Both the position numbers and the translations under genes were made by a program. Shown here piece by piece: positions 1 through 64,000 of a DNA stretch of 64,000 bases; positions within the stretch are counted from its first letter, which is position 1, and every line of letters begins with the position of its first letter. Origin of the DNA: Prevotella sp. Lineage in GTDB: Bacteria > Bacteroidota > Bacteroidia > Bacteroidales > Dysgonomonadaceae. The stretch covers positions 36,963 to 100,962 of the forward strand of contig JAITVV010000006.1 in assembly GCA_031285625.1 (NCBI GenBank), in the 5' to 3' direction. The notes beneath the pieces are model-generated. The model was not told the DNA's origin. It did no database searches and worked only from the letters and a program-made list of their open reading frames with translations.

Positions 1-875
1 CTAACCTTTCGGTACTGAATGTAAATACTCAAGGTAGAGATCTGATTATAAAAGGACAGAAGTTTGCTATTGCTTTTGATACTGAGTCGGGGGTGATGAA
101 GTCTTTGCGTTACAATAACCTGGAGATGATCCATAATAGTAATGGTTTTAATTTCAACTGGTATCGTAGTGTGAATAATGACAAATATACCAGTCAGAAA
201 TATTATGAAACGACTTATGATAAACCAATATTTAGTTACCAAATAAATGAAGATAGGAAATCGGTGACCGTTATAACCAATACCAAGGCGAACATTGCAT
301 ATGAAAATCGTATTATAATACCTTACCTGGTGAGATATACTATATATGCCAATGGAGTAATTGATATAGACGCGAACTTTACAAAACCAACCAACAGCCC
401 TATTGTACATCGTATCGGATTACAGGTTATCTTATCACATGGATTGGAGAATATAAAATGGTATGGTCGTGGCCCTCACGAAAATTATTGGGACAGGAAA
501 CGTTCATCTTATTTTGGACAATTTACCAAGACTGTGAAAGATATGGAGGAAGAGCATTATGTGCGTGCTCAAAGTATGGGTAACCGAGAAGATATCAGAT
601 GGTTTACAATTACCGATAATTCGAATCGAGGGTTGAAAATAATTTCTAAAGACCATCTTAGTTTTGGGGCATTACATTTCTCTGATAAAGATTTGTGGGA
701 AGCAAAACATGATTTTGAATTGGATAATATTCGCAAACCGGAAGTTTATCTTAGCTTGGACTGTGTGCAACAGGGGTTAGGTAATGCAAGTTGTGGCCCA
801 CTGCCATTGCCTCAGTATATGATACCTGAAAATCAGTCATTAAGTTATTCCTTTAGGATAGAACCCGTGAAATAG
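1..875 (+). CDS. GH2 beta-galactosidase, C-terminal part (Bgal small-chain domain); 5' end lies outside the window
   Basis: Frame is open from position 3 into the 93..875 ORF; motifs WYGRGPHENYWDRK, YVRAQSMGNREDIRW, QQGLGNASCGP are typical of LacZ-type C-terminal domains. Confidence 0.88.
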   Translation, partial: NLSVLNVNTQGRDLIIKGQKFAIAFDTESGVMKSLRYNNLEMIHNSNGFNFNWYRSVNNDKYTSQKYYETTYDKPIFSYQINEDRKSVTVITNTKANIAYENRIIIPYLVRYTIYANGVIDIDANFTKPTNSPIVHRIGLQVILSHGLENIKWYGRGPHENYWDRKRSSYFGQFTKTVKDMEEEHYVRAQSMGNREDIRWFTITDNSNRGLKIISKDHLSFGALHFSDKDLWEAKHDFELDNIRKPEVYLSLDCVQQGLGNASCGPLPLPQYMIPENQSLSYSFRIEPVK

Positions 876-882
876 TTATAAT

Positions 883-912
883 AAAAAATCCCTGATTATC
901 AGGGATTTTTAT
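883..912. terminator. Bidirectional intrinsic terminator between convergent genes
   Basis: AAAAATCCCTGAT-T-ATCAGGGATTTTT perfect inverted repeat with A/T tails on both sides. Confidence 0.85.
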
Positions 913-2718
913 TTATTCAAATTCTCTGTATGCACCGAATGTGGCCAGATTATCTTCGCCTAACTGAACAGGAACTGGATAATATGGTTCGTTTAAACGG
1001 TCACATATTTGTTTCCACAATGCTGTGCGGTTGTATGTTTGGTGTACAAGCTGAAAATGTGTTCCAAGCAGTAGCTTTTTTGCTGCCATTATATCCCCTT
1101 TATCAATAAGGAGTTGTACTCTTCTTTCTATCAACCATTCATCATCAAGGGCATCGACCATCGACAACCATTTTTCTCGCTCGGCAATCGATTTGTCTTT
1201 TGTATTCCTTAATAATTTATCCCTTTCTATTATGACTTGAGGATGTAGTTGCAACCATTTTTCTTTTACTCCCAATATCATTTTCAGAGCCTGATCATTA
1301 TATCCTTTAGTATTAAGTAATCTGGCGCAGACTACTTTGGCAATACCTATATTTGATCGTTCTAATACTTTTATTGCATCGCCGGGTCTATCTCTTCCTG
1401 CCAACCATGTTCCATAATAGAATTTCCATAGTTCCGATTCTTTACCCGATGTTGAATTAATAACCCATTTGAATGCTTCATCCATATCTTCTATACCTGA
1501 TGAAGCCCATAGGTTTTCGGCAATAGAAGGAGGGGTATGGGGGGCGCTTTTCATTTGGAAAGCATTTTTGAGCTGCTCCCAAATCGAAATCTCAGATTCC
1601 CTGCTCCAGTTGAAGAGAGGGATCTCGTTTACAGAACGCAATTTTATATTGGGTACTTTTAATGAATAAAGATTCAATCTTTGATCAGTAGGTATCCAAT
1701 ATTCTGTATGCCAACGGGTTTCATCGGGTTTCATTTCAAGCTTGATAGACTGGTCTCCAATGGGGCCACCTTGTATTTCTGCATATGTTTGTTTCTTTGC
1801 AGTGCTTAATACAGACCAAATCGTATCTTTATCAACACCATAGCTCCATAACTTTATACCACCAGCTATCTTTTCATCTGCAATATGATATAAGCCTGTA
1901 CCAGTTGAAGGAGTGTATGAACCAAATGCATTTACATCTTTCGTTTTCCAGAAATAGCCTGTCATTTCTTTTATATCAGCTTCGTATTTAGGTCCACTTT
2001 TCTCCCAGTCTATGGTATCCATAATGGAAGAATGTACAAGTACTTCACCCTTTGGAAAATCATATTGTGTGTCTGGTGCTGATGGTATTGCTGCATTTGA
2101 CCATGACATCCACGGATATGTTCCCTTACCGGGATTATGAAAAATAACGCGCTGAGTGAGGGCTATATCATTCTTTCCTAAAGAATACTCAACAGACCAT
2201 TGCATACCAAAACGTAGTTCGCGTTCACCACATGTCACGTATATCCTCTCATCTGTCTTATCTATTTTATAAAGTATCGATTCGTTTTGCGTAGGCGTGT
2301 GTGAGATTGGAAAACTGACCTCTATACCTCCTGCCACAAAATAGAATCGGGGAAGGATGCGTGTATATCGGATTACATCCGGAACATACAAAACCTCTCT
2401 GCCTGAACCTTTGTGAATCATTGAATATACCTTTCCTCCCAGATCGGGACATATTATCACTTTCATATATTCATTTTCAAGTGAGATAAACCGGTATTTT
2501 TTCAATACCGGCCTATTCGAAGTCTCACTAAAACTTAAATATGGATAAACGCCATTTGAATCATAAACAGTAGGTATCGGCCCTGCAGGAGTAAGTACAT
2601 GTGTGAGTACATATTCGCAATATTCTTCACACAGCACTTCTTCAGATTTGTTTGTTACTGCTGTTGCATATATACTACAAACGAATGCAGCCCAAAGCAG
2701 GAAAATACTATTTTTCAT
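913..2718 (-). CDS. DUF5107-domain exported protein with helical/TPR-like C-terminus
   Basis: Signal peptide; LENEYMKVIICPDLGGKVYS, GGIEVSFP..H, WMSWSNAA motifs of DUF5107 proteins found in PULs. Confidence 0.75.
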   Translation of the reverse strand: MKNSIFLLWAAFVCSIYATAVTNKSEEVLCEEYCEYVLTHVLTPAGPIPTVYDSNGVYPYLSFSETSNRPVLKKYRFISLENEYMKVIICPDLGGKVYSMIHKGSGREVLYVPDVIRYTRILPRFYFVAGGIEVSFPISHTPTQNESILYKIDKTDERIYVTCGERELRFGMQWSVEYSLGKNDIALTQRVIFHNPGKGTYPWMSWSNAAIPSAPDTQYDFPKGEVLVHSSIMDTIDWEKSGPKYEADIKEMTGYFWKTKDVNAFGSYTPSTGTGLYHIADEKIAGGIKLWSYGVDKDTIWSVLSTAKKQTYAEIQGGPIGDQSIKLEMKPDETRWHTEYWIPTDQRLNLYSLKVPNIKLRSVNEIPLFNWSRESEISIWEQLKNAFQMKSAPHTPPSIAENLWASSGIEDMDEAFKWVINSTSGKESELWKFYYGTWLAGRDRPGDAIKVLERSNIGIAKVVCARLLNTKGYNDQALKMILGVKEKWLQLHPQVIIERDKLLRNTKDKSIAEREKWLSMVDALDDEWLIERRVQLLIDKGDIMAAKKLLLGTHFQLVHQTYNRTALWKQICDRLNEPYYPVPVQLGEDNLATFGAYREFE

Positions 2719-2751
2719 GGGTTATAGTCTATTTAAGTAAAAAATTAGAGC

Positions 2752-4566
2752 TTATTTCAATTCTTCACTAATTGCGTCTATTAATGTCTTTCCTTTACTT
2801 ACATCATTCGCAATTTTTACTTCATCAAATGCTTTTTCTTTTGTGAATATTACTAATTGATCATCAAGTTGTTTTACTAATTGATTGACTCTCGAATTAG
2901 TAGGATATTTCAAAGCTTTCTCTTTTATTATTCTTATCTTTTCATAATCAACAATACCTTCACGTAGCTTTTCAAAGCGGATACAACTACGTCCTCCCGG
3001 ATAGATCAGGAAACAGTCTCCGGCAGCCCATGAGCCATGGCGGGCATCCCTGTTGGGATCTTCTGGCCATGCATCGTATGCCCAACGGAGAAAACCATCA
3101 TATCCTCGTGCCGCAGAATACCAGCTTATCCAACGTCCTTCTATCGGAGGCGAGAACAGGAAATTGTTCGGTACAGGAGGGTTGCAACACACATAGTATG
3201 TAGATAGTGCACCTCTTGTTTTTCTTGCTTTTAATTCTGCATCTGTAGGTTCATTCGGATGCAGATAACTATAGTCGTCTAACAGAGAGTCCAGTTCTTT
3301 GTGCCAGTCTCCGGCGTAAGTTATTTTCCAATCTTTCGAATGATCCTTTGTTGCCTTAATGGCAGCTAATGTTTGTGGCATAGGGTTCTCATTTATCCCA
3401 ATATATGTTATATCAAACCAGCCTTTTTGTTGTAAATGTTTTTTCAGGTCTGTAAGGAATAAATGCCAGTGTTTTACAAAATCATCCGTTCCAGGTTCCC
3501 AAGACTGATATACATAGTTACCAGTTGCTTCGTCCATATACCGGAATCTGTTGCCCCATGGTATGGCTGTATATACAGTAATAGCTCTGTTAATTCCGCA
3601 CTCCATAGCAAGTTGAACATACTCATCGAATATCTTGAAATCAAACTTCCATGCACCATTCTTTTGTTTTATCCACTCTATCATTCCTCCTTCTATCATA
3701 TATGAATTGTCAGACCATGGTGAATGAACTGCATATGTAGTGATATAAGTACCTTCCGCTTCGGCATATGGTTTCAGATGCTGTTTTAACAGAACTTTAT
3801 GTTCTTCAGACCATGGCTCCAGATGATTATACCACGCTACTGCCCAAGGGTTTTGCCAGAGATCGAGACGATGCTTCCAATCTTTTGGCTCAGGTAAGAT
3901 CTGATTTTGTACATTTATGCTGATACTAAGATCTTTACTATATGCGGAGGTCTGTATTGTCAGATTCCCGCTATATACACCTGCTTCTGTATCAGCCGGA
4001 ATATCTACAGATACCCATATCGGTCTGGTACTTCTGGCCGGCAGATCGAACCGCTCGAAAGGCTCGAACCTGTCGGGCATCATAAATCCGTTACCATAAG
4101 GAGTATTTCCACAGATAGCATTTTTTGTTGCATATGGATAATTTGCAATAACATAGCGCACCATATTGACATCGAAATTATTGGATGGAATCGCTTTGTT
4201 TCCATCTTTTTTTAAGTCAGTCAATTTTACCCGCACTTGTTCCAAAGCATCGGACGACCATACTAATACCTGCATATTCACACGCTCTCCGCGCCATGCT
4301 GTGTAGTTATAGTGTGTAGAACTTTTTTCCACATCGGGCTTTTCACGTCTGAAATATAATTTGTCTGTCGTGCCGAATGCAGCATTCAATCCAGCCTGCC
4401 CCACCCATAGTAACGGATTTATAACTTCCTCCAAATCATACTCATGCTGATAATGATGATCAGGAATAGGCAATAGTTTAGAATTAATCTCACCTCGTTT
4501 ATCGTAAGTCTGTGCCAGAATATTTCCGGCACAGATGAATAAAATACATATTAATAATTTTCTCAT
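2752..4566 (-). CDS. GH123-like (DUF4091) glycoside hydrolase, putative beta-N-acetylhexosaminidase
   Basis: Signal peptide; AWRGERVN, LDLWQNPWAVA, TYYVCC, GYDGFLRWAYDAW, AGDCFLIYPG, RFEKLREGIVDYEK. Confidence 0.8.
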   Translation of the reverse strand: MRKLLICILFICAGNILAQTYDKRGEINSKLLPIPDHHYQHEYDLEEVINPLLWVGQAGLNAAFGTTDKLYFRREKPDVEKSSTHYNYTAWRGERVNMQVLVWSSDALEQVRVKLTDLKKDGNKAIPSNNFDVNMVRYVIANYPYATKNAICGNTPYGNGFMMPDRFEPFERFDLPARSTRPIWVSVDIPADTEAGVYSGNLTIQTSAYSKDLSISINVQNQILPEPKDWKHRLDLWQNPWAVAWYNHLEPWSEEHKVLLKQHLKPYAEAEGTYITTYAVHSPWSDNSYMIEGGMIEWIKQKNGAWKFDFKIFDEYVQLAMECGINRAITVYTAIPWGNRFRYMDEATGNYVYQSWEPGTDDFVKHWHLFLTDLKKHLQQKGWFDITYIGINENPMPQTLAAIKATKDHSKDWKITYAGDWHKELDSLLDDYSYLHPNEPTDAELKARKTRGALSTYYVCCNPPVPNNFLFSPPIEGRWISWYSAARGYDGFLRWAYDAWPEDPNRDARHGSWAAGDCFLIYPGGRSCIRFEKLREGIVDYEKIRIIKEKALKYPTNSRVNQLVKQLDDQLVIFTKEKAFDEVKIANDVSKGKTLIDAISEELK

Positions 4567-4590
4567 GTCTAAATCTTTATTTTTTATACA

Positions 4591-6249
4591 TTATTCCCAA
4601 CCGTCGTTCTGTATTAGTGAACCTTTCGATAATTGAACCTGTTGAGAAGGAATAGGATCGAGATAATGTTTAGGACTGACAAATCTTCGTGCAGTAGATT
4701 GGTCAGCAACAATAAATCCCTCAGCATCTACCTGTATATCTGTTCCCGGTCTTAAGTCTGGATTTCTGGTTTGGAATTCCGTACCCACAAATTTTATACC
4801 TTTTAGTGATTGAGGCAGGACAGTTTCTGCTGTTTTCCATCGTCTCAAATCTTCACGTCTGAATCCTTCGAATGCAAGTTCAACAGTACGTTCTCTGCGT
4901 ATTTCTTCCTGCATATTCAATCCGTTGGTTGTAGCGAAGCTATTGGTCAGATCAGGCATATTAACCCGTTTTCGCAATTCGTTGATCGTACGTCCCAGAT
5001 CCGTATCGGATACTCCTCCGTTTTTTTCATATAATGCCTCTGCCAGAATCAGCAGAACCTCACCATAACGAAATTCCTTAAAGTCATACTCGCCATTGAA
5101 TTGTCCGGAATTGATATCTTCACCTAAAAATTTTCGTAACATATAACCGGTCAACGTCGCATTAGATCCCATAAATCCCGGATATGTAATCTGAGGAGTA
5201 CCACCTTCGAAAATTATTGAACTTCCCGGGATAATAAATGTCATACCCATGCGGGGATCTCTGTTCTCGAATTCACTTGCCATCTCATTGTATCCTTTAA
5301 ATCTGGATGATTTGGTAATAGGAAGCCCATCGGTTGCCAAGTACATGTCTGCCAGGTTTTTTGTAGGTACCATAGCATTAAACCATAATTCCCGGGTCCA
5401 GTTGTGAGTAATCCACTGTGAATAATAGTATCTTCTAGCTAGTATAACTTCGTTAGAATCATCACCTTCGAGTATAAACAGATATTTGTAACTTTCATCA
5501 CCTTTACCTTTAAACAAGCCGTATTCACCAGAAGTGACAACTTTATCAGCTGCGTCGATAGCTTTATCCAAATACGAATCGGAATTGGCTTCTCCGCGTG
5601 ACTTTGCCCATGTTCCCTGATAAAGGGCTGCACGTGCTTTTAATGCCAATGCAGCACCTCTTGTTGTACGGCCTAGTTCGTCAGCAGTTAGTTCACTTTG
5701 TAACGGAAGTTTATCTATAGCGTTATCAAGATCGGCTATAATAAAATCTATAATTTCCGATTGAGATGACTTGGGTGTATATAATTCAGGCGAACTTACA
5801 TCCAATACCACTGTTATTTTAGGTACACCTCCATATTTTTTGACAAGATTCCAATAATTATATGCCCTAAAAAATAATGCTTCGCCTACCCAACGATCTA
5901 TCTCTTCTCCCAGTCCGGATTCTTCAGCTTTCAACAACAGATAGTTTGCTGTCCTGATAAATTCATAAGACTTATCCCATATATTATCATTAGCAGGTAC
6001 CAGATATGAACCGTTGCTGACCTCGTTGGGGCTGCCACCAAATGCAATATCTGAGTTTCTATCTATATACTGGGATACTTCCATCAAGCTGAAATAAAAG
6101 TCATTTGCAGCTAATTTAAAATCATCCGAAGACTTCCAGTATTCAGGATCCGATACCTGATCTTTTGGATTGAGATCCAAATCTTTTTCACAAGCAGAAA
6201 AGGTAATGACTACCAGTATCAATATGATTATATTTATATATTTTTTCAT
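4591..6249 (-). CDS. SusD/RagB family lipoprotein
   Basis: Lipobox FSAC; GEALFFRAYNY, FRYGEVLL, ERTVELAFEGFR, C-terminal QNDGW; directly downstream of susC. Confidence 0.95.
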   Translation of the reverse strand: MKKYINIIILILVVITFSACEKDLDLNPKDQVSDPEYWKSSDDFKLAANDFYFSLMEVSQYIDRNSDIAFGGSPNEVSNGSYLVPANDNIWDKSYEFIRTANYLLLKAEESGLGEEIDRWVGEALFFRAYNYWNLVKKYGGVPKITVVLDVSSPELYTPKSSQSEIIDFIIADLDNAIDKLPLQSELTADELGRTTRGAALALKARAALYQGTWAKSRGEANSDSYLDKAIDAADKVVTSGEYGLFKGKGDESYKYLFILEGDDSNEVILARRYYYSQWITHNWTRELWFNAMVPTKNLADMYLATDGLPITKSSRFKGYNEMASEFENRDPRMGMTFIIPGSSIIFEGGTPQITYPGFMGSNATLTGYMLRKFLGEDINSGQFNGEYDFKEFRYGEVLLILAEALYEKNGGVSDTDLGRTINELRKRVNMPDLTNSFATTNGLNMQEEIRRERTVELAFEGFRREDLRRWKTAETVLPQSLKGIKFVGTEFQTRNPDLRPGTDIQVDAEGFIVADQSTARRFVSPKHYLDPIPSQQVQLSKGSLIQNDGWE

Positions 6250-6260
6250 AGCATTAATCT

Positions 6261-9200
6261 TTAAAAGGTTATATCGATACCGAATGAATAATAACGCTGG
6301 AATGGGTAATTACCGCCCCAATCGGCAGATTCAGGGTCCCAACCTCCTTTAACATTGTGATGTTCCCAAAGATCCTGACCACTAAAGTACACTCTGGCTT
6401 TAGAAATGGCTATTTTCTTGGTCAGTTCGGAAGGAATTGTATATCCTATCTGAAGGTTCTTCAACCTGATATAAGAGGCATCAACTTTTTGTAAGGTAGA
6501 CTGCTGATAGTTCCAGTAACGGATATCTCCATGTGACAATCGTGGATAATATGCATCCGGACGATCTTCATTCCATGTTTGCTGATAATAGAATTGTGGT
6601 GGTTGTCTCCACCAATCACTCCAAGGCATTGAATATTCCCCGGTTCTGAATAGTGTTCTTTTACCCACTCCCTGGAAGAATGCTGAAAAATCAAATCCTT
6701 TTAAGCTGGCTCCTATTGTTATACCATAATTATAACGTGGGGTCATATTTCCTACATATTTTACATCACCATCATCATTTGTTCCATAGGTAGATATTTT
6801 GCCATCACCATTCAGGTCTTTAAATCGTGCATCACCTATACCAATATTACTTGGTACTCCTTCCAGTTTCTTATATTCGTCCAGTTCGGCCTGATTACGA
6901 ATTAGTCCGTCAAACTCATAAGCAAAATAACTATTAACAGGATATCCTTCACGGATTCTATTATGTCCTAATACATAGGTATCGAGTCCTCCATAATTTG
7001 TTACTTTATTATGAGCATCGCTTACTACAACTTTAGCAAAATATTCTACAGGTCCGGCTTTGTCTCTCCATCCTATACTAGCCTCAAAACCCCATGTTTT
7101 TAATTCTCCGGAATTAGAAGAAGGGGCTGTTGCACCCATCAGGCTTGGATAGGTAACAGGTATCAGCATATCTTTATTCCGTTTCCAGAAATAATCGAAT
7201 GATATATCCAGCCGGTTTCTGAGAATTGTAGCATCCAGACCGATATTCTGATTGATAATAGTTTCCCAGCTCCGTTCGCGGGCGACCATTCCATCAAGTC
7301 GGAGAGACTGTGTACGTGTTCCAGCCCCGAAAGGATAAATTAAGATATCTCCCCATCCTCCTTTTCTTGGTGTAAGTTTTTGTATGAAATCGTATAATCC
7401 GATTCCTTCCTGGTTTCCTGTTTCTCCGTATGATGCACGTAATTTGAGTTCGTTTACAAATTCAACTGATTTCATAAATCCTTCTTTCGATATGCGCCAT
7501 CCAGCTGAAACTCCGGGGAAGAATCCCCAGCGTTTATCCGCTCCCGAGAACCGGGAACTTCCGTCATACCTGAGATTAGTCTCAAATAAATATTTTTCAT
7601 CATATACATAGCCAAACCTGCCAAAGAAAGAGTTTATACTCCAGTGACTGCCGCCGCCGGAATTTCTCATGTTATTAGTATTACCTAATTCCATATCCCA
7701 GATATCGTTCTTGAAACCATCACGCCATGCACTGAAAGTATCATAGTTGTTTTCTTCATGTGCAGCACCTCCCATTACATCGATAGTATGTTTACTTCCG
7801 AAGTTTTTATTGTATTGGAAATAGGCAGTATAGTTGCGATATTGTGTTTCGGCATTTGTCTGTGTCAGATTAGCTTCGTCGGGATTTACATCATAGTATG
7901 CAATCTGATCATCCCATGTGTATAAAGGAACCGATTTGGCGGGATCTTTTGAATTCATGGATGTTTGTATAATACCTGCCTGCAATATCAATTTGAATCC
8001 GTCGAAGACATCTGTAATCAATCTGAAATTGGTATTCAACTGATTGGTTTTATACTTTGATACAGCTTTTTCTTTAGCTAATGCCACAGAATTACTCCAT
8101 CCTCCTTGTGTAAAATAATTTCCTGAAGGAGTGTAAACCGGATGGTTCGACATATCGAATATACCTTCTCCGATAACCCAGTCGCCAACTCCACCTATAC
8201 TGCTGCGAATCTGGCTTTCGAAAGATACTTTGGCTTCCAGTTTAACTCTGTTGAAGAAGAAATAGTCATAGTTCAATCTGAGATTATACCTTTTGTTATT
8301 ATCATCTGCATATCTGACAACACCCCTCTGGTCTATATATCCGGCTGACAAGTAGTAATTCGAGTTTTCTCCTCCGCCTGATACACTCAAATTGTGTTTC
8401 TGTTGAAATCCGTTACCCAGTAGTTCTTTCATCCAGTCAGTATTGGTAAAGAATAACATCCATCCTCCGTATAGAGGGTGTGGTATCGGGTTAGGATCAT
8501 TTTTTAATATCCTGTTCAGGTAATCTTCAGTGTACATTGGCGTAACCCCGTTATGAATATTAGCCTCATTATCCATGATTGCCATTTCGTAAGTAGTAGG
8601 GCTTTTCATCATACCTGCACTCTTGGTGACAGCGAAATTTCCATTATAATTAATTCTGGGCTTGCCGCGTTTACCGCTTTTGGTAGTCACCAGAAACACA
8701 CCGCCTGACGCCCTTGCCCCATAGATAGAAGCCTGAGCATCTTTCAATATGCTTATCGATTCTATATCATCCGGTCCTAACAGGTTAATATCTCCTGCTA
8801 TTCCGTCAATAATAACGAGTGGCCCGATTTTACCATCATCATCATTCGTTGAAGAAAGACCACGTACCTTCATGGTGAAAGATTCATTACCTGGTTCTCC
8901 GCCATATCTTGTAATAAGCATACCCGGTATTTCGCCCTGTAAGGCAGAGAGCGGATTGTTTACTGGTTTAGCTTGCATGACTTCACCGGACACTGTTGCC
9001 ACCGCACCTGTCAGATTGGCTCTTTTCTGGGTACTATAACCTACTACTACCACTTCATCTAATAGTTTGAGATCTTCTTGCAATACTATTTGTAAAGCAT
9101 CTTTAGTACCTACGGTTTGCTCTTGGCTGATATACCCTATGTAGGAGAATTCAAGGATATCCTTACTATTATTGATACTGATTTCGAAATGCCCGTTTAT

Positions 9201-9707
9201 ATCGGTTATCGTACCAATCTGTGTACCTTTAATTTTTACAGTTACTCCGATCAGAGGCTCTTCCTTTTCGTCGATAACGGTACCTGTTATTTTTCTTGAT
9301 TGATTAATAATTTGGGTATCGGTTACTTCTTTATTGCCTTCTTTATATAATACAATATGTTTTCCATCAATAGTATATCCGATGCTATTCTCATCGAATA
9401 TTGTATTCAGTATGTAAGGAACATTCTCGTCTTTTGCATCAAGAGAAATCTTCTTTATAACATTTATCTCCTGTGGATTGTATGTGAAATAAAAGTCAGT
9501 TTTCTGCTCAATGATCGAGATCACTTCTCTTATAGTTTTATCCTTTACATTCAGTGATATTTTTGTTTTCTGAGAATATGAAACCGAAGTGAAAGAGAAA
9601 AAACTTAAGAATAATAGAAATAGTATAAGACTTTTCATTACCGCAAAAATTTTATCTAGCCTCCAAGTTTTAAAACCCGGAGGAATGTTTTTCATAATAT
9701 AATTCAT
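6261..9707 (-). CDS. SusC/RagA TonB-dependent transducer with N-terminal STN signalling domain
   Basis: STN-like N-terminus, LDEVVVVGY, DIESISILKDAQASIYGARASGGV plug motif, RYDGSSRF, terminal F. Confidence 0.96.
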   Translation of the reverse strand: MNYIMKNIPPGFKTWRLDKIFAVMKSLILFLLFLSFFSFTSVSYSQKTKISLNVKDKTIREVISIIEQKTDFYFTYNPQEINVIKKISLDAKDENVPYILNTIFDENSIGYTIDGKHIVLYKEGNKEVTDTQIINQSRKITGTVIDEKEEPLIGVTVKIKGTQIGTITDINGHFEISINNSKDILEFSYIGYISQEQTVGTKDALQIVLQEDLKLLDEVVVVGYSTQKRANLTGAVATVSGEVMQAKPVNNPLSALQGEIPGMLITRYGGEPGNESFTMKVRGLSSTNDDDGKIGPLVIIDGIAGDINLLGPDDIESISILKDAQASIYGARASGGVFLVTTKSGKRGKPRINYNGNFAVTKSAGMMKSPTTYEMAIMDNEANIHNGVTPMYTEDYLNRILKNDPNPIPHPLYGGWMLFFTNTDWMKELLGNGFQQKHNLSVSGGGENSNYYLSAGYIDQRGVVRYADDNNKRYNLRLNYDYFFFNRVKLEAKVSFESQIRSSIGGVGDWVIGEGIFDMSNHPVYTPSGNYFTQGGWSNSVALAKEKAVSKYKTNQLNTNFRLITDVFDGFKLILQAGIIQTSMNSKDPAKSVPLYTWDDQIAYYDVNPDEANLTQTNAETQYRNYTAYFQYNKNFGSKHTIDVMGGAAHEENNYDTFSAWRDGFKNDIWDMELGNTNNMRNSGGGSHWSINSFFGRFGYVYDEKYLFETNLRYDGSSRFSGADKRWGFFPGVSAGWRISKEGFMKSVEFVNELKLRASYGETGNQEGIGLYDFIQKLTPRKGGWGDILIYPFGAGTRTQSLRLDGMVARERSWETIINQNIGLDATILRNRLDISFDYFWKRNKDMLIPVTYPSLMGATAPSSNSGELKTWGFEASIGWRDKAGPVEYFAKVVVSDAHNKVTNYGGLDTYVLGHNRIREGYPVNSYFAYEFDGLIRNQAELDEYKKLEGVPSNIGIGDARFKDLNGDGKISTYGTNDDGDVKYVGNMTPRYNYGITIGASLKGFDFSAFFQGVGKRTLFRTGEYSMPWSDWWRQPPQFYYQQTWNEDRPDAYYPRLSHGDIRYWNYQQSTLQKVDASYIRLKNLQIGYTIPSELTKKIAISKARVYFSGQDLWEHHNVKGGWDPESADWGGNYPFQRYYSFGIDITF

Positions 9708-9807
9708 ACATTTGTGATGTTTAGTTAATAATAAACTTAGACTGTCTCTAAAAGATTATTGCTAAATCTACCGGGAGAAGTTGCCTCTTCTTCCGGTTTT
9801 TATTTTT
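9707..9807 (+). ncRNA. Candidate cis-antisense sRNA opposite the susC1 leader (span includes its -7 promoter box and terminator)
   Basis: TACATTTG (-7 consensus TAnnTTTG) at 9707-9714 overlapping the susC start codon; hairpin ACCGGGAGAAG/CTTCTTCCGGT 9770-9797 followed by a T-tract on the + strand. Confidence 0.6.
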
Positions 9808-9855
9808 CTGATTTTATTTCATAGGCTCTGGGAATTAATAAGGTTAATCAATTGG

Positions 9856-10866
9856 TCAATTATGTTCTTTCAGGTATATTTGCTTTTCATCGATGCTATA
9901 ATCTAATTTTCGGGTTTCTTTCAGTATATTTAAAATATCAACTAATGAGGCATCCTTTTGTATCCGGGAATTGAAAATTGTATTTCCTAATTGTTCGCTT
10001 TGTATATCGATGTTGATATTAAATTTTCGTTCTAAAGTATTTGCTATATTTACTAATGGCTCATCAACAAAATATAACTCTCCGGTAATCCATTGTGATA
10101 GTATCTGAGCATCAACAAATCCTTTTCTTATAAATCCTTTTTGGGATACTGCAATCTGTTGGTTGGGTCTGTCAAGCCTTACTTTGTCTTCTAATTTATC
10201 TCTGGAAACTTCAATTATACCTTCCAGTAATGTTATCGCAATTTGTTCACCTTGATAAGCTTTCACATTAAATTTTGTCCCCAGTACGGTGGTACTGATA
10301 TCTCCTGATTGTACAATAAATGGAGACTCTTTATTATGTTCTACTTCAAAAAAGCCTTCGCCAATTATTTTTACGCTTCTGTTTTGGGATGAGAACCTTG
10401 ACGGGTAAATAAATTTTGTATCTGCATTCAACCATACTTTGGTTCCATCCGATAGGGTTAAAGTTACAGTTTGTCCTCTTGGTACATTTATTTCGTTTAC
10501 ATTTATATTTGCATTGATATTGTAATATCCGCTTTCTAATGAAGACATTTTAAATAGGTTCACGGATAAAAGTGCTATTATAAGTATTGCAGCTGCTGTT
10601 GCAGCAATCTTCCAATAAATAGGTTTTATCCTTCTTTCAGCTTGATGCTTTTGAGTTTGGTTACCTCTCTCTAAGAATGAATGATATGCCTTCTCAATCT
10701 GTTCTTTATCAGAATATTTTATTTCGGTTTTTAAACTCCATATTTCTTCCATACCGAAAAGCCACTTAGCATTTTCGTCGGATTCGGATATCCATTTGTC
10801 TATTTCCAGAAGGTCGTTGTCATCGGCTTTCTTGTTGAGGAAACGGAGTAATATATCTTCGTTCAT
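9856..10866 (-). CDS. FecR-family anti-sigma factor
   Basis: TM helix; LSDGTKVWLNA, GEGFFEV, VLGTKFNV; lies between ECF sigma and susC. Confidence 0.94.
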   Translation of the reverse strand: MNEDILLRFLNKKADDNDLLEIDKWISESDENAKWLFGMEEIWSLKTEIKYSDKEQIEKAYHSFLERGNQTQKHQAERRIKPIYWKIAATAAAILIIALLSVNLFKMSSLESGYYNINANINVNEINVPRGQTVTLTLSDGTKVWLNADTKFIYPSRFSSQNRSVKIIGEGFFEVEHNKESPFIVQSGDISTTVLGTKFNVKAYQGEQIAITLLEGIIEVSRDKLEDKVRLDRPNQQIAVSQKGFIRKGFVDAQILSQWITGELYFVDEPLVNIANTLERKFNINIDIQSEQLGNTIFNSRIQKDASLVDILNILKETRKLDYSIDEKQIYLKEHN

Positions 10867-10890
10867 AGCATTAAATTGTCTCGTTTATAT

Positions 10891-10924
10891 ATACGACAAT
10901 TCAGCCGGAAAGAACTACGTAGTC
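10891..10924 (-). promoter_or_regulatory. Putative ECF-sigma-dependent promoter upstream of fecR1
   Basis: Minus strand reads GACTACGT-N17-TTGTCGTAT; near-identical motif at 15051-15083. Confidence 0.55.
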
Positions 10925-11534
10925 AATAATGAAAAAAATGATCGGTGTTGTGTAAAACCAGTATTAATAATAGGGATATGAAATGAAAATCTTTTTTTAA
11001 TTGCTTCAACGCTTTCTGTACATGGACTTCAACTGTACGGTGAGAGATATTCATAACCTGCGCTATCTCTTTATAGTTGAGTTCTTCGAAGTAGCATAAC
11101 ATAAATGCCTCTTTACATTTTGGCGGTAATTTGTTCAGTGCACTTTGCAGCGCAGCTTGAATATCCTTGTGTTCCAGTTCCCTTAATATGTCATTCTCAT
11201 CAGACATTTCATTGAGGTATTGTATCCTGGCTTCAGCAATACGCATACGGCTTTCGTAGTTGGCTACAACTTTATTATGCTTAATATAGTTAAGACAATT
11301 GTTTTGGACACTTTTATAGAGGTAAGACAGGATATTAGATACCTTCAGTATCTCTTTTTGTTCCCAGAGGGAGGTAAATGCTTCCTGTACCATATCTTTA
11401 GCTACATCATCATCTTCATCATCTACAAACCTGCATGCCAAGGACATCATTCTGGGATAAATCTCTTCAAAGAATTGCTGGAAGACTTCTCTGTCTCCTT
11501 CTTTAATTTTTTCTATGTTAATTAATTGCAGCAT
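10923..11534 (-). CDS. RNA polymerase ECF sigma-70 factor (Bacteroidetes PUL type)
   Basis: DMVQEAFTSLW region 2; LPPKCKEAF..YKEIAQVMNISHRTVEVH region 4. Confidence 0.95.
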   Translation of the reverse strand: MLQLINIEKIKEGDREVFQQFFEEIYPRMMSLACRFVDDEDDDVAKDMVQEAFTSLWEQKEILKVSNILSYLYKSVQNNCLNYIKHNKVVANYESRMRIAEARIQYLNEMSDENDILRELEHKDIQAALQSALNKLPPKCKEAFMLCYFEELNYKEIAQVMNISHRTVEVHVQKALKQLKKDFHFISLLLILVLHNTDHFFHY

Positions 11535-11677
11535 AAAGTGAAGGTGTATTTGTCTGATCGGAATAATGACATGTTAGCTAAAGTAAATCTACATAAATAT
11601 TTATTACAAAATAGTTAAACATTCGTTTTTTTGAAAACGGTGAGCGATGTATACCGGGAAATACCTTGACAAATGTT

Positions 11678-11716
11678 TTATACAAGCCTCTCACAATACG
11701 TGAGAGGCTTGTATAA
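11678..11716 (-). terminator. Terminator/stem-loop downstream of the GH3 gene
   Basis: Perfect 17-bp inverted repeat TTATACAAGCCTCTCAC-N5-GTGAGAGGCTTGTATAA. Confidence 0.8.
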
Positions 11717-11725
11717 TTCCTTGTT

Positions 11726-13954
11726 TTAATGAATTAATTCGAATTCGCCTTCTAATCGGATATCATCCGAGGCAGAACCTATCATTACATCGAATTCTCC
11801 CGGTTCGGACTTGTATTCTAGTTTTTGATTATAAAAACATAGTTTATCATTCGTGATAGTAAACCTTATAACTTTACTCTCATTTGGATTCAATCTTATT
11901 TTTTTGAAATCCTTCAACTCTTTTACAGGTCTTACTACCGAGCCAACTCTGTCTCTTAAATATAATTGTACCACTTCATCACCTGTATACTTTCCTATAT
12001 TTTTGATAACAAATGAAACTTCTGTAGATTCAGTATTTTTCATTTTGCCCTTCGACAGCTTAATATCTGAATATTCAAATTCGGTATAACTGAGCCCGTG
12101 ACCAAACGCAAATTTAGGGCTTGTTTTCAGGTCAATATAAGCAGTGGTATAAAATAATGTCGAGTCTGTTGCAGCAGGATGCCCGGTATTGAAATGATTG
12201 TAATATATAGGGATTTGTCCAACTTCACGTGGAAAAGTCATTGGCAGTTTTCCCGAAGGATTTACATCTCCGAACAGTATATCGGCAATAGCATTCCCAG
12301 CTTCATTCCCAAGCCACCATGTATAAAGAATGGAAGGTACATTATCTGCTATCCAGTTGAATACTAATGGACGCCCTGCATTTATCATCACCACTATAGG
12401 TTTACCTGTAGCTTGTATGGCTTTTACCAGTTCCTCCTGAACGCCCGGAATATGTATATCACTTCTGCTTTTAGCCTCTCCGCTCATATCCCATCTCTCA
12501 CCTATACTCATTATGACTATATCTGCTTGCCTGGCTACCGAAACAGCTTCGGCAAAGCCGTCTTTGTTATCACCATCTATATCACAGCCTTTAGCATACA
12601 AAAGTTTTGTTCCCTTACTTATCCTGTTTTGTACGCCATCCCATTGGGAAACTATAAATTTATCATAATTCACCTCAGGTAATTCAATGGCCCAGAAACC
12701 CAGATTTGGTTTATATTCTTTTACCATCGGGCCTATGAATGCAATGGTTTTAACATCAGGTGAAATTGGGAGCAGATTATTCTCATTTTTCAATAACACG
12801 ATGCTTTTCGATGCTATCTCCCTACTGGCTTTTGTATGTTCGGGATTATTGAATGCGTCATGTTCCCTTTGTATATCGCAAAACTTATAAGGATCGTCAA
12901 ATAGTCCCATTTCAAACTTCTTATACAGGATACGTCTTACTGCATCATCGATCAGAGCAATATTCACTCTGCCTTCTTTTACCAGTTCAACTAAGTTGTT
13001 TTTGTAAGAGCGGCTTTCCATGTCCATATCACAACCGGCTGTAATAGCTGCATATGCTGCTTCTTTTCCATCCTTTACATACCCATGTTTGATCATTTGT
13101 CCTACAGAGCCCCAGTCTGATACAACAAATCCTTCGAAATTCCATTTCCCTTTCAAGATATCCCGTTGCAGGTAGCTACTTCCTGTTGCCGGGATTCCAT
13201 TCAGATCGTTAAAAGCATTCATGAATGTAGAGACACCTGCATCTACAGCTGCTTTGAACGGAGGAAGATATGTTTCCCACAGCATACGGTCACTCATATC
13301 CACAGAATTATAGTCTCTGCCTCCTTCTACCGCTCCGTAAGCTACAAAGTGTTTAGCACATGTCATCACAGCATCCGTATTACCTAGCCCATTTCCCATA
13401 AATCCTTCAACTCTGGCTTTTGCAATTAATGAACCCAGGTATGTATCTTCACCAGCGCCTTCCATCACTCTGCCCCAACGAGGATCACGGCCAATGTCTA
13501 TCATAGGTGCAAATGTCCAGTGCACACCTCCTGCCGCAGCTTCTGTTGCTGCTATACGGGCACTTAGTTTCATAGCTTTCAGATCCCAACTGGCTGCTTC
13601 CCCGAGTGGTATAGGGAAAGTCGTTTTATATCCATGGATCACATCCTGACCAAAAATTAAAGGAATTCTTAGCCGCGATTGCATTGCTATGTCCTGAAAC
13701 TGGCGTACACGTTCTACGCCTATCACATTCAGCATAGAGCCGAGCTCTCCCCGCCTTATTTGTCCCTCTTTGTCTCCATCCGGAGTTACGGGGCCTGTGG
13801 CAATGCCGTCATCATTATACTGATTCAGTTGCCCTACTTTTTCTTCAAGGGTCATTTGATTCAGTAGATTTTCGACCCGTGTATCTATATTTTCTTTTTG
13901 AGCTATTACATTCAGTGTGATGAATGCAAATAGCAACAAACAATTTATTTTCAT
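11726..13954 (-). CDS. bglX: GH3 beta-glucosidase (BglX-like), periplasmic
   Basis: DVIHG, RDPRWGR, KHF, nucleophile motif VVSDWG, SGEAKSR, C-terminal Fn3-like RPVKELK. Confidence 0.92.
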   Translation of the reverse strand: MKINCLLLFAFITLNVIAQKENIDTRVENLLNQMTLEEKVGQLNQYNDDGIATGPVTPDGDKEGQIRRGELGSMLNVIGVERVRQFQDIAMQSRLRIPLIFGQDVIHGYKTTFPIPLGEAASWDLKAMKLSARIAATEAAAGGVHWTFAPMIDIGRDPRWGRVMEGAGEDTYLGSLIAKARVEGFMGNGLGNTDAVMTCAKHFVAYGAVEGGRDYNSVDMSDRMLWETYLPPFKAAVDAGVSTFMNAFNDLNGIPATGSSYLQRDILKGKWNFEGFVVSDWGSVGQMIKHGYVKDGKEAAYAAITAGCDMDMESRSYKNNLVELVKEGRVNIALIDDAVRRILYKKFEMGLFDDPYKFCDIQREHDAFNNPEHTKASREIASKSIVLLKNENNLLPISPDVKTIAFIGPMVKEYKPNLGFWAIELPEVNYDKFIVSQWDGVQNRISKGTKLLYAKGCDIDGDNKDGFAEAVSVARQADIVIMSIGERWDMSGEAKSRSDIHIPGVQEELVKAIQATGKPIVVMINAGRPLVFNWIADNVPSILYTWWLGNEAGNAIADILFGDVNPSGKLPMTFPREVGQIPIYYNHFNTGHPAATDSTLFYTTAYIDLKTSPKFAFGHGLSYTEFEYSDIKLSKGKMKNTESTEVSFVIKNIGKYTGDEVVQLYLRDRVGSVVRPVKELKDFKKIRLNPNESKVIRFTITNDKLCFYNQKLEYKSEPGEFDVMIGSASDDIRLEGEFELIH

Positions 13955-14044
13955 AAGTTATGGCTATTAGTAAACTACAAAATATATAAAATGAATTATG
14001 AATGAATCAGGAATTGACTCATTTCAGGAAAGTATCGAGTAGCA

Positions 14045-14052
14045 CAAATTTA
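14045..14052 (-). promoter_or_regulatory. Possible Bacteroidetes sigmaA -7 box for the GH3 gene
   Basis: Minus strand TAAATTTG matches TAnnTTTG, about 90 nt upstream of the start. Confidence 0.35.
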
Positions 14053-14505
14053 TGAAAATATTTGATAATTCAACTTTTTTGTTTCTTTTTTATGAAATTC
14101 AGAATAAGAAGTAGCAATTTGTTTATGTTGTAAGTGGTTTATTGCTATGGCCTTAAAATAAAAAGGTGACAAAAGTGACACTTTTTATCTGTTTTTACAC
14201 TGTTACTTTTTTATTTTGATTATTTGTTTACTTACCACCTGTTATATCAAAGATCTCTTCTATTAGATAATTTAAACTTTAAATAAATAGCTTATTATCA
14301 GCTTATATTGGTAAAATACACATTTAACACAAAAAAATATAACATATTGATTATAATTCTATACATTTATGGCCGAAAGCTGCTACATTTTAATTTTAAA
14401 ACTAACATTTACTAAAGTTTCAAGTATAATACTATTTTGCTCTGAATGGAGTTAAAGTTAACACAGAATTAATATTCTGTTTTGTCGGATTAATCCGGTT
14501 ATAGT

Positions 14506-15045
14506 ATGGAAAAACACTGGCTGCGGGCTATAGCTTGCGGAGATCAGAAAGCTTTCGATGAATTATTTATTGAATATTTTCCGAAGATCAAAAAGTTCCT
14601 TTTTGGATTTCTTGAGTCAGATGCTGAAGCTGAAGATTTGGCGCAGGATGTTTTTGTCAAATTATGGCAGAACAGATCTTTTTTGGAAAATGTAGACAAT
14701 CTGAATGCCTATCTGTATCGCATGTCTAAAAATATGCTATTCAATTATCTGAAACATCCACAAATTAAAGAGCTTACCTCTATTTCTAATTTTCTCGAAA
14801 TACCTACTATGGAAAAATTGGAAGAGATAATCTTTGCAAAAGAACTGGAGGTACTTATCGATACTACGATAGACAGAATGCCCACCCAACGTAAAACAAT
14901 CTTCAATTTAAGCAGAAAAGAGAAACTCACAAATACCGAAATCGCTACACGTCTCAAAATAAGTAAACGCACTGTGGAAGCCCATATTTCCGCCGCTCTT
15001 TCCGATCTGAGAAAAGTTTTATACATATTTTTTATATTTTTTTGA
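14506..15045 (+). CDS. RNA polymerase ECF sigma-70 factor
   Basis: AEDLAQDVFVKLW; MPTQRKTIF..EIATRLKISKRTVEAH. Confidence 0.95.
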   Translation: MEKHWLRAIACGDQKAFDELFIEYFPKIKKFLFGFLESDAEAEDLAQDVFVKLWQNRSFLENVDNLNAYLYRMSKNMLFNYLKHPQIKELTSISNFLEIPTMEKLEEIIFAKELEVLIDTTIDRMPTQRKTIFNLSRKEKLTNTEIATRLKISKRTVEAHISAALSDLRKVLYIFFIFF

Positions 15046-15050
15046 AATAT

Positions 15051-15083
15051 GACTACGTGAGATAGTCTGTTTTGTTGTCATAT
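15051..15083 (+). promoter_or_regulatory. Putative ECF-sigma-dependent promoter upstream of fecR2
   Basis: GACTACGT-N16-TTGTCATAT, matching the motif at 10891-10924. Confidence 0.55.
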
Positions 15084-15101
15084 TATTAAAGACCCTATTT
15101 T

Positions 15102-16118
15102 ATGGAACAAAACAAAGCATATCGTATTCTTCAGCATTTGATCAGTAAGATGCCTTCTTCTGAGCATAGGAATCTAATACGCCGCTGGCTTATTGGAGAA
15201 GAAAATGCTGAAGAGAAAGATAGTGCGATACAGCATATATGGAATAATACAAATGCAGCAGCAGATGAGTCTATATATATGTCTTTGGCTGATACCCATT
15301 CTAAAATAAAGCAGGTAAAGAAACAAAAATCCAGAAGACGTTTTATAAAACTCTTAACCCGCTATACCGCTATTCTTATCTTACCCATCATATCCGGACT
15401 TACTGTTTGGTTTATATCAGATCAGAGGCAGGTTGATGTTGAGTTAGTTGAATGTTATGTTGCAAATGGGGAACGGAGGACAATAGAATTGCCTGATGGG
15501 TCTCAGGTACAGGTAAATTCCGGTTCATTATTCATATACCCCAAAGAGTTTATTGGAAAAGAGCGCATTGTTTACCTGGCAGGAGAAGCTAATTTCTCGG
15601 TAGAGAGCAATCACAAGAAACCTTTTATCGTTGAGTCCAAGTCTTTACAGGTACGTGTTGTGGGTACTAAATTCAATGTAGAATCCTATCCCGAAAATGA
15701 TCAAACGATCGTTACACTGGAACATGGCGCTGTAAAAGTATACAAGGATAAAAATCCTCGAAAATCCATCCTGATGAATCCAAACGAACAATTGACCTAT
15801 TCTTCTATAGAGAACCGTTTTACCCTTTCTCAGGTCGAAGCTTCATCTTTTGCAACATGGACTTCAGGCGAATTATATTTTAGTAAGAAAACACTTAACC
15901 AGATACTGGAAACGCTTGAGCGTCATTATAATGTAGATATACACACAGATCCTCTTATAAACTATACAGACCATTATACGATGAGGATAAGGTCACATGA
16001 AACTATCGAAGATGCCCTCAATGTATTAATTCAAATTGTAGATAGTAAAAAAATAACATATAAAACAGCAGGTCAGACTATATACTTGCTCCCAAAAGGA
16101 AAGGAGGTGAGGCGATAA
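15102..16118 (+). CDS. FecR-family anti-sigma factor
   Basis: TM helix; LPDGSQVQVNSGS, GEANFSV, VVGTKFNV. Confidence 0.94.
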   Translation: MEQNKAYRILQHLISKMPSSEHRNLIRRWLIGEENAEEKDSAIQHIWNNTNAAADESIYMSLADTHSKIKQVKKQKSRRRFIKLLTRYTAILILPIISGLTVWFISDQRQVDVELVECYVANGERRTIELPDGSQVQVNSGSLFIYPKEFIGKERIVYLAGEANFSVESNHKKPFIVESKSLQVRVVGTKFNVESYPENDQTIVTLEHGAVKVYKDKNPRKSILMNPNEQLTYSSIENRFTLSQVEASSFATWTSGELYFSKKTLNQILETLERHYNVDIHTDPLINYTDHYTMRIRSHETIEDALNVLIQIVDSKKITYKTAGQTIYLLPKGKEVRR

Positions 16119-16237
16119 AAAAGGATTAGGAAAGAGTCTGCTACACTATCTGCCTACATCTGAAATCATTCTGATTTATATTCAGGAAATATTCGAGTTA
16201 ACTAAAAATCTATACATTAAATCTGATACACAATGCT

Positions 16238-19200
16238 ATGAAAATCAATCGTATCAAAACAAAGCACGTATCAATAAAAATAGGCAGACTATTTATTCTT
16301 GCATGCTTTATCTTTGCTTCAGTCAGTATTGGAGCTCAGAATCAAACAATCAACTTGCCTACTGGTAATCTGACAATAAAAAAGATTTTCCAGGAAATTG
16401 AAAAACAAACCAATTTATCTATTGACTATAATCAAACCCGGCTGAATACCTCTCAAAGAGTGACAATTCAGACCAAGGAAAATACTCTTTCATCTCTGTT
16501 AACAGAAGTATTGAATGAGTCTGGTTTTGAATATACTATCGAAAATGATCATATCATTATAAAACAAGAAAATGAAAGATCCGAAAGGCCTGAAAGAGCT
16601 CAACGGACATCACCAAAAAAAATTACAGGAAAAATTACAGATGAGGCAGGAGAACCTCTTATTGGAGCAAATGTGCAGGTAAAAGGAACAACACATGGAA
16701 CGCTCACAGATGAAGATGGTAATTACGAACTAGATGTGCCGCAATCCGCTACTTTACAAATATCATATATCGGTTACCTTAATCAGGATATTAATACCGG
16801 TAATAAAACCGTCTTAAATATAAAGCTTTCGGAAGATGCTCATAATCTGGATGAAGTTGTTGTCGTAGGATATGGAACAATGACCAGGAGAGAAATTACC
16901 GGATCGGTTACAAATATCACAACTAAAGATTTTAACAAAGGATTCTCTAAAGATGCTGCCGGACTGTTGCAGGGTAAAGTGGCCGGACTGGAAATTAATA
17001 ATGGTTCAGGCGATGTTACATCGAATGCTTCTATAAGGCTGAGAGGGGTTTCTACATTACAGAATGACCAGGGGCCATTCATTGTGATCGATAATGTGCC
17101 GGGGGCTGATTTATCTACTGTTGCACCTCAGGATATAGAATCCATTTCTATACTGAAAGACGCTTCTTCTGCCGCTATATACGGCTCAAGATCAGCGGGT
17201 GGAGTTATCCTCATTACCACTAAAAGAGGTACTGCAAATCAACCGAGAATAAGTTATGCAGGATCAGTTGGTATCTCTACTCTGGCTAATAAGCCTAAAT
17301 TGATGAAGGCGGGTAAGTGGAGACAATATACTGCTGAAAATTATGGGGAGGATGCCAAATCTTTCGATCTGGGTGCAAATACCGATTGGTTTGATGAAAT
17401 CACGCGTACCGGCTTCCAGCAGGAACACAATGTTTCACTTTCAGGAGGAGGTACAGGGCATACCTATAGAGGTTCTGTTTCGTATATGCAAAGAGACGGA
17501 TTGGCGCGCGACAATACTATGAAACGCTACAATGTACGTTTACAATTTACACAATGGGCCTTAAATAATAAATTGAAAATAGATTTGACGGGAGTTACCA
17601 CATTGACGGATAATGCTCCTACTAATGGAAGGAACTTTGTATTGGCATATAATATGATCCCCGTACGTCTTGTCAGACTAGAGAATGGCGACTGGTTCGA
17701 TACACGTGAGTATGATCAGGGTAATCCGGTGCGTAACCAGGATGAAAATACTTATATGAATAAAATCAATAATTTTTATGGAACCGGAAACCTTACTTTC
17801 TCTCCTATTGAAGGGCTGGACCTGAAAGCAATGTTTTCTAAGATTCGTAATAATGAGGATTATTCGGAATACAGGAGTATTGGTTCTGAAGCCGGTTATT
17901 CCGACGGAGGTTACGGACAGCGCACAGGACGTATTACTGATAAAGAATTGACTGAATGGACTGCCAATTATTCAACACAGATACAGAAACATAAAATTAA
18001 TGCTTTAGTTGGTTATTCATGGGAACAAGAAGATTATTCAGCTCATACAGCTGAGCGTAGAGGCTTTATTACCGACTTATTAGGTGCTAATGATCTGGCT
18101 TCGGGACAGAACGCGCGAAATTCGGATGTAGGTTCTGAGAAAAACAGGAACAGGCTTATTTCATTTTATGGCAGATTAAATTATAGCTTCGATGAGAAAT
18201 ATCTTCTTACTGCCACAATCCGTCGTGACGGTTCGACCAAATTCGGGAAAAATAATAAATGGGGAACATTCCCATCTGTTTCTGCAGCATGGAATATTTC
18301 ACAGGAAGAATTTATGAAAGGTGCAAGATGGCTGAATGATCTGAAACTTCGCGTTGGTTATGGAGTTACAGGTAATCAGTCGGGACTAGATCCGTATAAG
18401 ACCCTCGAACTATATGGATCCGGTGAACGGTATTATGACAATGGATCGTGGCTATCTGCCTACAAGATACACCAGAATGCAAATCCTGACCTGAAATGGG
18501 AACAAACAGCGATGTTGAATATTGGAGTAGATTTTTCTATGTTTTCAAACCGTTTGAGTGCCAGAGTCGAATGGTATGATAAAAAAACTTCTGATATGTT
18601 GTATAGTTATCCTGTGCCTACACCTCCTTATCTCTATCCGGAAATCATGGCTAATGTAGGAGATATGAGTAATAAAGGGATTGAAGTGACTATAAACTAC
18701 AATGCCGTACGTACAAAAGATTTTGACTGGGATATTTCCCTTAATATGGCACATAACAAGAATAAAGTAACAAAGTTGTCCAATGACTTTTATACAGCCG
18801 ACTATGTACTTGTCGGAGGTGCATTTATTCGTGGAGGTAGTTCTACAACTCATATTCTTGAGGTTGGGCGTCCTGTTGGACAATTTTATGGCTTGGTATG
18901 TAACGGACTTGACGAAAATGGGAAGTATATATTTGTAGACCAGAATGATGATGGAGAAATATCAGATCCGGCCGATTTGGATTATATCGGAAGTGCACAG
19001 CCTAAACTTACTTATGGTCTTACTAATACTTTCAGGTATAAGAATTTCGACTTATCCATATTTGTTCGTGGCTCTATAGGTAATAAAATATTGAATATGC
19101 CAAGGATGGCTTATGCTCAATCGGGTTTCTTACCGGGAACAAATGCACTGGACGATCCTTTAACTTATGAACTTAAAGAAACGACCCCGCGGTATTCTTC

Positions 19201-19444
19201 ATTCTATCTGGAAAACGGTTCATATCTACGCCTCGACAACATGTCTTTAGGCTATAAGATTAATAAATGGCATGGTATGAGAGTCTATGTAACAGCTCAA
19301 AACCTCTTTGTTATAACCAAATACAAAGGACTGGATCCGGAAGTGCCAATCACTGATAATGACGGATTAAGTCCGGGTATCGAGCAACGTGAATTCTATC
19401 CGAAAGCCAGAACTTTCTCTATCGGTCTGAACCTTAATTTTTAA
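16238..19444 (+). CDS. SusC/RagA TonB-dependent transducer with STN domain
   Basis: LDEVVVVGYG, DIESISILKDASSAAIYGSR, RRDGSTKFG, terminal F. Confidence 0.96.
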   Translation: MKINRIKTKHVSIKIGRLFILACFIFASVSIGAQNQTINLPTGNLTIKKIFQEIEKQTNLSIDYNQTRLNTSQRVTIQTKENTLSSLLTEVLNESGFEYTIENDHIIIKQENERSERPERAQRTSPKKITGKITDEAGEPLIGANVQVKGTTHGTLTDEDGNYELDVPQSATLQISYIGYLNQDINTGNKTVLNIKLSEDAHNLDEVVVVGYGTMTRREITGSVTNITTKDFNKGFSKDAAGLLQGKVAGLEINNGSGDVTSNASIRLRGVSTLQNDQGPFIVIDNVPGADLSTVAPQDIESISILKDASSAAIYGSRSAGGVILITTKRGTANQPRISYAGSVGISTLANKPKLMKAGKWRQYTAENYGEDAKSFDLGANTDWFDEITRTGFQQEHNVSLSGGGTGHTYRGSVSYMQRDGLARDNTMKRYNVRLQFTQWALNNKLKIDLTGVTTLTDNAPTNGRNFVLAYNMIPVRLVRLENGDWFDTREYDQGNPVRNQDENTYMNKINNFYGTGNLTFSPIEGLDLKAMFSKIRNNEDYSEYRSIGSEAGYSDGGYGQRTGRITDKELTEWTANYSTQIQKHKINALVGYSWEQEDYSAHTAERRGFITDLLGANDLASGQNARNSDVGSEKNRNRLISFYGRLNYSFDEKYLLTATIRRDGSTKFGKNNKWGTFPSVSAAWNISQEEFMKGARWLNDLKLRVGYGVTGNQSGLDPYKTLELYGSGERYYDNGSWLSAYKIHQNANPDLKWEQTAMLNIGVDFSMFSNRLSARVEWYDKKTSDMLYSYPVPTPPYLYPEIMANVGDMSNKGIEVTINYNAVRTKDFDWDISLNMAHNKNKVTKLSNDFYTADYVLVGGAFIRGGSSTTHILEVGRPVGQFYGLVCNGLDENGKYIFVDQNDDGEISDPADLDYIGSAQPKLTYGLTNTFRYKNFDLSIFVRGSIGNKILNMPRMAYAQSGFLPGTNALDDPLTYELKETTPRYSSFYLENGSYLRLDNMSLGYKINKWHGMRVYVTAQNLFVITKYKGLDPEVPITDNDGLSPGIEQREFYPKARTFSIGLNLNF

Positions 19445-19455
19445 TATCTACAGTC

Positions 19456-21003
19456 ATGAAAAAAATAATATATATACTCGCAGCATTTTTCTTTTTTTCC
19501 TGTACCGACCTGGATGAGGATGTATATGATAAACTTCCCAAAGAGGACTTTGGCTATACTATCGAACAGTTAAATGCTATTGTAGGACCTGCATATAACT
19601 CTTTGAAGGGAGTGATGTCTTATGATCTATCTTGGGGTATGTCCAGTATTACTGCTGATGCTATGATAGCACCTACCCGACTGGGAGGAGACTGGTGGGA
19701 CGGAGGTATGTACATGGAGCAGACAATGCACACATGGGATGCAAGGTCGTATACTGTGGAAAATCTTTGGAACCGGACTATGGAGGGTTTAACCACCGTA
19801 AACTCTATTTATACTATTGTAGATGAGAGCGAACTGCTGACACCAGAATTAAAAGCCAGGTATTTGGGAGAACTTCGCGGACTTCGGGCATTCTGGTATT
19901 ACCAGTTGATCGACTACTTTGGAAATGTGCCTTTAGTTACCGACTATAAGGATACAAATTTACCATCGATAACAAAAAGGGCAGAAGTCTATAAATTTAT
20001 TGTGGATGAACTGAATGAAATCTTACCGGCACTAAGAGCAGATGTGTCTGACGAGAGTTATGGAAAGTTTACAAAAGGTGCTGCCCATATGTTATTAGCG
20101 AAAATGTACTTAAATGCAGAAGAATGGATTGGTACACCGAACTGGCAAGGCGTAATTGACCAATGTGATGAAATAATGAAGCTCGATTACGTTATAGAGC
20201 CTGAATGGAAAGTAAACTTTGCCGTACATAATGAGGTATCCCGCGAAATAATACTTCCTATATGTTTCAATGCTACCGATGGAGGTAACTCTATACACTT
20301 GTTTACGCTCCATTATCTCGATCCGGTTACTCTGGGGTTTAAAGGCGGTATGTGGAACGGGATATGCGCTGTGCCTGATTTTGTAAAAGCATTTGATGAT
20401 GCCGATAAGCGTAAAGAAGCAACTTTTCTTATCGGACCAATGATTGATCCGGCTACCGGCCTGGTACAAATTACTACAGCCAATCGTCCTTTGATACACA
20501 CAGTTGACCTGAATATCATACCTGGAACTGAAAAGCAAGATGCTGCAGGAAACCTGACAGGTTGGGGTGAAGTGCATCAGGAAGATGGTGCCCGTATCAA
20601 GAAATGGGAATTTGAGAAAGGTATGGCTAATACCGATATGGAGAATGACGTAGCCATATTCAGACTGGCAGATGTCTATCTGATGAAAGCTGAGGCTCTT
20701 ACCCGTTTAGCACGGAGTGGAGAAGGTCTTTCTTTAGTTAACGAAATTCGTCAGAGAGCATTTGGTGGTTTCGATCATAATTTGACGGCTCTTACATTAA
20801 ATGATATTTATAATGAACGCCGTTTTGAATTGGCTTATGAATTTACTGAACGCCAGGATATGATCAGGTTCGGAACATACCTTAATCCTAAATTTATGAA
20901 ACCTAAACCTACAGATAGTTATCGTAAACTGATGCCTATACCGTTTACTGCATGGCAAAAAAATAACAATCTGACCCAGAATCAGGGATATCCGGGTTTC
21001 TAA
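19456..21003 (+). CDS. SusD/RagB family lipoprotein
   Basis: Lipobox FFSC; LRAFWYY, FRLADVYLMKAEA, ERRFELAYE, QNQGY. Confidence 0.95.
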   Translation: MKKIIYILAAFFFFSCTDLDEDVYDKLPKEDFGYTIEQLNAIVGPAYNSLKGVMSYDLSWGMSSITADAMIAPTRLGGDWWDGGMYMEQTMHTWDARSYTVENLWNRTMEGLTTVNSIYTIVDESELLTPELKARYLGELRGLRAFWYYQLIDYFGNVPLVTDYKDTNLPSITKRAEVYKFIVDELNEILPALRADVSDESYGKFTKGAAHMLLAKMYLNAEEWIGTPNWQGVIDQCDEIMKLDYVIEPEWKVNFAVHNEVSREIILPICFNATDGGNSIHLFTLHYLDPVTLGFKGGMWNGICAVPDFVKAFDDADKRKEATFLIGPMIDPATGLVQITTANRPLIHTVDLNIIPGTEKQDAAGNLTGWGEVHQEDGARIKKWEFEKGMANTDMENDVAIFRLADVYLMKAEALTRLARSGEGLSLVNEIRQRAFGGFDHNLTALTLNDIYNERRFELAYEFTERQDMIRFGTYLNPKFMKPKPTDSYRKLMPIPFTAWQKNNNLTQNQGYPGF

Positions 21004-21057
21004 AAAGTTATATGACGAATCTGAAAAAATATATTATCAACTTCTAAAGATATTGTT

Positions 21058-22593
21058 ATGAAAGAGAATTCTAATGAAAATGCAAAAAGTATGTCGCGAA
21101 GAAAATTTCTCGGAGTAGCGGCTACCGGAGCAGCTGCATTTACGATCCTTCCGAGTTTTACAGTTTCTGGGTTGGGACATGTGGCTCCAAGTGATAAGCT
21201 GTATATCGCAAAAATCGGTTGTGGAGGAATGGGAGCTGCCGATCTCGACAGTCTGGTGAATACACCGAGAAAAAATGCTGTTATAGCTTACTTATGCGAT
21301 GTGGATATGCGGATGGCTGCAGATGCTAAGAAGAAATTCCCTAAAGCTCCTTTCTATGAAGATTTCCGCGAATTATACGATAAGGAGTATAAGAAATTTG
21401 ATGCGGTATGTATATCTACTCCCGATCATAACCACGCTATACAGGCCTTTGGAGCTATGCGTATGGGAAAACATGTATATCTGCAAAAACCACTTTCGCA
21501 CGATATATACGAAGCCCGTATACTGACAGAAGCAGCAAAGAAGTATAACGTGGTAACTCAGATGGGTGATCAGGGTAATTCGTGTGATGGTATGAAAACA
21601 ATGCGTGAGTGGTTCGAAGCCGATCTCATAGGTGATATCACTAAGGTTTATTGCTGGACAAACCGTCCTGTATGGCCTCAGGGAATTCCGTGGCCTGATG
21701 CAAAATCATCTGTTCCTAAAGAGCTCAACTGGGATTTATGGCTGGGAACAGCGCCGTATGTAGATTATATCGAAAATCTTGTTCCTTTCAACTGGCGTGG
21801 TTGGTGGGATTATGGTACAGGAGCACTAGGTGATATGGGGTGCCATATTATAGGACCTCCGTTTAAATTACTAGGACTGGAATATCCGTCTGAAGTATCG
21901 TGCAGCGTAACCAATCAGTATACTGGTATATTTAAGGAAGCATACTACCCTGAAAGTCCGCCTGTAGCATGTTCTATTCGCTTTAAGTTTAAACAACAAA
22001 ACGGAAAGGATCTTGATCTGGTTTGGATGGATGGTGGTATTATGCCTGAACGTTTCGATGAGATCGATCCGGATTCTGATATGACACATACAATGGGTGA
22101 TCTTGATCCTAATGATATCGAGGGTGCTACCGTTTTTGTAGGAACAAAAGGTAAAGTATCATGCGGATGGGGTGGTTCTGATCCTCGTCTATGGGTAAAC
22201 GATGGCAGTAGAAAACCTAAATTCGAAAAAGATGTCAATATTCCGAAGAAGTATAAGCGTATAGAAGGAGGAGCCAATGGGCACTACTGGTCGTGGGTGG
22301 ATGCTTGTATAGCCGGATATGGAAAACAGGAAATAGAATCGCCATTTGAAGGTTATGCCGGACCTCTTACCGAAGCTGTATTGATGGGTAATCTTCTTTT
22401 GAGATGTTACAATATCAGAGAGAAAATCAATGTGAATGATGTTGTATACGGAGAAATGGATGCTTACAAATATCCGGGAAGAAACATCACTTATAAATGG
22501 GATGGTAAAAATATGAGGATTACCAATTTCGATGCGGCTAATCAATTTGTGCGCAGAACATACCGAAATGGTTGGGAAGAATTAAAGCTATAA
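21058..22593 (+). CDS. Tat-exported Gfo/Idh/MocA NAD-dependent oxidoreductase (glycoside 3-dehydrogenase-like)
   Basis: SRRKFLG Tat motif; GCGGMG Rossmann fold, STPDHNH, YLQKPL, WRGWWDYGTGALGDMGCH. Confidence 0.9.
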   Translation: MKENSNENAKSMSRRKFLGVAATGAAAFTILPSFTVSGLGHVAPSDKLYIAKIGCGGMGAADLDSLVNTPRKNAVIAYLCDVDMRMAADAKKKFPKAPFYEDFRELYDKEYKKFDAVCISTPDHNHAIQAFGAMRMGKHVYLQKPLSHDIYEARILTEAAKKYNVVTQMGDQGNSCDGMKTMREWFEADLIGDITKVYCWTNRPVWPQGIPWPDAKSSVPKELNWDLWLGTAPYVDYIENLVPFNWRGWWDYGTGALGDMGCHIIGPPFKLLGLEYPSEVSCSVTNQYTGIFKEAYYPESPPVACSIRFKFKQQNGKDLDLVWMDGGIMPERFDEIDPDSDMTHTMGDLDPNDIEGATVFVGTKGKVSCGWGGSDPRLWVNDGSRKPKFEKDVNIPKKYKRIEGGANGHYWSWVDACIAGYGKQEIESPFEGYAGPLTEAVLMGNLLLRCYNIREKINVNDVVYGEMDAYKYPGRNITYKWDGKNMRITNFDAANQFVRRTYRNGWEELKL

Positions 22594-22625
22594 CAAACAA
22601 TATATTTAACTAAAAAAAGAATAGT

Positions 22626-23423
22626 ATGAAAAAAATGTATCGTAATGTCATTATTGCTCTTGTAGCGGTTTTGGCAATATCCTGTACTCCAAGTGAAAAC
22701 AAACCTCAACAGGGAGCTAAAGAAACTGCATGTGCAGAAGATGCAATTCCTGAAGGCGGAGAATGGATCACAATGTTTGATGGAAAAACCTTGAACGGAT
22801 GGCGTGGCTACTGCCGCAAAGATGTTCCTAAAGGATGGGTTGTAGAAGATGGTGTTATCACCTATAAGGGTAGTGAAAGCACTATTGATCCGGGTGGAGG
22901 CGACCTTATTTATGATAAGCAGTTTAAAAACTTCCGTTTCGAAGTAGAATGGAAAATAGATAAAGCTGGAAACAGTGGTATTTTCTATACAGCACAAGAG
23001 ATAGAGGGTAAGCCTATTTACTATTCCAGCCCTGAATATCAATTGCTTGATAATGAAAATATGCCCGATGCATGGGAAGGTGTGGGCGGTAATCGTCAGG
23101 CCGGATCAGTATATGATATGATACCTCCGGTACCTCAACCTGTAAAACCTTATGGAAACTGGAATACAACGGCTATTGTTGTTTATAACGGACATGCATA
23201 TCATTATATGAATGATGTTCTTATTCTGGATTTTAAATTTGGTACGCCTGTTTGGAAAGCATTAGTTGATAAAAGTAAATTCAGCAAATTCAGCGATAGT
23301 CCTGAAAAATGTCCTGATGCTTACGAGTTTATGCTTGAATGTGGAAAAAATCCTGGTTATATTGGTTTGCAGGATCATGGTTATGGTGTTTGTTTCCGTA
23401 ATATTCGTATTAAAGAGCTATGA
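22626..23423 (+). CDS. DUF1080 (3-keto-disaccharide hydrolase/lyase family) lipoprotein
   Basis: Lipobox AISC; FDGKTLNGW, GNSGIFY, PEYQLLD, GYIGLQDHG..FRNIRIKEL. Confidence 0.9.
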   Translation: MKKMYRNVIIALVAVLAISCTPSENKPQQGAKETACAEDAIPEGGEWITMFDGKTLNGWRGYCRKDVPKGWVVEDGVITYKGSESTIDPGGGDLIYDKQFKNFRFEVEWKIDKAGNSGIFYTAQEIEGKPIYYSSPEYQLLDNENMPDAWEGVGGNRQAGSVYDMIPPVPQPVKPYGNWNTTAIVVYNGHAYHYMNDVLILDFKFGTPVWKALVDKSKFSKFSDSPEKCPDAYEFMLECGKNPGYIGLQDHGYGVCFRNIRIKEL

Positions 23424-24136
23424 TAATAGATATTTGTGATTCATATGAAGAAATGAGTCGCAAGGCTACTGATATTGTTGTAGAAAACCTCCGGCAACAC
23501 AGAGATTTGATGCTCTGTGCTGCCACAGGAGGTACTCCTACCCGGATGTACGAGCTCTTAGCTGATGAATATACAGATAATCCCGATTTATTTTCCGGCT
23601 TGAACGTTATCAAACTGGACGAATGGGGTGGAATACCAATGAATCATGTCGGAACCTGTGAGTCTTATATGCAGGAGTATGTCATTTACCCTTTAACGGT
23701 TTCCAGCAAACGGTATATTTCGTTTCAGAGTGATCCGGATAATCCTAAAGAAGAGTGTTTGAGAGTGCAGTCTTTATTGAATAATAGGGTGATAGATATC
23801 TGTATACTTGGGATTGGAATAAACGGCCATATTGCGTTTAACGAACCTGCCGATTTTCTACATACAGGATGCCATGTGGCAGAACTTTCCGAAAAATCAT
23901 TGCAACATCCTATGGTTTCGGCAGAAGAGGAAAAACCAAAATATGGACTGACACTGGGTATGAGGGATATTCTCAATTCTAGACTTATAATTCTGTTGAT
24001 CAATGGGATAAGAAAGAAAGAGATAACAAAGGCATTATTATCAGAAAAGATAACCACACAGCTACCCGCATCGTTTTTGTGGCTACATCCTAATGTAATA
24101 TGTCTGATAGATAAAGATGCGGTTGATACCGCTTAA
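23420..24136 (+). CDS. Glucosamine/galactosamine-6-phosphate deaminase-isomerase family (NagB/AgaI-like)
   Basis: ATGGTP, KLDEW, LGIGINGHIAFNEP, PASFLWLH. Confidence 0.85.
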   Translation: MIIDICDSYEEMSRKATDIVVENLRQHRDLMLCAATGGTPTRMYELLADEYTDNPDLFSGLNVIKLDEWGGIPMNHVGTCESYMQEYVIYPLTVSSKRYISFQSDPDNPKEECLRVQSLLNNRVIDICILGIGINGHIAFNEPADFLHTGCHVAELSEKSLQHPMVSAEEEKPKYGLTLGMRDILNSRLIILLINGIRKKEITKALLSEKITTQLPASFLWLHPNVICLIDKDAVDTA

Positions 24137-24154
24137 TCGAATACGAATAATACT

Positions 24155-25096
24155 ATGAAGCACGCTGTTGCACTGGATATTGGGGGAACCAGCATCAAAT
24201 ATGCCCTGGTAGCTGAGAATGGGAAGATTGCCTATGAATCTGCTAAACCGGCCAAATCTGCAGATGCTGGATGTACCCTGATAGACCAGTTGAAGACTAT
24301 TATCCGGGAAGTAATAAATTTTGCCTCTTCTGTAAACCTTGATATCTGTGGGATAGGAATCGGAGTTCCGTCTGTTATAGATAATGGGGTTGTCCTTTTT
24401 GCCAACAATTTACCGGAATTGGATAATAAAAACTTAAGAGATATTATCTATGAAGATTTCCGAATGCCTGTTTTTGTTGACAATGATGCTAATATGATGG
24501 GGCTGGGCGAAGTCCGGTTTGGATTTGCCCATAATATTTCTGATGCTGTGTTCCTCACCATAGGCACAGGTATAGGAGGCGCACTGATACTGAACGGAAA
24601 GCTGTACGGAGGATATCATAACCGTGGTACCGAACTCGGGCATATAATAGTCAATTGCAACGGAAACGCTTGTTCTTGTGGAGCCAAAGGCTGTCTTGAA
24701 GCACATGCATCGGTAAATGTATTGATAGAAGAGTATAAAAGCCTTCTCCACAAGGATAAGCTATATAACGACATACTGATTGATGGCAAATATATAATTG
24801 CCCAATATCTGAAAAACGAAAAAAATGCACTGGCTGTAATGGAAAACCATTTTCACTATCTGGCTGTGGGGATAATCAGTTTTATAAATGTATTTGCACC
24901 ACAAAAAATAATTATTGGTGGGGGAATTTCCGAATCAGGAGATTTCTATATAGAAAAAATAAGAAGCCTGGTAGAAACACAGGTAATGAAAGAAACATCT
25001 TGCTATACTACTATTGAACGGGCCTCACTCGGCAACAAAGCGGGATTTTTGGGTGCAGCAGCTTTGGTATTCAGTAATAACCTTAATAAATCATGA
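24155..25096 (+). CDS. ROK-family sugar kinase
   Basis: DIGGT, DNDAN, TIGTGIGG, ELGH, CSCGAKGCLE; no HTH. Confidence 0.92.
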   Translation: MKHAVALDIGGTSIKYALVAENGKIAYESAKPAKSADAGCTLIDQLKTIIREVINFASSVNLDICGIGIGVPSVIDNGVVLFANNLPELDNKNLRDIIYEDFRMPVFVDNDANMMGLGEVRFGFAHNISDAVFLTIGTGIGGALILNGKLYGGYHNRGTELGHIIVNCNGNACSCGAKGCLEAHASVNVLIEEYKSLLHKDKLYNDILIDGKYIIAQYLKNEKNALAVMENHFHYLAVGIISFINVFAPQKIIIGGGISESGDFYIEKIRSLVETQVMKETSCYTTIERASLGNKAGFLGAAALVFSNNLNKS

Positions 25097-26367
25097 AAAA
25101 GAATCATTTTATAGTCATACTGATACTATGTATCTGGTTTGTCATTTCCTTTGTTACCAATATATTAGGGCCTATGTTGCCCATGATAATCAATGACTTC
25201 AAACTAACACTTACACTTGCGGCTTTTCTCCCTTTCTCATTCTTTTTGGCATATGGTATTATGTCTATTCCTTCGGGAATGATGATAGAACGTTATGGAG
25301 GAAAGTTCTCTTTATTGGCTGCTTTCAGCCTTGCTTTTATTGGTGCATCGTTGTTTGTCCTTTTTCCCGGATATAGCGTTGTATTGGTTTCATTATTTAT
25401 TATTGGTATGGGCATGGCAATGCTGCAGGTTATCATTTTACCACTTATGCGGGAAGCTGGAGGAGAGGTCAACTATGCATTTTATGCGGTACTGGCACAG
25501 ATTGTATTTGGCTCAGCTTCATTCCTAAGCCCGTTTGTTCTTACCAAAGTAATGCATCTGTTATCAGAAGATCCTTCTCTGGATTCTGCTCTCATTGGAA
25601 TTCTTCGCAAAGTTGCTCCGGAAGGTTTGTCATGGGGAGCATTCTATTTTATTTTTGCTATTGTATTTGCGCTGATGTTGGTTGTAATATCATGTATCAA
25701 ATTTCCTAAAGTAGTGCTGAAAGATGATGAAAAAACAGGGACATTTCAGAATTATATCGACCTGCTAAAAAAGGAACACGTTATTCTATTCTTCTTGGGT
25801 ATAGTAGCCTATGTAGGCACCGAACAAGGACTTGCTACATGGATGAGCCAGTTCTTAAAAACATATCATCAGGTTGATCCGGCAGGGGCAGGAGCTACTG
25901 CTGTTGCCTGGTTTTGGGGATTAATGTCATTAGGCTGTCTGTTGGGACTGATTATAGTAAAATTGATCGATTCTAAAATAATGTTGCGTATATTCGCTGT
26001 TCTGGCTATTGCAAATCTGGCTATAGCTTTATTTGGGCCAAGAGAGGTATCTGTCATAGCATTTCCTTGTTGTGGATTTTCCATATCTATTATGTTTTCT
26101 GTTATCTTTTCTTTGGCTCTCAATTCTGAAGAAAAACATCACGGAGTATTCTCCGGCATCTTATGTACAGGTATTTTTGGAGGTGCATTAGTGCCGTTTA
26201 TTATTGGTTGGATGGGAGATTACATTGGCTTACGCCTGGCTATGCTGTTCTTGTTTATTACATTAGGATATATCTTAAGCGTTTCATTTTTCGCCAAACC
26301 ATTAGTAAAGAACAGGACAATACGTATATGTGATTGGTTAATGAGTATTACCCAAAGGAGAAATTGA
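25093..26367 (+). CDS. MFS sugar transporter (FucP/GluP-like)
   Basis: About 12 hydrophobic segments; FFLAYGIMSIPSG, YVGTEQG. Confidence 0.9.
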   Translation: MKKNHFIVILILCIWFVISFVTNILGPMLPMIINDFKLTLTLAAFLPFSFFLAYGIMSIPSGMMIERYGGKFSLLAAFSLAFIGASLFVLFPGYSVVLVSLFIIGMGMAMLQVIILPLMREAGGEVNYAFYAVLAQIVFGSASFLSPFVLTKVMHLLSEDPSLDSALIGILRKVAPEGLSWGAFYFIFAIVFALMLVVISCIKFPKVVLKDDEKTGTFQNYIDLLKKEHVILFFLGIVAYVGTEQGLATWMSQFLKTYHQVDPAGAGATAVAWFWGLMSLGCLLGLIIVKLIDSKIMLRIFAVLAIANLAIALFGPREVSVIAFPCCGFSISIMFSVIFSLALNSEEKHHGVFSGILCTGIFGGALVPFIIGWMGDYIGLRLAMLFLFITLGYILSVSFFAKPLVKNRTIRICDWLMSITQRRN

Positions 26368-26425
26368 TTAAAGAAAAATAATTTATCTTATTTTAACATA
26401 TGCGGTTACCTTAAATTATAAAACT

Positions 26426-27481
26426 ATGAAAAACCTGTTATACATATTTTTAATTTCAAATGCTTTACTTATTTCATGTTCAGGATCTCTTACCAAAGTT
26501 TCAGAGGAAGATATCTCAGTGAGTGTGGATGACATAAATCGGCCAAACTTTATTACTCTGAATAATAATGTTGTAAATGATGGTAAATTTGATGATGTAA
26601 AGTGGCAATTACCGTCAGGCGAAATTATTGATTCATTACGTTCATTCACCACATATTTTCCTCAAAAAGGAGATTATAAAGTTCTGATACATTTTACAAA
26701 AGGAAATAAAAAGACTGTTGTTACAAAAAATATAACAATAGAATCGGATGATCCTTATTATTCTAAAGGCGAGGTTCTGGTTTGGAATGATGAGTTTGAT
26801 GGTAATAGTCTGAACGAAAACTGGTGGTTCAATGAAACAGATATTCATGTAAATGATGAGTGGCAGATATATACTCCCGGTAAAAATATCAATATATCGG
26901 ATGGAATATTGACTATCACAGCTAAAAAGGAAGGTGAAGGACAGAAGTATGGGGATTATACTTCGGGCCGTCTTAACACTGAGGGGAAAAAAGAATTTCT
27001 GTATGGACGCATGGAAATCAGAGCAAAGTTGCCGGACGGAAGGGGAACATGGCCTGCCATATGGATGCTAGGTAAAGAACTGAGAACAATTGACTGGCCT
27101 GCATGTGGTGAAATAGATATTATGGAACATGTAGGTTATGATCCGAAAGTTATTAATTCGGCACTGCACACTACATCCAGTTGGGGAGCAACTCTCAACT
27201 CGGGGAAGACTACTATAGATACTTACGATTCTGATTTTCATATCTATGGGCTAAACTGGACAGCAGATAAACTGGACTTTTATGTAGATTCTCCAGATAA
27301 TATATTCTATACATATAATCCTATAATAAAAAATAAGGATACATGGCCTTTTGATCAACCATTCTTCTTTATTCTCAACTTTGCAGTCGGTGGCGGTTGG
27401 GGTGGAAAAGAAGGTGTAGATGATACAATATTTCCGCGTAATATGTATGTAGATTATGTGCGGGTATTTCAACCAAAATGA
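26426..27481 (+). CDS. GH16 laminarinase-like lipoprotein with PKD-like N-domain
   Basis: Lipobox LISC; VWNDEFDG, YTSGRL, GTWPAIWM, catalytic EIDIME, VDYVRV. Confidence 0.9.
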   Translation: MKNLLYIFLISNALLISCSGSLTKVSEEDISVSVDDINRPNFITLNNNVVNDGKFDDVKWQLPSGEIIDSLRSFTTYFPQKGDYKVLIHFTKGNKKTVVTKNITIESDDPYYSKGEVLVWNDEFDGNSLNENWWFNETDIHVNDEWQIYTPGKNINISDGILTITAKKEGEGQKYGDYTSGRLNTEGKKEFLYGRMEIRAKLPDGRGTWPAIWMLGKELRTIDWPACGEIDIMEHVGYDPKVINSALHTTSSWGATLNSGKTTIDTYDSDFHIYGLNWTADKLDFYVDSPDNIFYTYNPIIKNKDTWPFDQPFFFILNFAVGGGWGGKEGVDDTIFPRNMYVDYVRVFQPK

Positions 27482-27527
27482 TAACTGTTAAATTTTAAAA
27501 GTCGCTTCATAACTATATTAATTATTG

Positions 27528-27594
27528 GCAATAAAAATCCATTATATATGCATTTTTTATCCATTTAGTATTTGCCTTAATTTCAGTATGTTTA
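27528..27594 (+). promoter_or_regulatory. Tandem direct-repeat operator + -7 box upstream of susC3 (putative AraC site)
   Basis: GCAATAAAAATCCATT (27528-43) and GCATTTTTTATCCATT (27550-65), 22-bp period; TATGTTTA at 27587-94. Confidence 0.7.
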
Positions 27595-27625
27595 CTATTG
27601 TTAAACTATTATAAATCTAACTAGT

Positions 27626-30600
27626 ATGAAAATTTTCTTTTTTAAGAGGATCGCTATATTCATAGCGGTGCTAGCTATCTCTGTTGGAATTTTTTCGCAA
27701 GTAAATCCGGGCCAGGTATCTGGACTTGTAACTGATGGTGAAGAAAATCCACTAATAGGAGTAAGTATAAAGGTGAAGGGCACAAAGACCGGTACAGTAT
27801 CGGATTTTGATGGCAGGTATCAGATCAATATTTCCAGCGAAGCGGATGTGTTGATTTTTTCTTATGTTGGGTTTGCTCCCAAAGAAATAACGGTTGGTAA
27901 TAACAAAACTTTGAATGTAGTATTACAAGATGAACACAATGCGCTTGATGAGGTTGTGGTTACAGCTTTGGGGATCAAGCGTGAAAAAAAGGCTTTAGGT
28001 TATGCTGTACAAGATATCAAGGGAGACGTACTTACCGAAGTACGTGATCCTAATATGTTGAATTCTCTGGCCGGACAGGTAGCTGGGGTACAGATATCTA
28101 ATTCAGCGTCGGGGGGGCTCGGTGGCTCTCCTAAAATATCTATTCGTGGAGATATATCTTTTACGAATAGTGCTCCTCTTTTTGTAATAGATGGAGTACC
28201 ACTAAATAATAACTCCAGTAACTATAATACCGATGGGATGGATTTTGGTAGTGGTGCTGCTGATATTAATCCCGATGATGTGGAGTCTATGAGTGTTCTT
28301 AAAGGACCTACAGCTGCTGCATTATATGGTAGCCGTGCAGCAAATGGAGCTGTCGTGATTACAACAAAAAGCGGGAAAAAGAATAAAGGCTTAGGTATTA
28401 CTTATAATTCCAACCTGGTTATTCAACCACGATTATTAAGAACTCCAAATTATCAGTATAAATATGGTGCAGGTGAGAACTTTGAATATTCATATGTTGA
28501 TGGTAACGGAGGAGGAATAAATGATGGAGCTGGATATTGCTGGGGACCTAAATTAAATCAACTTGATCCAAGTACTGCAAGTGGTTTTGTAGAAATACCC
28601 CAATTTGCCAGTCCGATAGATCCGGTAACAGGAGCGCGTATAGCTATTCCGTGGGTAGCACATAAGAATTTTCTGGAAGATTTTTTTGAAACGGGAACCG
28701 TATTCACTAATAATGTATCAATTAGTAATGCCAACGAAAATGGAAGTTTCCGCCTTTCGTATACAAATCTCGATCAAAAAGGCATAATGCCTAATACCGA
28801 TCTTCAACGTAATACTGTTTCTCTTAGTGCAGGGTATAATCTTGCCAAATTCCTACGTGTAAATGCGAACGTTAATTATGTACAAAATAAGAGTGATAAT
28901 ATGCCTCAGTTGAATTATTGGGACAAGCCTATAATGTACACATTTATGTGGTGGGGAATGAATGAGGATGTAAAAGCTCTGAGAAATTATTGGACTCCGG
29001 GAAAAGAAGGGTTGGAACAGACCAATTATAACAATTCGTGGATGGATAATCCTTACTTTACATTGTATGAGAATACCCAATCACAACTAAAGAACCATCT
29101 ATATGGTAATGTGTCATTTACGCTAGATATAATAGATGGGCTTTCGTTGATGGGAAGAACGGGAACAGACTGGTATGATGATAATATACGTATAAGACGT
29201 GCCTATAGTTCGAGAAATTACCCCAATGGTATGTATGCTGTGAATAATTATATATTCCAGGAGCGAAATAGTGATTTCCTTCTCACATGGGATAAACCAA
29301 ATGAATCGAACTTTCAGTATAAAATATCATTCGGAGGTAATATGATGCGTCGCTCGATACGTAAAACCGCAGCAAAAGCCCTTGAACTGGAAATCCCAGG
29401 TATATATAATCTGGAAAATGCCAGATCTACACCTACATTAAATGAAGAAAATCAGGAAAAAGCCATTAACAGTTTGTATGGTATGGGACAACTGGTTTAC
29501 AAGAACATGCTATATCTGGATGTTACTGCCCGAAACGACTGGTCGAGTACATTGCCTCTCAACAATAACTCTTATTTCTACCCGTCTGTTTCTTTGAGTG
29601 GCTTGATTTCAGAGATGGTAACTTTACCTAAAGCAGTATCTTTTCTCAAGTTGAGAGGATCATGGGCACAGGTAGGTAATGATACAGACCCATACAAATT
29701 AGTGAACGTTTATCAGTTTGGTGGAAAATGGGGAAGTACAAGTTCCGCTTATGAGGGTGGTGGACTATTGAATTCATTGCTGAAACCTGAGAAGATAAAC
29801 AGTATTGAGTTTGGTGCGGACTTGCGCTTTTTGGGAGACCGGATAGGTCTTGATGTAGCGTATTATAATACAATTGCTACCAATCAGATATTGAATATGT
29901 CCATTGCTCCTAGCTCGGGTTATGATTCTAGAATGATAAATGCCGGAAAAATAGAGAGTCGTGGTTTTGAAGTTGTTCTGAATGCTACCCCTCTTCGTTT
30001 CAAAGATTTTGAATGGAATATGACACTCAACTGGTCTACAAATCGTGCGTATGTTCGCGAATTGGCAGATGGATTGGATACTTATGATATGGGATATAAT
30101 GCTCAGGCCAGAGTAGGTGGACGTATGGGTGACCTTTATGGCTGGGGCTTTAAGCATGCACCTGATGGACAGATGATTTATGGTGAAGATGGCTTACCTG
30201 TATGGGAAGATGAAATCAAGTGTTATGGTAATTATAATCCGGACTGGATGGCAGGATTGAAAAATTCATTTACATTCAAAAATTTCAGATTGTCGGCATT
30301 ACTCGATTACAGAAAAGGTGGACGCATTTTTTCAGGCACTTTGTCCAAAGGTATGGAAGGTGGTGTACTGGCAGAATCCGCTATTGGTAATCAACGAGAA
30401 GAAGGTCTCATCGGTGATGGCGTAATCGCTACGTACGATGCAGAAGGAAATGTTACCGGATACAGAAAAAATGATGTAAGGGTCAGTCTTCGCGACTGGA
30501 TAGGAAGATATCATAGTAGAGATTCATTCGAAACGAATAGTTATGATGCTTCTTATCTCAAACTGCGGGAAATAGGGCTTTCATATACTTTTCCTCAGAT

Positions 30601-30775
30601 CAAAATATCGGAAAACTATTCATTACGTAATGTGACCATAGGTGTTACGGGGCGTAATCTATGGATGTGGTCGAAAGCAAAACATATCGATCCCGAATCC
30701 GGAGGGTTTGGTTATGAGGATGTTCAGATACCTACACCTAAGAGTATAGGTTTCAATCTAAGTGTCTCTTTCTGA
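27626..30775 (+). CDS. SusC/RagA TonB-dependent transporter (no STN domain)
   Basis: LDEVVVTALGIKRE, DVESMSVLKGPTAAALYGSRA, RNDWSSTLP, terminal F. Confidence 0.96.
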   Translation: MKIFFFKRIAIFIAVLAISVGIFSQVNPGQVSGLVTDGEENPLIGVSIKVKGTKTGTVSDFDGRYQINISSEADVLIFSYVGFAPKEITVGNNKTLNVVLQDEHNALDEVVVTALGIKREKKALGYAVQDIKGDVLTEVRDPNMLNSLAGQVAGVQISNSASGGLGGSPKISIRGDISFTNSAPLFVIDGVPLNNNSSNYNTDGMDFGSGAADINPDDVESMSVLKGPTAAALYGSRAANGAVVITTKSGKKNKGLGITYNSNLVIQPRLLRTPNYQYKYGAGENFEYSYVDGNGGGINDGAGYCWGPKLNQLDPSTASGFVEIPQFASPIDPVTGARIAIPWVAHKNFLEDFFETGTVFTNNVSISNANENGSFRLSYTNLDQKGIMPNTDLQRNTVSLSAGYNLAKFLRVNANVNYVQNKSDNMPQLNYWDKPIMYTFMWWGMNEDVKALRNYWTPGKEGLEQTNYNNSWMDNPYFTLYENTQSQLKNHLYGNVSFTLDIIDGLSLMGRTGTDWYDDNIRIRRAYSSRNYPNGMYAVNNYIFQERNSDFLLTWDKPNESNFQYKISFGGNMMRRSIRKTAAKALELEIPGIYNLENARSTPTLNEENQEKAINSLYGMGQLVYKNMLYLDVTARNDWSSTLPLNNNSYFYPSVSLSGLISEMVTLPKAVSFLKLRGSWAQVGNDTDPYKLVNVYQFGGKWGSTSSAYEGGGLLNSLLKPEKINSIEFGADLRFLGDRIGLDVAYYNTIATNQILNMSIAPSSGYDSRMINAGKIESRGFEVVLNATPLRFKDFEWNMTLNWSTNRAYVRELADGLDTYDMGYNAQARVGGRMGDLYGWGFKHAPDGQMIYGEDGLPVWEDEIKCYGNYNPDWMAGLKNSFTFKNFRLSALLDYRKGGRIFSGTLSKGMEGGVLAESAIGNQREEGLIGDGVIATYDAEGNVTGYRKNDVRVSLRDWIGRYHSRDSFETNSYDASYLKLREIGLSYTFPQIKISENYSLRNVTIGVTGRNLWMWSKAKHIDPESGGFGYEDVQIPTPKSIGFNLSVSF

Positions 30776-30804
30776 TAAAGTAGCTATTTTAAATTTGAAA
30801 CATT

Positions 30805-32226
30805 ATGAAAAATTTTATATATATAATCGCTTTATTGCTATTTATGGGGGCTTGTACGAAGGATTTCGAAGACATAAACACCAATAAGAACAAGCCGGAA
30901 ACTATTATTCCTGACCTTTTACTAACATACCTGACATATCAAACTGTTGATACAGGACCTCAGGGTAGTGTAGTTACACAGCATTTAGCTGCGCGTGACT
31001 GGGTTGTTGGTCTGGGTAGATACGACTGGTGGGGAACTCCGTACTGGGATTACCCAAATTTACGGAATGCAAATAATCTTATTATTGAAGCCGAAAATAT
31101 GGGGAATGATAATTTTAAGGGAATAGGACTTATATTTAAAACATTCTTATTTTCCCGAACTACCGATTGTGTCGGTGATATTCCATTTAGTGAGGCTCTC
31201 AAAGGTAAAGAAGGGATCTATATGGCGAAGTATGATACTCAAGAAGAGGTGTATAAGGGTTTGTTGGCCTATCTTGATGAAGCTAATGACCTGATAGACG
31301 TCAATGGAACTTCTATTTCAGGGGATATTCTTTATGGAGGAGATTTACTGAAATGGAAAAAATTTGCCAATTCTCTTCATTTACGTTTGTTAATGAGAGT
31401 TTCAGAAAAAATGCCTGATGCAAAGGCAAAAATAAAGGCAATTGTGGATAATCCGGAAAAATACCCTATATTTGAAAGTAACGACGATATGGCCGCCTTG
31501 ACTTACCTTCCTGATGCGCCAAACAGATATCCGAACTATAATGCTGCGGGATACGATGCGGGTGAAGTAGTACTGGGTAAACCGCTTGCCGATACATTGT
31601 TGAACTATAATGATCCGCGTATAGCAAAAATGGCACAACCAACTATGGCATCTGTTAATGGTGGTACAGTTGAGTTTGTTGGAGTACCTTGTGGAATGAC
31701 TAAAGATGAGGCTTTGTCATATAACGGGGGACGCGAATATCAGTCACTTGTAAATGCTCGCTATAGCCATGACCCTGTTGGCGAAAAAGGTATTTTTATG
31801 TCTTATGCCGAACTCCAGTTTATCCTTGCTGAAGCAGCTCAAAAGGGATGGATCGGTGGAAGCGCCAAGGTTTATTATGAAAATGGGATAAGAAGCTCTT
31901 TCGAGTATTATGGGGTATCTGCAGATGTCGATAGTTACTTAACTGGTTCAAAAGTTACCTATAATCCGGCCAATGGTCTTTTACAAATTGGTGTACAAAA
32001 GTGGATTTCTTTCTATTTCAACTCCGGTTATGAATCATACTTTGACTATCGGCGTACTAAAATCCCATATCTGTTTCCGGGAACCGGAAACCTGAACGGC
32101 GGAAAGATTCCTGTACGATGGAAATATCCTGATTCGGAACAGAATTTAAATGGAAATAATTTTAAAGAAGCGATCGAAAGACAGGGAGCAGACAATATTA
32201 ATACTGCTATTTGGCTAACCAAGTAA
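30805..32226 (+). CDS. SusD-like lipoprotein
   Basis: Lipobox MGAC; GDIPFSEA, KWKKFANSLHLR, YAELQFILAEA, IGVQKWIS. Confidence 0.94.
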   Translation: MKNFIYIIALLLFMGACTKDFEDINTNKNKPETIIPDLLLTYLTYQTVDTGPQGSVVTQHLAARDWVVGLGRYDWWGTPYWDYPNLRNANNLIIEAENMGNDNFKGIGLIFKTFLFSRTTDCVGDIPFSEALKGKEGIYMAKYDTQEEVYKGLLAYLDEANDLIDVNGTSISGDILYGGDLLKWKKFANSLHLRLLMRVSEKMPDAKAKIKAIVDNPEKYPIFESNDDMAALTYLPDAPNRYPNYNAAGYDAGEVVLGKPLADTLLNYNDPRIAKMAQPTMASVNGGTVEFVGVPCGMTKDEALSYNGGREYQSLVNARYSHDPVGEKGIFMSYAELQFILAEAAQKGWIGGSAKVYYENGIRSSFEYYGVSADVDSYLTGSKVTYNPANGLLQIGVQKWISFYFNSGYESYFDYRRTKIPYLFPGTGNLNGGKIPVRWKYPDSEQNLNGNNFKEAIERQGADNINTAIWLTK

Positions 32227-32239
32227 CAACAACAGCAAA

Positions 32240-32274
32240 AGGAGAGGGTAACTAATCCCTCTCCTATGTTTTAT
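32240..32274 (+). terminator. Stem-loop after susD3 (attenuator/terminator)
   Basis: AGGAGAGGG-N8-CCCTCTCCT followed by ATGTTTTATT. Confidence 0.6.
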
Positions 32275-32296
32275 TAATGATTAAATATGGAATATA

Positions 32297-33217
32297 ATGC
32301 TTAACATTTACAAAGTCTTATTGAGTATTTCTCTTATTTTTTTAGTGTGTGCATGTAAAAATAATCAGTCAACTGCACCTGTAGAACTCAAAGTTATGAG
32401 TTTCAATATATGGGTAGGTGGAGGTAAGTCTATCGATGCTACAGGTAAAGTTTTTGCAGAAAGTAAAGCTGATATAATCGGTGTACAAGAGTCAACACGT
32501 AATGATAAAAATATTGCGGCTCAGTTGGCGGATAGTTTGGGATGGCATTCTTATGTATATGGACAGAGTACAGCAATAATAAGTAAATATCCGATAGTAG
32601 ATACCTCTGCGAACAAGCATGGTGTGAAAATCAAGATTGACGAAACTCATTTTGTATGGATGTTTAATATACATCTTATGTACTGTCCATACGAACCATA
32701 CCAATTGAATGGTATAGAATATTGTGGTGGGCCCATATTACAAACTGCAGAACAAGCTGTTGCTTCGGCTACTGCTACCAGAAGTAAAGAAGTAGAATCA
32801 ACTATTGCAGATATATTGGAAGTGGGAAAGGAAGGATTTCCTATCTTTCTTACAGGAGACTTTAATGAGCCTTCTTGTCTGGACTGGACGGTTAAGGCAG
32901 TAGAAGCAGGATTATGTAAAACTGCTGTGGAATGGCCTTCAACTAAAGCCTTTCTTAATAAGGGAGGTATGAAAGATTCGTACCGCATATCATATCCTGA
33001 CGAGGTAAAAAATCCCGGGCATACATGGACTCCACTACCGGAAACAACAGCATATAAGGAAGTCTTAGACCGTATCGACTTTGTTCTTTTCTCTGGAGAA
33101 AAAATAGAATTGAAAAACTCTGTTATCCTTGGGGAAGAGAGTTCTAAGAGTGATGTTGGCTTTAAAGATTATCCATCAGATCACAGAGCAGTAATGAGTA
33201 CTTTCATGCTGAAGTAA
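32297..33217 (+). CDS. Endonuclease/exonuclease/phosphatase (EEP) family lipoprotein
   Basis: Lipobox near VCAC; VMSFNIW, IGVQE, TGDFN, RIDFV, YPSDHRAV (full EEP catalytic set). Confidence 0.9.
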   Translation: MLNIYKVLLSISLIFLVCACKNNQSTAPVELKVMSFNIWVGGGKSIDATGKVFAESKADIIGVQESTRNDKNIAAQLADSLGWHSYVYGQSTAIISKYPIVDTSANKHGVKIKIDETHFVWMFNIHLMYCPYEPYQLNGIEYCGGPILQTAEQAVASATATRSKEVESTIADILEVGKEGFPIFLTGDFNEPSCLDWTVKAVEAGLCKTAVEWPSTKAFLNKGGMKDSYRISYPDEVKNPGHTWTPLPETTAYKEVLDRIDFVLFSGEKIELKNSVILGEESSKSDVGFKDYPSDHRAVMSTFMLK

Positions 33218-34112
33218 TTTTGCTTGACAGTTTGTTTACAACACGGTATCTGGCTGGAGAGGTACCCATCATTTTCTTGAAAAGCCGTGAGTAATAATAA
33301 GGATCGTCAAATCCTACCAGAATAGATATCTGATTGATCTTCATCGTGCTATTAAGCAAGTAATAGCACGATCGTTGTACTTTTAGTTGGTTGAAAAACT
33401 CCATTGGTGCAATACCCATATTTTTATAGAATAGTCTGTAAAAATATGAAACAGAATATCCAAAGTGTTCAGCTATATCCGATAGCTTTAACTTATTTCC
33501 TATATTTTCATTCATATAGTGTGTCGCCAGATGGATAAGTGAAGTCCCATACCGGTTCTCAGCTTTCGAATTTCTGTGAGTCTTTACATATAATATAGAG
33601 CCTAAGAAATATGCCAGGCCAAAGTTTGCATATTGTAATGCACCATCATCATGTGAATCAGATAAGACATTGTAAATATCTTCAAAAACTTTGAAGCGTT
33701 CATCAATACGCGAGTTATTTTCGGGATCGATAGATATTACTTTGCCATATATTTCAGAAAATAGTTTCGATTTGTATCCTTTGAAGTGTATCCAGTAAAT
33801 TGTCCAGGGATTAGTCTCATTTGCACCATAACGGTGAGCTGTATTAGCAGGAAGTATAATGAATTGATTTTCATTTACTGAATGTACTTTTCCATTTAGT
33901 TCAAACCATCCTCCTCCTTTGGTACAATAGATAAGAATATTTTCAGGACATCCTGTCGGTCTGTTTATATAGTGATATTTGGCAGAAGGAAAATATCCCA
34001 AAGAATGAAAGTAAATATCATTCATCATCGGATTTTTATCCATCTCCTCGACAATAAAATACGGTAATATAATGCTCCATTGTCCATGGAAACCGTGTTT
34101 GATCTGTGTCAT
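33204..34112 (-). CDS. AraC-family transcriptional regulator with cupin sensor domain
   Basis: LIYCTKGGG..HRYGA..PWTIYWIHF cupin; C-terminal GFDDPYYYSRLFKKMMGTSP HTH. Confidence 0.95.
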   Translation of the reverse strand: MTQIKHGFHGQWSIILPYFIVEEMDKNPMMNDIYFHSLGYFPSAKYHYINRPTGCPENILIYCTKGGGWFELNGKVHSVNENQFIILPANTAHRYGANETNPWTIYWIHFKGYKSKLFSEIYGKVISIDPENNSRIDERFKVFEDIYNVLSDSHDDGALQYANFGLAYFLGSILYVKTHRNSKAENRYGTSLIHLATHYMNENIGNKLKLSDIAEHFGYSVSYFYRLFYKNMGIAPMEFFNQLKVQRSCYYLLNSTMKINQISILVGFDDPYYYSRLFKKMMGTSPARYRVVNKLSSKITSA

Positions 34113-34144
34113 TTTAGGTTAGTTATTTGTCCCACGTAAAATTA

Positions 34145-34210
34145 GCAATAATAATCCATTTTTTATGAATGATTTATCCATTTTGTGAGCATAACAAATA
34201 TATAATTTTG
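34145..34210 (+). promoter_or_regulatory. Tandem direct-repeat operator + -7 box between divergent araC and the methyltransferase operon
   Basis: GCAATAATAATCCATT (34145-60) and GAATGATTTATCCATT (34167-82), 22-bp period; TAATTTTG at 34203-10. Confidence 0.72.
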
Positions 34211-34391
34211 TTAATACAACTTAACCATGGAAAATCGTGTGTCAGGGATGTAAAATATAGGTAATTAATTAATCCCTGATTACATCAAGATCAAAATAAA
34301 AACGAAATATACTTATACATTAATGAATTATCTAAATGTAAGGATTATCCAGTAATTCCCTTACAGGAAGCTAAATCTTACCTTAAAAATT

Positions 34392-35642
34392 ATGGCTACA
34401 TCAAAAAAACGTGTGCTGGATGCACTCAATCACAGAAACAGTGACCGTATTCCTGTCGATTTCGGCACTACCGGAGTCACGGGTATCCACTGTAAAGTTA
34501 TAGAGGGTCTTCGCCGTCATTACGGGCTGGCAGATCGACCCGTGAAAATTGTAGAACCTTTTCAGATGCTTGGCGAGGTTGACGAAGAACTGCAACAAAT
34601 TGTGCGCACAGACTGTGTTGGTATATATGGAAAAAAGGATATGTTTTCCATAGATGAATCGGAACTTCATGAACAGGTAACTCCATGGGGCCAACATGTG
34701 TTGATCGCCAGGGATATAGATCTTACTCCCGATAAGAATGGCGATGTATATATCTATGCAGAAGGAGACCGCTCATATCCTCCATGTGCAGTTATGCCGC
34801 AAGGGTGTTATTTTATCAATGCAATAGAGAGAGTTGATAATTATGATGAATCTAATATCAGACTTGAAGATAATACAGAAGAATATTCATATATCTCAGA
34901 TGAAGATTTAGATCATTTTACGAGCGAAATAGAAAAAGCTTCACACACCGAAAAAGCTATAATAGCCAGTTTTGGTGGAGCAGCTCTCGGTGATATTGCA
35001 TTTGTACCGGGTATGGGATTAAAGGATCCAAAGGGAATAAGAAGTGTAGCCGAATGGTATATGTCTACTGCTTTGCGTCCCGAATTTATCCACCGGATAT
35101 TTGATAAACAAATAGATATTGCAATTGAGAATTACAAAAAACTATGGGATAGGGTAGGGAGTAAAGTAGATGTTGTCTTTACTTGTGGTGCTGATTTCGG
35201 TACACAAGAATCTCAATTCTGTTCAGCGGCTTCATTCAATGAATTATGGGTTCCTCACTATAAGAGGATGAACGATTGGATACATGAGAATACAACATGG
35301 AAAGTATTCAAGCATTGCTGTGGTTCTATTATTCCTTTGATTCCTTCCCTGATAGAAGCAGGATTTGATATTCTCAATCCTGTGCAGATAAATGCAAAAG
35401 ATATGGATTCTCACCGCCTGAAATCTGAATTTGGAGACCATCTTACATTTTGGGGTGGAGGTATTGATACCCAAAAGGTACTGCCAAAAGGTACTCCTGA
35501 AGAAGTGAAACGACATGTATTAGGACAATGTGAAATCTTTGGTAAAGATGGTGGATTTGTATTCACCTCCGTACACAATATACAGGCAAATGCCCCGATA
35601 GAAAATGTAGCAGCTATGTTTGATGCTTTAAATACAATATAA
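34392..35642 (+). CDS. UroD/MtaA-superfamily TIM-barrel protein, putative corrinoid methyltransferase
   Basis: RVLDALNH..DRIPVDFG, DFGTQ, FKHCCG, GFDILNPVQ, FWGGGIDTQ, GGFVFTSVHNIQ; adjacent to a corrinoid protein. Confidence 0.8.
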   Translation: MATSKKRVLDALNHRNSDRIPVDFGTTGVTGIHCKVIEGLRRHYGLADRPVKIVEPFQMLGEVDEELQQIVRTDCVGIYGKKDMFSIDESELHEQVTPWGQHVLIARDIDLTPDKNGDVYIYAEGDRSYPPCAVMPQGCYFINAIERVDNYDESNIRLEDNTEEYSYISDEDLDHFTSEIEKASHTEKAIIASFGGAALGDIAFVPGMGLKDPKGIRSVAEWYMSTALRPEFIHRIFDKQIDIAIENYKKLWDRVGSKVDVVFTCGADFGTQESQFCSAASFNELWVPHYKRMNDWIHENTTWKVFKHCCGSIIPLIPSLIEAGFDILNPVQINAKDMDSHRLKSEFGDHLTFWGGGIDTQKVLPKGTPEEVKRHVLGQCEIFGKDGGFVFTSVHNIQANAPIENVAAMFDALNTI

Positions 35643-35649
35643 AACAGAT

Positions 35650-36285
35650 ATGGAAAATTTAAATAATATATACGAAGCTGTATTAAAAGGTAATTTGCCT
35701 TTAGCCGTAGAATCAGCGCAAAAGGCTATCACAGAAAATGTAGATCCTCAGATAATAATCAATGATTATATGTCGAAGGCTATGGAGGAGATCGGTTCCC
35801 GGTTCGAATCTGGTCAGGCATTTGTCCCGGAATTGTTAATGTCGGCGCGTGCCATGAAAGGAGCACTTGATCTGCTGAAACCTCTGTTGGCGAATAATTC
35901 TTCTGCAAGTCTGGGTAAAGTAGTAATAGGTACTGTAAAGGGAGATCTGCACGATATTGGCAAAAACCTTGTAGCATCCATGTTGGAAGGTTGTGGTTTT
36001 GATGTGATAAATCTGGGTGTAGATATTTCTTCCGAAAAGTTTGTGCAGGCTGTAAAAGAGCATAATGCAAATATTGTTTGTCTGTCGGCACTACTGACCA
36101 CTACCATGAACTATATGAAAGAAATTGTAATTGCCTTGGAAAAGGAAGGCTTGCGTAATAATGTTAAGATTATGATTGGTGGAGCGCCTATCAGTTCTGA
36201 ATTTGCAAATGAAATAAATGCTGATGGATATAGTGATAATGCAAATTCTGCCGTAAATCTGGCAAAACAATTAATTGCTTCTTAA
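35650..36285 (+). CDS. Cobalamin-binding corrinoid protein (MtaC/MtbC/MttC-like)
   Basis: Cap domain (FVPELLMSARAM) plus base-off His-on motif GDLHDIGKNLV..SALLTTT..IGGAP. Confidence 0.93.
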   Translation: MENLNNIYEAVLKGNLPLAVESAQKAITENVDPQIIINDYMSKAMEEIGSRFESGQAFVPELLMSARAMKGALDLLKPLLANNSSASLGKVVIGTVKGDLHDIGKNLVASMLEGCGFDVINLGVDISSEKFVQAVKEHNANIVCLSALLTTTMNYMKEIVIALEKEGLRNNVKIMIGGAPISSEFANEINADGYSDNANSAVNLAKQLIAS

Positions 36286-36295
36286 ATCTGATACT

Positions 36296-36982
36296 ATGAA
36301 ATCATCTTCAATTCCTTTTTTAGATTTGAATCTGAGCAAACAGTATGTTCTGGAAGAGATGGGGTATGGTACTGTTACTCCTGATCATGCTGTGACAGCT
36401 ATCTTGGATGAATTTTTTAAATTACTCGAAAAAGAGGTTGTGACAGAATATATTTTTAATATGTATGAAGGGCAAATGGGTGATGGTAAGATCATATTTG
36501 GTAATACTTGCCTTGGTGCTGGGAATACAATTACCTCTCTTCTGAAAAACTCGGTAAAATATGTCATTTTTGCAGCTACTGCAGGACCTCATTTTGATAA
36601 AAGAATGCAACAGGTAAAGGCAGGGGATGATATGCTCAGAACCTATATACTGGATGCTATCGGGACTTGTATAGTCGAAAAGACAGGAGATATTATGGAA
36701 ATGCATATTAAGCAGGAGATTAATGGGCTCAATCATACTAATCGCTTCAGTCCCGGTTATTGTGGCTGGCCATTAACTGATCAGAGAAATCTGTTTCAGT
36801 TAATAGGTGGGAGGCCTTGTGGAATCACCTTATCTGAAGTCTGTCTTATGCATCCCATTAAATCGATAAGTGGTATAATGGGTATAGGTCAGAATGTAAA
36901 TCAGAAACTATATGGATGTAACTTTTGTGAATTGGAAACTTGTTATAAACGAAAAAAACTTAAAACCCGAGCTACTGTATGA
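36296..36982 (+). CDS. Stand-alone MetH (methionine synthase) SAM-dependent reactivation-domain protein
   Basis: FAATAG, LDAIGT..VE, RFSPGYCGW, MHPIKSISG, C-terminal CNFCELETC; ATG 36296 preferred over the TTG at 36275 that overlaps the upstream gene. Confidence 0.8.
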   Translation: MKSSSIPFLDLNLSKQYVLEEMGYGTVTPDHAVTAILDEFFKLLEKEVVTEYIFNMYEGQMGDGKIIFGNTCLGAGNTITSLLKNSVKYVIFAATAGPHFDKRMQQVKAGDDMLRTYILDAIGTCIVEKTGDIMEMHIKQEINGLNHTNRFSPGYCGWPLTDQRNLFQLIGGRPCGITLSEVCLMHPIKSISGIMGIGQNVNQKLYGCNFCELETCYKRKKLKTRATV

Positions 36983-38004
36983 CTATGAATATGAAAGAAT
37001 GGATATCCCGGATAATAGAATCACCTGTGAGGATAGCCATCCCAATAATGACTCATCCTGGCATCGAATATCTGGGAAAGACAGTAAAAGAGGTTGTAAC
37101 TGATGGTACAGTCCACTTTGAAGCCATAAAGGCTTTGAATAATATGTATCCTCCGGCAGCTTGTACTGTTATCATGGATCTCACTGTGGAGGCGGAAGCT
37201 TTCGGAGCGGAAGTAGTTTTTCCCGAAAATGAAATTCCTACAGTTACAGGAAGGTTAGTATATGATATAGATTCTGTAAAAAATCTCGAAATACCGGATA
37301 TGACTAAAGGACGATTACCCGAATACATTTTAGCTAACAAGCTAACTGCTGAAAATATAAAAGATAAGCCGGTTTTTGGTGGTTGTATCGGTCCTTTTTC
37401 CTTAGCCGGACGTCTCTACGATATGTCTGAATTAATGATGGCATGCTATACAGAACCTGAAATAGCTAAATTGTTATTAGCAAAATGCGCTACATTCCTT
37501 AAGGATTATTGTACAGAACTGAAAAGGCAAGGTATTCAGGGTATCGTAATTGCAGAACCTGCAGCGGGATTACTTTCTAACGAGGGGTGTCAGGAATTTT
37601 CTTCTGAATATATAAAACCCATTGTGGAAGCTCTGCAGGATGACGAATTTATAATTATCCTCCATAACTGTGGAAATAAAGGACATTGTACAGACGCTAT
37701 GTTAAGCACGCAGGCCAAAGGATATCACTTTGGTAATATGATGAATATGGAATTGGCACTTGATCAATGTCCTGCAGATACTTTGGTATTAGGTAATCTT
37801 GATCCGGTAGGTGTATTCAAGAATGCTTCTGTAGAACAAATGGAATCGGAGGTATTTGGCTTATTGGATAAAACCAGGTTACATCCCAATTTTGTATTAT
37901 CTTCCGGATGTGATATACCACCACATATACCATTAGAAAATATAGAAGCTTTTTACCGGGCATTGGACAAATTCAACGAACAATCATCGCAAATAGTTAA
38001 ATAG
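36979..38004 (+). CDS. MtaA/MtbA-like methylcobamide:thiol methyltransferase (UroD family)
   Basis: MDLTVEAEAFGA, GPFSLA, AEPAA, Zn ligands ILHNCG and LSSGCDI, GNLDP; ATGA overlap with upstream gene. Confidence 0.85.
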   Translation: MTMNMKEWISRIIESPVRIAIPIMTHPGIEYLGKTVKEVVTDGTVHFEAIKALNNMYPPAACTVIMDLTVEAEAFGAEVVFPENEIPTVTGRLVYDIDSVKNLEIPDMTKGRLPEYILANKLTAENIKDKPVFGGCIGPFSLAGRLYDMSELMMACYTEPEIAKLLLAKCATFLKDYCTELKRQGIQGIVIAEPAAGLLSNEGCQEFSSEYIKPIVEALQDDEFIIILHNCGNKGHCTDAMLSTQAKGYHFGNMMNMELALDQCPADTLVLGNLDPVGVFKNASVEQMESEVFGLLDKTRLHPNFVLSSGCDIPPHIPLENIEAFYRALDKFNEQSSQIVK

Positions 38005-38070
38005 CAAATATTGTCCATTCTTTTGGCAAAATTAGTCTATCTTTTTTATAGTCGAAATTGATTATTTTTG
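38004..38070 (+). promoter_or_regulatory. Tandem direct-repeat operator + -7 box upstream of the Gfo/Idh/MocA gene
   Basis: GCAAATATTGTCCATT (38004-19) and GCAAAATTAGTCTATC (38026-41), 22-bp period; TATTTTTG at 38063-70. Confidence 0.65.
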
Positions 38071-38197
38071 TTTTGATAGTATTATGAAAAGCTAACTAAG
38101 ATTCACAAACAAGGTACTACAATCTGAGACCTTAATTATCCATGATTTTTATATTAAATTTCTTTAGTATACAACTGTAAATAAAATAAGACAAGAA

Positions 38198-39388
38198 ATG
38201 GATCGTAAACAATTTATTTCCCGATTAGGTACAATAGGCGCTGCAGCAGTTGCTGCTCCTATTATTGGTACATCATCATTAGAGGCTGCAGTATCATCCA
38301 CAAATAATACAACTCTTTCATCAAATAAAATCCGTGTAGGTGTTATTGGATGTGGTAGCGTATCAGGCATGTATTTGCCACATTTAACCAAATGTCCGTA
38401 TGCCGAGGTTGTAAGTGTATGCGATATTATACCACAAAAAGCGCAGGATGCTGCAAAAAAATACAATGTAAAAAACTGGTATCCTCACATAGATAAAATG
38501 CTGGCTGGTGTGCCTTTCGATCTGCTTGTAAATCTTACCGATATGCAGGAACATGGTCGGTTGAATCGTCTGGCCCTGATGAAGAAGGTTAATGTGTGGA
38601 GCGAGAAACCTATGGCAAATACCTATGATGAAGGTCGCGAATTGTACGAACTGGCTAAAGTTCAAGGAGTACGTATATGGGGTGCACCGGCAATTGTAAA
38701 TAGCCCTCAGTTTGCTTTTATGGCAAAACAAATCAATGAAGGCAATCTGGGACGCATTGCAGCAGCGCATGCTCATTATGGACATCAGGGGCCTAATTGG
38801 TCTGCATTTTTCTTCGAAGAGGGAGGAGGCAGCTTGCCGGATTTGGGTGTATACAACATATCTACATTGACCGGTTTATTCGGGCCGGCTAAATCTATTG
38901 TAGCCATGACTAATGTGGTAGATCCTACACGCAATACAGGAAATAAAGGACATATACAGGTCGTGGCCGAAGATAATGCTATGATTATTATGGAACATCA
39001 GAATAATATACTTTCTCATATTCAATGCGGGTTCAACTATTTTGATCCGTATGGCCATGAAGGTACGGGACAGGAACGTCCTACAATATCTGTTGTAGGT
39101 TCTACCGGAAATATGCACATGATTGGTTACGATTGGAAACCATTCGGTGTAGATATGGCTACGATGGCAAATGAGAAAACTCAACGTTTTGCTACTGATC
39201 CAGGTACATTCCTATGGGAAGAAGGGGCTTCTGCAATATGTGAATCCATGGTTACCGGAAAGGAATCTTTGATCAATGCAGAACATGCATTACATGTATT
39301 GGAAATTATTGAAGCAGCGCGTCTGTCGCAAAAAGAAGGTAAAAGAGTTTCGTTAAGATCTTCTTTCAAATGGCCGGTTGTGATATAG
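38198..39388 (+). CDS. Gfo/Idh/MocA oxidoreductase with Tat-like leader
   Basis: DRKQFI leader; VIGCGSVS, WSEKPMA, GGGSLPDLGVY, HVLEIIEAA. Confidence 0.88.
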   Translation: MDRKQFISRLGTIGAAAVAAPIIGTSSLEAAVSSTNNTTLSSNKIRVGVIGCGSVSGMYLPHLTKCPYAEVVSVCDIIPQKAQDAAKKYNVKNWYPHIDKMLAGVPFDLLVNLTDMQEHGRLNRLALMKKVNVWSEKPMANTYDEGRELYELAKVQGVRIWGAPAIVNSPQFAFMAKQINEGNLGRIAAAHAHYGHQGPNWSAFFFEEGGGSLPDLGVYNISTLTGLFGPAKSIVAMTNVVDPTRNTGNKGHIQVVAEDNAMIIMEHQNNILSHIQCGFNYFDPYGHEGTGQERPTISVVGSTGNMHMIGYDWKPFGVDMATMANEKTQRFATDPGTFLWEEGASAICESMVTGKESLINAEHALHVLEIIEAARLSQKEGKRVSLRSSFKWPVVI

Positions 39389-39422
39389 TGCACTAATATA
39401 TAAATATATAACTATTTTTTGT

Positions 39423-39722
39423 TTGTTATTGTGGTGGTACATCTTTGGGGCCAGAAGTCCAATATTACCAGTCTGATCCCAAGATGGCCCACAATGACAA
39501 TAAGGGAAAAGATAAGAAGGGTAGATCTAAATAAGGATGAGAACGATTGTAGCCAAATAATGTAAAAAGGTTGGTTTAATGAGTAGAATTATTGGTAGAG
39601 ATAACTTATCTCTGTTAGGCTTCAATCAGGATATTCTCATCTCAAGGTCTTGAGTTGGAATCTAAAGTAGAAACTTCGGCTAGAGTAGCAGCTACTGGAG
39701 TTTCTACTGGATTCTTGCCAAC
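39423..39722 (+). other. Highly structured intergenic element (candidate ncRNA or element remnant)
   Basis: Three long stems (39423-39500; 39536-39554 with 39618-39641; 39654-39722); mismatches in the two outer hairpin helices are G-U compatible on the + strand. Confidence 0.4.
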
Positions 39723-39758
39723 ATTTATTTAGGTTGATAAATAAAACCGAATGCTTTC

Positions 39759-39766
39759 TATATTTG
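39759..39766 (+). promoter_or_regulatory. Bacteroidetes -7 promoter box for the DUF1080 operon
   Basis: TATATTTG about 50 nt upstream of ATG 39816. Confidence 0.5.
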
Positions 39767-39815
39767 TTAGAAAAGGATGAAATGTAGTATATAAATAAAT
39801 CGAAATAAAAGAGTT

Positions 39816-40610
39816 ATGAAAAAGATTTCTTATTTCTTATTAACTTCTGCCGCTATGTTACTATTTGCGTGTGGGGGTAAAAAAGCAGAACAATCTTCTT
39901 CTGAAGGAGAAAAAAATGCAGACCCGATGGTCTTGTATGGAGAAATAGACCGTACATCAGTACCAAATACTATTACTGAAGCCGAAAAGTCGAAAGGATG
40001 GCAATTGCTGTTTGACGGGACAACAGCCAATGGCTGGCATGGCTATAATCTGAAAGGGGTTCCGGATTGCTGGGCTATAGAAGATGGGGCTTTAACAATG
40101 AAAAGTGTAGGTGCTCAGGAAGAAGAGCAAGATCTTCTTACAAACAAGGAATACAAAAAATTTGCACTATCTTTAGAATATAAGATGACAAAAGGAGCAA
40201 ACAGTGGTATTGTATTCCAAATAAAAGAAGATCCTAAATATAGATTTGCATACGAAACAGGACCTGAATTTCAGGTTATTGATCACGAAAACTGGCATGA
40301 AAAACTGGAAGACTGGCAGATAAACGGAGGAAATTATGCTATGTATCCGCCAATCGCAAAACCTTATAAAGCTATAGGTGAATGGAACCAGCTGATGTTG
40401 GTTGTAAATGGTAATGATGTAACTCAGATTTTGAATGGGGAGGTAACGGTTAAGTATACAAAATATTCAGATGAATGGACAAAACTCCGCAATAGTGGGA
40501 AATGGTCTGCTTTTCCTGATTATGGAAAATATGATGAGGGTTATATCTCGCTACAGAACCATGGTACAAAAGTTTGGTACAGAAATATTATGATTAAAGA
40601 ACTAAAATAA
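39816..40610 (+). CDS. DUF1080 (3-keto-disaccharide hydrolase/lyase family) lipoprotein
   Basis: Lipobox LFAC; LLFDG..GW, ANSGIVF, GPEFQVID, GYISLQNHG..YRNIMIKEL. Confidence 0.9.
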   Translation: MKKISYFLLTSAAMLLFACGGKKAEQSSSEGEKNADPMVLYGEIDRTSVPNTITEAEKSKGWQLLFDGTTANGWHGYNLKGVPDCWAIEDGALTMKSVGAQEEEQDLLTNKEYKKFALSLEYKMTKGANSGIVFQIKEDPKYRFAYETGPEFQVIDHENWHEKLEDWQINGGNYAMYPPIAKPYKAIGEWNQLMLVVNGNDVTQILNGEVTVKYTKYSDEWTKLRNSGKWSAFPDYGKYDEGYISLQNHGTKVWYRNIMIKELK

Positions 40611-40618
40611 TTTATCAT

Positions 40619-42097
40619 ATGACTACTCGTAGAAATTTTCTAAAAAAATCTGCAATAGCTGCTGCAGGTTTATATATATTCCCGTCCAATGTTATCAGCG
40701 GATTGGGACATAAAGCCCCAAGTGATAAACTAAACATTGTCGGTGTTGGTATCGGAGGTAAAGGACACCCTAACCTAGTAGGTATGAATACTGAAAATAT
40801 TATTGGGCTTTGTGATGTGGATTGGGCCTATGCAAAGAGTTGCTTTAATGAGTTTCCTAAAGCAAAGCGATACAAAGACTGGCGCAAGATGTTTGATGAA
40901 CTTGGAAAAGAAATAGATGGAGTAATGGTGTCTACGCCGGACCATACACATGCTATAATAGCAGCAACCGCATTGACAATGGGTAAACATGTATATTGTC
41001 AGAAACCTTTGACACATTCTATATACGAAAGCCGTTTGCTGACACGCCTGGCTGCCAAGTATAAAGTAGCTACACAAATGGGTAATCAGGGTAATTCAGG
41101 AGATGGTGTACGCCAGGTTTGCGAATGGATATGGAATGGTGAAATAGGTGAAATACGCGAAGTGCATGCATGGACAGACCGTCCGATATGGCCTCAGGGA
41201 CTACAACGCCCTAAAGAAGTGGTAAAAGTACCATCGACGTTAGACTGGGATAATTTTATCGGGCCTGCTTCGTTTCGTCCTTATAACCCTGTATACACCC
41301 CTTGGAACTGGCGCGGATGGTGGGATTTCGGAACAGGTGCTTTTGGAGATATGGCTTGTCATGTACTCGATCCTATCTATCAGGCATTAAAACTTGGGTA
41401 TCCTACTAAAGTGCAAGGTAGCTCATCCTTAATTAATACAGAATCTCCACCTCAAAGCGAGAAGGTAGAATTTACATTCCCGGCACGGGATAATATGCCA
41501 AAAGTAGCCATGCCGGAGGTGAAGATATATTGGTATGATGGCGGATTATTCCCTAATCGTCCCGATCTTCTTCCTGATGGAACAGATCTTATGCGTGATG
41601 GCCTTGGTGGATGTATTTTTGTTGGTTCTAAAGATACTATGATCACCGACTGTGGTGGATTCAATCCTCGCCTGTTGTCTGGTCGTGTTCCGAATGTACC
41701 TCAGACTCTGCGCCGGGTGCCTGGTGCAACAGGTTATACTGATGGCTATCATGAGCAGGACTGGATAAGGGCATGTAAGGAATCTCCTGAAAACAGAGTG
41801 GAGACAACCAGTAATTTCGCATATTCAGGACCATTCAATGAAATGGTTTTGCTCGGAGTCCTTGCTATACGTATGCAGAGCCTGAATAAAATTCTGAGAT
41901 GGGATGGCGATAATATGAAATTTACAAATATAGGAGCAAATGAAGAATTGAGAGTCGTTTCTAAAGACGCTTTCTGGGTTAAAGACGGACACCCTCATTT
42001 CGAACGGGAATATACAACATCGAACGCCCAGGCATCTGTTGCTGAATATATAAAACACACATACAGAAGTGGCTGGTCTTTACCTGCAATGCCTTAA
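40619..42097 (+). CDS. Tat-exported Gfo/Idh/MocA oxidoreductase (glycoside 3-dehydrogenase-like)
   Basis: TRRNFLK Tat motif; APSDKLNI, STPDHTH, YCQKPL, WRGWWDFGTGAFGDMACH; paralogue of 21058. Confidence 0.9.
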   Translation: MTTRRNFLKKSAIAAAGLYIFPSNVISGLGHKAPSDKLNIVGVGIGGKGHPNLVGMNTENIIGLCDVDWAYAKSCFNEFPKAKRYKDWRKMFDELGKEIDGVMVSTPDHTHAIIAATALTMGKHVYCQKPLTHSIYESRLLTRLAAKYKVATQMGNQGNSGDGVRQVCEWIWNGEIGEIREVHAWTDRPIWPQGLQRPKEVVKVPSTLDWDNFIGPASFRPYNPVYTPWNWRGWWDFGTGAFGDMACHVLDPIYQALKLGYPTKVQGSSSLINTESPPQSEKVEFTFPARDNMPKVAMPEVKIYWYDGGLFPNRPDLLPDGTDLMRDGLGGCIFVGSKDTMITDCGGFNPRLLSGRVPNVPQTLRRVPGATGYTDGYHEQDWIRACKESPENRVETTSNFAYSGPFNEMVLLGVLAIRMQSLNKILRWDGDNMKFTNIGANEELRVVSKDAFWVKDGHPHFEREYTTSNAQASVAEYIKHTYRSGWSLPAMP

Positions 42098-42107
42098 AGG
42101 TGTATTC

Positions 42108-42145
42108 AAGGGGAGTGCGTACGGGGTTTTAAGCACTCCCTTTAT
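42108..42145 (+). terminator. Stem-loop after the oxidoreductase
   Basis: AAGGGGAGTGC-N14-GCACTCCCTTT. Confidence 0.55.
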
Positions 42146-42177
42146 CCATTGATTGTTCATCCTTAATCTTATAGAAT

Positions 42178-42993
42178 ATGAAATACATTAAGTTATTGAT
42201 ATTACCTTTTATCCTATGTCTTATTGCATGCACTGGCGAGCCAGAGAAGCCTGATTGGAAATTAGGAATGCAAACATATACTTTCCACAAATTCACATTA
42301 ATGGAAACCCTTGATAAATCGAAAGATCTCGGTATCCACTATGCTGAAGCCTTCTTTTTCCAGTCGCTGGGAACTAATTTCGCCGATTCTGCATATCTCA
42401 ATTATGATATATCCGAAGATGTGAAGAAGCAGTTGAAAGAAGAGTTTGCTAAACGGGATATTACTTTATACGCATTTGGTGTAGCATTCTATGATACTAC
42501 CGATGAGTGGGAGCATTTCTTTAGCTTCGCTAAGGATATGGGTATCCATATTGTAACGTGCGAACCAAAACTCGAACATCTTGATTTTGTAGAACAACTA
42601 GCCTTGAAATATAATATACAAGTAGCTATACATAACCATCCTGATCCATCTGTATATGCAGATCCCAAAGTATTAGAGAAAGCACTTGAAGGCCGCAATC
42701 AAATAATGGGTGTATGTGCCGATATTGGACATTGGAAAAGGACAGGTAACGATCCTATAGCGACTCTTAAGAAGTTTGAAGGCCGGATAAAAGTAGTGCA
42801 TATCAAGGATTTGAGTGAAAAGCTGGAAGATACAACCTGGGGTACCGGAATTCTGCAAGTGAAAGAGGTCTTGGCTGAATTGAAAAGACAAAAATTTGAT
42901 GGACTTGTATCTATTGAATATGAAAACTTCGGAGATTCGCAACTTGATGATATAAAGAAAAGTTTGGAATATTATAACCTGAATCTAAAGTAA
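42178..42993 (+). CDS. Sugar phosphate isomerase/epimerase (xylose-isomerase-like TIM barrel) lipoprotein
   Basis: Lipobox LIAC; AIHNH, CADIGHW, VHIKD, SIEYE metal motifs. Confidence 0.87.
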   Translation: MKYIKLLILPFILCLIACTGEPEKPDWKLGMQTYTFHKFTLMETLDKSKDLGIHYAEAFFFQSLGTNFADSAYLNYDISEDVKKQLKEEFAKRDITLYAFGVAFYDTTDEWEHFFSFAKDMGIHIVTCEPKLEHLDFVEQLALKYNIQVAIHNHPDPSVYADPKVLEKALEGRNQIMGVCADIGHWKRTGNDPIATLKKFEGRIKVVHIKDLSEKLEDTTWGTGILQVKEVLAELKRQKFDGLVSIEYENFGDSQLDDIKKSLEYYNLNLK

Positions 42994-42999
42994 TTTAAA

Positions 43000-44982
43000 A
43001 TGAAACAAAAAAGACTTATATACTGGGGATTCTTTATATACAGTCTGATATGTTCGGTCGGATTTGCCCAGCCGAACATAAATCTTTTGTCTCCAAATGG
43101 AAATTTACAGTTTAAGTTCCAGTTGAAGAAAGGGATGCCTGTATATGAAATCTTGTTCAAAAAGCAACTGTTGATTGAAAATTCTGCTATTGGTTTTGAG
43201 TTTGATAATGGTTCCTTTGGGAAAAATCTCAAAATGAATAAACCGGAGTATAAAACCGGAAATGAAACCTATAAATTGATCATAGGTAAAACAAAGGAAG
43301 TACATAGCTATTATAAAGAGGTTATTATACCTTTAGAAGAAAAGAGAAAATCTCCGCGAATCGTAAATCTGGTTGTAAGGGCATTTGATGATGGAATTGC
43401 TTTCCGGTATGAATTTCCTGAACAAGACGGATGGAGATCATATACAATGTATGATGAATTAGACGAATTCAGGCTGGTTGGAAATCCCAAGGCTACAGTA
43501 TTGTTCCTTCCTTCATATACATCATCCCATGAAGGTCTGTACACAAAATCTGATTATCAGGAGCTGAAAGAAAGCGAATTAATGGATATGCCAGTATTGT
43601 TTCAGTTTCCCAATAATGTAAATATGGCTATAACAGAGGCTGCTGTGAGAGACTATGCCGGAATGTATCTGATGAAGGAAAATGGAATATTGAAGAGTAA
43701 ATTATCACCGTCATTAAAAGATTCAAGAATAAAGGTTGAAGCCCAACTTCCCCATAAATCACCTTGGAGGGTATTTATGATTAGTGATAGAATAGGAACC
43801 CTTATCGAATCCAATATACTAACCAATTTGAACGAGCCATGTAAAATTGAAGATATTTCATGGATAAAGCCGGGTAAAACTACCTTCACATGGTGGAATG
43901 GAAATATGGTACCTGATACAACATTTATGCCTGGAAATAATTTTGAAACAAATAAATATTATATTGATTTTGCTGCTCGTAACAGACTCGATTATCATTC
44001 TATATATGGATTTGCCGAAACACCATGGTATACAGACAATGGTTTCGATTTTGGTAATCCGGGTACTTATTTTGATATAACCAAGCCAATCGCGAGCCTA
44101 GATATGAAATATATCTGTGATTATGCTAAAAGTAAGGGGGTTGGGATACATGTGTGGCTCAACTGGAAAGCCTTATATCCTAAGATAGATGAAGCTTTTG
44201 TGAAATTTCAGGAATGGGGTATATCCGGAATGATGGTTGATTTTATGGATAGGGATGATCAGGAAATGATAAGGATACAGGAAGAAATATTGCTGAAAGC
44301 AGCTAAACATCACTTGTTTATCCAGTTTCATGGATCCAGCAAACCTTCGGGGCTTCATCGCACCTACCCAAATGAATTTATAAGGGAAGGAACCCTTAAT
44401 TATGAAGTATATAAATGGAATAATGATATTAATGCCGATCATGATATTTCAATGCCTTTTACCCGCTTGCTAGCAGGAGCAGCAGACTATCATTTAGGTG
44501 GATTCAGAGCCCTTTCGCGCTCCAAATTCAGACCGCAATTCTCTAATCCTTATGTAACCAGTACCCGGTGTCACATGCTGGGAATGTATGTTGTACTGGA
44601 GAGTTATCTGGGAATGGTTTGTGATACACCTCCGGCATATGAGGGCCAACCTGGATTTGAATTCATACAACAATTGCCAAATACTTGGCACGAAACAGTG
44701 GTTACTGATGCTGTAATCAATGAATATGTTGTTATTGCCCGAAGGAATGGTACAGACTGGTTTGTGGGAGCAATAAATAACAGTACAGAAAGAACATTGG
44801 CTATCCCTTTAAATTTCTTGGGTGATGGAGACTATGTTGCGGAAATTTATACTGATAGTGAAAAAGCTGATGAAAATCCAAACCTCATTGAGAAACAATC
44901 AAGAATAGTCACAAAAAAACAGACAATAGAAATTAAGATGGCTTCGGATGGAGGGTTTGTTTCTAAAATCGCAAGAAAGTAA
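43000..44982 (+). CDS. GH97 alpha-glycosidase (retaining subgroup signature)
   Basis: RAFDDGIAFRY, SPWRV, WIKPGK..WW, MVDFMDRDDQ, FHGS.KP.G..RTYPN, VIARR. Confidence 0.9.
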   Translation: MKQKRLIYWGFFIYSLICSVGFAQPNINLLSPNGNLQFKFQLKKGMPVYEILFKKQLLIENSAIGFEFDNGSFGKNLKMNKPEYKTGNETYKLIIGKTKEVHSYYKEVIIPLEEKRKSPRIVNLVVRAFDDGIAFRYEFPEQDGWRSYTMYDELDEFRLVGNPKATVLFLPSYTSSHEGLYTKSDYQELKESELMDMPVLFQFPNNVNMAITEAAVRDYAGMYLMKENGILKSKLSPSLKDSRIKVEAQLPHKSPWRVFMISDRIGTLIESNILTNLNEPCKIEDISWIKPGKTTFTWWNGNMVPDTTFMPGNNFETNKYYIDFAARNRLDYHSIYGFAETPWYTDNGFDFGNPGTYFDITKPIASLDMKYICDYAKSKGVGIHVWLNWKALYPKIDEAFVKFQEWGISGMMVDFMDRDDQEMIRIQEEILLKAAKHHLFIQFHGSSKPSGLHRTYPNEFIREGTLNYEVYKWNNDINADHDISMPFTRLLAGAADYHLGGFRALSRSKFRPQFSNPYVTSTRCHMLGMYVVLESYLGMVCDTPPAYEGQPGFEFIQQLPNTWHETVVTDAVINEYVVIARRNGTDWFVGAINNSTERTLAIPLNFLGDGDYVAEIYTDSEKADENPNLIEKQSRIVTKKQTIEIKMASDGGFVSKIARK

Positions 44983-45006
44983 ATTGCAAATACATATTAT
45001 CACCTA

Positions 45007-45047
45007 TGATTTGGTATATTCTGCATTTGCCAGAATATACCAAATCA
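45007..45047 (+). terminator. Terminator/stem-loop after GH97
   Basis: Perfect 17-bp inverted repeat TGATTTGGTATATTCTG-N7-CAGAATATACCAAATCA. Confidence 0.8.
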
Positions 45048-45236
45048 ATTACCTACCTTATATACAAGTCTATTTTATAAACTAAATATATATTATTTTT
45101 GTTGAAGTTTTATTGATTGATGTATCAATTTTAAACTTCATGAAAGTTTACAGTATTATTCTACAAAATTCTGTGGAAATGTACGCAATGTGAACCTGAC
45201 TTGTAGTATTTCTAACTATCAAATTAGTGTAATAAA

Positions 45237-48056
45237 ATGCGTAAAAACGATAAGATCTTAATAACAGTCTTACTACTCATATTTACTATTAATGTTTTTC
45301 CTATCAACAAACCACATATCATTAATATATATAGGGAAAAATATCATGCTGCTAATAAAAACTGGGCTATAGGGCAAGATGAGAATGGAACAATGTATTT
45401 TGGGAATGATGTTGGGTTGCTTGAATATGATGGAATAGAGTGGAAACTGAGTCAGCTTCCTAAATCCAGGCTGGTACGATCACTGGCTGTTTTGTCTGAT
45501 AAAACAGTTTTTACAGGAGGATATGAAGAATTTGGACGATGGGATAGAGGTATAAGCGGTCAGCTTAAATACACGTCATTAAGTGATGGACTGAATAAGT
45601 CTGTCTTGAAAAATAATGATTTTTGGAAAATATGGGTTGTAAAGGATAAGGTCTACTTTCAGTCATTTACATCTATTTTTGTATATGATCAGGATGGACT
45701 AAGACAAATATCTCCCGGAGACAGTTTCCTTTTTCTCGCTAAAGTAGGGGAACAACTCATCGTACAGAAAATGGGTGGTGCCTTGTATTTATTGAATGAT
45801 GAGCGTCTCGATAAAATAGAAGGAAGCGATTTTTTTAATAACACGGATGTCAGGGTTATTTTACCTTATACTAAAGGTGGCTACTTGTTAGGGACTGCAA
45901 CAAAAGGCATATATATTTATGATGGGAAATCATTCTCAGAATGGAACAAGTCCCTTTCTTCTATAACCAGTACAAAAGAGCTTAACTGTGGAATTTTAAC
46001 CTCAAGAGGCACCTATTACTTGGGTACCATTCTTGATGGAATATATGAAGTAAATGAACAAGGTGAAATTCTGAATCAGATATCTTCTGAAAACATGCTT
46101 CAGAATAATACGATACTTTCGCTTTATGAAGATAATCTGAATAATATCTGGGCTGCTCTTGACAGGGGGATAGCATATATTCAGTATATCGAAAATATGA
46201 GTTGTTTCACAGATATAGGCGGGAATACCGGAGCTGTTTATGATGCGACTATTTGGAATAATAAGTTTTTTATTGGTACAAACCAGGGTGCGTTTTATAT
46301 CGATGAAAAAGATATGTCAGCAACAAACCCCTTAAGTAATATGAAATTGATCAATGGAACTCAAGGGCAGGTCTGGTCATTCTCCATTATCGATGATAAG
46401 CTCTATTGTGGTCATAACAGGGGTATAAAAGCTATTGATAAAAATATGCAGGTCTCTGTACCATACCAATCGGCCGGGGTATATGATATTATAAAAACTA
46501 CATTTGGAAATCGGGATGTATTGCTATTGTCAACTTATGTTTCATTGGCAATATTGGATAATACTACAGGAAAATCCCATCATTTAAGTGCTATCTCTGA
46601 ACCTATTGTGAAATCGGAAATTGACCACTTAGGCAATATTTGGCTAGAGCATGCAAATAGAGGTATTTACAGGTGTCAGATTTCGGAGAACCTGGAGAAT
46701 ATTGAATATTATTCATATTATGGCGGCGATTCAAATGATGGGTTACCTTATAAAATGAAAATGTTCAAAGTAGGAGGCCGTATTGTATTATTAGGGAACG
46801 ATAAATTTTATACATATGATGATATAGCAGATAGCATAGTCCCTAATGCTATTCTCAATGAATGTTTTGTAAATATAAGAGACTTGAAACGGGTAGTCGC
46901 TATAGACAAAAACACTTTCTGGGCTTTGGCCGGATCTTCAATATATAAGTTCTCATATGATGGATATCGTGCCCAGATACTCGAAAGTTATAATCTTGGA
47001 ATGAATCTCTCTTTGGTAAATTCGTATGAAAATATCTCTGTGGTAAACGATTCGATAAGTATTGTATGTCTTGATAATGGTTATCTTCTCTATGACAAAA
47101 GCAAATATGGCGGTGATACTCACTTTAAGTTATTATCTCCTTATTTGGAATCTTTACAGATAGCAGATACTCATGGTAAATTCTCCTATATAAATTTATC
47201 CGAACCGGCTGAAATACCAAGTAAGTATAATAATGTTACTTTTTACTTTTCGGTACAGGATATGTTTGCCTCAAATTATGCTGTTCAGTATATGCTAAAG
47301 GGTGTTGATAATGAGTGGTCTACGCCACAGAGGATAAACAAGGTGTCCTATGCCCGTTTAGCTGAAGGAAGATACAGCCTGATGATACGTTCTGTTGATA
47401 ATATTGGTAATTTCTCAGATACAGTATCTTATGAATTTGAGGTACTACCTCCGTGGTATAATACCACTTGGGCATATCTGGTCTATATATTGATCTTTGT
47501 AACCATATCATATATAGTTTGGTTGTTGATTCTTCGACGATACAGAAATCTGCATCTTCAAAAGATCAGATTCAGAGAAACGAAGCGTTTACGTATCCTT
47601 GCTGATGAACTTCAAAACGAAATAGAGCAGAAAAAAGCAGAACTATTAACTCAAACCTCCTCCATTGTCCATAAAAATGAATTGCTATTAAAGATTAAAG
47701 ATATAGTAAGTGACCTGGATCTTAAAAATAAGGGCAACATATCTTCAAATCAGAAAATAAATGCTTTATTAAATAATAATCTTAATTCGGATGATGACTG
47801 GAAAATGTTTTTAATAAAGTTCGAAGAAAAGCATACCGGCTTCTTTAAACGACTTAAAGAGTTATATCCTCAGTTAACAAATACCGATCTTCGCCTTTGT
47901 GCTTGTCTGAGACTCAACCTGGAAACAAAGGAAATCGCTTCTTTAATGAACCTTTCTATCCGGACTGTCGAAAATAACCGATATAGGTTGAGAAAAAAGT
48001 TAAACATACCTTCAACTCAAAACCTTATAGAGTTTTTCCTTAGTAAAAATATATAA
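45237..48056 (+). CDS. Membrane-spanning regulator: periplasmic beta-propeller + Y_Y_Y domain + TM + LuxR-type HTH, no kinase/receiver
   Basis: NWAIGQD..GTMYFGN propeller repeats, YMLKGVDNEW..LPPWY, TM helix, LCACLRLNLETKEIASLMNLSIRTVENNRYRLRKKL. Confidence 0.88.
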   Translation: MRKNDKILITVLLLIFTINVFPINKPHIINIYREKYHAANKNWAIGQDENGTMYFGNDVGLLEYDGIEWKLSQLPKSRLVRSLAVLSDKTVFTGGYEEFGRWDRGISGQLKYTSLSDGLNKSVLKNNDFWKIWVVKDKVYFQSFTSIFVYDQDGLRQISPGDSFLFLAKVGEQLIVQKMGGALYLLNDERLDKIEGSDFFNNTDVRVILPYTKGGYLLGTATKGIYIYDGKSFSEWNKSLSSITSTKELNCGILTSRGTYYLGTILDGIYEVNEQGEILNQISSENMLQNNTILSLYEDNLNNIWAALDRGIAYIQYIENMSCFTDIGGNTGAVYDATIWNNKFFIGTNQGAFYIDEKDMSATNPLSNMKLINGTQGQVWSFSIIDDKLYCGHNRGIKAIDKNMQVSVPYQSAGVYDIIKTTFGNRDVLLLSTYVSLAILDNTTGKSHHLSAISEPIVKSEIDHLGNIWLEHANRGIYRCQISENLENIEYYSYYGGDSNDGLPYKMKMFKVGGRIVLLGNDKFYTYDDIADSIVPNAILNECFVNIRDLKRVVAIDKNTFWALAGSSIYKFSYDGYRAQILESYNLGMNLSLVNSYENISVVNDSISIVCLDNGYLLYDKSKYGGDTHFKLLSPYLESLQIADTHGKFSYINLSEPAEIPSKYNNVTFYFSVQDMFASNYAVQYMLKGVDNEWSTPQRINKVSYARLAEGRYSLMIRSVDNIGNFSDTVSYEFEVLPPWYNTTWAYLVYILIFVTISYIVWLLILRRYRNLHLQKIRFRETKRLRILADELQNEIEQKKAELLTQTSSIVHKNELLLKIKDIVSDLDLKNKGNISSNQKINALLNNNLNSDDDWKMFLIKFEEKHTGFFKRLKELYPQLTNTDLRLCACLRLNLETKEIASLMNLSIRTVENNRYRLRKKLNIPSTQNLIEFFLSKNI

Positions 48057-48331
48057 TCGTATTTTCTTTATTGTCAATTGTTTATATACTATTAGAGTAG
48101 TGTTTGTGAAATGCTCTAATTGTTAAAATGCACCCTTGTGTATTTATCATGATTTAACTTCTATAAATAAATTATGGTATCTATTTACATTTGAATCGAA
48201 TCTAATATCAAACGACTGGAACTTGAATATTTAAAAAATAGCCTTATTATCTAATACAACTAAACCTATTTAAAAAACTGACTATTAAAAATTCTATTCT
48301 GTCGTTCATAGAAGATTTATTTAAAAGAGTT

Positions 48332-51300
48332 ATGTGTTTAAATAAAAAGCCAAGAACTATGAAAATCAAATCCAAAAAGACATTTGTTAAAAAGGATTCT
48401 GACTCCGTTTTACGAAGGAGTTTGCTATTCTTAACCTGCCTTTTACTAGTGAGCATAACAAATATTTATGCGCAAACAAAAACAATTACAGGTACAATTA
48501 CCGATTCTATGGATGAGCCTCTCATTGGAGTAACTGTTCAGGTAAAAGGAACAACCAATGGTACATTGACTGATATAGATGGTAAATACTCCATCTCAGT
48601 ACAAGATGGGAGTGTACTTGAATTTACTTTTATTGGGATGGCTGCTCAACAGGTTACTGTAGGTAGTCAGAGTGTAATAAATATTGTGATGCAAGATGAT
48701 GCAAAAATGCTTACAGAGACCATTGTTATTGGATATGGTAGTGCAAAGGCGAAGGACCTGACATCACCTATCGCAACAATACAAGGTGATGAAGTGAGTA
48801 AGCACTTGACAGCATCGCCAATGCAGGCAATGCAGGGTAAAATTCCCGGATTACAAATTATAAACACTGGGCAGCCGGGGAGTTCCCCAAAAGTTCGTAT
48901 CCGTGGGGTAGGAAACTATGATAACGATAAACAGGGACCATTGTACGTTGTTGATGGTATGTTTTTCGATAACATAGACTTCCTTAACAATAGTGATATT
49001 GAGAATCTGAGTATTCTGAAAGATGCATCTGCTGCTGCCATTTATGGTGTACGTGCTGCAAATGGAGTAATATTGGTTACAACCAAGAGAGGAGTGACAA
49101 ACAGGAGGCCTCAGATCACTTACGATGGTTATTTTGCAATACAGAAAGCATCTAATCTTGTCAAGATGGCTAATTCTGCACAGTATGCGACTGTAATGAA
49201 AGAAATTGGAAATACAGGTTCAATCGATCAGTCTATTGCAAAGTATGGAGGAAGCAACGGAATACCGGCTGTAAATACAGACTGGTACGACGAAATCTTG
49301 AGAACTGCGCCTATGCATAGCCACTCGATAAGTGTTAATGGAGGTGGTGAAAAAACTTCATATTCAGTTGGTATCAGTTATCTGAATCAAAAAGGTATTC
49401 TTGATACTGAAAATGGATATGAACGTTTGAATCTCAGATCGAAAGTAGATATAGGAATAACCGATTGGTTGAAGGTCGGGGGTAGTTTCATTGTTATGAA
49501 TAGCGATCAAAAACTATCTAATATGAGTGCTTTTGGTAATGCTTATACATCACCGTCTATTTATCCGGTTTACGATAAAAATGGTAAAGGAGGAGCACTT
49601 AACCCCAAAAACTATGTATCACCTGAAGAAGTTGGTCTGGGGCAATATTTTTGGAATCCGGTAGCTTTAGCAGATTATTGGAATGACAAAGTAGGGATGA
49701 CTCAGGTGTTGCCTGCATTGTATATGGAATTATCATTACTGGAGAGTAAACTGACATTCAGGACTTCATTTAATCAGGATCTGACTTTTCAGCGTAATCG
49801 CCAGTTCTTACCTCAATATGAGATTTCATCAAATCAACAAAGAGCAAAAAGCTTGTTGACTAAAGCAACAAAGTATACAAACAACTGGCTTATTGATAAT
49901 GTATTAACATATCGTGACTCATTTAACGATAGTCATAATCTGACAGTAATGGCTGGAACTTCGGTACGTAAAGAACATTGGGAAAGACTACGCTTACAGG
50001 GTGACGGAGTTCCCGGAGGAAGGGATGAATACTGGTATCTGCATAACAGTGATGGTATCATTTCACAGGCTGCAGACAAAGATACTTGGTATGATGACGG
50101 TGAAGAATACAGGGGAGCTTCATTCTTTGGTCGCGTGATGTATGACTATAAAGGAAGATATTTATTATCGGCAACAATGCGTGCTGACGGAACAAGTAAG
50201 TATCAGGAAAAATGGGGCTATTTCCCTTCCATAGGTTTGGGATGGGTACTTTCTGAAGAAAATTTCATGAAAAATCAAAGTGTTTTTGATTTCTTAAAGA
50301 TAAGAGGTAGTTGGGGATTATTAGGAAATGATAAGGTTCAGGCCAATGATGGTTTTGCTTCAATTACACAAGAAAATGGATATTTTAACGGACAGTTATA
50401 TCCCGGAACATCCAGCCTTTCTTTCTTCTCTTCTCTGAAATGGGAAAAAGTAGAAGAATGGGATTTTGGTTTGGATTTTGCCGTGTTGAATAACCGTTTG
50501 ACAGGAGAATTCGATTATTTCAAACGTACTACAAAAGATGCTGTATTCTTAAAACAGCTGCAATTGGGTGCAGGTTCATTATTAATGAACAACGGAGAGA
50601 TACAGAATTCAGGTATTGAATTATCTCTGAATTGGGAAGATCGTATTGGCAAAGACTTTACTTATAATATTGGTGTAAACATGTCGACCTTGAAAAACAA
50701 GGTTACAAAATTGGATGACCTCGACAGAATTATTACACAGGGAGACTATGCCCGGATAAGGCAAGTCGGAGAAGTCGTAGACGCATATTACGGTTATGTA
50801 ATGGATGGAATATACCAAAATCAGGCTGAAATAGATAATGACCCTACATTAGCCGATATAGCTAGCAAACCTGTTCCCGGAGATATTAAGTTCAAAGATC
50901 TGGATGGGGACGGAAAACTTACCGATCAGGATAGGGAAGCATTAGGCTCTCCGCTTCCTAAGTTCTTCCTGGGGGGTAATATCGGATTCACTTATAAGGC
51001 TTTCGATTTTGGCGCAACTTTCCAGGGACAGTTTGGACACAAGATTCTGAATCAGAAACGTTTCATGAGGCAAAAGCAATCGGACATCAACTTTGACGAA
51101 GATATTGTTAAAAACAGGTGGACAGGTGAAGGCTCTACAAACAAATATGTATCAGGAGCTGCTTTAGGACATACATGGACATACAGCAGATTTAATACAT
51201 TCTTTGTTGAAAATGCAAATACATTTACTATTCAGAATATTCAATTGGGATATACTTTCCAGAATATTTTCCCGAAGAGTGGAAACAAATCGAGTATGAG

Positions 51301-51436
51301 ATTAAGTTTCACAGCAGAACGTCCTTTCAACTTCTTCTCGTATAACGGATTTACGACAGATGTTGCTGATGGTATAGACAATGATGTATATCCATTGACA
51401 TCTACTTACAGTATTGGAGTAAGAATAACATACTAG
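48332..51436 (+). CDS. SusC/RagA TonB-dependent transporter (start may be 48359)
   Basis: DIENLSILKDASAAAIYGVRAANGV, RADGTSKY, terminal Y. Confidence 0.95.
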   Translation: MCLNKKPRTMKIKSKKTFVKKDSDSVLRRSLLFLTCLLLVSITNIYAQTKTITGTITDSMDEPLIGVTVQVKGTTNGTLTDIDGKYSISVQDGSVLEFTFIGMAAQQVTVGSQSVINIVMQDDAKMLTETIVIGYGSAKAKDLTSPIATIQGDEVSKHLTASPMQAMQGKIPGLQIINTGQPGSSPKVRIRGVGNYDNDKQGPLYVVDGMFFDNIDFLNNSDIENLSILKDASAAAIYGVRAANGVILVTTKRGVTNRRPQITYDGYFAIQKASNLVKMANSAQYATVMKEIGNTGSIDQSIAKYGGSNGIPAVNTDWYDEILRTAPMHSHSISVNGGGEKTSYSVGISYLNQKGILDTENGYERLNLRSKVDIGITDWLKVGGSFIVMNSDQKLSNMSAFGNAYTSPSIYPVYDKNGKGGALNPKNYVSPEEVGLGQYFWNPVALADYWNDKVGMTQVLPALYMELSLLESKLTFRTSFNQDLTFQRNRQFLPQYEISSNQQRAKSLLTKATKYTNNWLIDNVLTYRDSFNDSHNLTVMAGTSVRKEHWERLRLQGDGVPGGRDEYWYLHNSDGIISQAADKDTWYDDGEEYRGASFFGRVMYDYKGRYLLSATMRADGTSKYQEKWGYFPSIGLGWVLSEENFMKNQSVFDFLKIRGSWGLLGNDKVQANDGFASITQENGYFNGQLYPGTSSLSFFSSLKWEKVEEWDFGLDFAVLNNRLTGEFDYFKRTTKDAVFLKQLQLGAGSLLMNNGEIQNSGIELSLNWEDRIGKDFTYNIGVNMSTLKNKVTKLDDLDRIITQGDYARIRQVGEVVDAYYGYVMDGIYQNQAEIDNDPTLADIASKPVPGDIKFKDLDGDGKLTDQDREALGSPLPKFFLGGNIGFTYKAFDFGATFQGQFGHKILNQKRFMRQKQSDINFDEDIVKNRWTGEGSTNKYVSGAALGHTWTYSRFNTFFVENANTFTIQNIQLGYTFQNIFPKSGNKSSMRLSFTAERPFNFFSYNGFTTDVADGIDNDVYPLTSTYSIGVRITY

Positions 51437-51461
51437 TCTAACAAACCAAGATAATAAAATC

Positions 51462-52925
51462 ATGAAACTATATAAATATATTATTTTATCAACAGTACTA
51501 TTACTTAGTAGCTGTAATGACTTTCTGAATAAGGAACCTGAAAATTCAGTTCCTGTAGAAGATGTAGATTATACTCTGACTGAAAATATGGGACAACCTG
51601 TGATCGGAATTTATGCACGTGCCAGAAGCGGGGATGGTTTTAGTTTCTGGGGGCGGTTTGGACTAATGGCAATCAGAGGTGATGATACAGAAAAAGGATC
51701 GACACCATCAGACCAGGGTGAATTAAACTATGCAAAGAGTTTCGAATATAACCAGCTAGGTGGATATTGGGCTTTGAATGGCGCATGGACAGGACTGTAC
51801 AATATGGTACTTAATTGTAATTCTGCCTTGGTAGACCTGGCTAGTTATAATGAGCATTTGACAAGTGATTCGGACAAGAAACTAAACTTGCAGTATCAGG
51901 CAGAAGTACGTTTTATCAGAGCCTTTGCTTACTTCAATATTGTTCGTTTTTGGGGCGATGTATTATTAGTAACAGATAATTCTCAGGTATTGGAATCTCT
52001 TGACGTAACGCCTAGAGAAGAAATATACGGTTTCATTAATACTGAATTGGATTTTTGTGCAAATAACCTACCGGCATTGCGCCCTAACGAAATGCTTCTG
52101 AAAGGGCAGGTTACAAAATACACAGCATTAGCATTAAAAGCTAAAGCGAACGCTGATATAAATGAATGGGATGCCGTGTTGAATGCTACGAATGAAATTA
52201 TTACAAGCAATAAATTTGAACTTTACCCTGATTATTATGATTATTTCAAAAAGCCGGGATGCTTGTCTGACGAAAACTTATTTGAATTGCAATATGGTTT
52301 AGTAGGAGCTACAGATATAGAGTCGGATGCATGGTTCGAATATCAGGGCCCCCGCCAGGGTTTTGAAGGTACCAGAATTGGTACAGGCTGGGGATTTGCA
52401 GTCCCATCCAAGTCACTCGAAAAATTGTTTAATGACCGGGGTGAGACTGTACGTAAAGAAACATTATTCCTCTATGCTGGATCAACTACAAGAGAAGGTG
52501 ATGTCGTAAAACCTTCCGTTGCATCAGACGGACATGATAGAGTATTTAATGGAAAATGCTATATACCTAGTACTCAAATGCCTGAAGGTAAGACTAAGTA
52601 TGGATATGGAAATCATATTCGTATGATAAGATATGCTGATGTCCTTTTATTAAATGCTGAAGCTAAAGTACGTAAAGGACAAAATGGTGATGCCCCTTTC
52701 AATCTTGTAAGAACAAGAGCTAAAATGTCAACATTGACAAATGTAACATTGGATCAAGTTCTTGAAGAAAGACAGGTAGAGCTTGCATGTGAGTGGGGAG
52801 AACGTTTCTTTGACCTGGTTCGTACCGGCAAAGCTGAAGCAACACTACCCGGATTTAAAACTGGTACATCAGAATTTTATCCGATACCTCAAGCTCAAAA
52901 AGATTTGAACCCTAATCTACAATAA
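51462..52925 (+). CDS. SusD/RagB family lipoprotein
   Basis: Lipobox LSSC; AEVRFIRAFAY, IRYADVLLLNAEA, ERQVELACEWGERFFDL. Confidence 0.95.
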   Translation: MKLYKYIILSTVLLLSSCNDFLNKEPENSVPVEDVDYTLTENMGQPVIGIYARARSGDGFSFWGRFGLMAIRGDDTEKGSTPSDQGELNYAKSFEYNQLGGYWALNGAWTGLYNMVLNCNSALVDLASYNEHLTSDSDKKLNLQYQAEVRFIRAFAYFNIVRFWGDVLLVTDNSQVLESLDVTPREEIYGFINTELDFCANNLPALRPNEMLLKGQVTKYTALALKAKANADINEWDAVLNATNEIITSNKFELYPDYYDYFKKPGCLSDENLFELQYGLVGATDIESDAWFEYQGPRQGFEGTRIGTGWGFAVPSKSLEKLFNDRGETVRKETLFLYAGSTTREGDVVKPSVASDGHDRVFNGKCYIPSTQMPEGKTKYGYGNHIRMIRYADVLLLNAEAKVRKGQNGDAPFNLVRTRAKMSTLTNVTLDQVLEERQVELACEWGERFFDLVRTGKAEATLPGFKTGTSEFYPIPQAQKDLNPNLQ

Positions 52926-52938
52926 TTTAGTTTATATT

Positions 52939-52990
52939 TTTCCTTATATCTGGTGTCTGCTTCTTATTACAGGCACCAGATTCTAAGGAA
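52939..52990 (+). terminator. Long stem-loop after susD4
   Basis: TTCCTTATATCTGGTGTCTG...CAGGCACCAGATTCTAAGGAA imperfect inverted repeat. Confidence 0.6.
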
Positions 52991-53056
52991 CTAATTATTC
53001 CGTTAAATAGTTCTGCCAATTAAGTAAAAGAAAATATTTAATGAACGTTCTAAGTA

Positions 53057-53094
53057 GCGAGAGCAGAAGCAAAGCAAGCTTTGATTATGCCGAG
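53057..53094. repeat. Possible Bacteroidales intergenic palindromic element
   Basis: GCGAGAGCAGAAGCAAAGCAAGCTTTGATTATGCCGAG with internal CAAAGC/GCTTTG stem; single copy in the window, recognised from memory only. Confidence 0.35.
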
Positions 53095-53182
53095 TCATGA
53101 AGAACGACTAATATAATTGAAACATTATTCAATCATAACATCCTATTGCTGTTATAGATCTGAAAGTTAATTCCTTCCCCTT

Positions 53183-55348
53183 ATGAAAAAGCTGTTAATT
53201 CTTATATTTATCTTAGTCTCTCTGCAATCTAAAGCACAGGAACCTCAATATGATCATGTATTCTTTGACAATAGCCTGATGACAGGTCGTTATTACTACA
53301 GTAAGGCGGATTATACATCACCAAGCTACATTCAAAATGTGGAAAATAAACTGCTTGTTTCAGAGAAGGAATTCTTCACTGCTAAAAATTCAATACTATT
53401 TAATTATGTTTCCGCATCTGGTGGAAATTGGTCTGCCTCTGTTCTCTATCGGGACTGGCGGGGAAAAGACTTTATAAAAGAAGGAAAATCATTAGACTTC
53501 AAATTACTAATCAAATCTGATACCAAAGCAGAAGAATTACCGCTTGTAGCTATTGGTACAGTTGAAAAAAAGGAATCAAAGGCATCCTCTTTTGTCGATA
53601 TAAAAAAATATGTCGGTAAACCTGAACAAAATAAGTGGATATCGGTAAGCATACCGCTTTCCGAGTTTAAGGATATAAATTACACACATACTAAAGAAAT
53701 AAAAGAAGTTCTTTTCAAACAAAATTCACAGGATGGAAAAGAGCATACTCTATATATAGATCAAATCGAGTTTTCTCCGGTTAATAAACCTGCAAGTATT
53801 ACATCTGTTCCGGCAATAAAAGCAAAAGCCTATGAGCGTCATGTAGATCTATTGTGGGATAAGACCGGATTTGAGAATGCCAAGTATATAAAAATATACC
53901 GTTCTTCTGATGGCAAAGACTTTCAAACAGTAGGCATACAGGACCCGTTTGCTACCCGGTATGCAGATTATAGCGGTCAGCCAAACAAAACATTCCAATA
54001 TCGTATTACTTGTGTAAACTATGATTATTCTGAGACTCAACCATCTAATGTAGTAGAAGTTACTACCCATAATATGACTGACGAAGAACTGCTGACTATG
54101 GTGCAGGAAACAGCGTTCAGATACTTCTGGGATGGTGCAGAACCTGAATCGGGATTAGGCTTGGAAAATATTCCGGGACGAAGGAATATGATCGCAACAG
54201 GTGCATCGGGTTTTGGAATGATGGGTATGATAGCCGGAGCCGAAAGAGGTTTCATTACCAGAAAAGAGGCTGTGGAACGATTTAAAAAGATAGTGACTTT
54301 CCTGGATAAAGCGGATACTTTTCATGGAGGTTATGCTCATTTCATAGATGGAACGACCGGTAAAGTAGAACCGTTTTTCGGTAAGCGTGACAACGGAGCC
54401 GATATGGTGGAAACTTCATTCCTGTTTCAGGGATTGCTTACTGCACGCCAATATTTTGATAAGGATAATGAAGATGAGAAATTTATACGCGATACGATTA
54501 CCAAACTTTGGGAAAACATAGATTGGCGATGGTTTAAGAAGACCGAAGATAGTAAATATCTGTATTGGCACTGGTCTCCCGACCAGGAATGGGTTATCAA
54601 CCACAAGCTTATAGGATGGAACAAAACCATGATTACCTATTTGCTTGCAATTGCATCTCCTACACATGGTGTGAGTCCTGATATGTATTATTCAGGCTGG
54701 GCAAGCCAGGAACAAGAGGCTTATGATTATCGTGCTGACTGGGGGCAAACTACAGATGGAGCAAATTACTACAATGGAAATACATACTACGGAGTGAAGC
54801 TTGATGTAGGTGTGAATACTGGAGGGCCTATTTTCTTTACCCACTTCTCTTTCTTCGGATTTGACCCAAGAGGGCTTAAAGACAAATATACAAGTAAGGA
54901 TTATTTCGATAATTTACGGAATATTGCCCTTATCAGCTATAGGTATTCTATCGAGAACCCGAATAAACGTCTTGGCTTTGGCCCTGGTTGTTGGGGGCTT
55001 ACAGCCAGTGAAAGCCCTTGGGGGTATGGAGCCGCCGAAGCGATGGCACATCACGAGTATGGTACGATGTCTCCGGCCGGCGCTATTGCATCCATAGTGT
55101 ATCTTCCGGAGGAATCGATGGATGCATTGAAAAATTATTACCGTAATTTTGGCTCATTCCTTTGGGGTGAATATGGTTTTCGGGATGCTTTCAATCTGGA
55201 TATAAACTGGTGTTCGAATATTTATATGGGACTAAGCCAGGGTTCAATAGCAACCATGATTGAAAATCATCGCACAGGTCTTATCTGGAAACTGTTTATG
55301 AAAGATCCGGATATTCAAAAAATGAAAAGCAAAGTATTTTTAAAATAA
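53183..55348 (+). CDS. GH144 beta-1,2-glucan-active enzyme with extra N-terminal beta-sandwich/Fn3-like domains
   Basis: FRYFWDGAEP.SG, ATGASGFG, NGADMVETSF, LYWHWSP, GEYGFRDAFN, MIENHRTG; conserved GWNE reads GWNK. Confidence 0.85.
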   Translation: MKKLLILIFILVSLQSKAQEPQYDHVFFDNSLMTGRYYYSKADYTSPSYIQNVENKLLVSEKEFFTAKNSILFNYVSASGGNWSASVLYRDWRGKDFIKEGKSLDFKLLIKSDTKAEELPLVAIGTVEKKESKASSFVDIKKYVGKPEQNKWISVSIPLSEFKDINYTHTKEIKEVLFKQNSQDGKEHTLYIDQIEFSPVNKPASITSVPAIKAKAYERHVDLLWDKTGFENAKYIKIYRSSDGKDFQTVGIQDPFATRYADYSGQPNKTFQYRITCVNYDYSETQPSNVVEVTTHNMTDEELLTMVQETAFRYFWDGAEPESGLGLENIPGRRNMIATGASGFGMMGMIAGAERGFITRKEAVERFKKIVTFLDKADTFHGGYAHFIDGTTGKVEPFFGKRDNGADMVETSFLFQGLLTARQYFDKDNEDEKFIRDTITKLWENIDWRWFKKTEDSKYLYWHWSPDQEWVINHKLIGWNKTMITYLLAIASPTHGVSPDMYYSGWASQEQEAYDYRADWGQTTDGANYYNGNTYYGVKLDVGVNTGGPIFFTHFSFFGFDPRGLKDKYTSKDYFDNLRNIALISYRYSIENPNKRLGFGPGCWGLTASESPWGYGAAEAMAHHEYGTMSPAGAIASIVYLPEESMDALKNYYRNFGSFLWGEYGFRDAFNLDINWCSNIYMGLSQGSIATMIENHRTGLIWKLFMKDPDIQKMKSKVFLK

Positions 55349-55355
55349 GCTTGAG

Positions 55356-57632
55356 ATGAAACTGAACTGGATTACATCTTTGACATTCCTGTGCTTTATT
55401 CTGTTCACAGGATGTACAAATACAACTTCCGAAAATGCTGAGATGGATAAGTTTATAAATGACCTCCTTGACCGTATGACCCTGGAAGAAAAAATAGGGC
55501 AAACTGTACTGTATACCAGCGGTTATGATGTAATAACTGGGCCTACTGTAGATCCGGACTACAAAGAATACCTCAAAAAAGGAATGGTCGGTGGAATTTT
55601 TAATGCAGTGGGAGCTGATTATACCCGTAGCCTGCAAAAAATAGCAGTTGAAGAGACCCGGCTTGGAATTCCTTTGATTTTTGGCTATGATGTAATCCAT
55701 GGGCAACGGACTATATTTCCAATACCTCTTGGCGAATCATGTAGCTGGGATTTGGAGGCTATGGAACGTTCTGCCAAGATAGCAGCATCGGAAGCAACAG
55801 CAGAAGGAGTCAACTGGATTTATGCGCCTATGGTAGATATATCCCGCGATCCACGCTGGGGACGTGTGGCAGAAGGTGCCGGAGAAGATGTGTATCTGGG
55901 TTCTCTGATTGCCGCTGCACGTGTAAAAGGCTTTCAGGGGAATAGTCTTAGCGATAATAATACAGTAGTTGCCTGTGTGAAGCATTATGCTGCATATGGG
56001 GCAACAATGGCAGGACGCGATTACAATACTGTGGATATGTCTCTCAATGAATTGTGGAATACGTACCTACCACCATTCAAAGCATCTCTTGATGCAGGGT
56101 GTGGAACAATAATGACCTCGTTCAACGATCTGAATGGAATACCTGCTACAGGAAACAAGTACCTTTTGAAAGATATTCTTCGCGAAAAATGGAATTTCAA
56201 CGGATTTGTAGTTACCGATTATACCTCTATAAATGAAATGATTCCACATGGCTATGCCAGGGATGAAAAACATTCTGCCGAAATAGCGATGAACGCAGGC
56301 GTAGATATGGATATGCAGGGTGGAGTATATATGAACCATCTGAAAACGCTTATTGAGGAAGGAAAAGTATCTGAAAAAGATGTGACTGATGCTGCCCGTG
56401 CTGTGTTGAAGATAAAATACAAACTGGGATTATTCGAAGATCCTTACAAATATTGCGATGCTAAAAGAGAAAAGACTGATATACTGACTGCGGAAAATAA
56501 AGAAGCCGCACGTGATATGGCTCGTAAATCGATGGTATTATTAAAAAATGATAAACAGACTTTACCTTTAAAAGAAGATAAACGCATCGCTCTGATAGGA
56601 CCATTGGCTAAAGACCAATATGAAATACTAGGTTGTTGGTCTGCAATGGGTGACCGTGATACTGTTCCGGTAAGTGTATATGAAGGACTGGTAGATGCTT
56701 TAGGTGATAATCGTATCTCATATGCCAAAGGCTGCGATATACAGAGTGATGATACCAGCGGATTTGATGAAGCTGTCAGAGTAGCTTCAAATGCAGATTT
56801 TGTTGTTATGGTAATGGGCGAATTTCATAATATGTCGGGTGAGAATAACTCCCGTACCAATCTATCTCTTCCTGGTGTACAGCTTGATCTGCTGAAGGCA
56901 ATAAAGAAGACGGGGAAACCTGTGGCTCTTGTCTTAATGAACGGACGCCCTTTGACTATAAACTGGGAGAAAGAAAATATGGATGCAATACTCGAAGCGT
57001 GGTTTCCCGGTACAATGGGTGGGGCTGCTATTGCCGATGTGTTGACCGGAAAGTATAATCCAAGTGGAAAGCTTACAATGACGTTTCCTCAGAATGTGGG
57101 GCAGATTCCGTTGTTCTATAACCACAAAAATACCGGACGTCCTTTCGACCCAAACGATCCTCAGTTTGCATATGGTTCAAAGTATTGGGATGTGTCAAAC
57201 GAGCCACTTTATCCTTTTGGTTATGGGCTGAGTTATACAACATTTACTTATTCCGATCTTACATTGTCCTCAAAAGAGATGACAAAAGATAATCCTCTCA
57301 AGATAAATATCAAACTTGTGAATGGTGGAAAATATGATGGAGAAGAGATCGTCCAATTATATATCAGGGATCTGGTAGGTAGTGTCACCAGACCGGTGAA
57401 AGAACTCAAAGGGTTTAAAAAGGTATTCCTAAAAGCCGGAGACTCAGAAAACATTGAATTTATCCTGACTGTGGACGATCTCAGATTCTATGATGCCGAT
57501 TTGAATTATATATACGAGCCTGGAGATTTCCATTTGTTTGTGGGTGGTAATTCGGATACAAAAATTAAAGCAGACTTTACCTTAAACGAATCCGGTCGTT
57601 CTGAAAAACCGAAACCAATAAAAATAAAATAA
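55356..57632 (+). CDS. GH3 beta-glucosidase lipoprotein
   Basis: Lipobox FTGC; DVIHG, RDPRWGR, KHY, VVTDYT, SGENNSR. Confidence 0.92.
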   Translation: MKLNWITSLTFLCFILFTGCTNTTSENAEMDKFINDLLDRMTLEEKIGQTVLYTSGYDVITGPTVDPDYKEYLKKGMVGGIFNAVGADYTRSLQKIAVEETRLGIPLIFGYDVIHGQRTIFPIPLGESCSWDLEAMERSAKIAASEATAEGVNWIYAPMVDISRDPRWGRVAEGAGEDVYLGSLIAAARVKGFQGNSLSDNNTVVACVKHYAAYGATMAGRDYNTVDMSLNELWNTYLPPFKASLDAGCGTIMTSFNDLNGIPATGNKYLLKDILREKWNFNGFVVTDYTSINEMIPHGYARDEKHSAEIAMNAGVDMDMQGGVYMNHLKTLIEEGKVSEKDVTDAARAVLKIKYKLGLFEDPYKYCDAKREKTDILTAENKEAARDMARKSMVLLKNDKQTLPLKEDKRIALIGPLAKDQYEILGCWSAMGDRDTVPVSVYEGLVDALGDNRISYAKGCDIQSDDTSGFDEAVRVASNADFVVMVMGEFHNMSGENNSRTNLSLPGVQLDLLKAIKKTGKPVALVLMNGRPLTINWEKENMDAILEAWFPGTMGGAAIADVLTGKYNPSGKLTMTFPQNVGQIPLFYNHKNTGRPFDPNDPQFAYGSKYWDVSNEPLYPFGYGLSYTTFTYSDLTLSSKEMTKDNPLKINIKLVNGGKYDGEEIVQLYIRDLVGSVTRPVKELKGFKKVFLKAGDSENIEFILTVDDLRFYDADLNYIYEPGDFHLFVGGNSDTKIKADFTLNESGRSEKPKPIKIK

Positions 57633-57654
57633 CTATTACTAATAAGACAAGAAC

Positions 57655-59940
57655 ATGAAAAAACTTATAACTACAGTTTTACTTGGGTGCGCAATGATTA
57701 CTGCCGGTGCGCAAAGTAAAGACTCTAAAATGGATCGTTTTATAGATGAGCTGATGAATAAAATGACAATAGAGGAAAAGATTGGTCAGCTTAATTTGCC
57801 CGGTTCCGGAGATATTGTAACCGGACAAGCCAAGAACAGTGATATTGCAGGAAAAATAAAGAGAGGGCAAGTCGGAGGACTATTTAATATAAAGGGAGTA
57901 GAAAAAATAAAAGATGTACAGCGTGTGGCTGTAGAAGAAAGCCGTCTGGGTATTCCTCTCATATTTGGTATGGATGTTATACATGGATACGAAACAGTAT
58001 TTCCTATTCCTTTAGGATTATCTTGCTCCTGGGATATGGAAGCCATTGAGAAATCGGCTCGGATAGCTGCTACAGAAGCTAGTGCTGATGGTATATGCTG
58101 GACATTCAGCCCGATGGTTGATATATCAAGAGACCCGCGTTGGGGACGTGTATCAGAAGGTAACGGTGAAGATCCGTATCTGGGTGGACAAATAGCGAAA
58201 GCCATGGTACGCGGATATCAGGGAACAGGTGATAAAACCTTTACAACAAACAATCAGATAATGTCCTGTGTAAAGCACTATGCCCTATATGGAGCTGGCG
58301 AGGCCGGACGAGATTACAATACTGTTGATATGAGTCATCAACGTATGTATAGTGAATATTTTTATCCATATCAGGCGGCTGTTGAGGCAGGAGTAGGTAG
58401 TGTTATGGCTTCCTTTAATGAAGTTGATGGAGTACCTGCTACTGCAAACAGATGGTTGATGACCGAAGTATTACGTAATCAGTGGGGATTTAACGGATTT
58501 GTTGTTACTGATTTTACTGGTATCGCCGAGATGGTAGATCATGGTATTGGTGATTTACAAACTGTATCAGCACGAGCACTTAATGCCGGCATCGATATGG
58601 ATATGGTGGCGGAAGGTTTCCTTACTACAATAAAGAAGTCTTTTGATGAAGGAAAAGTTACTAAAGCTGAAATCGATCTGGCTTGTCGCCGCATACTCGA
58701 AGCTAAATATAAACTGGGTTTATTCTCCGATCCTTATAAATATTGTGATGTAAGCCGGGTTAAAAAAGAGGTATATGCCCCTGAGCATCGTCAACTCGCT
58801 CGCAAGATAGCAGCTGAAAGTTTTGTTTTGCTTAAGAATGATAATAATTTGTTACCGTTGAGCAAAAAAGGAACTATCGCTGTTGTAGGTCCGTTAGGTA
58901 ATACAAAGGAAAATATGCCGGGAACCTGGAGTGTAGCTGCCGATTTTAATAAGGCAACTACCGTTGTCGATGGTCTGAAGTCGGTTGTTGGTAATAAGGC
59001 GAATGTTGTATATGCTAAAGGTAGTAATCTAACTACCGATCCTGTTCTGGAAGATAGGGCTACAATGTTTGACCGTAGTTTGAAGCGTGATGACAGAACA
59101 GAAGAAGAACTAAGAAATGAAGCTCTCCAGATAGCTAAAAATGCAGATGTTATTGTCGCTACATTAGGTGAGTCCTCCGAATATAGCGGAGAGTCGAGTA
59201 GTCGTTCCGAAATTGGCATACCTGATGTACAACAACGTCTGTTAATGGAACTTTTGAAGACAGGTAAACCTGTAGTTCTTGTACTATTTACCGGACGTCC
59301 GTTGACACTGACATGGGAGAATGAGAATGTTCCTGCAATCTTAAATGTTTGGTTTGGTGGAACGGAAGCTGCATATGCAATAGGTGATGTATTATTCGGC
59401 GATGTAAATCCTAGTGGAAAATTGACTACTACATTTCCTCAGAATGTAGGACAGATACCATTGTACTACAATCATAAAAATACAGGGCGTCCATTGGCAG
59501 AAGGTAAATGGTTTGAAAAGTTCCGTAGTAATTACCTTGATGTAAGCAACGATCCGGTTTATCCATTCGGTTACGGACTGAGCTATTCTCAGTTTGACTA
59601 TAGCGATGTAACGTTAAGTTCTACAGCAATCGACTCAAATGGGGAATTAACAGCCAGTATAACTGTTACCAATAAGGGTAAAATGGATGGAAAAGAAGTG
59701 GTACAATTCTATATACGTGATATAGTAGGTAGTGTAACCCGTCCGGTAAAAGAATTAAAAGGTTTTGAGAAAATATTCCTGAAAGCCGGTGAAGCTAAAA
59801 CTGTAACATTCAAAATCACACCGGAATTATTGAAATTTTATAACTATGATCTGAATTATGTTTTCGAGCTGGGAGACTTTGATGTTATGATAGGAGGCAA
59901 TAGCCGTGATGTAAAGAGTGCAAAGTTCACCTTGAAATAG
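57655..59940 (+). CDS. bglX: GH3 beta-glucosidase (BglX-like), periplasmic
   Basis: DVIHGY, RDPRWGRVSEGNGED, KHYALYG, VVTDFT, SGESSSR. Confidence 0.92.
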   Translation: MKKLITTVLLGCAMITAGAQSKDSKMDRFIDELMNKMTIEEKIGQLNLPGSGDIVTGQAKNSDIAGKIKRGQVGGLFNIKGVEKIKDVQRVAVEESRLGIPLIFGMDVIHGYETVFPIPLGLSCSWDMEAIEKSARIAATEASADGICWTFSPMVDISRDPRWGRVSEGNGEDPYLGGQIAKAMVRGYQGTGDKTFTTNNQIMSCVKHYALYGAGEAGRDYNTVDMSHQRMYSEYFYPYQAAVEAGVGSVMASFNEVDGVPATANRWLMTEVLRNQWGFNGFVVTDFTGIAEMVDHGIGDLQTVSARALNAGIDMDMVAEGFLTTIKKSFDEGKVTKAEIDLACRRILEAKYKLGLFSDPYKYCDVSRVKKEVYAPEHRQLARKIAAESFVLLKNDNNLLPLSKKGTIAVVGPLGNTKENMPGTWSVAADFNKATTVVDGLKSVVGNKANVVYAKGSNLTTDPVLEDRATMFDRSLKRDDRTEEELRNEALQIAKNADVIVATLGESSEYSGESSSRSEIGIPDVQQRLLMELLKTGKPVVLVLFTGRPLTLTWENENVPAILNVWFGGTEAAYAIGDVLFGDVNPSGKLTTTFPQNVGQIPLYYNHKNTGRPLAEGKWFEKFRSNYLDVSNDPVYPFGYGLSYSQFDYSDVTLSSTAIDSNGELTASITVTNKGKMDGKEVVQFYIRDIVGSVTRPVKELKGFEKIFLKAGEAKTVTFKITPELLKFYNYDLNYVFELGDFDVMIGGNSRDVKSAKFTLK

Positions 59941-59961
59941 GATATTCAATATTTATAACAC

Positions 59962-60038
59962 TGTCATCCTGACCGTAGGGAAGGATCTCGATCCTGAAAA
60001 TGGTTTTTGATACAAGAGATTCTTCACTTCGTTCAGAA
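59962..60038. repeat. REP-like palindromic element, copy 1 (right arm eroded)
   Basis: TGTCATCCTGACCGTAGGGAAGGATCTC...GAGATTCTTCACTTCGTTCAGAA; similar to 61507-61582. Confidence 0.7.
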
Positions 60039-60092
60039 ACAATGTTCGACGGAACGAATTGTAGTCAATAACAAAGAGTAAAATTTAAAACA

Positions 60093-61445
60093 ATGGAAAA
60101 GATCAAGATTTCTATTTTATCTATCATACTTCTTGCCTTTATTACAGGGTGTAGTGAGGCAAAGAAAGATACAGGAACGAATATCGCAGAGATAAGTGAT
60201 GAAGCTTTATTGGATTCCGTACAACGCCGTACGTTCAACTACTTTTGGGATGGAGCAGAGCCTGTAAGTGGGATGGCGCGCGAACGGTTCCATATGGATG
60301 GTGACTATGGCCGGCACGATAAAAATACAGTAACATCAGGCGGCAGTGGTTTTGGTATCATGGCAATACTTTCAGGTATAGAACGGGGATATATTACCAA
60401 GGCGCAAGGTCTGGAAAGGTATGAAAAGATAATAACATTTTTAGAAAAAGCAGATTCTTTTCATGGAGTATTTCCTCATTGGTGGAATGGCGAGACAGGG
60501 AAGGTTATAGGCTTTGGAGATAAAGATAATGGTGGTGATTTAGTTGAAACTTCGTTTCTATTTCAGGGACTTTTAGCAGTTCATCAGTATTATGTAAACG
60601 GTACAGATGCTGAGAAAGCACTTGCCGCACGTATAGATAGGCTATGGAAGGCTATCGACTGGAACTGGCACCGTAATGGAACAAATCAGCTATACTGGCA
60701 CTGGAGCCCCGATCATTCATGGGAAATGAATTTCTCTATTCGGGGATACAACGAATGCCTTATAACATTTATTCTTGCAGCTTCATCTCCTACCCACGGG
60801 GTTCCGGCAGAAGTTTATACAGAAGGATGGGGTGAAGGCGGACAGATAATAGGGCCACATGAACTTGAAGGATATAAGCTGAATATGCGTTATCAAAGCG
60901 ATGCCGGCGTAGGTCCGTTATTCTGGGCACATTACTCCTTCCTCGGGCTTGACCCTAATGGGTTGAAAGACCGCTATGCCGATTATTTTCAGGAAATGAA
61001 AAATTATACACTAATCAACAGGGCATATTGTATCCGTAATCCTAAAGGCTTTAAAGGTTACAGTGAAGATAGCTGGGGATTATCCGCAAGTTATTCGGTT
61101 AAAGGTTATGCAGCACATGCGCCAAGCGAAAATCTCGATGAAGGAGTTATTTCACCGACAGCCGCCCTTTCATCTATTGTATATACTCCTGAAGAGTCTA
61201 TGAAGGTAATAAGGAAATTTTACAGTATGGGTGACAAACTTATGGGGCCTTATGGTTTCTATGATGCGTTCAGCGAAACTGATAACTGGTATCCTCAGCG
61301 GTATCTGGCTATAGATCAGGGACCTATTGCCGTAATGATAGAGAACCATCGCTCACAATTGCTTTGGAAACTATTTATGAGCCACCCTGATATACAAAAC
61401 GGATTGAAAAAACTTGGCTTTGAATCTCCTTATTTAAGGAAATAG
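60093..61445 (+). CDS. GH144 endo-beta-1,2-glucanase-like lipoprotein
   Basis: Lipobox ITGC; TFNYFWDGAEP.SGMARER, DNGGDLVETSF, IRGYNECLIT, GPLFWAHYS, YLAIDQGP. Confidence 0.9.
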   Translation: MEKIKISILSIILLAFITGCSEAKKDTGTNIAEISDEALLDSVQRRTFNYFWDGAEPVSGMARERFHMDGDYGRHDKNTVTSGGSGFGIMAILSGIERGYITKAQGLERYEKIITFLEKADSFHGVFPHWWNGETGKVIGFGDKDNGGDLVETSFLFQGLLAVHQYYVNGTDAEKALAARIDRLWKAIDWNWHRNGTNQLYWHWSPDHSWEMNFSIRGYNECLITFILAASSPTHGVPAEVYTEGWGEGGQIIGPHELEGYKLNMRYQSDAGVGPLFWAHYSFLGLDPNGLKDRYADYFQEMKNYTLINRAYCIRNPKGFKGYSEDSWGLSASYSVKGYAAHAPSENLDEGVISPTAALSSIVYTPEESMKVIRKFYSMGDKLMGPYGFYDAFSETDNWYPQRYLAIDQGPIAVMIENHRSQLLWKLFMSHPDIQNGLKKLGFESPYLRK

Positions 61446-61506
61446 AATTACTTTCGGCCATATAAATCTTTTTAAGTGATTAATAAGAATTAATGATATA
61501 CTTTAT

Positions 61507-61582
61507 TTTGTCATGCTGAACGTAGTGAAGCATCTCATGACTCAACAGGAAAGAGATCCTTCATTCCACTCAGGATGACAAA
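61507..61582. repeat. REP-like palindromic element, copy 2
   Basis: TTTGTCATGCTGAACGTAGTGAAGCATCTC-N16-GAGATCCTTCATTCCACTCAGGATGACAAA imperfect inverted repeat. Confidence 0.75.
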
Positions 61583-61618
61583 ATTATCAATAAATATTTT
61601 AAAGCACTCAACATAATA

Positions 61619-63379
61619 ATGAAGAAAATTATATTCTTTTTTTTAGTATATGTCTTGTCTACCGGCTTGTCAGCTCAGCAAAAGACATATTGTAACCCTG
61701 TTAATATCGATTACGGATATGGTCCCATTCCCAATTTTACTACTTGGGGAAAACATCGATCTACAGCCGACCCTGTAATTGTAAATTACAAAGGGGACTA
61801 TTATCTGTTTTCTACGAATCAGTATGGTTACTGGTGGAGTAGCGACATGTTAAACTGGAATTTTGTTTCCCGTCGTTTCCTTACACAGGAAGCTATTGAC
61901 AATACACCTAACAAATGGGATGACCTTTGTGCCCCTGCTGCATGGGTACAAGGTGATTCTCTCTGCGTTTTTGGTTCTACATATTCACGATTATTCCCTA
62001 TATGGGTAAGCACAAATCCGAAGGAAAATCAATGGAGCAAAGCAGTTGAACGCTTTGATATAGGAGGATGGGATCCTGCTTTCTTTGTTGATGACGATGA
62101 ACGTCTGTATATGTATAACGGTAGCAGTAATGTATATCCGTTGTATGGTATAGAGCTTGACCGCAAGACTTTTCAGCCGATAGGCACACGCAAAGAACTA
62201 CTTTTACTTGATGATGACAAAATTGGATGGCACCGTTTTGGCGAGCATATGGATAATACATTCCTTAAGCCATTTATGGAAGGGGCATGGATGACCAAGC
62301 ATAATGGTAAATACTATTTGCAATGGGGCGGCCCGGGTACAGAATTTAGCCATTACGGTGACGGGGTGGCAGTCAGTGGCCATCCACTGGGAGATCATGA
62401 TCATTTTCAGCATGTATCACTGCCTTTCAGTATGAAGGCCGGAGGTTTTATCAGGGGAGCCGGACATGGTGCCACATTTCAGGATAATTGGGGAAATTAC
62501 TGGCATACATCGACCATGGTCATCAATGTCAAGAATAACTTTGAACGACGTATCGGAATATGGCCAGCCGGATTCGATAAAGATGATGTAATGTATTGTA
62601 ATACGGCATTTGGTGATTATCCTCACTATATTCCGGATGGTAATACAGACCATCTTAAGAGCCGCTTTACAGGATGGATGCTGCTCAACTATAACAAACC
62701 CGTTCAGGTATCATCTACGCTTGGGGCACATTATGCGAACAACATTGTGGATGAGGATGTAAAAACATATTGGAGTGCAAAAACAGCAAATAAGGGCGAA
62801 TGGTTGATTACCGACCTGGGGGAAGAATCGGATATTTACGCTATTCAGATTAATTATGCCGATCAGGATGCCGAATTTTTAGGAAAACAACAAGGCATTT
62901 ACCATCAGTATATCGTATATAGTTCATTGGATGGTAAAAGTTGGAAAAAACTAATAGATAAAAGCCAAAACAAGAAAGATGTTCCGCATGATTATATTGA
63001 ACTCGAAAAACCTGTAAAGGCTCGTTATCTTAAACTGGAAAATATCCATATGCCTACAGGTAAATTTGCCGTATCGGGATTCAGGGCTTTCGGGTTTGGT
63101 AGCGGACAGAAACCTGAAGCCGTAAAACAGTTTATGGCTTTGCGCTCGGATGTGACCGACAGACGCAATGCCTGGCTCAAATGGCAGCCGGTGGATGGTG
63201 CATATGCCTATAATATATACATAGGACAACAGCCGGATAAATTGTACAATTGTGTGATGGTGCATGATGTAAACGAATACTATTATCCGGGTATGGACAA
63301 AACAAAACCATACTATTTTGCTATTGAAGCAATTAATGAAAACGGAACTTCTGAATGGACAAGGGCTGAGGCATTATAG
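61619..63379 (+). CDS. GH43 glycoside hydrolase with CBM32/F5-8 and Fn3 domains
   Basis: ADPVIV, WDPAFF, MEGAWM catalytic motifs, GAGHG; TYWSA..WLITDLG discoidin domain; YYFAIEAINENG Fn3. Confidence 0.88.
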   Translation: MKKIIFFFLVYVLSTGLSAQQKTYCNPVNIDYGYGPIPNFTTWGKHRSTADPVIVNYKGDYYLFSTNQYGYWWSSDMLNWNFVSRRFLTQEAIDNTPNKWDDLCAPAAWVQGDSLCVFGSTYSRLFPIWVSTNPKENQWSKAVERFDIGGWDPAFFVDDDERLYMYNGSSNVYPLYGIELDRKTFQPIGTRKELLLLDDDKIGWHRFGEHMDNTFLKPFMEGAWMTKHNGKYYLQWGGPGTEFSHYGDGVAVSGHPLGDHDHFQHVSLPFSMKAGGFIRGAGHGATFQDNWGNYWHTSTMVINVKNNFERRIGIWPAGFDKDDVMYCNTAFGDYPHYIPDGNTDHLKSRFTGWMLLNYNKPVQVSSTLGAHYANNIVDEDVKTYWSAKTANKGEWLITDLGEESDIYAIQINYADQDAEFLGKQQGIYHQYIVYSSLDGKSWKKLIDKSQNKKDVPHDYIELEKPVKARYLKLENIHMPTGKFAVSGFRAFGFGSGQKPEAVKQFMALRSDVTDRRNAWLKWQPVDGAYAYNIYIGQQPDKLYNCVMVHDVNEYYYPGMDKTKPYYFAIEAINENGTSEWTRAEAL

Positions 63380-63416
63380 ATTCAATTTATTTTTTTAGTC
63401 AAAATAATGAGATGTG

Positions 63417-63455
63417 ACCGTGTAATATTTAATATTGCACGGTTTTTACTTTTTA
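63417..63455 (+). terminator. Intrinsic terminator ending the beta-1,2-glucan PUL
   Basis: ACCGTGTAATATT-T-AATATTGCACGGT followed by TTTTACTTTTT. Confidence 0.8.
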
Positions 63456-63516
63456 TTTAATTTATGACCCTGTTAACCCGAAAAGTTAAAAATATCAGAG
63501 TTTACATAATCTATTA

Positions 63517-63524
63517 TATATTTG
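63517..63524 (+). promoter_or_regulatory. Bacteroidetes -7 promoter box for the ECF sigma gene
   Basis: TATATTTG about 21 nt upstream of ATG 63546. Confidence 0.55.
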
Positions 63525-63545
63525 TATCTGTTACCATAAAAACAC

Positions 63546-64000
63546 ATGAGTATATATAACTCCGATCCGGAAAAAATCTTAGTCACACGTTTGATAAATG
63601 GAAACGAATCTGCTTTTTGTAAACTTTATGCTTTATATAAAAACAGGTTGATTTGTTTTGCCATGAAGTTTGTCAAATCAAGAGAACTTGCTGAAGACAT
63701 TTTTCAGGATACTTTCACTGCAATATGGCAAAACCGGGAATTTCTTGACCCTGAGCTCCCATTTTCTTCTTATGTATATACCATTACTAAAAATCGGCTT
63801 TTAAATTTACTGCATAATATAGAAAGAGATCAGAAATTGAAGAATCATCTTTTATCGGGTGCAATTGACTTTTCTAATGAGACTGAAAATTCTATTCTTT
63901 CTACTGATCTGTCTCAGTTGCTTGATAGAGCATTGCAACTATTAACTCCTCAGCAGAGACGTGTGTTTGAAATGAGCCGTACCGAGATGAAGTCTCATAA
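63546..64000 (+). CDS. RNA polymerase ECF sigma-70 factor, runs off the window end (absent from the ORF track)
   Basis: Manual translation MSIYNSDPEKILVTRLINGNESAFCKLYALYKNRL..AEDIFQDTFTAIWQNRE..LTPQQRRVFEMSR. Confidence 0.9.
   Translation, partial: MSIYNSDPEKILVTRLINGNESAFCKLYALYKNRLICFAMKFVKSRELAEDIFQDTFTAIWQNREFLDPELPFSSYVYTITKNRLLNLLHNIERDQKLKNHLLSGAIDFSNETENSILSTDLSQLLDRALQLLTPQQRRVFEMSRTEMKSH

Follow-up and report, generated by a model that had tools for sequence, protein, structure and literature searches.

B12-dependent methyl-transfer genes in a sugar-uptake locus of a termite-gut Bacteroidales: a candidate route for demethylating O-methyl sugars without oxygen

Genes, promoters and extent of the locus

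The window, the whole 64,000-nucleotide stretch of DNA analysed here, comes from a termite-gut Bacteroidales and carries B12 methyl-transfer genes embedded in a sugar-uptake locus. A first-pass annotation named nine genes, from susC to a Gfo/Idh/MocA oxidoreductase gene, and open reading frames together with Pfam and NCBIfam matches place all nine where it put them. It missed a GH16 laminarinase-like gene immediately 5' of the susC operator, the downstream genes at 39816-44982, which are part of the same system, and another such module elsewhere in the genome. The features are as follows.

21058..22593, + strand: Tat-exported Gfo/Idh/MocA oxidoreductase, 511 aa (Gfo511; Pfam; RRKFLG Tat motif)
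22626..23423, + strand: DUF1080 / 3-keto-disaccharide hydrolase-like lipoprotein (Pfam, 1.3e-50; signal peptide)
26426..27481, + strand: GH16 laminarinase-like lipoprotein (Pfam; best PDB match ULam111 5wut, 1.7e-73)
27537..27565, + strand: candidate operator for AraC preceding susC, a direct repeat ATCCATT-N15-ATCCATT (perfect match)
27626..30775, + strand: SusC-type TonB-dependent transporter (TIGR04056, 1e-199; Pfam)
30805..32226, + strand: SusD-like lipoprotein (Pfam SusD-like_2, 6.8e-94)
32240..32265, + strand: GC-rich hairpin with a T tail in the susD-EEP spacer (9 base pairs, including 6 G-C)
32297..33217, + strand: endonuclease/exonuclease/phosphatase (EEP)-fold secreted lipoprotein (Pfam Exo_endo_phos, 1.5e-14; lipobox)
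33204..34112, - strand: AraC-family regulator (AraC_binding cupin ligand domain and HTH)
34154..34182, + strand: direct repeat ATCCATT-N15-ATCCATT in the araC/MT416 intergenic region (perfect match)
34392..35642, + strand: MT416, UroD-like, 416 aa (URO-D, 2.4e-15, C-terminal half only)
35650..36285, + strand: CorP, corrinoid protein (B12-binding_2 and B12-binding; pyl_corrinoid, 1e-59)
36275..36982, + strand: Met_synt_B12 protein (PF02965, 1.1e-9)
36979..38004, + strand: MT341, MtaA-like, 341 aa (URO-D, 2e-54; MtaA/CmuA, 5e-31)
38198..39388, + strand: Gfo/Idh/MocA oxidoreductase, 396 aa (Gfo396; Pfam, NCBIfam; N-terminal export-like leader)
39816..40610, + strand: second DUF1080 / 3-keto-disaccharide hydrolase-like lipoprotein (Pfam, 3.2e-45)
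40619..42097, + strand: second Tat-exported Gfo/Idh/MocA oxidoreductase, 492 aa (Gfo492; TRRNFLK motif)
42178..42993, + strand: xylose-isomerase-like TIM-barrel lipoprotein (domain search, leader analysis)
43000..44982, + strand: secreted GH97 (domain search; PDB matches)

The araC gene is divergent from the methyltransferase operon, whose four module genes are spaced by a 7-nt gap and then overlaps of 11 nt and 4 nt; the Gfo511 gene lies in the upstream ECF-sigma PUL of the window. Gene order across 26000-45500 is identical in contigs from three other insect-associated runs and is therefore no assembly artefact. Contigs from RNA libraries have even depth over genes and spacers alike, and so may be DNA. 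The best PDB matches of Gfo396 are 6jw6 ('Dehydrogenase') and the C-glycoside enzyme DgpA, and the closest solved relatives of the GH97 protein are alpha-galactosidases (3a24, 1.1e-90; 5e1q, 8.5e-90; compared with 2.6e-84 for alpha-glucosidase 5hq4). The EEP lipoprotein (AF2 pLDDT 84.5) matches only generic ExoIII/APE1-like folds.

Within the 64 kb the repeat occurs without mismatch at exactly two sites, which flank araC, and at none with one or two mismatches; allowing up to three gives 27 matches against 19.6 expected. A common operator had been proposed for all three + strand units. That holds for susC and MT416, which have the perfect repeats, but is weak for the Gfo396 promoter, where half-sites judged by eye (GTCCATT, good; GTCTATC, poor) carry four mismatches in total. 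The hairpin after susD is terminator- or attenuator-like.

In a Tannerellaceae genome, araC is divergent from a co-directional array of 14 genes (L009), which lie no more than 160 nt apart and whose products are 47-81% identical to those of the window. The array runs Gfo511, DUF1080, Gfo396, GH97, DUF1080, Gfo492 and the xylose-isomerase-like gene, then MT416, CorP, the MetH-like activation gene, MT341, EEP, susC and susD. Identity is 81% for Gfo511 (the first gene after araC), 80% for Gfo492, 76% for the DUF1080 protein of 22626..23423, 75% for Gfo396, 72% for the xylose-isomerase-like protein (immediately before MT416), 62% for EEP (directly after the module), 61% for GH97 and 60% for the AraC regulator that heads the array. 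GH16 is absent from the array, and its membership of the system is uncertain.

This single array and the perfect repeat at two promoters bear out the first-pass proposal that SusCD-EEP, AraC, the corrinoid module and Gfo form one system. The two pairs of Tat-exported Gfo and DUF1080 proteins, the xylose-isomerase-like lipoprotein and GH97 belong to a periplasmic 3-keto-glycoside pathway, and the system is larger than first drawn. We reject its description as a PUL without CAZymes, which arises from the borders chosen, because glycan cleavage rests largely on the 3-keto-glycoside pathway, GH97 and the neighbouring GH16.

The corrinoid methyltransferase module

Pfam, NCBIfam, conserved motifs and an alignment of MT341 with MtaA agree with the earlier view that the module has the components of a three-part corrinoid methyltransferase system. 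MT416, which belongs to a large unstudied family, is a cytoplasmic UroD/MtaA-fold protein carrying an inserted beta-domain, and we propose that it is the substrate:corrinoid methyltransferase (MT I). Its AF2 model (pLDDT 86) compares with UroD 1j93 at VIA Z 23.0 (rmsd 3.6, 307 aligned) and with MtaA 4ay7 at 21.9 (rmsd 3.8, 307 aligned), the next family scoring 13.5, and a PDB sequence search matched it to a single protein, the MT I enzyme CdmB (E 0.006). MT416 conserves the His-x-Cys metal motif of MtaA, which is not known from UroD, and an invariant histidine stands where the third zinc cysteine would be; the predicted His-Cys-His zinc site rests on an hhalign alignment (82% probability). Polar residues predominate among those invariant in the family.

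A complex model of MT416 with CorP reached an ipSAE of 0.61 (best of three controls, 0.00); of 80 solved complexes 58 attained that mark, as did 2 of 110 mismatched pairs. The partners have a pLDDT of at least 79, runs agree in at least 90% of contacts, and the modelled interface comprises conserved residues 219-228 and 274-281; the model supports docking of MT416 on the corrinoid protein. Stand-alone corrinoid proteins (E ≤ 1e-40) occur in all six genomes with MT416 and in 49 of the 401 sampled overall, although related genomes are not independent. We collected 80 related loci, in 77 of which the open-reading-frame picker called the anchor gene. In 19 of these 77 a corrinoid protein is encoded at most four genes from MT416, and in 55 no corrinoid-module gene is that close; the family could therefore also act without a corrinoid protein.

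CorP combines a helical cap with a Rossmann B12 domain, and its DxHxxG, SxL and GG motifs are invariant across 20 sequences. MT341 aligns to MtaA 4ay7 over 268 residues with all three zinc ligands kept (His-x-Cys...Cys); we propose that it is the methyl-corrinoid:acceptor methyltransferase (MT II), with zinc on a His-Cys-Cys triad. A tree sets a variable MT416-like group apart from a conserved MtaA-like group, and the second module in the genome has two MT416-like proteins and one MtaA-like protein. The Met_synt_B12 protein is a stand-alone homologue of the SAM-binding reactivation domain of MetH, and its proposed role is the reductive re-methylation of Co(II). This activator resembles the SAM-dependent MetH domain and not the RACE type; RACo_C_ter has no match in the window's genome (94% complete). 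Besides MetH, that genome encodes a single Met_synt_B12 protein for each module, and as a query the window's activation protein found a match in only two of five other MT416 genomes.

For the methyl acceptor, modules at 7 of the 80 loci include a homocysteine S-methyltransferase (PF02574), and 4 include a CobW-type metallochaperone. In the window's genome, full-length MetH is the only homocysteine methyltransferase, and no stand-alone form occurs. Loci with PF02574 retain MtaA-like genes, so MT341 is not simply a replacement for it. Bacteroidota are not known to produce coenzyme M, and the acceptor must therefore differ from that of MtaA.

Sugar context, proposed route and alternatives

A sugar transporter, secreted glycoside hydrolase, Gfo/DUF1080 or hexose kinase gene lies within four genes of MT416 in 50 of 77 loci, although some such adjacency is to be expected by chance in the sugar-gene-rich Bacteroidota. 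Among all 80 loci, the neighbour met most often is an MFS Sugar_tr transporter (27), which adjoins MT416 directly and is often followed by hexokinase (11); other recurrent clusters are GH120 (16), Gfo49x (15, the loci with Gfo492 homologues), a 950-aa GH2-like protein (15), GH29 (8) and GH2 (8). A match to 3vst (5e-175) identifies the GH120 neighbour as a genuine homologue of xylosidase. Signal peptides are found on the glycosidases, and not on MT416, hexokinase or the module. In Bacteroides intestinalis the module sits within a mannan-type locus (GH26/GH5/GH3/GH130/MFS_2/epimerase), and the second module of the window's genome lies between a GH38-like gene and MFS, PfkB kinase and SusCD genes. 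Neighbourhoods differ greatly among lineages.

The first-pass annotation left the substrate as a methylated sugar or phosphoester. The sugar is favoured by the transporters, glycosidases and hexose kinases beside MT416 in many lineages. An EEP gene accompanies the module at 1 of the 80 loci (L009) and, by inference, on two further contigs, all from close relatives, and so does not speak for a methyl-phosphoester or nucleotide substrate.

On balance we lean, with somewhat better than an even chance, towards a B12-dependent demethylase that acts on an imported O-methyl sugar without oxygen. Building on the observed gene content, folds and motifs, synteny and family neighbourhoods, we infer which way the methyl group moves, that its donor is a sugar, what accepts it, how the genes are regulated and in which compartments the proteins work. 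The whole locus would act as one AraC-controlled glycoside-utilisation system. A small methylated glycan or glycoside would be imported through SusCD and broken down in the periplasm by Tat-exported Gfo proteins, DUF1080 3-keto-glycoside hydrolases, the xylose-isomerase-like protein, GH97 and the phosphoesterase lipoprotein. A methyl-ether sugar, refractory to ordinary sugar enzymes, would enter the cytoplasm, where MT416 may hold it on the His-Cys-His zinc site while the corrinoid protein, as Co(I), accepts the methyl group, the free sugar passing to a kinase. MT341, through its His-Cys-Cys zinc site, would move the methyl group from methyl-Co(III) to a thiol, for which homocysteine is our best guess and sulfide or another thiol is possible. 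Cobalt that has become oxidised to Co(II) would be rescued by the small MetH-like activation protein, which would methylate it reductively, using SAM and an electron donor of flavodoxin type. A full-text literature search found no description of such a system, and a 2025 paper treats anaerobic sugar demethylation as unsolved. If the proposal is true, these genes provide enzymes for O2-free demethylation of sugars, a reaction without identified enzymes so far.

Doubt attaches to the sugar reading because the UroD-type O-demethylases known so far cleave aryl methyl ethers, and an alkoxide is a poorer leaving group. The methyl donor might instead be a methoxylated aromatic aglycone of a lignin-derived or flavonoid glycoside, the 3-keto pathway removing glucose and the module demethylating the phenol as in acetogens. 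The termite-gut source and the match to CdmB would suit this; the characterised UroD-type O-methyl MT I enzymes named in PMC13222342 all act on methoxylated aromatics, and MtvB, OdmB and VdmB are listed there as close relatives of CdmB. The pathway of BT2156-2160 type takes unusual aglycones such as glucosinolates (PMC8121099). We nevertheless judge it unlikely: the top neighbour is a sugar transporter adjoining MT416, often with hexokinase next, the mannan-type locus and the GH120/GH29/GH2 sets include no aromatic-catabolism genes, and the mostly polar invariant residues of MT416 contrast with the aromatic cavity of CdmB (PMC13222342). We give a similarly small chance to action on methyl-sulfur or methyl-selenium compounds, as in type 1 mlp clusters, with the sugar-locus siting otherwise explained, for example by a methylthio-sugar. 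Kountz & Balskus (PMC10418091) associated cysteine-rich zinc sites with S- or Se-methyl chemistry, and one of their His-Cys-Cys enzymes methylated selenide and, more slowly, sulfide; MT341 has such a site and MT416 retains His and one Cys. An MT II acceptor enzyme would, however, need a thiol-type site in MT341 anyway, no sulfur- or selenium-metabolism genes recur beside MT416, and mlp clusters have Ram/RACE activases (PMC10418091), of which none was found in the 94%-complete genome; the terms Bacteroid, sugar and carbohydrate never occur in the main text of that paper.

Two further explanations concern the module itself. It might be a separate methyl-scavenging or methionine-supply operon beside a PUL whose cargo is an ordinary unmethylated glycoside, as the homocysteine methyltransferase at 7 of 80 loci (pointing to a methionine product), the strongly varying neighbourhoods and the weak Gfo operator would allow. 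This is distinctly improbable given that the L009 module stands mid-array, tightly spaced, between the periplasmic enzymes and EEP-SusCD, that an identical perfect repeat precedes susC and the module, and that the second module likewise lies inside a SusCD locus. Least probable, in our estimate, is that MT416 is some other UroD-fold sugar-modifying enzyme, independent of corrinoid, with MT341 alone partnering CorP. The 55 loci lacking a nearby module gene, a fold equally close to UroD decarboxylases and MtaA, and a Pfam match limited to the C-terminal half speak for it; against it are the 19 loci with a corrinoid protein at most four genes away, a close CorP homologue in the genomes of all six sampled carriers, a complex model that clears its controls, and the conserved His-x-Cys motif.

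Comparison with known systems

The proposed sugar demethylase shares features with several known systems. In the 3-keto pathway of BT2156-BT2160 (Bacteroides thetaiotaomicron), a Tat-exported Gfo-like dehydrogenase, a periplasmic DUF1080 3-keto-disaccharide hydrolase and a xylose-isomerase-like protein recur; the main text of its description never uses the word 'corrinoid' and mentions no corrinoid genes, and its regulator is reported to be of the SusR family (PMC8121099), as against AraC here.

Like OdmABCD, VdmB and MtvABC of acetogens and Desulfitobacterium, and archaeal MtoABCD, the system would cleave methyl ethers without oxygen. In both cases genes lying together encode an MT I from the UroD superfamily (~400-430 aa, with insertions), a small corrinoid protein, a further methyltransferase and a protein that re-activates cobalt (in part from PMC13222342). 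Those O-demethylases act on aryl methyl ethers; their MT II binds a pterin and hands the methyl group to tetrahydrofolate (or H4MPT), their RACE/Ram activator is ATP-dependent, and they supply the Wood-Ljungdahl pathway. In the present system, by contrast, an MtaA-like MT II and a MetH-like activator, with RACE not found, occur in a SusCD locus of a fermenting Bacteroidales. CdmB of the chloromethane dehalogenase CdmBCA (Acetobacterium dehalogenans, 9rui), the sole solved protein matched by the MT416 sequence, is an MT I enzyme of 429 aa that has the UroD fold, extensions between its first strands and a hydrophobic, metal-free cavity, and does not need zinc (PMC13222342), whereas MT416 has a predicted His-Cys-His site and many polar invariant residues.

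The soluble coenzyme M methyltransferases of methanogens (MtaA/MtbA/MtsA with MtaC) share the zinc ligands of MT341 and the fold of MT416, and CorP is of the MtaC/MtbC/MtgC type, although all scores here fall far under NCBIfam cut-offs. Type 1 mlp clusters (Kountz & Balskus, bioRxiv 2023, PMC10418091) also combine several MtaA-like proteins with a corrinoid protein in non-methanogens and, as here, have no tetrahydrofolate methyltransferase; they differ in being mostly from Firmicutes, with Ram/RACE, His-Cys-Cys throughout and proposed methyl-sulfur or methyl-selenium substrates.

The net outcome proposed here, a methyl-ether sugar made plain within a polysaccharide-utilisation system, is that of the marine cytochrome P450 demethylase of 6-O-methyl-galactose. 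That P450, with its ferredoxin and reductase, needs O2 and releases formaldehyde (PMC12316285, PMC6292453 and PMC10033563); the present system, which has no homology to it, would use nucleophilic Co(I) methyl transfer without oxygen. With MetH, the cobalamin-dependent methionine synthase, the kinship is one of modules: its B12 cap, Rossmann and reactivation domains have homologues here, and 7 of the 80 related loci have its type of homocysteine domain as a gene of its own. In the present system each part is a protein by itself, and a UroD-fold methyl donor module replaces the methyl-folate barrel.

Gene order, regulation and extent of the locus

The genes from which the first-pass annotation had assembled an AraC regulon, joining SusCD import and an endonuclease/exonuclease/phosphatase-fold (EEP) phosphoesterase to B12-dependent demethylation, are all present where it had placed them (ORF list, Pfam and NCBIfam scans).

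Genes of the locus, with coordinates in the window
27626-30775, SusC
30805-32226, SusD
32297-33217, EEP
33204-34112, minus strand, AraC regulator, convergent with the EEP gene and slightly overlapping it
34392-35642, MT416, 416-aa UroD-like protein, first gene of a tightly packed four-gene operon
35650-36285, CorP, corrinoid protein, second gene of the operon
36275-36982, stand-alone homologue of the MetH reactivation domain (Met_synt_B12; MetH-activation protein), third gene of the operon
36979-38004, MT341, 341-aa MtaA-like protein, fourth gene of the operon
38198-39388, Gfo/Idh/MocA gene, separated from the operon by a 193-nt gap

MT416 and MT341 are the proposed MT I and MT II, and we refer to the four-gene operon as the module. 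Judging by N-terminal sequences, the four module proteins carry no signal and are therefore cytoplasmic; EEP, the DUF1080 proteins and a xylose-isomerase-like protein are lipoproteins, and the 492- and 511-aa Gfo/Idh/MocA oxidoreductases (Gfo492 and Gfo511) have Tat signals. Gene order across 26000-45500 is the same in contigs of three other insect-associated runs, which rules out an assembly artefact. Two RNA-labelled libraries (of four runs) contain the locus in long contigs, which have even depth across genes and spacers alike and may therefore be DNA. A termite-gut metagenome is the probable source of the window, and among named organisms Dysgonomonas has the closest relatives of its proteins. 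In one genome of the same taxonomic order, the homologue of the MetH-activation protein (G031:C66:23853-24512) has one in-frame TAA inside the match, perhaps because the gene is broken or because of a sequencing error.

Among 80 loci around MT416 relatives, one on a Tannerellaceae contig (L009) carries the orthologues in a single co-directional array (gaps of at most 160 nt; identities of 47-81% to the proteins of the window), with a divergent AraC gene whose product is 60% identical. Its order is Gfo511, DUF1080, Gfo396 (a 396-aa Gfo/Idh/MocA protein), GH97, DUF1080, Gfo492, xylose-isomerase-like, MT416, CorP, MetH-activation, MT341, EEP, SusC and SusD. Because the same genes are spread in the window over 21058-23423 and 27626-44982, the functional unit is wider than first proposed: the idea of one system holds, with borders that had been drawn too narrowly. 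Adjacent susC and susD, an AraC regulator, secreted enzymes and the single array in L009 together mark the locus as a PUL. The GH97 gene is part of the system, and its nearest solved relatives are alpha-galactosidases; a GH16 laminarinase-like gene just upstream in the window is missing from the L009 array.

On gene content, the periplasmic 3-keto-glycoside machinery of the Bacteroides thetaiotaomicron BT2156-2160 type is predicted to belong to the functional unit. In the available text of PMC8121099, BT2157 is described as a 3-keto-disaccharide hydrolase of the DUF1080 family and BT2158 as a Gfo-like oxidoreductase exported by the Tat route. Domains and Tat or lipoprotein signals identify the corresponding set here, namely a Tat-exported Gfo-like dehydrogenase, a secreted DUF1080 hydrolase and the xylose-isomerase-like protein. 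The NCBIfam BT_2158/2159 models match weakly, and only the 396-aa protein, the NCBIfam scan having covered neither of the two Tat proteins. The 427-bp gap between Gfo396 and the next DUF1080 gene (39389-39815) holds no ORF of at least 80 aa and no Rfam match. Two further PULs lie in the window: one at 45237-55348, with a hybrid two-component-like regulator, SusC/SusD and a PF10091 'glycoamylase' protein with CBM30, and one on the minus strand at 913-13954, with an ECF sigma/anti-sigma pair, SusC/SusD, GH123, a DUF5107 protein and GH3.

Support is lacking for a phosphoester or nucleotide substrate, which had been among the first candidates, because EEP keeps company with the module in close relatives only (L009 and, we infer, two further contigs) and its fold matches are generic (ExoIII/APE1/TDP2-like, TM about 0.5-0.65). 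A sequence comparison of EEP with the PDB gave no informative match, and its homologues bear no functional names. Mannose-6-phosphatases of the EEP fold occur in the yeast-mannan PULs of B. thetaiotaomicron.

The AraC protein combines a cupin ligand domain with two HTH units. The pattern ATCCATT-N15-ATCCATT occurs without mismatch at only two sites in the 64 kb, at 27537 (before susC) and at 34154 (in the araC/MT416 intergenic region), where the repeats have a perfect 22-nt period. These two identical 14-base signatures, at the promoters flanking the araC gene, fit candidate tandem half-sites two helical turns apart. No site in the 64 kb has one or two mismatches, and 27 sites have three or fewer against 19.6 expected, a count that is post hoc because the pattern was derived from its two perfect sites. 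At the Gfo promoter, half-sites at the same spacing comprise one good and one degenerate copy (by eye), so that the claim of one operator in all three units is partly right: the candidate repeat is perfect before susC and MT416 and weak at the third promoter. In L009, the search gave a single near match on the opposite strand near araC, with one mismatch and 16-nt spacing. At 42144-42172, in an 80-nt gap before the xylose-isomerase-like gene, a perfect ATCCATT half-site is followed by a poor one (three mismatches in total), which could be a weak extra operator or chance. We also considered a B12 riboswitch before MT416 and rejected it: the 183-nt leader folds no better than shuffled sequences (z = -0.72), and Rfam gave no riboswitch or other family in the whole window at gathering scores, nor in 27400-40000 at E ≤ 1.

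The corrinoid module and its predicted relay

CorP has a helical cap and a Rossmann B12 domain (PF02607 and PF02310; TIGR02370, 1.2e-59), and its DxHxxG, SxL and GG motifs are invariant in 20 homologues. MT341 aligns over 268 residues with the methanogen MtaA structure 4ay7 and keeps the zinc-holding LHxCGN and GC motifs, which are invariant in seven orthologues. Against the MtaA/MtbA NCBIfam models it scores 102-124 bits, under the cut-offs of 244-600, and MT416 scores 39-44 bits.

The AlphaFold2 model of MT416 is confident (pLDDT 86) and has the UroD/MtaA fold. Its top Foldseek match is MtaA (4ay8, E 4.6e-12), and VIA places it close to both UroD 1j93 (Z 23.0, rmsd 3.6, 307 aligned) and MtaA 4ay7 (Z 21.9, rmsd 3.8, 307 aligned), with the next family at 13.5. 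By sequence, the sole PDB match is a weak one to CdmB (E 0.006); the ESM Atlas returned URO-D-named clusters only. An alignment of the MT416 and MT341 family profiles (82% probability) pairs H308 and C310 of MT416 with the His and the first of the two Cys in MT341, and the invariant H395 with the second. The two proteins would thus have zinc-type sites, His-Cys-His in MT416 and His-Cys-Cys in MT341. A His-Cys-Cys triad of H308, C310 and C380 in MT416 was discarded, because in the alignment the third ligand falls on H395 and not on C380.

A modelled complex of MT416 with CorP reaches an ipSAE of 0.61, against 0.00 for the best of three controls; 58 of 80 solved complexes attain this mark, as do 2 of 110 mismatched pairs. 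For the partners pLDDT is at least 79, and runs agree in at least 90% of contacts. The model supports docking of MT416 on CorP without showing it.

Corrinoid methyl-transfer relays are textbook biochemistry, as is the rescue of Co(II) by SAM and a low-potential donor in MetH. The most economical account of the module would be a classical MT I/corrinoid protein/MT II relay in the cytoplasm, following import through SusCD and trimming in the periplasm. In it MT416, the variable partner linked to transporters, would move the methyl group of an imported O-methyl sugar to Co(I), from which MT341, the conserved MtaA-like enzyme, would pass it to a thiol. Co(II) would be rescued by the MetH-like protein, which, like MetH, would draw on SAM and a low-potential donor. 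The RACE/Ram activator domain PF14574 was not found in the window's own genome (94% complete), with a positive Methanosarcina control. That genome has three Met_synt_B12 matches: one is MetH, and the others are small proteins, one for each of two modules. The locus contains neither a pterin-binding gene nor one for a homocysteine S-methyltransferase (PF02574), and in the genome PF02574 is confined to full-length MetH.

Homocysteine is suggested as one possible methyl acceptor by PF02574 genes in other loci around MT416 relatives. Gut-type MT341 (five loci) and PF02574 (seven loci) never share a locus. The idea that MT341 plainly replaces a homocysteine methyltransferase was dropped because the PF02574 loci retain a sister clade of MtaA-like genes. 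In Holophaga, sulfide serves as a volatile methyl sink. A sulfide sink would be consistent with an Mlp enzyme, described in the available part of PMC10418091, that acts weakly on sulfide. If the relay is correct, sugar breakdown would be linked to methionine or methyl-thiol formation.

MT416 relatives and the methyl donor

At least 7,595 MT416 relatives were found at E ≤ 0.001 among 8,000 candidates scored, and, in species-representative genomes, 592 of the 600 pattern matches listed encode one. The best 120, all 65-94% identical, have entries from Dysgonomonas, Tannerella, Prevotellaceae and Bacteroides fragilis among them. Neighbourhoods were compared in the 80 best loci, using crude ORF calls that were clustered, the large clusters being named by Pfam.

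Neighbouring families in the 80 best loci around MT416 relatives
MFS Sugar_tr transporter, 27 of 80
CorP, 18 of 80
MetH-activation, 16 of 80
GH120, 16 of 80
Tat-Gfo, 15 of 80
950-aa GH2-like protein, 15 of 80
MtaA-like, 14 of 80
Unnamed 197-aa protein, 13 of 80
Hexokinase, 11 of 80
DUF1080, 9 of 80
GH29, 8 of 80
GH2, 8 of 80
Homocysteine S-methyltransferase (PF02574), 7 of 80
UroD-thioredoxin fusion, 6 of 80
CobW-like GTPase, 4 of 80

ORF picking yielded the anchor gene in 77 of the 80 loci and lost L065, L071 and L086. Within four genes of it, 50 have a sugar-related gene, 22 a corrinoid-module gene, 11 both and 16 neither, as raw, uncontrolled counts of annotated families. Three arrangements recur: transporter-GH120-MT416-GH29-hexokinase-GH2; MT416-transporter-GH2-like; and DUF1080-Gfo-MT416, after which comes the full module, homocysteine methyltransferase included. 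By its match to 3vst (5e-175), the GH120 neighbour is a genuine homologue of xylosidases; neighbouring glycosidases have signal peptides, which are absent from MT416 and hexokinase. Cultured gut carriers are Parabacteroides segnis (L013), P. faecis (L016) and Bacteroides intestinalis (L012), where the module sits within a mannan-type GH26/GH5/GH3/GH130/MFS_2/epimerase locus.

Six environmental Bacteroidota loci (L019, L031, L039, L052, L060 and L075) encode a 538-aa fusion of a UroD-like protein with a C-terminal thioredoxin domain, often also with a CobW-type GTPase and an FKBP isomerase. Thirteen Rikenellaceae-type loci carry, divergently from MT416, a conserved cytoplasmic protein of 190-210 aa without a Pfam match (for example, L036:9286-9876, minus strand).

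The second module of the window's own genome (L089; contig C14:38000-57999, genes 6615-15051, minus strand) comprises a UroD-like protein of 364 aa, a GH38-like protein of 850 aa, an MtaA-like protein of 334 aa (60% identical to MT341), a UroD-like protein of 353 aa, CorP, a Met_synt_B12 protein and an MFS transporter, and adjoins a PfkB kinase and a SusC/SusD pair. In a quick maximum-likelihood tree, both of its extra UroD proteins fall in the MT416-like group, and MT341 and its gut orthologues in the MtaA-like group, the pattern expected where several MT I enzymes share a single MT II. Of 401 genomes sampled evenly across the phylum, six carry MT416 (E ≤ 1e-60). A stand-alone CorP homologue (E ≤ 1e-40) is present in all six, against 49 of 401 overall, a pattern and not a statistic, because related genomes are not independent. 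MT416 and CorP lie on different contigs in three of the six.

We place just short of an even chance the reading that MT416 founds a large family of oxygen-independent, B12-dependent sugar O-demethylases, found in many anaerobic Bacteroidota and some Planctomycetota and Acidobacteriota, which would act on methyl-ether sugars of plant, algal, fungal or invertebrate glycans and pass the methyl group to homocysteine or another thiol. The company of sugar transporters, kinases and glycosidases, the polar invariant residues and the exchange of Cys for His at the zinc site all tilt the balance towards an O-linked methyl group on a sugar. Recurring neighbours (hexokinase, a GH38-like gene, mannan-type GH26/GH130, GH120 xylosidase and GH29 fucosidase) point to O-methyl-mannose or a different methyl-hexose as the possible substrate. 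Naming one sugar was given up, as GH97 points to alpha-galactosides, GH16 to laminarinases, and other contexts to mannose, xylose and fucose, and none fits all. Methylated, xylosylated microalgal N-glycans, as described in the accessible part of PMC7383745, are one candidate source.

Other donors deserve weight because there are precedents for them. Known UroD-type O-demethylases act on aryl ethers, so a methoxy-aromatic aglycone could supply the methyl group; the sugar transporter, kinase and glycosidase neighbours and the polar invariant residues of MT416 make this unlikely. Kountz & Balskus, in the available part of PMC10418091, link zinc sites rich in cysteine to methyl chemistry on S or Se, but with one zinc cysteine of MT416 replaced by histidine, and with sugar genes as company, a methyl-sulfur or methyl-selenium donor is likewise improbable. 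A corrinoid gene within four genes is absent for 55 of the 77 MT416 genes, and a homologue of the window's activation protein was found in only two of five other MT416 carriers; these counts, with the two precedents, are why the rivals are retained. That the module merely neighbours the PUL seems to us quite doubtful, and that MT416 works without any corrinoid, which the 55 genes would favour, very improbable.

Relation to known demethylation systems

Sugar methyl ethers block ordinary glycosidases, kinases and isomerases. To our knowledge, P450, which needs oxygen, provides the only enzymatic removal of these groups. For methyl-galactose in anaerobes, the available text of a 2025 gut porphyran paper (PMC12316285) states that demethylation still awaits elucidation and is 'a mechanism to be discovered'. 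A search of the full-text literature, with subscription journals and supplements outside its range, found no description of a corrinoid-dependent sugar demethylase. If our preferred reading, B12-dependent sugar O-demethylation, is correct, the locus would encode the anaerobic equivalent of the P450 sugar demethylase that has so far been missing. Glycan degradation would join the B12-dependent processes of the gut, giving a new reason for competition for B12 among gut Bacteroidales, and, with the enzymes named, the question would become testable in cultured gut carriers.

The locus is predicted from its genes to encode a corrinoid methyltransferase system serviced by a MetH-type, SAM-dependent activator, not a RACE ATPase. 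Three-component corrinoid systems use an ATP-dependent RACE/Ram activator, whereas PF14574 was not found in the 94%-complete genome studied here, which has a Met_synt_B12 protein in each module instead. CdmB, the MT I of the chloromethane system, is a 429-aa UroD-fold protein with extensions between its first strands, according to the accessible part of PMC13222342. The nearest published concept is the type 1 mlp cluster, which in the available part of PMC10418091 comprises Mlp2 and Mlp3 proteins with His-Cys-Cys, a corrinoid protein and Ram/RACE; the main text of that paper makes no mention of sugars or Bacteroidota. The locus in the window is set apart from it by described features, with no Ram/RACE found and a His aligned at the third ligand position of MT416, and differs in host range, activator and proposed chemistry. 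Its new elements would be the substrate class, the embedding in a PUL and a 3-keto pathway, and the MetH-type activator.

Follow-up and report, generated by a model that had tools for sequence, protein, structure and literature searches.

What does a 38-bp tandem repeat do when it recurs at three promoters of one Dysgonomonas locus for sugar utilisation, and does it place an outer-membrane transporter, a corrinoid methyltransferase operon and a 3-keto-glycoside-type operon under one regulator? In the window (the whole stretch of DNA that was analysed, 64,000 nucleotides), such repeats begin at 27528, 34145 and 38004, each made of two 16-bp half-sites with a 22-bp period. A preliminary description of this DNA had given positions, letters and period for the six half-sites, and gaps of 21, 20 and 21 nt to -7-like boxes at 27587, 34203 and 38063; direct inspection bore out the half-sites to the base, and the gaps as well. 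Accompanying the neighbouring AraC-type regulator gene in related bacteria, this shared double site is very probably the operator of that regulator. The elements concerned are the following.

27528..27565, plus strand: operator site 1, upstream of susC (half-sites 27528-27543 and 27550-27565, 6-bp spacer)
27587..27594, plus strand: -7-like box TATGTTTA, separated from site 1 by 21 nt, in the predicted susC promoter, ending in A, not G
33204..34112, minus strand: cupin and double-HTH AraC-family regulator, 302 aa, predicted binder (PF02311, PF00165, PF12833)
34137..34144, minus strand: -7-like box, predicted araC promoter, reading TAATTTTA on the minus strand and abutting the distal half-site
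34145..34182, plus strand: operator site 2, in the divergent araC/methyltransferase region (half-sites 34145-34160 and 34167-34182)
34203..34210, plus strand: -7 box TAATTTTG, separated from site 2 by 20 nt, in the predicted promoter of the methyltransferase operon
38004..38041, plus strand: operator site 3 (half-sites 38004-38019 and 38026-38041), its first base being the final base of the MT2 stop codon
38063..38070, plus strand: -7 box TATTTTTG, separated from site 3 by 21 nt, in the predicted promoter of the GFO operon

Within every half-site two blocks are conserved, GCA and TC(C/T)AT, spaced by roughly one turn of the helix with A/T-rich bases between them. Against the pattern first proposed, GCAWWWWWWRTCCATT, two of the six, those at 34167 and 38026, show two mismatches each. 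Three sites in the window and 14 in other genomes have the 22-bp period. At 15 of these 17 distinct sites a -7 box of the form TAnnTTT(G/A), a consensus match and hence a predicted promoter, stands 20-21 nt after the proximal half-site, while a regular-expression search found no box at the expected offset in the other two. The primary-sigma promoter of Bacteroidota has TTTG near -33. Its consensus at -7, as given in the accessible part of PMC7366714, is TAnnTTTG; sites 2 and 3 match it exactly, and site 1 has a final A. A sigma-70 promoter scan, which is uninformative for this phylum, returned 44 promoters against 49.7 expected. No Rfam family matched positions 26000-45000 at E <= 1, so the long 5' regions that precede MT1 and GFO hold none of the known riboswitches or leaders. 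As to RNA, the long Logan contigs of runs X1 and X2 bridge many genes on both strands, and the contigs of run X3 are short and cannot show transcription starts. On the araC strand, a -7-like box at the distal half-site occurs at 7 of 10 araC-adjacent sites versus 0 of 7 others. Autoregulation, which had been suggested for the middle pair, gains support from this box, as it abuts the distal half-site solely where araC adjoins.

In E. coli, AraC at araI1-I2 occupies two direct repeats spaced by about two turns of the helix, of which the proximal one extends to the upstream promoter element. We consider it likely that the cupin-AraC encoded at 33204-34112 uses the three 38-bp repeats as its operators, built like araI1-I2 as activator sites that abut the -33 element, and that the regulator probably also controls its own gene. 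In this model, where binding, sign of regulation and effector are what we infer, the two HTH units of one AraC DNA-binding domain would read the GCA and TC(C/T)AT blocks, and the 22-bp period would set two dimer subunits on the same face of the DNA. As the proximal half-site ends 20-21 nt before the -7 box, it should abut or overlap the Bacteroidota -33 region, in the layout of the class II activator site araI1-I2. A sugar or glycoside bound by the cupin domain would then let the dimer recruit RNA polymerase, and the activated regulator would turn on susCD, the corrinoid methyltransferase operon and the GFO/3-keto-glycoside operon. Site 2 lies directly upstream of the opposite-strand -7-like box, so that its occupancy should control araC too, most likely by repression.

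AraC-family proteins are able both to activate and to repress, and one may ask whether the bound regulator is chiefly a repressor, or has a dual role, instead of working as a class II-type activator. In front of araC, the site would lie over the DNA directly ahead of the opposite-strand -7-like box, a repressing position, and in P. gordonii (L007) no -7 box stands downstream of the araC-adjacent repeat, which faces a gene on araC's strand, a layout in which it cannot be the activator site of a divergent operon. However, one would expect a repressor to sit on the -7 box or beyond it, whereas 15 of the 17 operators lie wholly upstream of it and leave the box and the start point free, as in an activator position. 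We therefore regard a mainly repressing or dual role as unlikely.

The regulator predicted to bind as an activator has both domains that the model calls for: an N-terminal cupin for ligand binding and dimerisation (PF02311 AraC_binding, E 9e-12, residues 46-112) and a double-HTH C-terminal domain (PF00165 in two stretches, E 1.5e-21; PF12833 at residues 200-290). The cupin region matches BgaR (6nwh) at residues 59-154, and the DNA-binding domain matches the solved domains of HTCS, AraC, RamA and MarA, the best being the HTCS protein 12aw. With the E. coli AraC equivalog NF007860 the regulator scores 97.4 bits, below the cut-off of 208, and hence is not an E. coli AraC orthologue.

Across 35 genomes of the genus, the 38-bp pattern gave 14 matches in 9 genomes versus 1 control match. 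All six Dysgonomonas genomes with an araC orthologue at least 80% identical carry the repeat adjoining araC, within about 35 nt of the start codon, and in two further genomes of the genus the motif shares a contig with a 51-52% AraC homologue, at a distance of 5.6-8.2 kb. The 26 genomes that lack the motif also lack any AraC homologue of 51% or more, although the compared genomes are kin and these co-occurrence counts overstate independence. A by-eye count put the distal half-site 32-35 nt from the araC start codon in the window and in loci L001 and L005. At five other loci (L002-L004, L007 and L009; AraC identity 85-43%) the motif holds the equivalent position, and more distant Bacteroidales, with AraC 58%, 45% and 43% identical, likewise have the repeat within about 35 nt of the araC start codon. 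The one match left over in the genus, a single-mismatch match in genome G002, falls within an opposite-strand ORF of 384 aa and was taken as chance.

AraC-type DNA-binding domains are numerous in Bacteroidales, a second paralogue, 41% identical, is encoded elsewhere in the genome (contig C69), and 72 of 81 sampled homologous AraC loci have no such motif adjoining the gene. It is nevertheless very improbable that this paralogue or another AraC-type protein binds the repeats and that their adjacency to araC is incidental, as the motif lies no more than about 35 nt from the araC start codon across genera and is restricted within the genus, one intragenic match excepted, to genomes with an orthologue or a 51% homologue. 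The first-HTH residues, moreover, covary with motif presence: the 9 motif-bearing AraC sequences have invariant residues there (SYFYRLF) that occur in <20% of the 72 motif-less paralogues and are kept by the 51% homologues of G009 and G014. These covarying residues may map onto the recognition helices of MarA.

Conservation across the 17 sites follows a footprint-like profile, with a mean information per column of 1.57 and 1.19 bits in the two half-sites, 0.53 in the spacer, 0.80 in the -7 box and 0.32-0.42 in the flanks; spacers and flanks diverge. This bears on whether the sites merely descend from a recent duplication of one promoter cassette, with no selection for factor binding, as might be read from the abutment of site 3 on the MT2 stop codon, from rearrangements in relatives that shift promoter and repeat jointly, and from a contig in runs X1 and X4 that diverges from the window exactly at 38004. 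After plain duplication, however, the flanks would be conserved equally. The three window sites keep the GCA and TCCAT blocks but differ in their spacers and in the 20-21 nt that lead from repeat to box, and over the 17 sites, from several genera, most of the information falls in the half-sites and the -7 box. Such an origin is hardly credible.

The operators also stand out from the rest of the genome. The pattern GCAWWWWWWRTCCATT has exactly 4 exact matches in the window, all within the three sites, and 7 on both strands of the 4,843,028-bp genome, against 1.1-2.0 expected; the other three (contigs C33, C35 and C61) are absent among the tandem pairs listed. The degenerate 38-bp pattern is matched by all three sites, two exactly and site 2 with one mismatch. 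A tandem-pair matrix trained on the three sites scores them at 37-40 bits against 20.9 for the next best genome-wide, a circular result. The non-circular test used a matrix built solely from the 14 sites of other genomes, which ranked the three sites 1-3 genome-wide (36.7, 36.2 and 36.1 bits; next 20.8). When one pair was left out at a time, site 1 (33.2 versus 20.9) and site 2 (31.6 versus 21.2) were recovered, whereas site 3 scored 19.9 with the matrix from sites 1 and 2, at rank 4 and level with the best background of 19.4-20.7; as it is not clearly recovered, its support comes from the orthologous sites. No further sites of this kind exist in the 4.84-Mb genome beyond these three. A candidate fourth at C30:70349 (~20-21 bits) has no -7 box at the expected distance and was taken as chance. 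Among 400 other genomes of the order (a 401-genome search), the degenerate 38-bp pattern gave 3 one-mismatch matches versus 4 for the reversed control, which is background, a null result of ~0.01 matches per genome in a sample from which distant motif-bearing genera are absent. Chance similarity in AT-rich intergenic DNA, to which the just ~1.8-fold enrichment of the half-site pattern in the window at up to two mismatches might seem to point (18 against 9.98 +/- 3.17; 2 of 100 shuffles reach 18), is already refuted by the genome, genus and order counts and the other-genome matrix, with 4 exact half-sites in the 10.5-kb span against 0.0044 expected and 3 copies of the 38-bp pattern in the genome against 3.4e-4 expected, and has practically no probability left. 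The motif is thus not equally frequent in random AT-rich DNA: the genome search returned three unique sites, and in the genus the motif co-occurs with araC orthologues.

The genes that the three sites would control, and one whose place is less clear, are as follows.

27626..32226, plus strand: susC (27626-30775) with susD (30805-32226), a pair for uptake across the outer membrane that site 1 is predicted to control (TIGR04056, 666 bits; PF12771)
32297..33217, plus strand: endonuclease/exonuclease/phosphatase-family gene (PF03372)
34392..38004, plus strand: corrinoid methyltransferase operon (Pfam/NCBIfam domains, all below named-equivalog cut-offs), comprising the next four genes
34392-35642, plus strand: URO-D-like MT1
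35650-36285, plus strand: corrinoid protein
36275-36982, plus strand: MetH-activation-domain protein
36979-38004, plus strand: MtaA-like MT2
38198..44982, plus strand: 3-keto-glycoside-type operon, possibly including GH97 (NF058561, PF06439, PF01261 and GH97 domains), comprising the next five genes
38198-39388, plus strand: GFO oxidoreductase
39816-40610, plus strand: 3-keto-disaccharide-hydrolase-domain (DUF1080) protein (PF06439, E 3e-45)
40619-42097, plus strand: BT_2158-family glycoside 3-dehydrogenase (NF058561, 888 bits against a cut-off of 750)
42178-42993, plus strand: TIM-barrel protein (PF01261)
43000-44982, plus strand: GH97, a possible operon member (GH97 domains)

The methyltransferase operon encodes URO-D twice, a B12-binding and a Met_synt_B12 activation domain, every named equivalog falling below its cut-off, and MT1 has no solved relative at E <= 0.001. 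That these are sites of the AraC at 33204-34112 and define one regulon, as had been proposed, finds support in the genome comparisons: co-occurrence, position close to the araC start codon, box spacing, the footprint profile and a split operon argue for it. The membership of SusCD and the methyltransferases is variable. The split operon is that of G013, where the GFO gene and the hydrolase-dehydrogenase pair lie on separate contigs with their own motif copy ahead of each, and a further copy precedes the orthologous susCD (susC 79% identical). In Dysgonomonas the oxidoreductase/3-keto-glycoside operon is the target in every motif-bearing genome; an orthologous site 3 precedes the GFO gene in G005, G009, G013, G014 and G029, and the gene order behind the motif is kept in relatives. 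SusCD and methyltransferase sites each occur in 2 of 8 motif-bearing Dysgonomonas genomes, and D. mossii (G005/L003), without a methyltransferase operon, has a single site between araC and GFO. In other genera a methyltransferase gene follows the motif. Whether the phosphatase-family gene at 32297-33217 belongs to the regulon is uncertain: a 9-pair hairpin with a T-rich tail (32240-32265) lies between it and susD, and it adjoins araC without susCD in G005, G015 and G027.

With this gene set in mind, one may speculate that the regulon is an undescribed Bacteroidales pathway for O-methylated glycosides. According to this speculation, which we hold possible but doubtful, the substrate would enter through SusCD and be cleaved oxidatively by the periplasmic set of GFO, glycoside-3-dehydrogenase, DUF1080 and TIM-barrel proteins. 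Its methyl group would be taken off in the cytoplasm by the B12-dependent system of MT1, corrinoid protein and MT2, together with a MetH-type protein for reactivation, and the cupin-AraC would sense the methylated sugar or aglycone. Since the motif and this AraC lineage stand ahead of MT1 genes in other genera, the same speculation makes the regulator family a general sensor set for corrinoid demethylase modules. The operator is non-coding evidence that the SusCD importer, the corrinoid methyltransferase set and the oxidative 3-keto-glycoside pathway would be switched jointly, which narrows the substrate search for these methyltransferases, whose family is common throughout Bacteroidales and has no solved relative by sequence. 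The 38-bp site, the predicted transcription starts and the culturable D. mossii, with its single-operator version, offer a testable handle. The literature searched gave no case of a Bacteroidota PUL linked to a corrinoid demethylase; PMC4031174, in its accessible part, concerns Sporomusa, not Dysgonomonas.

In the E. coli araBAD system the regulator gene is divergent, with its promoter in the shared region, and RhaS, RhaR, XylS and MelR belong to kin systems. Like E. coli AraC, the window regulator combines a cupin with a double HTH, matching NF007860 weakly and the solved AraC domain 2k9s, and like araI1-I2 its predicted operator has two direct repeats about two helical turns apart and a divergent regulator gene. 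Unlike there, the repeats have a period of 22 bp, against 21 bp in E. coli, the promoter belongs to the Bacteroidota -33/-7 type, and no distal looping half-site was identified for the window regulator. Operator and regulon represent a conventional mechanism, a further example of an AraC-type system already known. For Bacteroides AraC-type domains, comparative genomics predicted direct repeats with a period of ~21 bp, and the predicted operators of Bacteroides HTCS and B. thetaiotaomicron RhaR are likewise direct repeats, of 12-16-bp sites upstream of PUL operons (both in the accessible parts of PMC3878776 and PMC3870299); unlike HTCS, the window regulator is a soluble one-component cupin-AraC. 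The literature searched held no description of the twofold GCA-N7-TCCAT motif, the regulator or the regulon, although the supplementary motif tables of PMC3878776 and PMC3870299 may list a related motif.

The closest parallel in gene content is B. thetaiotaomicron BT2156-BT2160, with which the window operon shares a BT_2158-family glycoside 3-dehydrogenase, a DUF1080 hydrolase and a TIM-barrel protein. According to the available text of PMC8121099, those genes are required for growth on trehalose and other disaccharides, and their proteins rise on trehalose. BT2160 is a SusR-family regulator (PMC3878776 and PMC8121099, in the parts available), for which repeats spaced by 67 or 77 bp were predicted (PMC3878776, same limit), whereas the window has a cupin-AraC with a 22-bp period, and its predicted regulon adds SusCD and the corrinoid methyltransferase operon.

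The half-site letters, coordinates and 22-bp period of the three tandem repeats before susC, MT1 and GFO matched the preliminary description exactly on re-reading, as did its gaps of 21, 20 and 21 nt between the proximal half-site and a -7-like box. The putative operators and predicted promoter boxes, read from the sequence, are:

27528-27543 and 27550-27565: half-sites of site 1, 22-bp period
27587-27594: -7-like box TATGTTTA, 21 nt past the proximal half-site of site 1
34145-34160 and 34167-34182: half-sites of site 2, 22-bp period
34203-34210: -7-like box TAATTTTG, 20 nt past the proximal half-site of site 2
38004-38019 and 38026-38041: half-sites of site 3, 22-bp period
38063-38070: -7-like box TATTTTTG, 21 nt past the proximal half-site of site 3

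The genes around them, from an ORF listing with Pfam/NCBIfam scans, are:

26426-27481: GH16
27626-30775: susC
30805-32226: susD
32297-33217: endonuclease/exonuclease/phosphatase-family gene
33204-34112, minus strand: AraC, a cupin plus double-HTH regulator
34392-35642: MT1, URO-D-like methyltransferase, 416 aa
35650-36285: corrinoid protein
36275-36982: protein with a MetH activation domain
36979-38004: MT2, MtaA-like methyltransferase
38198-39388: GFO/IDH/MocA oxidoreductase (GFO)
39816-40610: 3-keto-disaccharide-hydrolase-domain protein
40619-42097: BT_2158-family glycoside 3-dehydrogenase (888 bits against a cut-off of 750)
42178-42993: TIM-barrel protein
43000-44982: GH97

Counts by genome, genus and order indicate that the motif is not equally frequent in random AT-rich intergenic DNA. 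The initially proposed pattern GCAWWWWWWRTCCATT has four exact matches in the window, all within the three sites, and the remaining two of the six half-sites differ from it by two mismatches each. The whole genome (4,843,028 bp in 96 contigs, 37.0% G+C, both strands) holds seven exact matches, four of them in the 10.5-kb span of the sites, whereas the expectation is 0.0044 for the span and, per genome, 1.1 under an order-0 and 2.0 under an order-1 model. A matrix of the six half-sites scores the three tandem pairs at 37.1-39.8 bits and the genome's next best pair at 20.9; since this test is circular, two non-circular tests were run. Leaving out one pair at a time gave 33.2 for site 1 (next 20.9) and 31.6 for site 2 (next 21.2), with site 3 reaching only 19.9, rank 4, inside the background of 19.4-20.7. 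When 14 sites of other genomes alone supplied the matrix, the window's sites ranked 1-3 genome-wide (36.7, 36.2 and 36.1; next 20.8), and five sites of other genera alone placed them at ranks 1, 2 and 5. For a degenerate 38-bp pattern the expectation is 3.4e-4 occurrences per genome; with up to one mismatch, 400 other genomes sampled across the order yielded three matches against four for the reversed control. A closely similar 38-bp pattern yielded 14 matches in 9 of 35 genomes of the genus Dysgonomonas, against one control match. The one-mismatch match in G002, a genome of this genus, falls within an opposite-strand ORF of 384 aa and was set aside as chance.

In an alignment of 17 distinct sites on the motif, a TA..TTT[GA] box begins 20 or 21 nt past the proximal half-site in 15. 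The exceptions are the susC site of the Dysgonomonas genome G013, where a box-like TAAATTCG stands at offset 21 by eye, and the P. gordonii site, which lacks a box. Information is highest in the two half-sites (means of 1.57 and 1.19 bits per column) and the -7 box (0.80); the spacer averages 0.53, the 19 nt past the repeat 0.42, the sequence upstream 0.32 and that beyond the box 0.27. The conserved half-site blocks are GCA (positions 1-3) and TC(C/T)AT (11-15), with A/T-rich bases between. We take the position of the predicted operator to be that of araI1-I2 in E. coli. Placed by the Bacteroidota promoter consensus, which PMC7366714 gives as TAnnTTTG at -7 and TTTG near -33, the operator would reach from about -33 to about -70.

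The motif co-occurs with the regulator gene. Orthologues of AraC occur in records titled Dysgonomonas (82% identity in D. mossii DSM 22836) and homologues at ~40-58% throughout Bacteroidales. A scan of 80 AraC homologue loci placed the tandem motif directly upstream of araC, facing away from it, in L001-L003 (AraC identity 81-85%), L004 (58%), the Parabacteroides loci L005-L007 (45%) and the Tannerella locus L009 (43%). Counted by eye, 32-35 nt separate the distal half-site from the start codon of araC in the window, L001 and L005; according to the matrix scan, it has the same locus position in the other araC-adjacent loci. Within the genus, the motif adjoins araC in all six genomes whose orthologue reaches at least 80% identity (G000, which contains the window, G005, G013, G015, G027 and G029), in G009 and G014 a 51-52% homologue and the motif share a contig, 5.6 and 8.2 kb apart, and none of the 26 motif-less genomes has a homologue of at least 51%; because the genomes are kin, these counts cannot be treated as independent. 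A weaker second tandem site in G014 (locus L105, 3989-4026, minus strand, 25 bits) precedes a ROK-like gene that shares the strand of the 51% AraC homologue and lies upstream of it. A paralogue of AraC, 41% identical, lies elsewhere in the window's genome (G000:C69:49951-50811).

The distal half-site is within 200 nt of the gene in 9 of 81 AraC homologues, and these nine share invariant residues that are present in fewer than 20% of the other 72. These residues include Y and R within SYFYRLF of the first helix-turn-helix, a helix kept in the 51-52% homologues of G009 and G014; the covarying positions presumably correspond to base-contacting residues of MarA. The second helix-turn-helix (DPYY.SR.FKK) is common to motif-bearing and motif-less homologues. 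Among solved structures, those of HTCS, AraC, RamA and MarA domains match the DNA-binding domain, and that of BgaR matches the N-terminal part.

Autoregulation, suggested earlier from the position of site 2, is supported by a -7-like box on the araC strand that abuts the distal half-site (34137-34144 in the window, [CT]AAAnnTA in plus-strand reading). This box is found in 7 of 10 araC-adjacent sites, namely all six of Dysgonomonas and L004, as against none of the seven sites not adjoining araC. On this reading the operator would overlie the sequence directly preceding the araC -7 box, its -33 region included, and the likelier sign of the predicted autoregulation is repression.

At least part of the 3-keto-glycoside operon is the predicted target in all eight motif-bearing Dysgonomonas genomes, while a susCD site is present in two (G000, G013) and an MT1 site in two (G000, G029). 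D. mossii (G005) has araC, a single site and GFO-hydrolase-dehydrogenase-TIM, without the methyltransferase operon. The site is followed by dehydrogenase-TIM in G015 and G027 and by the four-gene operon in G009 and G014; G029 has sites before MT1 and GFO as in the window, without a susC site. The first site of G013 precedes susC-susD-phosphatase (79, 78 and 73% identical), followed by araC and then by a second site, in front of GFO; a third, on a different contig, precedes the hydrolase-dehydrogenase pair. This split operon, with a motif copy on each piece, is the strongest argument for a regulon. Outside Dysgonomonas, the motif stands before MT1 genes in L004, L009 and the Alistipes locus L008.

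Membership of the phosphatase-family gene (32297-33217) is uncertain, because a hairpin at 32240-32265 (nine pairs, six GC, then a T-rich tail; terminator-like on both strands) parts it from susD and because it adjoins araC without susCD in G005, G015 and G027. In D. mossii the matrix scan of homologous loci found no motif before it.

The MT1 methyltransferase family is widespread, with 7594 relatives at E <= 1e-20 among 8000 candidates scored, which are named only 'uroporphyrinogen decarboxylase family' or 'methyltransferase'. Identity is 65-70% in Tannerella, Prevotellaceae and B. fragilis records, and no solved relative was found by sequence at E <= 0.001. In L009 (1-9840) a single set of corrinoid protein, activation protein and MT2 is accompanied by two paralogues of MT1, each with an AraC gene next to it, a layout like that of modular O-demethylases. 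If MT1 is co-regulated with an oxidative glycoside pathway, as predicted, its substrate may be a methylated glycoside; this is speculation, and the boldest interpretation compatible with the data.

Direct repeats of ~21-bp period are predicted, in PMC3878776 and PMC3870299, for the AraC-family RhaR and for the AraC-type domains found in hybrid two-component systems of Bacteroides. The B. thetaiotaomicron cluster BT2156-59, homologous to the window's 3-keto-glycoside operon, is described in PMC8121099 and PMC3878776 as required for growth on trehalose and other disaccharides, under the SusR-family BT2160, whose predicted repeats are spaced by 67 or 77 bp. By comparison, the window's pathway, of the same type, would be under a different regulator class, and its predicted regulon adds SusCD and the corrinoid methyltransferase operon. 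Our literature search, which left the supplementary motif tables of PMC3878776 and PMC3870299 outside its scope, found no paper on this AraC, motif or regulon.

No Rfam family matched in the leaders. Between GFO and the hydrolase gene, a stretch of 427 nt (39389-39815) contains no ORF of at least 50 aa and no Rfam match; the corresponding gap in D. mossii is ~80 nt. Within susD (31352-31367, minus strand), 2.8 kb from site 2, there is a solitary one-mismatch half-site, which could be chance or a distal looping site. The MT2 stop codon (38002-38004) and site 3 share one base, the last of the codon and the first of the site, so that the methyltransferase operon lies flush against the next operator. 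Contigs in the RNA runs X1 and X4 leave the window sequence exactly at 38004 as loose ends, which suggests that in some relative another gene precedes this same operator. The PUL just upstream (14506-27481) has an ECF sigma/anti-sigma pair, susCD, a second pair of GFO-type dehydrogenase and 3-keto-disaccharide hydrolase, galactosamine-6-P isomerase, a ROK kinase, an MFS transporter and GH16. Counterparts of several of its genes stand directly behind the GFO gene under predicted motif control in G013, and this PUL and the AraC-linked locus may serve one pathway.
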